From Chiloscyllium plagiosum (Eukaryota): DNA of 45,899 nt. The stretch lies in contig NC_057749.1 in assembly GCF_004010195.1 (NCBI RefSeq), positions 11,259,523-11,305,421 on the forward strand. Direction: 5' to 3'. A program made the translations under genes and the position numbers. This document shows positions 1 to 45,899 of the stretch, one piece after another. Each line of letters begins with the position of its first letter. The first letter of the stretch is position 1. The notes beneath the pieces are model-generated. The model did no database searches and was not told where the DNA came from. It saw only the letters and a program-made list of their open reading frames with translations.

Positions 1-1110
1 GCACCTTTCCACAATCTGTTTCCCCATCTGTTTCTCCACATCTCTGCTGCTATTGGGGGGGCTATAGTAAACACCCAACAAGGTGACTGCACCTTTCCTA
101 TTTCTGACTTCAGCCCATACTACCTCCAGAGGCAGATCCCCCTCAAACTTCCTTTCTGCATTTCTAATTAGCAATGCCACCCCCCCTCCTTTTTTCCCAC
201 TCTCCCTAATCTTACTGAAACACCTGTAACCAGGGACCTCCAACAGCCATTCCTGTCCCACATCTATCCACGTTCCGTGATGGGCACAACATCGTAGTCC
301 CAGGTACCGATCCACGCCTTAAGTTCACCCACCTTATTTCTGATACTCCTTGCGTTGAAGTATACGCACTTGAGCCCATCTCTGTGTCCGCAAGTAGTCC
401 CTGTCAGTGCTACCTTCTCCACAGCCTCCCTACAGTCTTGGGCATCCTGACACACAGCTAACCTACTTGCTGGACTACAAGTCCGGATCCCATCCCCCTG
501 CCAAATTAGTTTAAACCCCCCCGAAGAGTGCTAGCAAACCTACCTCCCAGATATTGGTGCCCTTTTGGTTCAGGTGCAACCCGTCCTGCTTGTACAGGTC
601 CCATCTTCCCCAGATTGCAGTCCAATTGTCCAAATATCTGAAGCCCTCCCTCCTAGACCATCCTTGCAGCCATGTGTTCAACTGCACTTTCTCCCTATTC
701 CTTGCCTTACTGTCACATGGCACCGGCAACAACCCAGAGATGACGACTCTGTCCGTCCTAGCTTTTAGCTTCCTGCCTAACTCCCTGAGCTCCTGAATGA
801 CCTCCCACCCCTCTTCCTACCTATGTCGTTGGTGCCAATGTGCACCATGACTTCTGGCTACACACCCTCCCCCTTGAGGATTCTGAAGACACGGTCCGAG
901 ACATCTCGGACACTGGCACCCGGGAGGCAACAAACCATCTGAGAGTCTCGCCCATGTCCACAGAACAACCTGTCTGTCCCTCTAACTATAGAGTCTCCTA
1001 TAACTCGCGCTCTCCACCTCTCCCCCTTTCCCTTCTGGGCCTCAGAGCCGGACCTCGTGCCAGAGACCCGGTCACTGCAGCTTACCCCTGCTAGGCCGTC
1101 CCCAATGGCA
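1..1110 (-). mobile_element. CR1-clade LINE fragment (ORF1 SGNH-esterase and start of ORF2 endonuclease), decayed
   Basis: ORFs QLNTWLQGWSRREGFRYLDNW...DGLHLNQKG and LKCVYFNARSIRNKVGELKAWIGTWDYDVV. Confidence 0.85.
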
Positions 1111-1117
1111 GTACCTC

Positions 1118-2123
1118 ACACCTGATGACCCCAGGTTTTTACGTGATGGAGAGCGACCATTGCTCCCATCTGCCCAGTTTCTGCCTCACTTTACTGATTG
1201 TCAGTGCAGTCTCAATCAATGTTGGTGTAGAGCAGTCTGATCCAATTGCACATTCCCTCCCCAAGGCCCATTTTGGAGAGAACATCTCTCATATACCTGT
1301 GTGATATCCTGTCAAAGGCTTTCTCCTGGTCCAGGCTGATGAGGCAGGTATCTAACCCTCTGTCCTGCACGGTGGCGATCGTATCCCTGAGGAGTGCGAG
1401 ACTCTGTGATCTTCCTGTCCGGTACAGCACAAGTTTGGTCAGGGTGAATCACCGACCCCAGAGCAGACCTGAGCAGGTTGGTGATGACCTTTGACAAGAT
1501 TTTGTAATCCACATTTAACAGTGAGATTGATCTCCAATTTCTGATTTCCTCCCTCACCCCCTTACGCTTGTAGATGAGGGTGATGATGCCTTTCCTCATG
1601 GATTCACTCATAGTACATGCCAGAAGCATACTGACAAACACCTCCCCCAGGTCCTGGCCAATCAAGTCCCACAGAGCAGAATAGAACTCGACCAGTAAGT
1701 TGTCGCTTCTGGGAGTTTTATTCTTTTCGAAGGACTCTAGGGCCTTGGTCAGCTCGTCCAGAGATAGTGGCTGGTCCAGCATCTCCCATGTCCTGTCATC
1801 TAAGACCTCCGTGATAGAGGACAGGAATGACTGGGAGGCCGCGCTGTCAGTTGGCTTTGTGTCATACAGATTGGCATAGAGGGATTTGTTGATCCTCATG
1901 ATGTCAGCCTGAGATGATGTTACCGAGCCATCTTCCTTCAGGCTGCTGAGCACGGACCTCTCTTTGTGCACCTTCTGGAAGAAGAAAGGTGAGCACGTCT
2001 CGTCCTGCTCCACGGAGCGGACCCTGGACTGGAATATTATCTTGGAGGCCTCCAAGGCAAAGAGCAAGGCTTGCTGGCCCTTCACCTCCTGGAGGTCCTC
2101 CATGACATCGACCCCCATCATCT
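1118..2123 (-). mobile_element. Tx1/L1-clade non-LTR retrotransposon RT fragment, frameshifted and internally deleted
   Basis: GIITLIYKRKG...NWRSISLLNVDYKILSK...IHPDQTCAVP and SLDQEKAFDRISH...MGLGEGMCNWIRLLY. Confidence 0.85.
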
Positions 2124-3409
2124 AAGAGAATGAAAGGTTATCAGGGGTAGCAGGAATGCAGATTTAACATTATTTCATGGCCACAGCAGGCTCAAGGGGC
2201 CTACTCCTGCTTCTCATTCAGGGATGTATGTTCATATATTTAAAACCACACAGATCATCACCAGACTCCTATCACTCAGCCAAAAACACTCATGCTGTTA
2301 TTGTCCTCTTTGTTTCATAAGCTTCAATTTTAATAAATACCTTTTGGCAAGTTCATGTACATCACATGAACTTCTATTTTAATGAGGGCAAGTAAAAACC
2401 AGTGGCTTTTAACAATTCTGCATTGTCTTTAATTAATCCACATATTTTGCCAAGGCTTTTTTTCTACAAACACTCATCAATATTGGTAAATTGACTGATC
2501 TGACTGAATGCTTGAGTTCTGAAGTAATGCCCCCTCCACATACATCCACATTTTAAAACCTGAAATCCTGGGGACTAACAAACATTTTAAGTGGGAATAT
2601 CAATTAAGATGGTGTACTAAATTAGACACAGGTTCATGTATCAGCTTTGTTCACCAAGTCCACTTTTCAGGGAAAGCACGGTCGAGGAGCACCATACAAT
2701 AATTAATGTTGTACTGAAAGCAATAGACAATCTGTACACATTTTTGTTGCATTTCTCTTTTACAAGTGTCATAGAATTTGTCAGCAAGTTGCCAGATACT
2801 CATGAAAACTGTCCATTATATAATTTCCTATATGCAGTTATAATGTCCCCCACACTACAAGGTACCATGCACTATAATCCAGAAACCCAGAGCACAGGAT
2901 GACAAGAGTCAGAAGTGCAGCCCCAAAACAGATGTGTTTTCATAACACTTGTAGATTAAATACATAAAGCATTAGAACTCAAGAACAGCCAGCCAAGGTT
3001 GCAGCCAGAAACAGATTAACAAAGCCACGGCATTTATACCTGGTTCCAAATTCCCAGCAGAGATGTCAACCTGGAGACACTTACATGCCAAAGACTCTAA
3101 TACCTTCTCCTTTCCCATCCCCTCCAGAAAAGCATACAATTGATTAGACCAACAAATCACCATAATGTTAACATACAAAGCAACCAGTGCCAGTGGAAAC
3201 TGAGTGGCTAAGCAAATTGCTCTTTAGTTTGGAGACCAGGAATAGGGCACCTTAAAAGCAAGATACATCAACTCAGAAGTCTCCATGCTGCAAAGATGTA
3301 ACCTTTTTTCATTGAAGTCAATAAAAATGCTCCCAAGATCAATAATTTCTCCCACAAAGGGAGGGTGGAAGGAATGTTAAATAAGAGGCACAGCACTCTA
3401 TTGAACACT

Positions 3410-4480
3410 TTTTTATTCACTTATGGGTCATGAACATTGCTGGCTAACCAGTGTTTTTACTTTCCATCCTTAGCTGCCTTTTTGGACTGCTGCAGTTCAC
3501 ATGCTGTAAGTTGACCCACAATGCCCTTGAGGATGGAATTCCACGATTTTGACCCAATGACAATGAAGGAACAGTGATATATTTCCAAGTCATGGGATGG
3601 TGAGGGGTGCAGGCGGTGTGTTCCCATGCATCTGTTGCCTTGTCCTTCTAGATGGAAGTGATCATGAGTTTGGAAGGTGCTGTCTAAGGATCTTTGGTGA
3701 ATTTCTGCAGTGCATCTTGTAGATAATACACACTGCTGCTACGGGTGTCAGTGGTGGAGACAGTGGATGCATGTGGATGTGGTGCCGATCCATCAGGCCG
3801 GTTTGACCTGGATGGTGTCAAGGTAGTTCAGTGCTTTTGGAGCTGCACCCATCCAGGCAAGTCCAGACCTGTGCCTTTTAGATGGTGGACAGGCTCTGGG
3901 GAGTCAGGAGATGAGTTACTTGCTGCAGTATTCTTAGTCTCTGAACTACTCATAAAGTCAGTGTTTTTGGGACGAGTCCAGTTGTTTCTGGTTAATGGTA
4001 ACCCCAAGGATGTTGATACTATGGATTCAGTAGTAGTAACACCATTGAATGTCAAGGGGTGGTGATTAGATTGTCTCTTATTGGAGATAGTCATTGCTGG
4101 CATTTGTGTGGTATGAATGTTGTTTGCCACTTGTCAGATATTGTCTAGATCTTGCTGTATTTGAACATGGACTGCTTCAGTTGGACTACTTCTGCCCCTT
4201 TAAGGTCATACCAATGTGGTACCAATCATATAGCGTGATGTATAATGGTTGGTTCAATGCTGAGTTATACTTTCTAACCCAGGAAGAGTGATATATTTCC
4301 AGGTCAATCTGGTGACTGGCTTAGAGGAGAAATTACAGGTGGTGGTGTTCCCATATATCTACTGTCCTTGTCCTTATGATGAAATTGATCACACTCCTGA
4401 CTTGTGCCTTGTGGATTGGCTTTGGGAAGTCAGATGTTGAGTTGATCGCTGCAGTATATCCTAGCCTCTGACCTGCTCTA
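3410..4480 (-). mobile_element. Decayed L2/CR1-like LINE 3' fragments (family sharing its tail with the SacSINE1-like SINE)
   Basis: Tail ttttttattcac...gctggctaacc and body segments similar to 26527-26862 and 34660-34962; RT C-terminal peptide HHPLTFNG...SLGL. Confidence 0.6.
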
Positions 4481-7400
4481 TTGCTATTGTATAAATTCAG
4501 GGAGCTAGGGTGCAAGCTTAGAGCTAGAACAAACAGAGTTGTTACCTCTGGTTTGTTACCCGTGCCACTTGCTAGCAAGGTGAGGAATAGGGAGAGAGAG
4601 CAGTTGAACACGTGGCTACAGGGATGGTGCAGGAGGGAAGGATTCGGTTACCCGGATAATTGGGGCTCATTCTGGGGTAGGGGGACCACTACAAACAGGA
4701 TGGTTTACACCTGAACCAGAGGGGTGCCAATATCATCCGGGGGAAATATGCTAATGCTCTTCGGCAGGGGGATGGGAACCATTGTACAAGAGGTTGGGAG
4801 GAGTGAGGTCATAAATAAGGTTTCAAGGTTGCAAGAGTGTACCGGCAGGCAGGAAGGTGGTTCGAAGTGTGTCTACTTCAACATCAGGAGCATCTGGAAT
4901 AAGGTGGGTGAACCTGCATCATGGGTTGGTAACTGGGACTTCAATGTTGTGGCCATTTTGGAGACATGGATAGAGCAGGGACAGGAATGGTTGTTGCAGG
5001 TTCCAGGATTTAGATGTTTCAGTAAAAACAAGGAAGGTGGTAAAAGAGGGGGAGGTGTGGCATTTATAGTCAAGGACAGTATTATGGTGGCAGAAAGGAC
5101 ATTTTATGAGGACTCATCTACTGAGGTAGTATGGCTGAGGTTATAAACAGGAAAGGTCACCCTGTTGGGAGTTTTCTATAGGCCTCCGAAAGGTTCCACA
5201 GGTGTGGAGGAAAGGGTTGCAAAGGTGATTCTGGTTAGGAATGAAATTAACAGGGTAGTTATGAGGGGGATTTAACTTTCCAAATATTGACTGGAAACGC
5301 TATAGTTTTGAGTATTTTAGATGGGTTAGTTTTTGTCCAATGTGTGCAGAAGGGTTTCCTGACACAGTATGTAGACAGCCCAACAAGGGGCAAGGCCACA
5401 TTGAATTTGATACTGGGCAATGAAATAGGCCAGGTGTTAGATTTGGAGGTAGGTGAGCACTTTGGTGATAGTGACCACAATTTGGTTATATTTACTTTAG
5501 CGATGGAAAGGAATAGGTATATACAGAGGAACCTCGATTATGGGCGGGCAGTATTTCGTTTGAATAATTGATTATTTGGTTAATCGATTCAATGCCTTTT
5601 CTCTGGAGCTCAGAGCTTTCTGTTAAGTCTGCTCTCCTGTTCAGGAGATTAGGCAGCAGCACACCACAAGCATGCCCCTGCCACCGCAACCACACACACC
5701 CCCGCCACCAGCAGACCCCCCCACCCAACCCCATGACCCACCCCCACCCCATTCGCGCCCCTCTCTCCCATCTGACCCGGCCACCCTGCCTTCCAACCCC
5801 CCCATGTGCCCCTGCCCCGTCAGCCCACTATCTGCCTACACTCCTCCCTCTGGGGCAGCCAGAATGGACACATTAAGACTGCTGCTGCTTTTGGGGAGGG
5901 TGAGTCTCAAAATAGAACACACACATACATCTTTTTATTGCAACTTTTTGACAAGTTCCACCTCTGTCCTGTGTAGAACTCCAGGGTAAGTGTGGGGAGA
6001 GACAGGTAGCGAGAGCGCGAGAGCGAAAGACAGAGAGAGAGAGAGAGAGAGACTGTTTCTCAGAAGCATTTCAGTAAGCCGGGTTCATTTTTAATCATTG
6101 GAAACAAAAGACGCGATCAGTGTTGGAAACACGTCTTTGATGTAATATTTCTATCCGGACCTTGAGATCTTCTTCAGATAACCTGAAATTCGGATAATTG
6201 ATATTTGGATAATCGAGGTTCCTCTGTACCGCAGGGTAAGAGCTATAGCTAGGGAAAAGGCAATTATGATGCAATTAGGAAAGATTTAGGATGCATAGGA
6301 TGAGGAAGAAAACTGCAGGGGATGGGTGCAATTGAAATGTGGAGCTTATTCAAGAAATAGCTACTGCGAATCCTTGATAAGTATGTGCCTGTCAGGCAGG
6401 GAGGAAATGGTCAAGCGAGGGAGCCATGGTTTTACTAAAGAAGCTTAATCTCTTGTCAAGAGGAAGAAGAAGGCTTATGTAAAGATGAAACATGAAGGCT
6501 CAGTTAGGGCACTTGAGAGTTAAAAGTTAGTCAGGAAGGACCTAAAGAGAGAGCTAAGAAGAGCCAGGCGGAGGCATGAGAAATCTTTGGTCGGTAGGAT
6601 CAAGGAAAACCCTAAAGCTTTCTACAGATATATCAGGAATAAAAAGAATGACTAGAGTAAGATTAGGGCAAGTCAAGAACATTAGTGGAAGGTTGTGAAT
6701 GGAGCCCAGGGAGATAGGAATATCTTTTATCAGCATTCACACTGGAAAAAGACACTGTCAATGAGGATACTGAGATACAAGTTTAGACAAGACGGGATTA
6801 AGGTTCATAAGGAGGAGGTGTTAGCAATTCTGGAAAGTGTGAAAATAATTAAGTCCCCTGGACCGGATGGGATCTATTCTAGGACTCTCTGGGAATCTAG
6901 GGAGGATACTGCAGAGCCTTTGGCTTTGATCTTTACATCGTCATTGTTTACAGGAATAGTGCCAAAAGACTGGAGGATAACAAATGTCCCCTTGTTCAAG
7001 AAGGGGAGGGGAGACGACCCTGGTAATTATAGACCAGTGAACCATACCTCAGTTGTTGGTAAAGTGTTGGAAAGGATAATTGATAGGATTTACAATCATC
7101 TGGAAGGAATAATTTGATTAGGGATAGTCAACATGGTTTTGTGAAGGGTAGGTCGTGTGTAACAAACATTGAGTTCTTTGAGAAGGTGACCAAACAGGTG
7201 GATGAGGGTAAAGTGATTGATGTGGTGTATATGGATTTCAGTAAGACATTTGATATGTTCTCCATGGTAGGCTATTGCACAAAATACGAAGGTATGGGAT
7301 TGAGGGTGATTTAGCAGTTTGAATGATAAATTGGCTAGCTGAAAAAAAACAGAGGGTTTTGGTTGATGTTCATGCTGGAGTTCAGTTACTAGTGGTGTAC

Positions 7401-7830
7401 TGCAAGGAGCTATTTTGGGGCCACTGCTATTTGTAATTTTTATAAATGACCTGGATGAGGGAGTAGAAGGATGGGTTAGTAAATTTGCAGATGACACTAA
7501 AGTCAGTGGAATTGTGGACAGTGCTGAAGGATGTTGTGGGTTACAGAGGGACATAGATAAACAGCAGAGCTGGGCTGACAGGTGGCAAATACAGTTTTAT
7601 GCAGAAATGTGTGTGATCATTCACTTTGGAAGGAATATAGAGTACTGGGCTAATGGTAAGATTCTTGGTGATGTGGATGAGCACAGAGATCTCGGTGTCC
7701 AAATACATAGATCCCTGAAAATTGCCACCCAGGTCGATAGGATTGTTAAGAAGGCGTGTGTTCGGTTTTATTGGTAGAGGGATTGAGTTTCGGAGCCACG
7801 AGGTCATATTGCAGCTGTACAAAACTCTGG
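4481..7830 (+). mobile_element. CR1 LINE (ORF1 end, endonuclease, RT), decayed and interrupted by a MITE
   Basis: VYFNIRSIWNK...ETW...GGGVA; KSPGPDGI...NYRPV; SQHGFVKGRSC; LFVIFINDLD...KFADDTK. Confidence 0.9.
5524..6226. mobile_element. Non-autonomous Tc1/mariner (Tigger/pogo-like) DNA transposon (MITE)
   Basis: Perfect 17-bp TIRs CAGAGGAACCTCGATTA (5524-5540) and TAATCGAGGTTCCTCTG (6210-6226); TA duplication at 5522-5523 and 6227-6228; host CR1 rejoins across it; internal (GA)n. Confidence 0.9.
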
Positions 7831-7909
7831 AGGTCCCTGGATGGAGATGGAGGGGTTTGGGAACTCGTGGATGGAGATGGAGGGGTCTAGGAACTCATGG
7901 ATTTAGACC

Positions 7910-9075
7910 AACTCAACACTCACATTTTTTTACAAACCCATCGACTCCCACAGCGACCTGTATTACACCTCCTCCCACAAAAATGCTATCCCGTATTCCC
8001 AATTCCTCCGCCTCCGCCACATCTCCTCCCAGGAGGACCGGTTCCACCATAGAATACACCAGATAGCCTCCTTCTTTAAAGACTGAAATTTCTCCTCCCA
8101 CGTGGTTGAAGATGCCCTCCAATGCATCTCATCCATGTCTCACACCTCTGTCCTCACATCCCACCCCTCCAACTGCAACAAAGACAGAATCCCCTGGTCC
8201 TCACATTCCGCATAAATCGCATCATCTGCCGACATTTCTGCCACCTACAAATGGGCCCCACCACCAGAGATATATTTCCCTCCCCACCCCTATCTGCTTT
8301 CCGCAAAGACCATTCCCTTTGCGACTACCTGGTCAGGTCCACACCCTCTAACAAGCCACCCTCCTGGCACCTTCCTCTGCCACTTCAGGAATTGCAAAAC
8401 CTGCACCCACAACTCCCCCCTTACCTCTGTCCAAGGCCCCTAAAAGAGCCTTCCACATCCATCAAGGTTTCACCTGCACTTCCACCCATGTCATTTATTA
8501 TATCCGTTGCTCCCAATGCGGTCTCCTCTACATTGAGGAGACTGGACGCCTTCTCGCAAAGAGAACATCTCCAGGACACCCACACCAATCAACCCCATCG
8601 CCCCGTGACCGAACATTTCAACGCCCCCTCCCACTCTGCTGAGGACATGCAGGTCCTGGGCCTCCTCCATCACTACTCCCTCACCACCAGACGCCTGGAG
8701 GAAGAACACCTTATCTTCCACCTCATGACCCTTCAACCCCATGGCATCAATGTGGACTTCACTAGTTTCCTCATTCCCCACCTTACCCCAGTTCCAACTT
8801 TCCAGGTCAGCACCGTCCTCATGACCTGTGCCAACTGTCAATCATCCTTCCCACTGATCCACTCCACCCTCCTCTCAAACCTATCACCTTCACCCCCACC
8901 TCCATTCACCTATTGCACTCTCAGCTACATTCTTCCCTGCCACACCCCCTCCCATTTATATCTCCACCCCGAAGAGTCCCAGCCGCATTCCTGATGAAGG
9001 TCTCTGGCTGAAAATGTCCATTTTCCTGCTCCTCAGATGCTGCTTGACCTGCTGTGCTTTTCCAGCAACACACTG
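7910..9075 (+). mobile_element. Penelope-like element 3' part (RT C-terminus, GIY-YIG endonuclease, pseudo-LTR), decayed
   Basis: Broken frames read YKPxDSH...NAIPYSQFLRLRHIS, FTCTSTHVIYYIRCSQCGLLYIEETG, REHL...HFN...EEHLIF; tail CTGATGAAGGG...GAAA. Confidence 0.85.
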
Positions 9076-9079
9076 ATCT

Positions 9080-10310
9080 TATTGAATATGACTATAAGTT
9101 GCTTCAGTATCTGAGGTGTTGCAAACATTCCCAATTCTGACCTTATGATGGAGGGAAGCTCATTATGAAGCAGTTGATGATGATTAGGCTTGGGACACTA
9201 CCTTCTGGAACTCTTGCAGAGATATCCTGGAGCTTAGATGATTGATCTCCAACAATCACAACCATCTTCCTCCGTGCCAAAGAAGACTCCAAACAGCAGG
9301 TGATTACAATTTAGCTAGGACTCCTTGATACCACACTCGATCGGACATGGTCTTGACATCGAAGGCTCTCACTCTCACCTCCTCTCTGGAATTCAGCTCT
9401 TGTAATGAGGTCAGGAGCTGAATGGCCCTGGCAGAACCCAAACTGGATATCCATGAGCAAGTTATTGCTAAGCAGGTGCTGTGTGATAACTGTTGATGAC
9501 ACCTTCCATCACTTCACTGATGATTGATAGTGGTAATTAGCTGGCTTGGATTTGTCCTACTTCGTAGGTCATGCATATACATTAGGAACTTTCCCCATTG
9601 TTAGATAGATGCCAGTGTTGCATCTGTACTGGAAGAGGTCAGCTGGGGAGCAGCAAGTTCTGGAGCACAAGTCTTCAGTATTATTGCCTGAATGATGTTA
9701 GGGTCAATAGCCTGAGCAATATCTAATATCTTCAACCATTTCTTGATATACAAATTGAATTGGCTGAAGACTGGTATCTGTAATGCTGGAAACTACTTGA
9801 AGAGGCAGACATGACTCATCTGGGAACAGAAAACAGAATTAACATTTCAGTACAGTGACCCTTCTCGACAACTGATTTCCAGCATCCGCAGTTCTTTAGT
9901 TTTTTTGAGATGGATCATCCTCTTGTCATTGAGGATGGGGTATTTGTGGAACGTGCTCCTCCAAGTTGCTCAATTGTCCACCACAGTTTACTCATTCCCC
10001 TTCACCACCATTTACGACTTATGTGGCAGAACTGCAGAGCTTGGATCTTATCTGTTGGCTGCAGGATCATTGAGGTCTGTCCATCACTTTTTGCTTATGC
10101 TATTTGGTATGCAAGTAGTCCTGTTTGATAACATTATCAGGTTGACACCTCATTTTAGGTATTCATGGTGCCTCTCCTGTCACATTCTTCTGCATTCTCC
10201 AATGAACCAGAGTTGATCCCCTGGCTTGATGGTAATGATTGAGTGTGAGGTACGCTGGACTTTAAGGTTGTAGATTGTGCTGGAGTACAATTCTGCTGCT
10301 GTTGATGATG
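9080..10310 (-). mobile_element. L2/CR1-like LINE internal fragments (RT and endonuclease), decayed
   Basis: HLLSNNLLMDIQFGFCQGHSAPDLIT RT segment; short Penelope-type scrap near 9825-9900. Confidence 0.65.
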
Positions 10311-10332
10311 CATTCTAGAGCTCAGAGTGATT

Positions 10333-10705
10333 AGGAGATAGTGAGGACTGCAAATGCTGGAAAGTTAGATTTGATAAAAAGAGGTGCTCAAAAAAGCACA
10401 GCAAGTCAGGCAGCATCCAAGGAGCAGGAGAGTCAACTTTTCAGGCAGGACCCTTCATCAGGACTGGGGAGGGGGAAAGAGAACTGAGAGATAAATGGTG
10501 GGGGTGGGGGTGGGGGTGGGGGTGGGGTAGGCTAAGTGGGATGGTGATAGATGGATGCAGGTGGAAGGTGATTGTAATAGGTTAGTGGGAAGGGTGGAAC
10601 AGAGAGGTGGGAAAGAAGATGGAGAGGTAGGTCAGGTCAGGAGGGCAGTGCCAAGACATTCTGGGCCTCCTCCACTGCCTAAACTGGAGAAAGAGCACCT
10701 CGTCT
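10333..10705 (-). mobile_element. Penelope-like element terminal-repeat fragment with degenerate hammerhead core and (GGGGGT)n tract
   Basis: Reverse-complement similarity to 8800-9075; CTGATGAAGGGTCCTGCCTGAAA on the minus strand at about 10438-10461. Confidence 0.7.
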
Positions 10706-11044
10706 CAAGACCAAATCAAATGTATGTCTCACACACTAGGCCATCAGAAGCCAAGAAACCAGAGAACTGCACAAAATCATGGGACATTTTATTCAATAAA
10801 AACAAACCTTGGTTTTTGGTTCTGTAATTACATTTACCTTTATTTCCTTCACGCAATGGTACTGAGAGCATCAGCTATGAAAGTGATTTCCACAAGTCCC
10901 TGAATCTTTGTTAGTTATAGCTAAAAATTTATATTTCACAGAGTTTCATTAAACTACAGATAAATACTAAAATTGGATTAACTATGTTTCATACTTGTAC
11001 AGAATTCTTTCCAGTCCAGAACATGAACATTGAAGCTTTAATTA

Positions 11045-11050
11045 TTTATT
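11045..11050 (-). terminator. Candidate polyadenylation signal AATAAA of the ThrRS gene (alternatives at 10839-10844 and 10788-10793)
   Basis: TTTATT on the + strand about 80 nt downstream of the stop, in AT-rich unique sequence. Confidence 0.5.
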
Positions 11051-11129
11051 TTAAATAGCTCCTAATGATAGGTTTCTCTCAATGTTTTTCACTGTTGACA
11101 ATCATCCATTAAACATAAAGGATGGAAAG

Positions 11130-11278
11130 TTAAAATTCCTCTTCGGCCCTAATTTTACGCATTTGCTGCAGACACTTCATTTTCTCTATAGTTGCAGCCA
11201 AAGAGTGTTCACCATGTACCTTGCTGTCTCTTGTTTGGACAGTCACCGAACGATTTACTTTTTCCTTTTCCCCGACCA
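11130..11278 (-). CDS. TARS: ThrRS last coding exon: [48 protein letters not shown]
   Basis: ctgtag| acceptor, phase matches (G+TG = Val), TAA stop at 11132-11130; vertebrate ThrRS C-terminus AEEEF. Confidence 0.95.
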
Positions 11279-14200
11279 CTACAGGCAGAGAGATTTTACA
11301 AAAAATTACTCAATTTCCAGTCTAGGTCACTGATGATGCAACAAAATTTCTGCAGCAAACATTTAAACAAATCAAGACAGAGTGTAGGTTCCAGTGTTCA
11401 AGGGTGATTGCATTGCCATTTCTTGCAGTAAGTAAAAGCTTTAACATAATTACTCTAGTTGATTTCATCTTCACACACACACTTGTGTAGGTCACAACTT
11501 CAAAAACCTCTACTGAATTCTACCCAATTTTATCTCCATTGTACAGGTATCCCTGATTTAACACTGCCCCATTCCATGAAAAGACTTTTGAACGTTTTTT
11601 TTATAAGCAGCCTATTTCACTGTTAGATTGGTATTTCTGGTTTTACATAGTGTATTCCTCATATCAGCAGCCCTGATCATAGCTCGCTGGTAATCTAGTA
11701 TGACGTGATCATTGGATTCAGACAAGTGGGTGAATGGAAAAGGTGGATTTCAGCTTGTGTCATTCCTGCTGGCGCCACATAGGAAGTACAACTATCAATT
11801 CAATGATTATCCGAGAAAACAATTGCTCAGATATCATACAAAGGAATCAACAGAAATATCCCAACAACCTCATATGTACACTGGTCATTTTTAATATGAA
11901 GTGCAATTAAACAACCAGTTATATGACAGAGGGAACATCATGCACTTAATTATGGAAATGAAGTTATACCAACATGGATATAATTTATATTAGCGTAGAT
12001 TGACTAGCATTGATTCAGTGCGAACATATGAGTGCTGTGGTATTGTTTACAAATTATGGGATCGTAGTTGGAAACACTTACATGGTATATCCAATACCAT
12101 TTTCAAACAAGTTTACTTATGCAGTATTTTTCTTACATTCAGTGGTTTACTTTACTTTGCAAGATGAACTATTATTTAAGTAATTGCTTTTTATCCTTAT
12201 TGTACCTAATATGGTTGGCTAACTTGGTGCCACTGTTTAAGAAAGGTAGTAAGGAAATGCCAGACAACTAGAGACCGGTGAGCCTGACATCGGGAGTAGA
12301 CAAGTTTTGGAGGACATTGTGAAGGACGGGATTTACATGTATTTGGAAAGGCAAGGACTGATTGGGGATAGTCAACTTGGCTTTGTGCATGGCAAATCAT
12401 AACTCACTAATTTGAGTTTTTTGAAGAGGTAATAAAGAGGACTGATGAGGGCAGAACTGTGGATGTGAGCTATATGGCCTTCAGTAAGGTATTTGATAAG
12501 GTTCCTCATGGTAAACTGCTTAGCAAGGTTAGTTCTCATGGAGTATAGAGCAGAACAACCATTTAGATATAGTACTGGCTTGAAGGCAGAAGACAGAGGG
12601 TGGTGGTGGAGGGTTACTTTTCAGACTGGAGGCCAATGACCAGTGATATGCCACAAGGATTGGTGCTGGGTCCATTGCTTTTCGTCATTTATTTGGATGT
12701 GAATACAGGAGGTATAGTTAGTAAGTTTGCAGATGACACCAAAATTGGAGGTGTAGTGGACAGCGAAAAAGGTTACTTCAGTACAATGGGATCTTGATCA
12801 GATGGTCCAACGGGCTGAGGAGGGTCAAATGGAGTTTAATTTAGATAAATGTGAGATGCTGCATTTTGGAAAGGCAAATCAGAGAATGATTCAAACACTT
12901 AATGGTAAGGTTCTGAGGAATGTTGCTGAACAAAGAGATCTTGGAGTGCAGGTTCATAGTTCCTTGAAAGTGGAGTCGCAGGTCGATAGGATAAAGGCGG
13001 CAGCATTTGGTATGCTCTCCTTTAATGGTCAGAGCATTGAGTGTCGGAATTAGGAGATCATGTCATGGTTGTACAGGACATTGGTTAGACTACTTTTGGA
13101 ATGTTGTGTGCAATTCTGGTCTCCCTCTGATTGGAAGGATATCATGAAACTTGAAAGGGTTCAGAAAAGGTTTACAAGGATGTTGCAAGGGTTGGAGGAC
13201 ATGAGCTATAGGGAGAGCCTGAATAGACTGGGGCTGTTTTCCCTGGAGCGTTGGAGGCTGAGGGGTGACCTTATAGAGGAACCTTGATTATCCAAATGAG
13301 ATGGGCAGGCAGTATTTTGTTTGGAGAATTGATTATTTGGTTAATTGATTCAATGCCTCTCCTCAGGAGTTTTCTGAAGTTTCCTGCTCGTTTCTGAGCA
13401 GACGCACACTTGTGTGTGTAAGGGACCTGCAGCATTGCAGAAACCTCCCACACCTCACCTACACCCCCCCCCCTCCCCCCCGAATCAGTTCAATGTGATT
13501 GACACAGCGAGCACTTGGTAAGTCTGTTCCCCGTTCAGACTAGGCAGTAGCACACTGTGCACGAGCCCCCATCCAACAACCACCCCCCACCCCCGACACG
13601 AACAGCAAAATCGCTGCTGCCTTTGGGAGGGGCGAGTCTCAAAATAGCATGCACACACACAACATTTTACTGCAGCTTTTTGATAAGTTCCATCTTTGTG
13701 TAGAACTCCAGGGAAAGTGTGGGGAAAGAGAGAGGGGGCGATAGGTCATTTGGAGACGCTGCCTGGGCTCCCATCCATGTCCAGGACAGTTCTCGGCAGC
13801 ATTTCAATAAGCCGAATTCACTTTTAATCATTGTAAACAGAAGACATGATCAGTGTTGGTAACACCTCTTTGATGTAATGTTTCTATTGGAATTTTGAGA
13901 TCTTATTTGGATAATCCGAAATTCAGATAACTGATATTTGGATAATTGAAGTTCCTCTGTGAAGGTTTATAAAATCATAAGGGGCATCAATAGGATAAAT
14001 AGACAATGTCTTTTCCCTGGGGTGGAGCGAGTCCAGAACTAGAGGGCATAGGTTTAGGGGGTGAGAGGGGAAAGATTTAAAAGGGACCGAAGGGGCAACT
14101 TTTTCATGCAGAGGGTGGTGCGTGTACAGAATCAGCTGCCAGAGAAAGTGGTTGAAGCTGGTACAATTACAACATTAAAAAGGCATATGGACGGGCATAT

Positions 14201-17200
14201 GAATAGGAAGGGCTTAAAGGGATATGGGCCAAATGCGGGCAAATGGGACTAGATTGGATTAGGATATCTGGTCAGCATGGACGAGTTGAACCGAAGGGTC
14301 TGTTTCTGTGCTGTACATCTCTGTGACTCTATATAAAAAAAAATTTCACAGTATCTTAAAGATATATGCGATAATATATAAATCATTCATACATCAAGTC
14401 ATCTCATTTCGGAATGCACTGTGCTGCACCTCTCTAGTAAAGTAACTCAACTTGTACATTAGCTTTTTTGGACAAGATAATATCCAAAGGAATACAACAT
14501 TAGCATTAACAGATTCCGATGAGAACCCATGATTCTCTGAAGACCATTCCAGTTAAAGTAACAATTCTGAAGAAACAAAACACTAAATAAGGGGGTACCT
14601 TTTGTTACTTTTGATTCAGTTGTGTTGTTGCAGATGGGGCAATGCTATCCTCTAGTAGCAGAAGCTTTAGAGCTGAGACACCTCCCTCCTTCCATCCCAA
14701 AATTTGCATATTGGGTACACCCTCAGCTGTTAGCCCCAACACTTAATTTTGGGAGATACACCTGTCCATCTGTCATAGAGTCATATTCTTCAGTCCATGC
14801 CAACCAAGTTTCCCAAATTAAAATTAGTCCCACTTGCCTGGTTTTAGCCAAAAATCCTCTAGACCTTTCCTATTCATGTACAGGTCCAAACATCTTTTAA
14901 ATGATATAACTGTACCTGCACTGTCATTCACCTGACAGTTCATTCCACATACGAACTATCCTCTGTGTGAAAATGTCAACCCCTCAGGTCACTTTTGAAT
15001 CTTTCTCCACTCACCTTAAAAATATGCCACCTAGTTTCGAGCTCCCCCACCCCCAGGAAAGGACCATTGCTATTCGCCTTATCTATGCCCCTGATGATTT
15101 AAAAATTCTCAATAAAATGTGACAGTGCTATCACTTTAATAGTTTATTTTGTCCGTTTTTTTTGAAGAGAGCTTATAAGGCAAAGATGCCAAGCTGGCTA
15201 GTTAAGACCACTTGGGTATACAGCTTGGAGTTCTTTTCTCTTTGAAAACACCCTAATGGGTGTGGCCAGCTCTCTCAGATTAGAATTTCTGGGTTTTGGT
15301 GTTTCAGTAACATCAGAACCTATTGGGGTCTCAACAGAGTTGAAAGTTTCAAGGAATGTCTCCTGACTGCTGTTCTCTCTGAATCTGCTCTTGATCACTT
15401 TTCCTCCTGGATGGGAAGACTGCATGCACGAATTTATGTCTGAAACTTGCCTGTTTGCCAAGGGACATGTTTATAGGATGTTACTATATTCTAACAGTTA
15501 ATGAATAATTATTTCTGTATCTATTATTCTGTTAAGTTTCCAAAAGAGTTAAGTTATTTTAAGTTCCTTTTTGTTTAGTTGCATTTTAACCAGAGAAGTC
15601 TGACCAATTGCACTGCATCTAGAACACACACATTACATTACAGTCATACAGCTGTACAGCATGGAAACAGACCCCTAAGTCCAACTTGTTCAGGCTGATC
15701 AGGTATCCTAAATTAATCTTGACCCATTTGCTAGCATTTGGCTCATACCCTCCCCCCCAAACCTTTCCTAACCATTTACCCATCCAGAAAACTTTTAACT
15801 GTTGTAATTGTACCAGCCTCCACCACTTCCTCTGGCAGCTCTTTCTATGCATGCACCACCCTCTTGTGAAGAAGTTGCCCTGAGGTCCCTTTTAAATATT
15901 TCCCCCTTACCTTAAATCAATGGCCTCTAGTCTGGCACTCCCCATCCCCAGAGAAAAGATCTTGGTTATTCACTCTATCCACGATCCTCATTATTTTATC
16001 AACCTTTATAAGGTTATCCAAGAAATGAGATAGCTGCACCTCTGGCAATGATCTTTGCATCCTCACTCTCCACGGGAGTAGTAGCAGATGATTGGAAGGT
16101 GGCGAACTTTGTTCCTGTGTTCAAGAAAGGGAATGGGGAAATCACTGGTAAGTACAGACCAGTCAGTCTTATGTCTGTGGTTAGCAAGGTACTGGAAAGG
16201 ATTCTGAAAGATAGGATTTATGACCATTTGCAAAAGCATAGTTGGATTAAAGATAGTCAACATGGCTTTGAGAGGGGCAGGTCATGTTTCACAAGCCTAA
16301 TTGAGTTTCTTTGAGGATGTGACGAGACAAGTTGACAAAGGGTCAAGCAGGGGATGTGGTGTATATAGATTTCAGTATAAGGCATTAGATATGGATCCCA
16401 TGGTAGGCTCATTCAGAAAAGTAAGAGGTATGGGATACAGAGAAATCTGGCTCTCTGGACACAGAATTGGCTAGATAAAAAAAAGACAGTGAGTGGTAGT
16501 GGATGGAAAGTATTTCACCTGGAGGTTGGTGATCAGTGGGGTCCCACAAGGATCTGTTCTTGGGTCTCTGCTCTTTGTAGATTTTATAAATGACTTTGAT
16601 GAAGAAGTGGAAGGGTAGGTTAGTAAGTTTGCCGATGACACAAAGGTCGGTCGTGTTGTCGATTGTGTCAAGGGCTATTGCAGACTACAAGAAGACATCA
16701 GGAGAAAATGAGGACTGCAGATCAGAGTCAAAGTGTGTGTTGCTGGAAAAGCACAGCAGGTCAGGCAGCATCCGAGGAGCAAGAGAATCGGTGTTTTGAA
16801 CATAAGCTCTTCATCAGGAAATCCTGATGACCAGCTGTGCTTTTCCAGCACCACACTCTTCGACTACAAGACATTGACAGGATGCAGAGCTGGGCTGAGA
16901 AGTGGCAGACAGAGTTCAACCTGGCTAAATGCAAGTGATTCATTTTGGAAGGTCGAATTTGTGGAGGAATAGCGGTCCATGAACATAGATCCCTCAAAGT
17001 TGCCCCCCCCCCAAGTTGATAAGGTTGTTAAGAAGAATATGATGCTTTCATTAACAGGGCAATTTTAGTTTAAGAGGTTTTGCTGCAGCTCCATAAAACC
17101 CTGGTTAGACCACATTTGGAGTACTGTGTCCAGTTCTGGTTGCCTTATTATAGGAAGAATGTAGATGTTTTAGAGAAGCTGCAGAGGAGATTTATCAGGA

Positions 17201-20200
17201 TGCTGCATGGATTGGACACAAAAAAACTGATGCTGTAATACAAAATAGGCAGGCAGGAGGCTGTAAGAACACAGCAAGCCATGTAACAAGAAGGGTTAAA
17301 CCCAAAATGTTGACCTCCACCTCCTGATGCTTCCTGTCGAGCCTGGATTGGAGAATAAGCCTTATGAGAGGTAGAGTTAGCCAGGGCTTTTCACACTGGA
17401 GAGAGGGAGGAAGAGAGGTGACTTGATCGAGGTTACAAGGAAATGAGAGGCATAGATAGAGTCAATAGCTAGAGGCTTTTCTCAGGGCTAAAATGACTGT
17501 CATAATTTTAAGGTGATTGGAGGAAGGTAAGAAGGGAGATGTCAGAGGTCGGTTCTTTACACAGAGTGGTGGGTGCCAGCTGTGGTAGTAGAGACAGAGA
17601 CATATGGACATTTAAGCGACTGCTGGATAAGCACATGGATCGCAGTAAATTGAGGGGTGCGTAGGTTAGGCTGATCTTACATAAAGACAAATGCTTGGCA
17701 CACCATCGTGGGCCGAAAGGCCTGTACTGTTTATGTTCTATAAGGTCACCCCTCGTCTCCTACGCTCCAGGGAAAATAGTCCCATCCTATTCAGCATCTT
17801 CCCATAGCTCAAACCCTCCAACCCTGGCAACATGCTCGTATATCTTTTCTGAACCTTTTCAGGTTTCTCAACATCCTTCCTCTAGCAGGGAGACCAGAAT
17901 TGAATGCAATATTCCAAAAGTGGCCTAACCAAGGTCCTGTACAGCCTCAACATTACCTCCCAACTCCAAATTAAGAAAACGTTTGGGTAAAGGCTACCTT
18001 CTTAAAATATTTTGAGGGGGTCTCGTCCGGTCCATAACAAAAGTCACCCCTCAAGCTCCAGTGAAAAAAAGGCCCAGCCTTTCTTTCTAACTCAAACCCT
18101 CCAGGCCCGGCAACATCCTGGAAAACATTTTTCTGAACCCTCTCCAAAACTGTATTCAAAAACTGAATTTGATAACATCCTTGCAAAACAGGATGACCAG
18201 AACTGTACACAGTACTCCAAAACTGATCCACCAACGTCCTGTACAACCTCAACATGACGTTCCAACTCCTATACTCAATAGTTTGAGCAACGAAGACAAA
18301 CGTGCAAAATACCTTAACCACCCTGTCTACCTGTGATGCAAATTTCAAAGAACTATGTATTTGAACCTTGATACTACCCAGGGCCTTAACAATAACTGCG
18401 CACGTCCTGCCCTTGTTCACTTTACCAAAATGCAATACCTCACATTTATCCAAATTAAACTTCATCTGCTACTCCTCAGCCCATCGGCCCAATTAATCAA
18501 GATCCTTTTGTAATCTTAGATAACCTTCACTGTCCATTTCACCAATTTTGGTGTCATCCACAAACTTACTAACCATGCCTCCTAAATTCCCATATATATA
18601 AATAACAAATAACAATGGACCCAACAGCAATCCCTGTGGAACACTGCTGGTCACAAACCTTCTGTCCCAAAAACAACCCTCCATCACCACCACCCTCTGA
18701 ACCTTACCATCCAATCAAATCCAATTAACAAGCTTTCTCTGAATCCCATGTGATCTAACTCCAAGCACAGTTAAAAAATGAAACTTACTGTAAAGGAGGC
18801 TCTCAACCTCAATCATTCCATTCCACATTCCCAACATTACAATGCATCATACCAACTTTGTGGTACAATGGTTGACACACTGGGACACCATATGATTTAC
18901 ACATTTTGAATAGGGAACCTGAAGAGAATATCTCCACATCCCACAGCGAGTATGAACCAAATAGATACATTCACTGATTGTGAAAGGGACCTTTTAGGAT
19001 TTGGACCCAACATGTTCAAGACCATGCAGAGGGAGGGGGGGGGGGGGGCGGAGAGAGATGTAGAAACTGGGAAAATTGGATCTTCAGAGTAAAGTGGGAG
19101 CATCAGATTTTATTTACCCAGAATGAAATTATACTGAGCAAGCTGAGAATTTTGAATCTTCTTATTCAACAATACATCAGGATCCAGATCCACATCGGCC
19201 ATGAAACCTCTTTCAACAAACTCTTGACAAACCTAAAAGAAGAATGGTTAAGATTGCTTTACATAAAGATATGCGAAGACAAAGATATATCAAGTGCTAC
19301 AATCAGCTCTGCTCACCCTCTGACCATACTCCTCACAGCCTGGTCCATCAGGTATTATCATAATCTGACGTGGAGACAGCCAGAATGGCCTACATTAAAA
19401 CAAGAAAAAACAGTCAAAAGATTTCAACAATTAACAACTTTATCTTTCCAACTTTTGGAATTTGCCCTTTACAGGATATTATCTCAGTTTCCTATTGTTA
19501 AAATGAAATGCACAAGGCTATGCTATGGTGATTCTTGGATCATTTGTTTACTTATGGTCTTTCCCTTTCTTAGCCAGGGAACATTTAATCTTAGGACTGT
19601 CATTCTCTCCCTGACAGAGCCTAAAGCCTAAAGCTGCTTTCACCACCCCAGATTTAAATTGCTTTAATCAAACGTAACATGTAAGGGTATTCATGTAACC
19701 TATTCTGAAGTTTTCCTGACAGCAAGTCTGGTTGTTTGGATTACTGGTCTTTAAAGGAATTTTTGAAGAAGGTAAAAAGTGTTGACACATAAAAACAATG
19801 GCAGTAGCCTGTATGCTAACAATGGATAGACAGAGTGTCTCTGAAGTTGCAAAAATGTCATCTTGTAAACAGTTAGGCTTTAATCAGTCAACTTACTTCA
19901 GATAAAAGAGTTGTTGTTTCAAGGTTGGTTAATCTGTATTTCTAACTAGATACAATGTTTTTGTGGTTCACATTGTCATGCAGATTTTTTTTAAAAAACT
20001 TTCTTCAAGTCCAAGATATCCCTGAAACATTCAAAATTTTATCCAGGACATGGGAGAATGAAAGCAGATACAGATAGCAAGCCACTGGTTCACTGCACTA
20101 AAAGGTAGGTGGGAGCTTGTGCTTACGTCAAGAAGCTGGAAATGTGTTGCTGGAAAAGCGCAGCAGGTCAGGCAGCATCCAGGGAACAGGAGAATCGACG

Positions 20201-23200
20201 TTTCGGGCATAAGCCCTTCTTCAGGAAACGTCGATTCTCCTGTTCCCTGGATGCTGCCTGACCTGCTGCGCTTTTCCAGCAACACATTTCCAGCTCTGAT
20301 CTCCAGCATCTGCAGACCTCACTTTCTCCTTACGTCAAGAAGACCAAATTCATGGGGAATTAAAATGAGGCTGGAGGATTCACCTTGCCTGTGCAAGAAG
20401 AACCTCTAGCAAAAATGCAGACTCTGATAAAACAAAATAAAACTTAGCACACTAAGAGCTAAGAATCATCTTGGTCAGGTCCCAGAGGATCAAACACCTA
20501 CTAAAACAAATGGGCAAAAACTTAGCAGATGGGGTAAAATGCGGGAAAACGTGAAGTTGTCATGCAAGTACATCAAGTAATCAGGAAGGCAATTGGAATG
20601 TCAACCTTTATTGCAACAATTGGGAAAGTCTTGCTACAACTGTACAGAACCTTTTTGAAATCACATTTGACTGTACAACATCAGCCTCCTCCTTTAAGAA
20701 GAAATGTACAAGCATTGAAAGCAGTTCAGATTTTTTTTATTCATTCACAGGATGTGGACCTTCCTGGCTAAACCAGCATTTATTGCCCACCCCTAATTGC
20801 CCAGAGGGCAGTTAAGAGTCAACCACATTGTTTTGGGCTTGGAGTCATGTGTAGGCCAGGTAAGGTTAACAGATTTCCTTCCCTAAAGGACATAAGTGAA
20901 GCAAATGGGTTTTTCCTGACAATCAATAATGGCTTCATGGTCATCATTAGACTCTTAATACTAGATTCATTATTGAATTCAAATTCCACCATCTGCCATG
21001 GCAGGATTTGAACCAGGTCCCCAAAACATTCGCCAAGTTTCTGGATTAAAATTCTAATGATAATACTGCTAGGCCATTGCCTTCCCATAAGACTCAGCAG
21101 TTTTGGATATATATTCATTGGAATATAGAAGTTTGAGAAGCGATCTCATTGAAATATTTAACATTCTGAAAGAGTTTGGAAGGGCAGGATGCTTCCCATG
21201 ATGTGTTACAGAGAAAAATAACAACTCTCCCACTTATGACGAGGATGAGAAGTCATTTCTAACTTCTCCTCTCATTAGGCCATTAGTCTTGGCAAATTTC
21301 TGCCAGAGAGAGCAGAAGAGGGTGGATCATACAGTCTATTTAAGGCAGATTCAGATTTTTGGTCAACAGGGAGGAAAATTGAGTTCTGGCCCCAATCAGA
21401 TCAGTCCTGAACTTGTAAAATGGTGATCAGACTTAATTTGTGGATAGTTAAACTGAAGTAATCAGAATGTCAAAACCGCAGAACAATGGCATGTCTTATT
21501 GCCAGATTGGAAAGAACAGACAGTCCCATTGGAGTGAGGTGAGGGGAGAAAGGACATGGTGGCAGACAATGTAACAAGCAGACCTCAAAGGGAAGGAATA
21601 GGTTCACAATTTGAAAGCGTTGAACTCAATATTGAGCCCAGAAGGTTGTAAAGTGCCTAGTTTGAAGATAAGCTGTTGCTCCTCCAGTTTTCGCTATGAT
21701 CTGCTGGAACATTGCAGCATGCCGAGGACAGACAAGTGGGCATGCGAGTAGAATGCTGTGTTAAAATAATTAGCTATGGGAAGGTCAGGGTCATGCTTGA
21801 GCACAGACTGGAGATGTTCTGCAAAGCGATCACCCAGTCTGCATTTGGTTTCCCCAATGTAGAGTCACCCACGTTGGGTGCAGTGAATACAATATACAAG
21901 ATTGGAGGTGGTACAGGTGAAATGCCGCTTCACCTGCAAATCCCACATTCCAATTCTTAGCCTGTAGTCCTGAAAGTTCCTGCACTCTAAATATATATGA
22001 ATAAATCTAGTTTAATGCAGTGAGGTTTCTATGTCTACCATCCTTTCAGGCATTTCTAACAGATACCATTTCATTTATAAGTGGCTTTATTAAAGGTTAA
22101 TAATGTTTGAACATTCAGACAATAAAGCACTTTGATGCCTCTTCCAATTTCCTTCCAGGAAACAGATATGCACAATAAGTTTATGAAATATGTTTTAAAT
22201 AGCTTTGGGAACAGGTATAAAGTATAACCATATGCAGCTGAAGTGCCAGATGGATGGTGATAATCTAATATCTTGCACCTTTCCTCCAGCATCTACATTC
22301 TGCAAACTGCAAAGAACAGCTTAGATGGAAAAGTCCTGCAGTTAATTTATAAATCTCAACAGTGAGTGCAGTCATGGAACTAAGCAGGTCCTTAGTGTGG
22401 TTGACAAGATGGGATAAGGAGAGAAAAAACGAGAGTGCCTTGGAGGAAAAACATTTTAGGAGGCAGTCAGAGTTCAGACGGGTAAATTAGAAAGGCCAAC
22501 AATTAAACAAATGTCACTTTTTCCCAGTGGTGGTCTGCAACGAACACTGGTTGAGAAATAAATCATTAAAAGCTCTGGTCTAATCCTGACTGACCATTTG
22601 GTGACATTTTAAATGTTTGCAATGACATTAATAATTTCGTAATAGTATGTTTACTCATATGTTGCCTTCTTTCACCCAGCAGCATTGTTGCACTCAGAAT
22701 AAAACAGCTGATGATTTCAGCAGCTTAGCCACTTCTACAAGTGATAAAGTTGGATAGGATCCAAAGAGTATTTACAAGACCTCAGATATCTGACTCTCAG
22801 CTCTGGGATCCAGTCCAGCTCAGACAGATGGGACTGAAGTGTTCTTGTCTGGAAATGTTCTGTGAAATGAGAGGCAATCAAGTATAAGAATGTACAGACT
22901 AAGATTAGAAAAGCTTCATGTTCAATATGAACAGGGTGAGTGGATGGATCCTGAGAATGGGCAACATTTACAAGCGGGTCACAGGGCAGTATCAACCGGC
23001 CTTTGAAATCTGAATCAGGAATCCAATTCAATTCACGTTAAGTGACTCATTCCAGCTCTATCCAGTCCCATGCACATGACTGCCTCGAGTGGATACTTAG
23101 AATGGAGATATATACCATAAAGAGGCAGCCCTGCAGCTTCACAAGGGCTGCACTTGAGGAATTCACTCACAATGAATGGAGCTGATTCCGTAATAACACT

Positions 23201-26200
23201 CAAACTCTGAAACCAAAGAGGATGAGAACAGCACAATTTCCAAGTGAGACATTCACTCTGTAGCATCAGATATTTGAAACGTTACCATTTCCCAGCATAG
23301 TCTTCAGCAAGAATTGCAACCATGCGTTCCAGTGATCCCAGCACAGCACGATGAATGATAACTGGGCGGCTTTCATTTGTTCCATCTTTACTATAGAAAA
23401 CAGGAAAGTGAACCAGCAACAGCATGACAAAATTAATGGCTTTTTCCACAATTTCAGGCAACCCCTCCTCAATCTCTTTATTGTCAAGCTTCTCTGAAGT
23501 CACTGATCTTACTGTGATACTGGTCAATAGGAGTCGCTATTAACTAAAAGCTCAATCAAGTCACTATTATTCATACAAACTCGAGCTACTTACATATCAC
23601 TCCAAGCTGGCAACAACAGAGTAGCAGCATTCAGGCCTGGGTCATGAGCATGGATCTCATCCATTTCTTCTTTTCTTCCCCTCTTTGTTTCACCTTTGCT
23701 GTCTTATTCTATTCTGTTCTGGAAGCACTGGTCCTCTAAGAGTTTTAGGAGTATCAGTGGCAGTCCCCTTCACAGTGGACAGCAGCAGTTCCTTCCCAGA
23801 GTGTCAGAAGCCTGGGGGGGCGGAGGTGGTGGCTCCTCACCAGAGGAGTTGGCAGTCAGGGGAATAATTCCTTCTCGGAGCACAGCAGCCAGGGGGATGC
23901 GGTTCTTTCCCAAAGCGTCATCAGCCGGGCGGGGGTGCAGTTCCTCACTGGAGCGTCAGCAGGAGCATAGTTCAGTACCCAACTGCTTCGGTGGCAGCTG
24001 CGTTGCTGAGATTTGCCCAGCGCAGACATTTGGCAACAGTACAGTGGAGGTAAGGTAGCGTTAAAGAATGGAGACACCATTCCAGCAGCTGTGATGCAGA
24101 TCCATACCATGGCTGGTCCTGGCTACCTGACAGCAGAGGTCGTGGTGTTCTCGCTGCACTGGCACGCAGGTTCTTGTGGCACCTGAGCCCTCCTAGACTG
24201 AAGGATGGACTTTGTGGCTTTGCTTTGCTGGTGGAGGACTCATGGTAGAGGCAGGGAAGTGATCTAGACATTGTTTCCTTTTGGCTGTTTCTTTAATTTC
24301 TGCTTCTGTTTTCAATTCTGTCTTCAATATTCTACAATGATGCCAGAGAATGGCGACTATGTATACTTTTCATTGTACTCCTGTATTCCTGTACTCAAGT
24401 ACATATGACAATAAAATCTAAATCTCTAGGTACAGCATCTCATCAAATCTGATCCAACTCTAACATGTGACTTCTTATAAAAGTTGTTAAATTGATTTGT
24501 AGCAAGAGCTAACTGATCTCCTCCATGCCCAATAAAAGCCAAGGAGAGTTCCAACAGCCTAACTATTGTCCAACTTACAATCAGCATACCTAGCAAAGAG
24601 AAGAATTTGAATTGTCCAGTCTGTAAAGCTTGATCTTATATTATGTAATTACCTACAGAGTAACTGTTGCACCAGTTAACCCTACAGTGTGCAGACATTA
24701 CAGATGGGAAATCAAAGACAAAATTCTGAGAAGTCACAATATCAAAGCTGTACTCACCTAACATACGCTAGGTTAAACTGAATGGGCAGCTGGAAATCCA
24801 GCTGAATTGTGGCACATTGATGGTATCGGCCTAGAGCATCCTTTATCTCAATGTCGATCTGCGGTGAATCAGAGAATTAGAAAATACATGGAAGGCTTGA
24901 GGGGATAAAAACATACTGCGTTAATACGCTATACTAACCTTTGGTCCATAAAATGCTCCATCTCCAGCACTCAGTCGCCACTGCTCATCAAATGCATTCA
25001 AACAGCACTCCAACTGCTAAACCACAAGAAATAAAAACATGAAACTCAGTATTAATTTACAGCTTATTTTACTGATACATTTGTTTAAAACTGGTCTTTC
25101 ACAGAGTTCATCTCACTGGAGATCAGAAATTCATGTAGGACAATGTACATTGTCCTGATGTCAGCATCAATTTTGCTGGGACCATGAGTTAAAAACAGAA
25201 TAAGTTGTCTCTACAATGTCACTCCCAAGGTGGATAGCAAGAGTGCAGAAAGGAGAGTTCATATTTATTGTGCTGCAAGAAACAGCTTCCTTTTCAATTG
25301 GGGACATGATAGCTTAGAAATGTGGAATTGGTTTTATCAAGACAGTTTTGGTTTGAAAGGCTCTCTATAAAAACTAAACACAGTCTCCTTGTTGCAAGAC
25401 TGAGAAAAATAGTGATTTCATCCACATGCAGTTGATGTCAAGCCAACTCACCATCTGCACCAATTATTCTTTCCATGATTAGCCAATAGTCCAGCAACCA
25501 CTTGCCTTTTCTGCCTGATTCCACAAATGCAGATCGCCCAGAAACTTTTCTGGTCGTGTGGAAAGAATGTACTGGAAACTGAAGCCAAACACTCCATACA
25601 CTGAGCGGACAAAGTCCAGACATTCACTTATCTCCTCATCAATCTATAAAAGGAGAAGGAAGATAAGAATAGACACCAAATCCAAACCAATAAAGTAAAA
25701 CAGAAACAGGGAGTATTGGATAAGTCAACTGCTTTTAATGGCCATTGTTTTTATTTTTCTGTATTTCCAACTGTGGACTGAAATGGGAAAAGAACTGCTT
25801 GAAAAACAAAGCAAGCAATCTGACACTCATTGTAAATACATAACCGCTGGCTCTAGCAAAGAAAGATGGTTTGCAGATGAACTGGAGCCAAAGGCGGCAT
25901 ACAATTGTTGATTCAGCCAGTAACAAACAGTTGTTTAATCTGCGGATCAGTGATCAGTTATCAATGAAAAAGGTCATCTTCCTAACATACCAACTGTGAG
26001 ATTGGGGGAGATCTCATGTAGCTGAACTGTTTAGGGCTGTGAACAAGATAGCGAAAAGTCTTCCGATCTCCATTGGCTCAGGAGTTCTCTCTATTCTCTA
26101 TAGTCAAAATGTCTTTAAGCTTGAAGAAAACCAGTTACATTATCTTCAGTTTCTGTAAGCTTTTACTTTTAACTAATACATCAAAACTTCAAAAAGTCAG

Positions 26201-29200
26201 CACATTCAAGTATTGTCCCCGACAATGATAGTCATCCCTTAAGGAGAATAATTTCAGATCAAAAAATAGATATTATAAAAGCATAAGATATTGGAGCAGA
26301 ATTAGGCCATTCGACCCATTAAGTCTGTTCTGACACTTGAGCATGGTTGATGTGTTTCTCAACTGCATCTCATGCCTCCTTCCTGTAACTCTTGAGCTCC
26401 TTACCAATCAAAAACCTACCTATCTCTATCTTAAATACACTCAACAATTTGGCCTACACAGCCCTCTGCAGAAATGAGTTAACAGATTAACTACCCTCTG
26501 TCTGATGAAATTCCTAATCTATAGAAATTCACCAAAGACCCTCAGACAGCACCTTCTAAATCCATTATCACTTCCAACTAGAAGGACAAGAGCAGCAGAT
26601 GTATGGGAACACTACCACTATCAAGTTCCTTCCAAGCCACTCACCATCCTGACTTGGAAACATATCACCGTTCCTTCTAGGTCGCTGGGTCAAAATCCTG
26701 GAATTCCCCCTCTAATGGCATTTTAGATCAACCCACAGCAAATGGACTGCAGCGGTTCAAGGCAGCAGCTCACCACCACCTTCTCAAGGACAACTACGGA
26801 TGGACAATAAATGCTGGCCAGCTAACAACACCCATATCACACAAATGAATAAAGAAAAAAAAAATCTCAGTTCTAAAGTCACACCCTTCACTCGGAGGCT
26901 GTGCCCTCCAGTCCTGGTCAATCATACTAGTGAAAACGTCTTTTCCACATTGAAACTTAGAGAATACTGAGGGGCCTGGATAGAATCTAGTCCTTAATGA
27001 TGGACTCTAAAATCTTACTAATGACCAAGGCCAGGCTAACTGGCTTACAGTTTCCTGTCTTCTGCCTCCCTTCCTTCTGTTACCACACGGCAGTGAATCC
27101 TTCTGTTAAATTAAATCAAACACCCGAGAAAGCTCACCTCGCCTCGTAATCTGTTAAAGCATGAGTGACAGAGTACTCCCAAATTCCACTATTTAAAGAG
27201 AATACCAATTTATTCTCTAAAAGTGAGCATTAAACAACAACTGTTAACAACACTAAATTTGCTTTATCTTAACTGCTTATTATCTGCCTCCAACGCTATA
27301 CTGTTCCAATAAAACTCTTATTAAAATTACATCAACTTAATTTCAAAACCATACAGCAGCTGTTCTCTTTGAAGTCTTTCTTCCTTCGGTTGAAGATCTC
27401 TCTGGATCTTCTGCTTTCGGTTACTGCGAATATGTTTCATTTGAAAAGATCCCTTTGATAGGGAGGGTTTTGATGACAGTTACTCTGTTGATGGCAGTTA
27501 CTCTGTCTGACTTTAAAAATGCCTGCCTTTTTCTACCCCCAATATCGGATCACCTCATTGGTTCGAGATTAGCAAAACAATAATTTCAAGCTCAACTGGC
27601 TTTTGGTATCCTGAGGCATAATTAAAAACTGATTGGTTAAATTCAAATTGTTGTCAAAACAGCAACCAACTCAGGTATCCATTTCACAGCCAAATGTTAC
27701 ATATTTTCAATTTTCCAGTACACTCCGAGACTGCTAGCTAGTCATATAACAGGTGCTTGTACAATCTCAGTGAAAAACAGCATTTACTCTCTCATAAAGA
27801 ACAAAGGAAATTTACAGCCCAGGAACAGGACCTTCGGCCCCGAAAGCTTGAGCCAACCCAAATCCACTGTCTAAACCTATCCTAAGCATCTGCATTCTTC
27901 TGCTCCCCACTCACTCATGCATCTGTCCAGATGCACCTGAAATGAATTATCATGCCTGTCTCTACTACTTCTGCTGGCAACGTGTTCCAGGCACCTACCA
28001 CCCTCTGTGTAAATTACTGGCTGCATGTTTCCCCTTAAACTTTTCTCCTCTCACCTTGAATGCATGACCTCTCATTGAGTCTCTCACCTTGGGAAAAAGT
28101 TTATCTCTATCCAACCTGTCCACAAACAGTCCTAACCTACTCAACCTCTCTTCATAGCTAGCACCTTTCATACCAGGCAACATCCTCGAACATTCTCTGC
28201 ATCCTCTCCAAAGCGTCCACATCCTTTTAGTAATGTGGCGACCAGAACTGCACACAGTATTCTAAATGTGGCCAAAACAAAGTCTTGAACAATTTTAACA
28301 TGACCTGCCAGCTCTTGTACTCCATAACCCGTCTAATGAAGGCAAGCATACCATATGCCTTCTTGACCATTCTATCCACCTGTGCAGCAACCTTCAGGGT
28401 ACAATGGACGTGAACTCCCAGATCTCTCTGCTCATCAACTTTTCCCAAGGCTTTTTCACTTACTGTATAGTTCGCTCTAGAATTTGACTTCCCAAAACGC
28501 ATCACCTCACATTTGCCTGGATTGAACTTTATTTGCCACTTCTCTGCCCAACTCTCCAGTCTATCTATATCCTCCTGTATTTTTTGACAGTCCTCTATGC
28601 TTTCTGTTACTCCACCAATCTTAATGTCAAACGCAAGCTTACTGATCAGACCACCAATGCCCTCTTTCAGATCATTTATGTATATCACAAACAACAGTGG
28701 CTCCAGCACTAATCCCTGTGGAACACCACTGGTCACCTTTCTCCACTTCAAGAAACTCACTTCAACTACTACTGTGTCTCTTTATCCACCTAGTTAGAAC
28801 ACCTTGTACAGCATGTGACGTCACTTTTTCCATTAGTTTACCATGGGGAACCTTATCAATCGCCTTACTAAAGTCCATTTATATGACATCTACATCCTTT
28901 CCTTCAACATCAACTTGGTCACTTCCTCAAAGAACTCTAGTAAGTTGGTAAGGCACAATCTCCCCCACACAAAACAATGTTGCCTATCACTGATAAGCCT
29001 ATTCTATTCCAATTATGAATAGATCCTATCCTATTTGTGGGCGGCACGGTGGCACAGTGGTTAGCACTGCTGCCTCACAGCGCCTGAGACCCGGGTTCAA
29101 TTCCCGCCTCAGGCGACTGACTGTGTGGAGTTTGCACATTCTCCCCGTGTCTGCGTGGGTTTCCTCCGGGTGCTCCGGTTTCCTCCCACAGTCCAAAGAT

Positions 29201-32200
29201 GTGCAGGTCAGGTGAATTGACCATGCTAAATTGCCCGTAGTGTTAGGTATGGGGTAAATGTAGGGGTATGGGTGGGTTGCGCTTCGGCGGGGCGGTGTGG
29301 ACTTGTTGGGCCGAAGGGCCTGTTTCCACACTAAGTAATCTAATCTAGTCAGTACCTTCTCCAGCAACGTTCCCACAACAGATGTCAGACTCACTGGTCT
29401 ATAGTTATCTGGAATATCCCTACTACCCCCGACAGGGGAACAATATTAGCAACTCTCCAGTCCTCTGGCACTTCACCTGTGTTTAAGGATGCTACCAAGA
29501 TATCTGATCAGGGCCTCAACTATTTCCTCTCTTGCTTCCCCCAGCAACATGGGATCGATCCCATCCTCTCTCCTTATGTCAACATGGTCCAGAATAAACA
29601 AACTTCTATTTCTAATCTCAACATTTATCATGTCCCTCTCCTCAGTGATGCAAAGTAATCATTCAGAATCTCACTTATTTTCTCAAGTTCAACACACAAC
29701 CTTCCTTCCCTATCCTTTAGTGGACCAACTTTTTCTCTAGTTACCCTCTTGCTTCTTATATATGAATAAAAGACCTTGGGATTCTCCTTAATTTTGCTCA
29801 CTAAAGTTATTTCATGACCCCTTTTAACCCACTTGATTCCTAGTTTAAGATTGGCCCTACTCTCCTGATATTCCTCCAAAGCTTGTTCTGTTCTTAGCTG
29901 CCTGGACCTTATGTGCACTTCCCTTTTCCTCTTGGCTAGTCGCACAATTTCTCCTGTCATCCATGGTTCACAAAACTTGCCTTTCCTTTCTCTTGTTTTC
30001 AAAGGAACATGCCTATCCTGCACTATCTTTAACCTATCTTTGAAAGCCTCCCACATATCAAATGTGGACTTCCCTTCGAATAGCTACCCCCAATCCACAT
30101 TTCCCAGCTGCTGCCGAATTTAGATATAATTGGCCTTGGCCCAGTTTAGTACTTTTCCCTTAGGACCACTCTTGTCTTTGTCTATGAGTATTCTAAAACT
30201 TACAGAATTGTGGTTACTATTCCCAAAGAAATCCCCCATTGCAACTTCTACCACCTGGCTGGCTTATTCCCCAACACCAGGTCCAATATGACCCCTTCCC
30301 TAGTTGGACTTTGACATACTGCTCTATAAAACTTTCTTGGATGCTCCTTACAAAGTCTGCCCCATCCAGACCTCTGACACTAAGTGCATCCCACTCATTG
30401 TTGTGAAAATTAAAATCTCCCATCTTCACCACCCTGTTGCCTCTACATCTTTCCATAATCTGTTTACCTATTTGTTCTTCTATCTCATGCTCACTGTTAG
30501 GAGGCCTGTCGTACAGCCCCAACAATGTAACTGCACCCTTCTTATTTCTCAACTCTACACATAATGCCTCACTGCTCAAGCCCTCCATAGTGTCCTCCTT
30601 TAGCACAGCTATGAAATCATCCCTGACCAGCAATGTAACTCCTCCACCCCTCCCCCCCACATCCTGCCTGAAGCATCTATATCCTGGAACATTTAGTTGC
30701 CAGTCATGCCCTTCCTTCAACCAAGTCTCTGTGATCGCGATAACGTCATATTCCCATGCACCAATCCAAACCCTAAGTTCGTCTGCCTTATCCACTATAT
30801 TCCTTGCATTAAAGCATATGCACTTCAGACCACCAGTTCCTTGGCGTCCATCTACTCTCTGCCTACTTTCTCCTTGATAATGCTAACTTCATGATCCTGT
30901 TCCTTACAGTCTCTAGTTTCCACCTCACTGTCTACTAGCCTTCTTTTCTGATTCCCAGCCCTGTGCCACATTAGTTTAAACCGTCCCCAACAGCAGTAGC
31001 AAAAATTCCCCCAAGGACATTAGTCCCAGTCTGGTTCAGGCATAGACCATCTAATTTGTACTGGTCCCACCTTCCCCAGAACCGGTCCCAATGTTTCACA
31101 AATCTGAACCCCTCCCTCCTACAGCATCCCTCAAGCCACGTGTTCATCCTGCCTATTCTTTCATTTCTACCCTGGCTAGCACGTGACACTGATAGCAATC
31201 TGAGATCACTACCTTTGAGGTCCTCCTCTTTATTTCTCTCCTAGCTTCCTGAATTCTGCTTTCAGGACCTCATCTCTTTTTTTACTTATATCATTGGTGC
31301 CTTATATGCACCATGACAACTGGCTGTTCACCCTCCCCTTTCAGAATGCTCTGCAATCGATCGGTTACATCCCCGAACAGAGCACCTGGGAGGTACAGTA
31401 CAAGCCTTCAGCTTCAAAACATTTCTTAAATCAAGAATGATAAATTATCCATATTCCAGTCTTTTGTGATCCTCCCTGACTCCAGTGATTACTGAATGAA
31501 CACCACCAATGCCTCTACAATCTCCTCAGCTACCTCCTTCAGAACACTGGGGTGTAGCCCATTCGGTCTGGGTGATATAGCCATCTTCAGATCTTTCAGC
31601 TTCCCCAACACCTTCTTCTTACTGACGGTCACTACACTCACCTCTATGCAGCCTGTCTTGAAGTTCCAGTATGCTGCTGATATTTTCCACTGTGAAAACT
31701 GATGCAAAGTACCTATTCTGTTCCCCACTACTATTTCTCCAGCCTCATTTTCCAGCAATCCATCAATGAGCATTCTTGCCTCTCTCTTACCTTTTAGATA
31801 AAGAAAACTCCTGCAATCTCCTTTTATACTACTAGCTACGTTGCCCTCCTATTTCATCTTCTCTCCTCCTTGATGCTCTTTTAATTGTCCTCTGTTGGTT
31901 TTCTGGCTTCCCATTAGTTTTCATCACACCCCGATCTCCCTTGTCAGTCATGATTGACTCATGCTCCCTTTAGTATGTTTCTTCTTCATTGGGATGAATT
32001 CTGCCATGCCCCAGAAACCCTTGCCATTACTACTCCACCATCTTCCCTACTGGGTTCCCTTTCCAATCAACTCAGGCCATGTCCTCGTTCATCTCTTTGT
32101 AGTTACCTTTACTCAATTGTAATACCATTACATCAAATGCAAACTTTTCCCTCTCAAACTGCAGGGTGAATTCCATCATATTATAGTCACTGCCCTCTGG

Positions 32201-35200
32201 GTTTCCTTCACCTTAAACACCTAATCAGGTCTGCCTCATTACGTCACCAAATCCAGAATTGTCTCTCTCTCTCACAAGCTGCTCCCAAAAACCATCTCAT
32301 AGACATTCCACAAATTCCTTTTCTGGAGATCTGCTACTAATCTGATTTTCCCAGTCTACCTCCGTATCAAAGTCCCCATGGTGATTATAATAGTGCCTTT
32401 CTTACACACCTTTTCAACTCCTGATTTATTTCATCTCCTGGGGAGGTGATGGCCCAGTGGTATTATAGTGCTAGTGTTGATTCAGAGACCCAGAGAATGT
32501 TCAGGGGATCTGGGCTTGAATCCCACCATTAGATTCAATAGAAAACCTGGATTTAAGGGTCAAATGATGGCCAAGAAACAATTGTCAGTTGTCAACAAAA
32601 CCGATATGGTTCGCTAAGATTCTTTAGGGAAGGAAACTGCTGTCCTTATCTGGTCTGGCTTACATGTGACTCCAGACCTCTAGTAATGTGGTTATTCTTA
32701 ACTGTCCTGTGTTATTATAGATGGGCAATAAATGCTGGCCTACTCAGTAATACCCACTTAAAATGAATGATAAAAGAAAATTCTTCCCTACATACTGACT
32801 ACTGCTAAGAGGCCTGTACACAATTCCGATCAGAGGTTTTTCCCTTTATGGCTCTATCTATGTTATATATATGTATATTATATATATGTATATTATATAG
32901 AGTCGGAAGGCATAAATCTCACTTCTTGCTATTGATTTAATTCCATTTCTTACTGGAAAGGTAACCCTGCCCATCTGCCCGTCCTTTCAGTAGGACGTGT
33001 CCTTGGATACCCAGCTGTGATCCTTGCAGCCATGTCTGTGATACCCACAACATTGTACCTGCCAATTTTTAAACTGCGATACAAGTTCATTTGTCTTGTT
33101 TCATATACTCCATGCATTCAACACCCTCAGTCCAGAGGCTCACTGCCCTCTCCTTCTCATACTTGTCCCTTTACCTGCTTTGGTTGAAGTTAGATTCCTG
33201 ACACTTTCACTACCCTCTGTCCTATTACTTATTCAAATTCAACTAAAGTTCAACTGTTACTCAAGTTATAAGGGGCCATATCTTATTCAGATTAAAAAGG
33301 GGAATGAGATTAGAATGTAACATTTCACTCACCTGCTCTACCATACAGAAGATGTGAGCATCATCCTGTTCGAACCGGCGTACTCTGCTTAATCCTGTTA
33401 AGGTGCCTGAAAACTCATTCCGATGAAGAACCCCAAAGTCAGCTAATCGCAAAGGGAGCTCACGCCAAGATCGTGGACGATGGTCAAACATCAAACTGAA
33501 ACAAACAGTATTTTAAGCATTCTGGCACTACCGGTCTGATACGTCACTTCTCATGGGAACCAAATCTCCCATTATGTCTGAAACGGATCTATCCAAATTC
33601 ACAGAGAAGATTCAGTATTGGTGTTATTGGGCTCAGTCCCCAGTATCCCACTGGTATTATGGAGCTGTTGGTATAAATTGGATATATGATGCAGAAACAG
33701 GCCTAGCTCAATCACCAATCTTAGTGAATTTGCTTTAATCAAGCCTCCTTCATCTTTCCTCATCCAAATCTACAATATGCAACTATTTTCTTCGCCCCCA
33801 TGTTTGTCCTGCTTCCCCTAAAATACATAAATTATACACTCAACCACTCCCTGTGATACCTGTAAATTCTTACCACTCTTTCTGAATTCTATATTAGATT
33901 TCTTAATGACAGTCTTAGATTGACGACCTTTATTATGTGTTTCCACATAAGAGAAAACTGTCTTTTTCAAACCTCTCATAACGTTAATTGCTTCCATTTG
34001 GTTTTTGTTCAGCCTTTTTTTTTAAAAACAGAAACCCATCTGATCTCATTTTCCTGATGTCGACCCACACGTTTATTATCAACCTTATGAATGGTCTCTG
34101 TTCCTTTTCTCGTGCCTTCTTTTGCATAATGTGCCAACCACTCCGCACTCAGGACTTTTACATGATCTAGCCAGGAATTGATGCAGGTTGGGGAGACAAT
34201 GGCACAGTGGTATTATCACTGGACTATTAATCCAGAAACTCAGCTAATGTTCTCAGGATCTGGGTTCAAATCCCACCACAGCAGATGGTGGAATTGAAAT
34301 TAAGAATCTATGATGACCATGAAATCATAGTCAGTTGCTGGAAAAACTCATCTGGTTCTTTAATGAAATCTGCAATCTGGCCTACATGCGAATCCAGAGT
34401 CACAGCAGTGTGGTTGATTCTCAAATGTCCTCCTTAATGATATAGCAAGTCACACAGCTGTATTAATCACAAAATCTCAAAGAAATGAAACTGGACATAC
34501 CACCTGACATCAACATAGGCAGCAGAAAAGACAACAGCACAAACAGCGCTGCTGACTCTGCAAAATCCTCCTTACTAACATCGGGGGGGGGGGGGCGCGG
34601 GCGAGCGCCAAAATTGAGAGTTGTCTCACAGACTAGTCAAGCAACATTAATCAAATCTGAAGAAAGCATCTTCCAAACCCATGACCACTTCCATATAGTA
34701 GTACAAGGGCAATAGATACATGGGAATACCACCAACTGCAAGTTTCCCTCCAAGCCACTCACCATCCTGACTTGGAAAATATTGCCATTTTTCAGTGTCT
34801 CTGGATAAAAATCCTGGAATTCCCTCCCTAATGGCAATGTGGGTCAACCCACAGTGTGTGGACTGAAGCAGTTCAAGCAGTAGCTCACCACCAGCTTCTC
34901 ATGGGCAACTAGGGACAGGTAATAAATGCTAGCCGGTCAGCAATGCCCACATCCCACAAAAGAGTATGCAATTTCCAAATAATAAGGGTTTGTTAAATGG
35001 GCGTAACCTATAGTACAACCTTTAATATTTGTACGGAGGTCTCTTTTACCCTCTCTACTCCACCTACATTTACATCTTATCAGTGACCTCCACATTCTTT
35101 CTACTAAAATGCACTTGCTCACATTTAGTGTTGAACCTTTTTTGGCAATTATTAGCCTGTTCTGTTATAGAGGGTGTGTTCTTGTATTGCAGTATCTGAC

Positions 35201-38200
35201 CATATGTCCACTCATCACAATTTAGAAATTGTACTTTTGATTCCAAACCTAAATTGGGAATGTATACTATGAACAGCTATCCTTGAGAAACACCATTGCT
35301 CACTGCTGGTCACTCAATATCAATCTTTTACTCCCAATTCTTGAGGTTTCTCTTGAAGCCAGTACTTCTTGTCCCCAGACTCCACTTCTCTAACCTGATT
35401 CATTAGGGTGCTATGGGTTACCCTATTGAAGGCCTTTTTAAAAATCTAGATAACTACTATGTCTACTCTGTTCAATCCTTAAATGTAAGAAAGTCTAACA
35501 AGATTTTCCCTTTCCAAATCCACACAGAGTATTCATTTTTATATATTATTTTTCTAACTAATCTCCCATTCTCTCCTTTTGTAAAGTTTCTGACCTGTTG
35601 GCCATTACTGATCTTAAGCTGTCCAGTCTAATAGTATTTCTTGAATGTGCTCTGCTTTTGGTATGCTTTCCTTTATTGGTCAGAGTACTGAGTACAGGAG
35701 TTGGGAGGTCATGTTGCGGCTGTACAGGACATTGGTTAGGCCACTGCTGGAATATTGCGTGCAATTCTGGTCTTCTTCCTATCGGAAAGATGTTGTGAAA
35801 CTTGAAAGGGTTCAGAAAAGATTTACAAGGATGTTCCCAGGGTTGGAGGATTTGAGCTATAGGGAGAGACTGAACAGGCTGGGGCTGTTTTCCCTGGAGC
35901 ATCGGAGGCTGAGGGGTGACCTTATAGAGGTTTACAGAATTATGAGGGGCATGGATAGGATAAATAGACAAAGTCTTTTCCCTGGGGTGGGGGAGTCCAG
36001 AACTAGAGGGCATAGGTTTACGGTGAGAGGGGAAAGATATAAAAGAGACCTAAGGGGCAACTTTTTCACACAGAGGATGGTATGTGTATGGAATGAGCTG
36101 CCAAAGGAAGTGGTGGAGGCTGGTACAATTGCAACATTTAAGAGGCATTTGGATGGGTATATGAATAGGAAGGGTTTGGAAGGATATGGGCCGGGTGCTG
36201 GCAGGTGGGACTAGATTGGGTTGGGAAATGTGGTCGGTATGGACAGGTTGGACCGAAGAGTCTGTTTCCATGCTGTACATCTCTATGACTCTATAATTAC
36301 ATTTGTATTCTGAAAACCCTGTGGCAGGCACTATACTTTTTTCTAAGAGAATATTAAAGAGACATTATTAATTTCAATAACTTTTATAGATTACTTTTAA
36401 AATAAAAAGATGAAATCTCTCTGGACCAGCCCCTTCGAATTTGTTTAGTTTATCGAAATTATCCTCATTTTCTCAGTTTAATTTTAAATGATGTGGAGGT
36501 GCCAGTGTTGGACTGGGGTGGACCAAGTCAGAGGTCACACCTGACGAAGGAACAGTGCTCTGAAAGCTTGTGATTTCAAATAAACCAATTGTACTATAAT
36601 CCAACATTGTGTTACTTCTAATTTTAAATGCACATCTAATTGCTTAATCCATCACTTATTATGTCTACTTGTTAATTCTCCCTGATTAATTCCAAAGTGA
36701 AATCTTAATTTAAATTCCCAACATTTCTACAGTATTGCCTATGGTATTACTTGGCAAAAGTGAGGACTGCAGATGCTGAAAACCAGAGTTTAGATCAGAG
36801 TGGTGCTGAAAAAGCACAGCAGATCAGGCAGCATCAGAGGAGCAGTAAAATCAACGTTTCAGGCAAAAGCCCTGAAGATTTTCCTGCTCCTCGGATGCTG
36901 CCTGACCTGCTGTGCTTTTCCAGCACCACTCTGATCTAAACTATGGTATTATGTTGTCTGTCCCTTAGTATTGTTATGTCCATCACAGCTTTCTTCACTT
37001 TAATGATTTGGCTATAAAGTATTTGACTACTTAGCTGAATGTTCCCTGATAATTTAGATTAGATTAGATTACTTACAGTGTGGAAACAGGCCCTTCGGCC
37101 CAACAAGTCCACACCGCCCCGCCGAAGCGCAACCCCCCATACTCCTACATTTACCCCTTACCTAACAATGGCCAATTCACCTGACCTGCACATCTTTGGA
37201 CTGTGGGAGGAAACCGGAGCACCCGGAGGAAACCCACGCAGACACGGGGAGAACGTGCAAACTCCACACAGTCAGTCGCCTGAGGCGGGAATTGAACCCG
37301 GGTCTCTGGCGCTGTGAGGCAGCAGTGCTAACCACTGTGCCACCGTGCCGCCCACAAAGTTTCAACTTCTTTATTTACTTTTCTTTTAACACGTTTCCTA
37401 ACTTCTTTGAATTCCCCCTTATATATTCCTGTCTATGAACTTGACATGTTTCATTCATAAATTGTTCCATTATTCCTTTATTCCATCATGCAGTCTCGTT
37501 TGTGTTTAGCTTGTTCTTTACTTTCACAAGTATATATTGTTCCCTAAATTGTTGACCAAAGTTTTAGATGTTTTTCATTTGTTTGCCAATATTGCTTCTT
37601 TTTGCCAATATTGATCTTCAGCTCCATTGTTAGCCTCTTGAAATTACTTTTTATCCAATCTCTCAACCTATGTTTTCATCATAATCTTGTATATTGTCGT
37701 GATCATTAATATTTTATTATGGCCACAATTTTCTAGATATTCTCCTCCTTTTACACATCTATTCTGATGCAGGTGGTGTCAGCTGGACAGCTGGTTTGTA
37801 ATGTACAGTGATGCTAACTGCACGGGTTTAAATGCTGTACAAGATAAGGTTATGAAGCGCTCACCTTGCCTGAAAGGTAGTGATCCTCAGACTAAACTAT
37901 TACCAGTTATCTCTGCCAAATGAGCAGCCCTCTGGTCTGGTAAGACCATGGCAACTTTACATACTCTGGCTCATTTTGCAATTCTACATCACATTTTCCC
38001 TAATGGGGCCTTTACCTATTGATTACAAATGTACCCCATACACACAATAGGGATCTTATTCACTTCTCCTCTTTCCGTAACTTCTCTGCCGAATTAATAT
38101 GAGAATTGAAATTTCCCTTAACCGTTTGCCATGATTATAAATAATTCATTGAATTATCTATATTTCTTCCTCCACTTCTGTTCCCCTATTAATGGTCTGT

Positions 38201-41200
38201 GGGGTATTCATGTGGTGTGTCCTTTTCACTCTATCCAAATAGATTCCATTTTGAGCTTACTGAGACATGTCTCTATTTTATTGCCATGTGTGACAATGCT
38301 GTCACTTTAAGAGATTATTTTGTTCTGGTTTTCTTTTGAAGAGAGGTTGTAAGGCAGAGATTCCAAACTAACTGAGGACAACTTGAGTAAATAGCTTGGG
38401 AGGCCCTTTTTTAAAAAAAACAGCCTGAATGGGTGTGGCCAGCTCTCAGATCCAGATTTCTGGGTTTTGGTTTGTTTCAGTAACATCAGAAGATATTGGG
38501 ATCTCAAAAGAATTGGAAGCTTCAGTGACTGCCTCTTGGCTTCTACTCACTGAGTCATCTCTTGACAATTTTTCTCTCCTCGATTGGAGAGCTGTGTGCG
38601 AGAATCTGTGTCTGAACTTTCCTTTTTGCTAAGGTGTGTGTTTATGGAATGTTACTATATTGGAACAGTTAATTAATAATAATTATAGAGTCATAGAGGT
38701 CTTCAGCATACAAAGAGGCCCTTCAACCCAACTTGCCCATGCCACCCAGTTTTCACAATTGAAACTATTCCCACTTGCCTGGGTTTGGTCCATACCCTGC
38801 CATCCCTATCCCATCCATGTACTTGTCTAAATGTTTCTTAAATGACAAAATTGCACTTGCCTCCACTATCTCTGGCACTCCATTCCAGATACTCACCACC
38901 ATCTGTGTGAAAAAAAATGCCTCTCTGGACCCTTCTGTATCTCTTCCCTCTCACCTTAAACCCACGTCCTCTAATTTTACACTCCTCTATCAATGGGAGA
39001 ATCTGCCACCTATCTTTCTTACCTATACCTCTCATGATTTTATAAACCTATGTAAGGTCACCTCTCAGTCTCCAAGGTTCCAGTAAAAACATTCCCAGCC
39101 CATCCAAGCTCTTCTTATAATTCAAATCTTCCAGCCCAGGTAGTATCCTAGTAATACCTTTCCTAGTTTAACAATATCCTTTCTACAGTAAACCAACCAG
39201 AACTGCATGTAGTACTCCAAATGTTGCCTCACCAACATCTTCTACTTTCTTATAGCATCTGTACCCCAGAACATTGAGTTGCCAGTCCTGTCTCTCCCTC
39301 AGCCAGGTTTTTCTCCTAGTTATAATATCCCAATCCCATGTGCCCAGAGTTCATTTGCCTTACCTGTCAGGCCTCTTGCATTGGAAATAAGTATAGTTTA
39401 ACCCAGACTTCCCACTGTGCTCTTGCCTGCCCTGAGATTACCAACACTGCCTTTACTGTTTAACTTGCTCTCATTAACCTCTATATTGTCCTCAATCTTC
39501 TCTTTTGTCTCCCCATTGCTTTGGATCCCAACCCCCCTCCCAGACTAGTTTAAAACCTCCCATGTGGCTCTTGCAAATCACTCTGCCAGGATATTGGTCC
39601 TCCTCCAGTTCAGGTGTAAACTGTTCCTCTTGCACAAGTCATGCCTGCCCCAGATAAAATCCCAATTATCCAAGAGTCTGAATCCATGCCCCCTGCAGCA
39701 GCTCTCAAGCCACGCATTCATCTGCCAAACCTTCCTCTCACTAACACATGGCACTGGAAGCAGTCCAGAAATTATGCCCTTGAGATCCTGCATTTTAAAC
39801 TTCTATCTAGCTCCCTATAACTACTCTTCAGGTAGGAAAAGGGATGAGGTCCTATGTACAATGAACTCTGGCTGCTCACTGCACGCGCCGCCCTCCCCTC
39901 CACTTTAAGAAGTTCATGCAATCGCTCAGTTATTGTATCCATTGTTAAGTTTCCAATCTGTTAAGCTATTCTAAATTCCTCTTTCTCTGATTGTATTTTA
40001 AATACAGCATTTAAATAAAATGTGTTTTTAACTTCAAGTAGTTTGACCAGTTGTACTGCACCTGAGACTTTACATTTGCCTTTAAAATAAGAAAAAGTTA
40101 GGGTCTAGACTTCCTTAGAACATTCTTGAGGGGGTCTGATCTGATTCATAACAAACTGGGGGGGTTCTTGTTGGGCCGAAATCTATAATTCAAAATTGAG
40201 TTTAGGATTGTTGAACTCGAAGGCTGCGAGTGGCAATTGTTGGGGTCTTTTATTCCTGGTATTGAATTCAGTTGGTTTAAACAGGGTGCACCTTGTGCAG
40301 GAATAGCTCTTTTGGCCACTAAGTTTTCTCGGGTGGAAGAAGTGATTGCAAAAGTTTTACAAAAAGTGAGCAAGGCAAAGCTGTTGGAATTGGCAGACCA
40401 GGTGGAGTTGGGGTTGATTTTGTTATGCAAAAATGGGAGATAATTCTATTTTGCTCAAAAAGCACACAATCTGCAAGTCAATTTATGTAACATTTTCTAA
40501 ATTCCTATTTTGGAAATAGAACCTGTCTGACTCAACAGACTCTGAATTCACATCTTTAATGCATTGTCTGAGCTGAGATGCCACTTTTTAAAAAATAAAA
40601 CCCTAAGTTATCTCGAGAATGCGACCAGAAAGGAATTCTGGGATTTACATATAAATGAACTGAAACCCATTCTAAAAGATGAAGGACTTAACAGCAATCT
40701 ATGTTTGTTCAACATAACGCTTCAGTTGCATGATATGTGATCGTTTGCTATACATTCTGTGCCCTATGATCCTGCTCCAAAGCTATATGATGAAGGAACA
40801 GTGCTCTGAAAGCTAGTACTAATAGACTAAGACTAAGGGTTTTAAAAATGAAGACACCTTTGGATTTTGAAGTTTTTTTTAAGGGGATGGGAAGTGTTAC
40901 AATGCTGTCACTTTAAGAGATTATTTTGTCATTTTCTGGGAAAGAGGTTGGAAGGCAGAGATTCCAAACTGGCTACTGAGGACAACTTGAAAGCTTGGGA
41001 AGCCCTGGGTTTTTTTTTAAAATAGCCTGAAAGGGTGTGGCCAACTCTCTCCGATCTAGATTTCTAGATTTTGGTTTTTTTCAATAACATCAGAAGATAT
41101 TGGGGCCTTAAAAGAGTTGGAAGCTTCAGTGAATGTCTCTTGGCTGCTAGTCTCTCTAAATCTTCTCAATGATTTGTTTCCTTCTGTATTGGAGAACTGT

Positions 41201-42670
41201 ATGTGAGAATCTATGTCTGAATTTTCCTTTTTGCCAAGGAGTGTGTTGAAAGGATGTTACTATATTGGAGCATTTAGTGAGGAATAGTTACTGTATCTAT
41301 TATTCTGTCAAGTTTCCAATCTGTGAAGTTATTCTGAATTGCTCTTTCTCTGGTTGTATTTTAATGAGTGTTTACATTAATGGTATTTTGCTTCCCGTCG
41401 AGTAGTTTGGCCAGTTGCACTGCATCGGAGACACTTTATACTTGCCTTTAAAATTAGAAAAAGTTAGGATCTAACCCTAACCTTCTTAAAATATTTTTGA
41501 GGGGTCAGATATGTCATCCTTTAGACTCCAATATTGCAGCAGGACTGAGCATGGGCGTTGTCCACTTACACCTGCTTTCTTTTTTATTTAGATTAGATTA
41601 CATTACATTACAGTGTGGAAACAGGCCCTTCAGCCCAACAAGTCCACACCGACCTGCCGAAGCGTAACCCACCCATACCCCTACATTACTTTTTGCTTTC
41701 ACTCTTTATCTTTCTTGTTTTCTTTAAAAAGTAGAGAGCGATGGGTGGAGGAGGCGGCATCCAGTGGCAGCAGTAGTGACAGCAATGTCAGGATGAGTTC
41801 CAACTCCACACCTGCCAAGGGTATCCTGGCAGCAAGCAACAGGTCCCAAGCTAACTCCCCCAGCACCGACTCACAGGCCGAGGCGAAGTCCCACGTCAGT
41901 AGCTAGACTAGCTTCCAGAACTGAAAGTGCTGGTGGTGGACTCCAACGACTGATGACTGGCAGCAGCATCTGGAGGAGCATCAGATGGGACACAGGAGAT
42001 AGAGAACCCCCACAACCCCAGGCCGATGGTTCCAACTCAGAAGTTGCAACTGCGGCATAGGCGGAGGCCCACAACAGAGACCCCAGAGATCATTACATAG
42101 ACTGCTCCAAAGACTGTCAAGCAGCGATGAGATGAGCAGTGGAGGAGGAACAAGATAAGGAGAGAAAGTAAAATTTTGCCACATGTTCAACATTTCAAGA
42201 TGGCGCTAAAATGTGGCGACACTGTGTATAACACATGAAGTCACTTTTCACAATATTTTAAATTCATGTGACGATAAATCTAACCTAAATCTTGATGTAT
42301 CGCTCCTCGTCCTTTGCAGTCAGCACCCAACTTCAACAGATAAACATAGATCCACAATGTCTGTTTGACTCCCAAGGGGATTAGAATACCAAACACTGCC
42401 TCACCATGACTCATGTTCATTATAACTGACCTCTGAACATCTCTTCCAAAAAAACATACAATTTTGAAATACTCTAATAGAAGCCCAAGTGTTTAACACA
42501 TACCAATGACCTGGGCAATTCATGGGCTTCAGCGCAAATATCTCTTTCTCCACCTGAAAGCTAAACATTTTCTCATGGTAGTGCTGCCAGTGGCCAGATA
42601 TTTCCCACAGGCAACTGCTGTAGATATTTGGAGATATCACTTCAGTGAATCCATGTCTATGATACTCCTC
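11130..42670 (-). CDS. TARS: Threonine--tRNA ligase, eukaryotic cytoplasmic type, 3' part (9 coding exons; paralogue uncertain, TARS3/TARS2-like); 5' exons outside window
   Basis: Exons 42504-42670, 33333-33495, 25506-25643, 24939-25016, 24758-24858, 23286-23390, 19317-19389, 19118-19232 and 11130-11278 splice in frame (1089 nt). They give ThrRS signatures [85 protein letters not shown] and AEEEF*. Confidence 0.96.
12205..14332 (+). mobile_element. 5'-truncated CR1 (HER1-like) LINE with intact 3' tail, interrupted by a MITE
   Basis: [40 protein letters not shown]; ends ...gtacatctctgtgactctat. Confidence 0.9.
13274..13959. mobile_element. Second copy of the Tigger-like MITE
   Basis: Termini TAGAGGAACCTTGATTATCCAAAT and ATTTGGATAATTGAAGTTCCTCTG; internal similarity to 5524-6226; inserted at the TA of CR1 GACCTTA|TAGAGG. 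Confidence 0.85.
16015..17740 (+). mobile_element. 5'-truncated CR1 LINE nested in another CR1
   Basis: [14 protein letters not shown]...YRPVSL...SQHGF; 3' tail cctgtactgtttatgttcta; flanked by TATAAGGT at 16007-16014 and 17739-17746. Confidence 0.85.
16693..16861. mobile_element. Penelope-derived foldback mini-element, degenerate
   Basis: Inverted arms (gctggaaaagcacagc / gctgtgcttttccagc); direct repeat GACTACAAGA at 16683-16692 and 16862-16871. Confidence 0.7.
19118..19232 (-). CDS. TARS: ThrRS exon (115 nt): [38 protein letters not shown](V)
   Basis: ttttag| acceptor and |gtaaat donor; anticodon-binding domain. Confidence 0.95.
19317..19389 (-). CDS. TARS: ThrRS exon (73 nt): [24 protein letters not shown]
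   Basis: atgtag| acceptor and |gtgagc donor; start of the anticodon-binding domain. Confidence 0.95.
20134..20328. mobile_element. Penelope-derived foldback mini-element with perfect 71-bp inverted repeat and hammerhead core
   Basis: Arms 20134-20204 and 20225-20295 are exact reverse complements with a 20-nt loop; TSD CTTACGTCAAGAAG at 20122-20135 and 20329-20342. Confidence 0.85.
20731..21086 (-). mobile_element. tRNA-derived SINE (SacSINE1/DeuSINE-like), inserted in an old CR1 remnant
   Basis: Minus strand shows A-box-like TGGCCTAGCAG, B-box GGTTCAAATCC and tail ...gaatgaataaaaaa; homologous to 32440-32780. Confidence 0.75.
21480..21940 (-). mobile_element. Penelope-like element GIY-YIG fragment
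   Basis: Minus strand reads [18 protein letters not shown]...YIGETK. Confidence 0.7.
23286..23390 (-). CDS. TARS: ThrRS exon (105 nt): [34 protein letters not shown](W)
   Basis: ctatag| acceptor and |gtaacg donor; Zn-ligand His (IHRA) and motif 3 (GSLER). Confidence 0.96.
23665..24426 (+). repeat. Unclassified interspersed repeat (probable non-autonomous retroposon)
   Basis: GC-richer body ending ATGGCGAC...acttttcattgtac...TGACAATAAAATCTAAATCT; a similar tail occurs at 42200-42292. Confidence 0.45.
24758..24858 (-). CDS. TARS: ThrRS exon (101 nt): [33 protein letters not shown](S)
   Basis: ccgcag| acceptor and |gtgagt donor; [10 protein letters not shown] signature. Confidence 0.96.
24939..25016 (-). 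CDS. TARS: ThrRS exon (78 nt): [26 protein letters not shown]
   Basis: tttag|CAG acceptor and |gttagt donor; GDGAFYGPK signature. Confidence 0.95.
25506..25643 (-). CDS. TARS: ThrRS exon (138 nt): [46 protein letters not shown]
   Basis: Polypyrimidine-ttatag| acceptor; non-canonical AAG|GCAAGT donor; [10 protein letters not shown] motif. Confidence 0.93.
26527..26862 (+). mobile_element. L2/CR1-like LINE 3' end fragment
   Basis: [13 protein letters not shown] peptide; tail caataaatgctggcc...aatgaataaagaaaaaa. Confidence 0.7.
27795..31391 (-). mobile_element. Long CR1 LINE (ORF1 end, endonuclease, RT, 3' tail) with deletions, interrupted by an HE1 SINE
   Basis: ORFs 30971-31198 (SGNH), 30217-30795 (AITETWL...GGGV...MGDFN), 29628-30056 and 28227-28760 (GVPQG...YINDL). 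Confidence 0.9.
29034..29347 (+). mobile_element. HE1-type tRNA-derived V-SINE, full length and young
   Basis: A box TGGCACAGTGG, B box GGTTCAATTCC, V-domain GTGTGGAGTTTGCACATTCTCCCCGTGTCTGCGTGGGTTTCCTCCGGGTGCTCCGGTTTCCTCCCAC, CR1-like tail and (TAATC)n; CpGs retained. Confidence 0.92.
32440..32780 (+). mobile_element. tRNA-derived SINE (SacSINE1/DeuSINE-like)
   Basis: GGGGAGGTGATGGCCCAGTGG head, degenerate B box, tail gggcaataaatgctggcc...aatgaat. Confidence 0.75.
33333..33495 (-). CDS. TARS: ThrRS exon (163 nt): [54 protein letters not shown]
   Basis: tttcag| acceptor and |gtgagt donor; motif 2 and Zn-ligand His (DDAH); phase matches the previous exon (TG+T = Cys). Confidence 0.97.
34190..34962 (+). 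mobile_element. Internally deleted LINE carrying the SacSINE1-like tRNA head (SINE head, LINE 5' region, LINE 3' end)
   Basis: 34190-34430 matches the SINE head and core; endonuclease-start-like LLTNI...LSHRLVKQ follows; from ~34660 it matches the LINE 3' end at 26527-26862. Confidence 0.6.
35655..36293 (+). mobile_element. Young 5'-truncated CR1 (HER1-like) 3' end
   Basis: Uninterrupted ORF2 C-terminus [17 protein letters not shown]...[10 protein letters not shown] and tail ctctatgactctat. Confidence 0.92.
36486..36620 (+). mobile_element. Short Penelope-derived repeat with hammerhead-like core (36538-36572)
   Basis: CAC-CTGACGA-AGGAAC-AGT-GCTCT-GAAAGCTT-GTG; related to 40785-40820 and 44185-44256. 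Confidence 0.6.
36750..36940. mobile_element. Penelope-derived foldback mini-element
   Basis: Imperfect inverted arms (gtttagatcagagtggtgctg / cagcaccactctgatctaaac); TSD CTATGGTATTA at 36739-36749 and 36941-36951. Confidence 0.8.
37054..37358 (-). mobile_element. HE1-type V-SINE, near-identical inverted copy of 29034-29347
   Basis: Reverse complement matches the first copy apart from a few substitutions and one ~16-bp deletion. Confidence 0.92.
38685..39925 (-). mobile_element. Internally deleted CR1 nested in the 5' LTR
   Basis: 3' tail at 38685; ORF1 peptide ISGLLPVP...[20 protein letters not shown]. Confidence 0.8.
40450..40820 (+). mobile_element. Penelope-type terminal-repeat fragment with mutated hammerhead core
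   Basis: Ends ATGATGAAGGAACAGTGCTCTGAAAGCTAGT, the same motif family as 36538 and 44222. Confidence 0.55.
41588..41687 (-). mobile_element. 5'-truncated HE1 SINE (3' end only)
   Basis: Matches the tail and (TAATC)n of the two full copies. Confidence 0.85.
41690..42292 (+). repeat. Unclassified interspersed repeat related at its 3' end to 23665-24426
   Basis: AAGATGGCG...GTGGCGAC...cacttttca...GTGACGATAAATCTAACCTAAATCT. Confidence 0.4.
42504..42670 (-). CDS. TARS: ThrRS exon (167 nt): [55 protein letters not shown](C)
   Basis: ttacag| acceptor and |gtatgt donor; class II motif 1 region and Zn-ligand Cys (MNC). Confidence 0.96.
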
Positions 42671-43710
42671 CTGTAACAGATACAGATAACAGTCAAGAAC
42701 AAACTTGCATTTATTTGCACCATCTATGACATCAAGCATCCTTTATGCATGACAACTATGGAGAACTTTTGAAAGCATCATGGTTCCAAAGGTTGCAAAC
42801 TACAATCCAGTAAAACCCCACAAAATAGCCATGCGATTGAAGACCACAATCTGTTACTGTCACACCATTAGAAAAATAAATATATTCAAGGGAAAAATGG
42901 AAAATATCTACGTATGACATGAGCATCACTCAAGATCAATATTCATTAACCATTCTTAATCACCCTCAGGAAGACAGCAGTGTGCCAATCTTGAACCACT
43001 TATGATCATCTCACTTAAGTATTCGTATTGTTAGGGAGGAAGTTCCAGGAATTTAACCCAGTGACAGTGAATGAAGATGATAATTCCTAGTCAGCATGGT
43101 GTGGAGTTTGGAAGATGTGAGATTTTCATGTGATGGTGTTCTCACGTATCTATTGTCCTTGTCTTTCCACATGGTAGAAGTCATTTATCGTCTTCTAAAT
43201 GTACCATGCTCTCTCTCTCTCATCCTACTGGAGGGGGAAAGGCAAGGTTGCAATTTAATAAATCATCCAAAGATCAGCACCTATGACTGCATAACACTCC
43301 CTAAGAATTGAAATTGGCATTTTGTGCTCAACTCCTGAAGTGGAGTTGGAACCCATGACATTCTGATTCAGAAAGTACTATCCACAGAGACAAGCTGACA
43401 TGAGACAGCCCATGCTCTTGTTCAAACGGTAGTTTTGCCACCATTTGCTTCATGTTCTCCCCATCCCCATCCCCACTTATACCACAAGGAAAGCATTGCT
43501 CCTCATGGAAGACCAGGTAGTACAAGTCCATATGTTATTTCATTGTGAAGTACCACAGCTGGAGCATATCCTGTTCACAAATAAACTAGGTCAGTGGAAA
43601 TACCCAGGAATTGTATTCGCTGATCATTTTTCTTCCTTAAATCCATTAGCACAGAGGCTTTACGTTTCTGAGCAGATACCAGAGGATGATGATCTTTATA
43701 CTTGGGCATG

Positions 43711-44180
43711 TGTTACGACAAAAGGTAAACAGCTCTGCTAATTTAAACCCAGCACACAGAGAAGCTCATTTTACACCGTAATTTGCTGTCAAATCTTCTC
43801 TTTGTATCTTCCTCTGCAGATTTTCCTCTGACGTCTTTTCTTCAGTATTCTGTTTCACAGGTCTTTCATTTGAACAGATACCTTTCGGAGAGTTATTCGG
43901 CTGCATTTATACTTGTTGGTTTTCTTGGCCGTTCTCTCTCCAGTTCAAAATGTCCGGTTTTATACATCAAAATATCGGATCATTTCATTGGTTTAATGTC
44001 ATCCCAAACAGTAAAATTCAAATTCAATTGGATTGTGGTACCTGGGGCATAATTTAAACTGATTGGCCAAATTTGAATTTGTTTTTGTTCCATGGCAACA
44101 CAACTCCAGCTATTTGTTTCGACCAAGCATTACATTTTTACCTTGTCCAGCACTCTGTGCTTTCAGTCATCCTTAAAATT
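43711..44180 (-). mobile_element. Probable 3' LTR of the adjacent Gypsy element
   Basis: TGTTAC terminus; similarity to 27078-27797; lies downstream of RNase H. Confidence 0.5.
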
Positions 44181-44423
44181 CACACCACACCAGGTTATAG
44201 TCCAACAGATTTAACTGGAAGCACTAGCTTTCAGAGCGCTGCTCCTTCATCAGGTGGTTGTGGAGTACACAATTGTAAGACACAGAATTTACAGCAAAAG
44301 TTTACAGTGTGATGTAACTGAAATTATACATTGAAAAACACCTTGATTGTTTGTTAAGTCTCTCATCTGTCAGAAGGACCATGATAGTTTCACTTCTTTT
44401 ATATGTAAATCACTAAACTTTTT
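44180..44423 (-). mobile_element. Penelope-type terminal-repeat fragment
   Basis: Contains the hammerhead motif at 44222-44256; shares ccag.ttatagt.caa with 36590-36610. Confidence 0.65.
44222..44256 (-). ncRNA. Minimal type I hammerhead ribozyme motif (Penelope-associated)
   Basis: CAC-CUGAUGA-A-GGAGC-AGC-GCUCU-GAAAGCUA^GUG: conserved cores, helix II, palindromic AGCU helix III, CAC/GUG helix I. Confidence 0.65.
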
Positions 44424-45700
44424 TTAAAAAGTCACAACCGTCTCCAACACATTGTCTGTGACATATACATTAAAATGCTCCAAGGCCAGTACCAAACTTA
44501 ATAGCTCCCTTTCGATCATGGAGTATTTCTTCTGGTGGATGTTGAGTTTCTTCAAAAAGTAACCAACTGGCAGTTCAATCCCATTATCATCTTCCTGTAA
44601 CAGTACAGCTCCAACCATGTCACTGGCATCGATGGCAACTTTGAAAGGTTTCGAACGGTTTGGTGTAGCTAAAATAGGTGAGGTGGTTAACATGGGTATT
44701 ATGCCTCCTGGCATTGTTCTGTCCCCTGAAACTTTGCATTCTTCTTCAGCAAGTCAGTTAACAGTGCCACTACACTGCTTAAGTTCGGAACAACTTCCAA
44801 AAGAATCCGCTTGGTCCCAAGAATCAAAGCACCTCTTTCTTCGAAGTTGGTCATGGAAATTCCTCAATGGCCTTCGTCTTTGCGTTCTGTGGGAGCAACC
44901 TTCCAAGGCTGATGTTACGTCCCAAGAACGTCACCTCTGTTTTCGTGAACTCAGTTTTGTTTAAGTTTATTACCAGTTTTGCTTCTCATACTCATTCAAA
45001 GAGTTCTGCCAACTGTACCATGTGATCTTTCCAGGACATACTAAAGATCACTACATCGTCCAAATAGACTGCACAATTTGGTAACCCAGCCACAACTCTG
45101 TTCATGAGTCTTTGGAATGTGGCAGGTGCATTCTTCGTTCCAAAGGACATCACTCAGATTTGATGTAGCCCATTTGGGGTTACAAACACAGAAATTTCTT
45201 TCTCCGTCTCTACTAAAGATACCTGCCAGTTACCAAGCATCAAGTCCAACTTGATAATGTAACTGGCTTGTCCAACTTTCGCGATACAGTCCTCCAATCT
45301 CAATACTGGATATGAGCCTGATTTTGTAACAATGTTGACCTTCCGATAATCCATGCAAAATTGTTGAGTCCAGTCTAGTTTGGAAACTAAGACAATCAAC
45401 AAACTCTACTCGCTCTGGCTCAGTTCAATGATATCCACATACAGCATAGCATCACCTCCTTCTGGACCTGTCTGGCTTTGAAAGGATTAAGCCGATAGGG
45501 GTGTTGTTTTATCGGAGCAGTATTCCCTACGGCTACTTCATATACAATAGCATTAGTCCTCCCCATCTGATTCCTACATATGTCCTCACACTGCAGTAAC
45601 AAACCTTTCAATTGTGTTCTGTACTCCTGAGACAGACAGTTTATAAACTATCCCATTCCTCAAGGACTTCATTTTTTAACATACTTTGGTGCGTATCAAA
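44424..45700 (-). mobile_element. Gypsy (possibly Gmr1-like) pol fragment: RT and RNase H, decayed
   Basis: PIKQHPYR, FCMDYRKVN...SYPVLRLEDCI...KLDL, and PFKVAIDASD.VGAVLLQ...PVGYF...YSMIERELL. Confidence 0.88.
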
Positions 45701-45757
45701 ATTCACAACATCTGGATTTGATTCCTCACTCTGCTGGGCAGTAACTAACACCTCTGG

Positions 45758-45899
45758 ATCAATGGTGCTGGAAGAGCACAGCAATTCAGGCAGCATCCGA
45801 GGACAGGCAAAATCGACGTTTCGGGCAAAAGCCCTTCATCAGGAATAAAGGCAGAGAGCCTGAAGCATGGAGAGATAAGCTAGAGGAGGGTGGGGGTGG
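45758..45899 (-). mobile_element. Penelope-like element terminal repeat (runs off window edge)
   Basis: Same family as 8940-9075 and 10333-10705. Confidence 0.75.
45811..45846 (-). ncRNA. Minimal type I hammerhead ribozyme motif (Penelope-associated), intact core
   Basis: AUUC-CUGAUGA-A-GGGC-UUUU-GCCC-GAAACGUC^GAUU: perfect helix II, palindromic ACGU helix III, GUC cleavage triplet. Confidence 0.7.

Follow-up and report, generated by a model that had tools for sequence, protein, structure and literature searches.

The question raised by this locus is what has become of a threonyl-tRNA synthetase (ThrRS)-like protein of the shark Chiloscyllium plagiosum that retains its catalytic ligands and carries substitutions at the anticodon-reading residues. 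The window, i.e. the whole stretch of 45,899 nucleotides that was analysed (NC_057749.1, 11,259,523-11,305,421), holds the last nine exons of a TARS3 gene on the minus strand, 362 of its 474 codons, which the first-pass annotation had read as a ThrRS paralogue combining an intact core with a clustered loss of anticodon contacts. The features of the gene in the window are the following.

42504..42670, minus strand: third of 11 exons (EEYH...MNCPGH), with motif 1 and Zn ligand Cys164 (TGC 42517-42515); tblastn match to P0002 and P0003, AG/GT boundaries, length (167) equal to that of the TARS1 paralogue's exon
33333..33495, minus strand: exon (LMFDH...HRNEFSG...RRFEQDDAH...VEQ) with motif-2 Arg193 and Zn ligand His215
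25506..25643, minus strand: exon (VDEEISECL...WNQAEK) with a GC donor (GCAAGT) rather than GT; 94% identical to P0002
24939..25016, minus strand: exon (QLECC...GDGAFYGPK)
24758..24858, minus strand: exon (IDIEIK...HQCATIQ...AYV)
23286..23390, minus strand: exon (KDGTNES...IHRA...GSLER...GKW) with Zn ligand His341 in IHRA and motif-3 Arg350 in GSLER
19317..19389, minus strand: exon (...GQR) in which the anticodon-binding domain starts; D377 (GAT 19349-19347)
19118..19232, minus strand: exon with Q414 (CAA 19154-19152), aligned with E. coli R583 and human R663
11133..11278, minus strand: last coding exon (VGEKEK...VTVQTRD...EEEF) with E431, T438 (ACT 11243-11241) and Q440 (CAA 11237-11235)
11132-11130, minus strand: stop codon TAA, directly 3' of the last coding exon
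10817..11129, minus strand: 3' UTR, AATAAA at 10844-10839; X18, X16 and X13 contigs start at 10817, 10820 and 10846

The motifs on which the annotation relied all lie on the minus strand where it had placed them, namely IIPDGP (19358-19341), NKKIQNSQ (19166-19143), VTVQTRD (11246-11226), MNC (42523-42515), HRNE (33425-33414), DDAH (33365-33354), FYGPK (24953-24939), HQCATIQ (24822-24802), IHRA (23356-23345), GSLER (23338-23324) and GEKE (11273-11262); the 362-aa frame is open, and the codons of Q414, Q440 and D377 are exact to the base. The span given for the feature, 11130-19389, does contain the last three exons, but the catalytic motifs lie outside it, at 23.3-42.7 kb. The human TARS1 residues given for the two arginine sites are likewise right (chains 4p3n, 4ttv and 4hwt have KKIRNAQ and VNIRTRD), and when the product is aligned to E. 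coli ThrS, Q414 falls on R583 and Q440 on R609, as had been proposed. Alignment also maps the Zn ligands C164, H215 and H341, motif-2 R193 and motif-3 R350, all of them present, onto Cys334/His385/His511, Arg363 and Arg520 in E. coli numbering, and the equivalents of D383, Y462, K465 and Q479/Q484 are intact.

Judged by its best matches and its N-terminal extension, the gene is the shark orthologue of vertebrate TARS3/TARSL2 (ThrRS-L, SYTC2), a duplicated cytoplasmic ThrRS-like gene, rather than the new paralogue first supposed. The search was run with the orthologue P0002, which stands in for the window-genome product (14 of 474 residues differ). Of the 8000 proteins that it scored, the best 120 consist of seven full-length proteins from cartilaginous fishes and, after them, 'threonine--tRNA ligase 2, cytoplasmic'/SYTC2 entries; the class II core is recognized in P0002 by Pfam PF00587 (tRNA-synt_2b, E=1.5e-42). 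The leucine-zipper N-extension, common to the shark and vertebrate proteins, aligns along its whole length with those of bony-vertebrate TARS3, is distinct from the TARS1 extension and agrees with bony TARS3 at 23 of its 24 well-conserved columns (conservation of 90% or more). Over the core and the anticodon domain, identity with vertebrate TARS3 is 72-74%. In a tree rooted on the shark's own TARS1, cartilaginous-fish TARS3 forms one clade with support 1.0. As with vertebrate TARS3, the genome has a second cytoplasmic-type ThrRS gene beside this one: a complete TARS1-type locus (contig C1) has identical core exon lengths (99, 167, 163, 138, 78, 101, 105, 73, 115, 146), but differs from the window gene in retaining the TGS and editing exons together with VVPVGP, KKIRNAQ and VNVRTRD. 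Two ArgRS-like leucine-zipper helices are described for the TARS3 N-extension in PMC6794377, where ArgRS and p43 are named as partners of these zippers, which direct the protein to the multi-synthetase complex, and where human ThrRS-L forms a heterodimer with ThrRS.

The gene is transcribed, spliced and intact. Its 474-codon frame has no stops (474-481 codons are open in three species), the nine window exons end in TAA and have AG acceptors and, with the exception of one GC donor, GT donors, and all 10 splice-site pairs of the 11-exon model are usable; the junction NQAEK|QLECC across the GC-donor intron also occurs in P0001 and P0002. Contig X16 record 23 joins 24939 straight to 24858, which means that the intron 24938-24859 is removed in RNA; X13 record 15 has 103 foreign letters ahead of 23390, the acceptor, and contigs of four runs stop at 11276-11279, i.e. 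at the acceptor of the last coding exon. In the 3' UTR, the X12 contig continues downstream for a further 258 letters. These run contigs are of guessed type, showing splicing but giving no readable expression level. With an open frame, usable junctions and spliced contigs, the marks of a processed or unitary pseudogene (stops, frameshifts, lost splice sites, no transcription) were not found in this gene.

Nor are the substitutions an assembly error. Contigs of the runs X12 and X16 (other samples of organism A) and X13 (organism B) span 10780, 10820 and 10846, respectively, to 11278/9 with 0 other letters, and X16 record 18 covers 19317-19647, including the D377 codon, with 0 differences; the Q414 codon (19152-19154) lies under none of the listed contigs that have a difference count. 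P0001 and P0002 carry the same Q/Q/D, which is fixed across related sharks.

How unusual these residues are depends on the site. E. coli R583, E600 and R609 correspond to human R663, E680 and R689, named as binding residues in PMC6430810. According to PMC4756836, the R609 equivalent contacts U36 in both solved complexes and D549 contacts U33, but the bases that R583 coordinates are 37/38, with stacking on A38, so that the claim that both arginines contact the anticodon stands for R609 alone. In the shark protein E431 is the retained counterpart of E600, the reader of G35, Q440 replaces R609 (human R689), and D377 aligns two residues ahead of D549; of the pair E600 and R609 taken here as the signature of tRNA-Thr recognition, only the glutamate is thus present. 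Where the shark has Q, Q and D, bony TARS3 has R at both arginine sites (110/110) and V (107/110) or I (3/110) at position 377. Among 134 diverse ThrRS representatives, position 440 is R in 127 and position 377 is D or E in none, whereas the R583 equivalent is non-Arg in 46, all of which keep the Zn ligands and, in all but one each, the motif-2 and motif-3 Arg; the change N438T is common among them, the site being T in 16 and S in 34. Glutamine at the Arg583 site is therefore a poor sign of lost tRNA-Thr reading, the more so as the active yeast mitochondrial enzyme MST1 has Lys there, and by these counts only Q440 and D377 are truly unusual among the three sites. Weakened tRNA-Thr recognition is plausible, because the substitutions are real and fixed, the R609 equivalent is lost and D377 has no acidic counterpart, while the catalytic ligands are intact. 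Across cartilaginous fishes the replacements vary by lineage (Q, W, K or T at 414; Q or H at 440; D, A, T or E at 377).

A larger change lies upstream of the window, beyond the sequence available to the first-pass annotation: seven exons encoding the TGS (N1) and editing (N2) domains are missing, and the N-extension is joined straight to the catalytic core, both in the genome and in the proteins of Chiloscyllium punctatum and Hemiscyllium ocellatum. In P0001 and P0002, RAELGKTPQERWTEAQ runs directly into EQELFFFH; the Pfam domains of P0002 are limited to tRNA-synt_2b and HGTP_anticodon, as against four domains, TGS and tRNA_SAD among them, in Heterodontus P0003. The flanking exons (the N-extension exon and the next one) are 13 kb apart, and neither tblastn nor a profile built from the TGS and editing domains (best E=4.3) found a TGS or editing match in this interval, the same profile recovering 7/7 exons at the TARS1 locus at E<=2e-10. 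Since the 13-kb intron holds a 36-N run, the case for exon loss in the assembly rests partly on the protein models of the two other species; the missing domains are followed by an exon, and a 5.5-kb N run adjoining the window lies downstream of that exon. The product thus lacks the TGS and tRNA_SAD domains of a full-length, editing-competent ThrRS, subject to the 36-N run, and in particular the basis of the editing activity measured in mouse and human TARS3. This domain loss, together with the erosion described next, is the main structural change of the shark gene. Losses of N-terminal domains have occurred repeatedly (hemiscylliids, Logan transcript P0009, Polypterus P0141).

The anticodon-domain changes, in turn, belong to an erosion that by our measure is clade-wide, extending to every cartilaginous-fish TARS3 sequence that was examined. 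The measure is a set of 233 columns that do not vary among 110 TARS3 of bony vertebrates (reference sequences: mean 0.28, maximum 3 deviations); the window gene deviates at 18 of them and ten other cartilaginous-fish TARS3 at 9-40, compared to 3 in the same shark's TARS1. The proposed contrast between an intact core and clustered anticodon loss dissolves here, as 12 of the 18 deviations fall in the catalytic domain (12/184 catalytic versus 6/49 anticodon-domain columns; Fisher p=0.23). Sister lineages have lost catalytic residues (R363H, D383G and R520H in Narcine; R520S in Mustelus). The overall branch length of the window gene is not exceptional, with a root-to-tip distance of 0.30 against a bony-vertebrate median of 0.26 (range 0.12-0.32). 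The pattern of recent change nonetheless indicates that the gene still shows residual constraint: among three hemiscylliid sequences, 2 of 10 variable sites fall on invariant columns as against 59% expected (binomial p=0.015, the evidence resting on these 10 sites), and invariant columns are substituted at 0.24-0.53 times the rate of the remaining ones.

Synthetases of similar domain content do work. The engineered E. coli deltaN-ThrRS (PDB 1evk/1evl, 401 aa) has a like core, P0002 residues 87-477 aligning to residues 9-398 of its chain (E=2e-92). This laboratory truncation, with R583, E600 and R609 still in place, charges tRNA-Thr and also mischarges Ser. MST1 (PDB 3ugq, 4yye), which matches P0002 residues 65-456 by phmmer at E=7e-101, is a natural 'minimalist' ThrRS in which the editing domain is likewise absent and only core and anticodon domain are left, and it is non-Arg at the R583 position, but it is the sole mitochondrial ThrRS, has no leucine-zipper extension and lost the domain independently, the shark gene being far closer to TARS1 and TARS3. 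MST1 moreover keeps Arg434, the R609 equivalent, with which it reads U36 (PMC4756836), where shark TARS3 has Q440.

These comparators lend some weight to the idea that shark TARS3 is a working, minimal ThrRS without post-transfer editing, whose Q/Q/D residues do no more than adjust binding to the anticodon loop or follow changes in shark tRNA-Thr. The open, spliced frame, the full set of catalytic ligands, the G35 reader E431, the constraint at ThrRS-invariant columns and the absence of Arg at the R583 site in 46 representatives, together with the Lys of MST1 that is described as making no tRNA contact (PMC4756836), would fit it. We consider it rather unlikely all the same, given that the U36-contacting arginine, near-universal elsewhere, is Q here, that position 377 is acidic in no representative, that arginines of motif 2 or motif 3 are gone from sister lineages, and that the gene carries 18 invariant-column deviations to the 3 of shark TARS1; besides, deletion of the editing domain impairs charging in a eukaryotic cytoplasmic ThrRS (PMC4267643), and even an intact TARS3 appears unneeded for charging in the account of PMC10200997. 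Slow functionless decay of a transcribed gene, in which the slow mutation rate of sharks has left no stop or frameshift yet, strikes us as improbable too. Erosion that hits different essential parts in each lineage, the repeated N-terminal losses, a C. punctatum isoform (X2) that skips both exons bearing motifs 1 and 2, the exon with a GC donor and the absence of whale-shark and zebra-shark proteins among the matches listed speak in its favour, but frames open in three species, 10 usable splice-site pairs, the conserved N-extension columns, the avoidance of invariant columns by recent substitutions and a relative rate well short of 1 at these columns do not.

The two other readings carry very little weight. 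That the protein has been neofunctionalised for another RNA or tRNA, with Q414, T438, Q440 and D377 reading a different anticodon-like loop, is very improbable; the changes do fall at the U33-contacting loop and at the residues contacting U36 and A37/A38, and PMC6430810 describes mRNA loops as bound by the E. coli and human ThrRS anticodon domains, but the anticodon domain has not changed significantly more than the catalytic one, and replacements at 414, 440 and 377 that differ by lineage look more like loss than like lineages converging on one new specificity. Nothing in the analysis points to the other RNA substrate that had been put forward. An assembly or annotation artefact, whether through base errors at the Gln codons or through a gap that conceals the domain exons, could invoke the 36-N run behind the N-extension exon and the 5.5 kb of N beside the window; it is next to incredible in view of the independent samples and second organism that match the Q440, T438 and D377 codons without a difference, of the two other species whose proteins share the residues and the domain-less junction, and of the downstream position of the 5.5-kb run.

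We therefore lean, with reasonable though incomplete confidence, toward a relaxed TARS3 that charges tRNA-Thr poorly or not at all and is kept for a non-translational role. Knockout of Tarsl2 in mouse and zebrafish is reported in PMC10200997 to leave tRNA-Thr charging unaltered, and because TARS3 is dispensable for charging in these animals, constraint on its synthetase functions (editing, tRNA reading) may have lapsed in the shark lineage, as a result of which the protein would probably charge tRNA-Thr poorly if at all. Residual charging is quite possible, given that working editing-less enzymes exist in yeast MST1 and E. coli deltaN-ThrRS. The gene probably persists for a role that would need the N-extension and a folded, threonine-/ATP-binding, dimerising core, docking to the multi-synthetase complex via ArgRS/AIMP1 and pairing with TARS1 being candidates; the regulatory or heterodimer role envisaged at the outset has a basis in the heterodimer described for the human protein (PMC6794377), and for the shark it is a candidate. 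Taken together, the retention of an intact, transcribed TARS3 with these losses suggests that its real job in the shark is not tRNA charging.

The gene on the minus strand of the window had been read as a threonyl-tRNA synthetase (ThrRS) paralogue; it is not a new gene but the shark orthologue of TARS3 (TARSL2), to our knowledge the sole duplicated aminoacyl-tRNA synthetase gene in vertebrates, as follows from its TARS3-type nearest relatives, its shared N-terminal extension and the presence of a separate TARS1 in the same genome. A protein search with the last exon gave seven candidates of which two alone were significant, namely P0001 (Chiloscyllium punctatum) and P0002 (Hemiscyllium ocellatum), which we refer to together with this gene as the hemiscylliids. 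A search with P0002 scored 8000 candidates, and the relatives described here are the best 120 of these: at the top stand seven full-length (755-793 aa) cartilaginous-fish proteins, from Heterodontus, Cetorhinus, Mustelus, Scyliorhinus, Pristiophorus, Hypanus and Narcine, followed by tetrapod and fish proteins named 'threonine--tRNA ligase 2, cytoplasmic' or SYTC2, that is, TARS3/TARSL2. An N-extension with two leucine-rich helices (...LREENEKLKYRRLHL...) is common to all of these TARS3-type relatives. Bony-vertebrate TARS3 is conserved to 90% or more at 24 columns of this extension, and this gene matches it at 23 of them. PMC6794377 describes the extension as ArgRS-like, with a pair of leucine zippers that bind ArgRS and p43/AIMP1; the extension sends ThrRS-L to the multi-synthetase complex. 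The window occupies G000:C40:11259523-11305421; the complete TARS1-type locus, with VVPVGP, KKIRNAQ and VNVRTRD, lies on another contig (C1), and small contigs carry more distant ThrRS pieces, probably TARS2. Whale shark, zebra shark and chimaeras contribute no TARS3-type protein to the best 120 matches listed. An uninterrupted frame of 476 aa elsewhere (G000:C11:30298168-30299253, minus strand), 24% identical to the core and anticodon domain of ThrRS, may belong to a further class II synthetase, one encoded in a single exon.

Exon junctions were set from tblastn coordinates and the exon lengths of the TARS1 paralogue, with a GC donor allowed, and place nine exons in the window:

42670-42504, minus strand, exon 1 of 9
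33495-33333, minus strand, exon 2 of 9
25643-25506, minus strand, exon 3 of 9, GC donor after 25506
25016-24939, minus strand, exon 4 of 9
24858-24758, minus strand, exon 5 of 9
23390-23286, minus strand, exon 6 of 9
19389-19317, minus strand, exon 7 of 9
19232-19118, minus strand, exon 8 of 9
11278-11133, minus strand, exon 9 of 9, TAA directly after

All nine use AG acceptors and GT donors, with the GC donor (GCAAGT) after 25506 as the sole exception; this intron opens with GC at 25505-25500 and the paralogous TARS1 intron with GT. The first-pass annotation proved accurate in its particulars, since every ThrRS motif that it quoted was found where it had been placed on the minus strand, the codons for D377 (GAT, 19349-19347), Q414 (CAA, 19154-19152) and Q440 (CAA, 11237-11235) are as claimed, and the product encoded in the window has the same 362 residues. 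The complete model of 474 codons is open; compared with P0002 it has 14 differences in 474 residues, and compared with P0001 it has 4 in 363. P0001, an annotated isoform X2, joins ...AFIQ to VDEEI... and is without the exons matching 42670-42504 and 33495-33333, in which motifs 1 and 2 and two Zn ligands out of three are encoded. Just past the 3' UTR lies a C-rich low-complexity tract (10440-10640, (CCCCA)n-like on the minus strand), and the introns and downstream region contain many LINE-type retroelement ORF fragments, reverse-transcriptase-like (...FADDTK...) or endonuclease-like, whose contigs have a very high summed depth:

1312-2121, minus strand, LINE-type fragment
4715-5146, plus strand, LINE-type fragment
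6686-7777, plus strand, LINE-type fragment
12400-13290, plus strand, LINE-type fragment
16012-17240, plus strand, LINE-type fragment
17971-18714, minus strand, LINE-type fragment
28227-30882, minus strand, LINE-type fragment
35645-36214, plus strand, LINE-type fragment

The larger change in this gene is a loss of domains, and it lies upstream of the window. Neither P0001 (363 aa) nor P0002 (481 aa) has a TGS or an editing domain: their extension ends ...RAELGKTPQERWTEAQ and is followed directly by EQELFFFHELSPGS, and in P0002 Pfam finds PF00587 and PF03129 only, vs four domains in the Heterodontus protein P0003. The 40 kb upstream of the window, numbered here as its continuation, contain the extension exon at 70527-70291 and the exon beginning the core (ELFFFH) at 57295-57197. 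In the 13 kb between these two, tblastn with three full-length shark proteins gave no TGS or editing match, and a TGS/editing profile HMM gave nothing (best E=4.3); the same profile finds 7 of 7 exons at the TARS1 locus (E<=2e-10). Runs of N occupy 45900-51459, 66884-66919, 71216-71413, 74083-76451 and 85099-85899 (loci L009-L012), and the 36-N run at 66884-66919 sits within the very intron where the exons are missing; a block of exons hidden behind it is unlikely, because three species agree. Two further proteins, P0141 from the bichir Polypterus senegalus ('SYTC2 ligase, partial', 520 aa) and P0009, a ray-like Logan transcript (531 aa), likewise join extension and core almost directly, with TGS absent and little or no editing domain; Arg414 is T in P0141 and K in P0009, and the 377 loop is changed to E in the former and has a one-residue deletion in the latter. 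These forms may parallel the hemiscylliid one, P0141 being labelled partial and its model possibly incomplete.

That the Gln codons, as was considered at the outset, or D377 are errors of assembly is contradicted both by sequencing-run contigs and by P0001 and P0002. Over the last exon, contigs of X12 and X16 (other samples of the same organism) and of X13 (a second organism) show no other letters, and neither does an X16 contig over 19317-19647, which covers the D377 exon; the Q414 codon (19152-19154) falls outside every listed contig with a difference count and is supported by the Q/Q/D states of P0001 and P0002. An artefact of assembly or annotation is thus extremely improbable.

Human TARS1 reads KKIRNAQ and VNIRTRD at the two Gln sites, and alignment to E. 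coli ThrS equates Q414 with R583, Q440 with R609 and the kept E431 with E600, residues which PMC6430810 names as conserved in binding (human R663, E680 and R689). The structural account in PMC4756836 has U36 contacted by the R609-equivalent (MST1 Arg434), G35 read by the E600-equivalent and U33 contacted by E. coli D549, two residues past the D377 position; R583 stacks on A38 and coordinates bases 37/38, and its MST1 counterpart Lys408 touches no tRNA. PMC4267643 names G35 and U36 as identity elements. The sites are covered by 134 of 148 diverse ThrRS representatives:

Residue states at the anticodon sites among 134 ThrRS representatives
Site 414 (R583): R 88, R shifted by one 8, K 16, neither R nor K 19
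Site 440 (R609): R 127, K 4, Q 2, N 1
Site 431 (E600): E 128
Site 438: variable, N 41, S 34, A 21, T 16
Site 377: D or E 0

Arg is missing at both 414 and 440 in only 3 of the 134. By these counts and the known tRNA contacts, Q440 and D377 are the informative changes and Q414 by itself is not. The Q/Q/D combination is common to this gene, P0001 and P0002, but within TARS3 the replacements vary with the lineage: at site 414 hemiscylliids and Mustelus have Q, two rays W, P0009 K and the bichir T; site 440 is Q in hemiscylliids and H in the rays; site 377 is D, A, T or E. Judged by these residue states, the sites seem to have been lost repeatedly and not to have converged on a new specificity.

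Nor is the change confined to the anticodon domain. Over 395 core columns (ELFFFH to end), 110 bony-vertebrate TARS3 proteins among the best 120 relatives define 233 columns that are at least 99% invariant; for P0121 (S. torazame isoform X2), which has an alternative C-terminus, deviations past column 437 were left out.

Deviations at invariant columns
This gene: 18 of 233 (12 of 184 catalytic, 6 of 49 anticodon-domain columns)
P0002 (Hemiscyllium): 18
Heterodontus: 9
Pristiophorus: 9 (210 invariant columns covered)
Cetorhinus: 18
Mustelus: 22
Scyliorhinus: 21
Hypanus: 18
Narcine: 40
Logan transcript P0009: 25
Bichir P0141: 18
Bony-vertebrate reference sequences: mean 0.28, maximum 3
TARS1 of the same shark (outside the reference set): 3

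Cartilaginous-fish pairs differ at 17-36 invariant columns, vs 0-1 in bony-vertebrate pairs whose overall divergence is similar (69-75 of 395 columns). Neither in this gene (Fisher p=0.23) nor in any of eight other sequences (p=0.068-1.0) does the anticodon domain show a significant excess of change, and the contrast of an intact core with an eroded anticodon domain is therefore overdrawn: the catalytic ligands that were named are kept, but 12 other invariant catalytic-domain positions have changed. In full-length TARS3 from Narcine bancroftii (P0098; R363H, D383G, T482A and R520H in E. coli numbering) and Mustelus asterias (P0005; R520S), such substitutions probably impair catalysis with the editing domain present.

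The gene is nevertheless spliced, and its frame is open in three species with all junctions usable. An X16 contig (record 23) joins 24939 to 24858, the exact removal of the predicted 80-base intron; an X13 contig (record 15) has 103 foreign letters ahead of acceptor 23390, four runs have contigs that stop at acceptor 11276-11279, and three contigs start 20-25 bases beyond an AATAAA, all being contigs of guessed type, from which splicing can be read but not expression level, strand or transcript ends. In X12 and X18, likewise of guessed type, contig depth is higher over the last exon than over the flanking intron, a difference given no weight here. Among the three hemiscylliid sequences 2 of 10 variable core sites fall on invariant columns vs 59% expected (binomial p=0.015), and between cartilaginous-fish pairs the substitution rate at invariant columns is 0.24-0.53 of that elsewhere; by these patterns, constraint on this TARS3 is relaxed but not gone. 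Branch length is unremarkable (0.30 vs a bony median of 0.26) and acceleration modest on a tree that left out the partial P0001, P0007 and P0112 and that groups hemiscylliids with rays, probably by long-branch attraction, so that nothing here is drawn from its topology. The 14 amino-acid differences from P0002, beside an intron divergence of ~3.4% for 'organism C' (174 other letters in 5165 contig letters), give a rough bound that carries no weight here, since the coded organisms do not map onto P0001 or P0002.

We consider it rather probable that in the hemiscylliid lineage selection no longer acts on the synthetase functions of TARS3, which would charge tRNA-Thr poorly or not at all; the parts retained would be the leucine-zipper extension and a core that folds, binds its ligands and dimerises, and their retention suggests that the role of the protein is connected with the multi-synthetase complex or with TARS1. 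According to PMC10200997, TARS3/TARSL2 is active in vitro, and by that paper and the review PMC11088916, tRNA-Thr charging does not change when Tarsl2 is knocked out in mouse and zebrafish, the authors suggesting that Tarsl2 is not a tRNA synthetase in vivo. A minimalist ThrRS that is still active is an unlikely alternative. The core has the same fold as solved ThrRS cores. PMC4267643 reports that yeast cytoplasmic ThrRS without its editing domain is impaired in aminoacylation and that MST1, which has no editing domain, yields Ser-tRNA-Thr in vitro. We give somewhat less credence still to a plain slow decay of the gene, to be set beside the deviations at invariant columns on the one side and the open, spliced frame and residual constraint on the other. 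A new RNA specificity is very improbable, since the replacements at 414, 440 and 377 differ from lineage to lineage.

A more speculative reading, which we regard as improbable, is that after the loss of editing, selection and not drift stripped TARS3 of its anticodon-loop contacts, leaving a tRNA-blind Thr/ATP-binding protein tethered to the multi-synthetase complex. An enzyme still activating serine without an editing domain would be a liability, hence selection against tRNA contacts, and the hemiscylliids (Q414/Q440/D377), P0009 (K414, shortened 377 loop) and P0141 (T414/E377) would be three independent domain-less cases; in all three Arg414 is gone and the 377 loop changed. If true, TARS3 could sense amino acids or partner TARS1 in a regulatory capacity.

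Already known are TARS3, its extension and the fact that TARS3 is dispensable; a literature search of limited reach found no paper on shark or cartilaginous-fish TARS3/TARSL2, and neither the hemiscylliid form without these domains and arginines nor the clade-wide erosion seems to have been described. Cartilaginous fishes, and apparently the bichir too, offer a natural dissection of TARS3. The TGS and editing domains can be lost, as can the arginines that read the anticodon and, in some lineages, those of motif 2 or motif 3; the leucine-zipper extension stays, and so does a core that is open and spliced. This points to the N-extension and the folded core as what matters and makes these forms ready-made separation-of-function variants.
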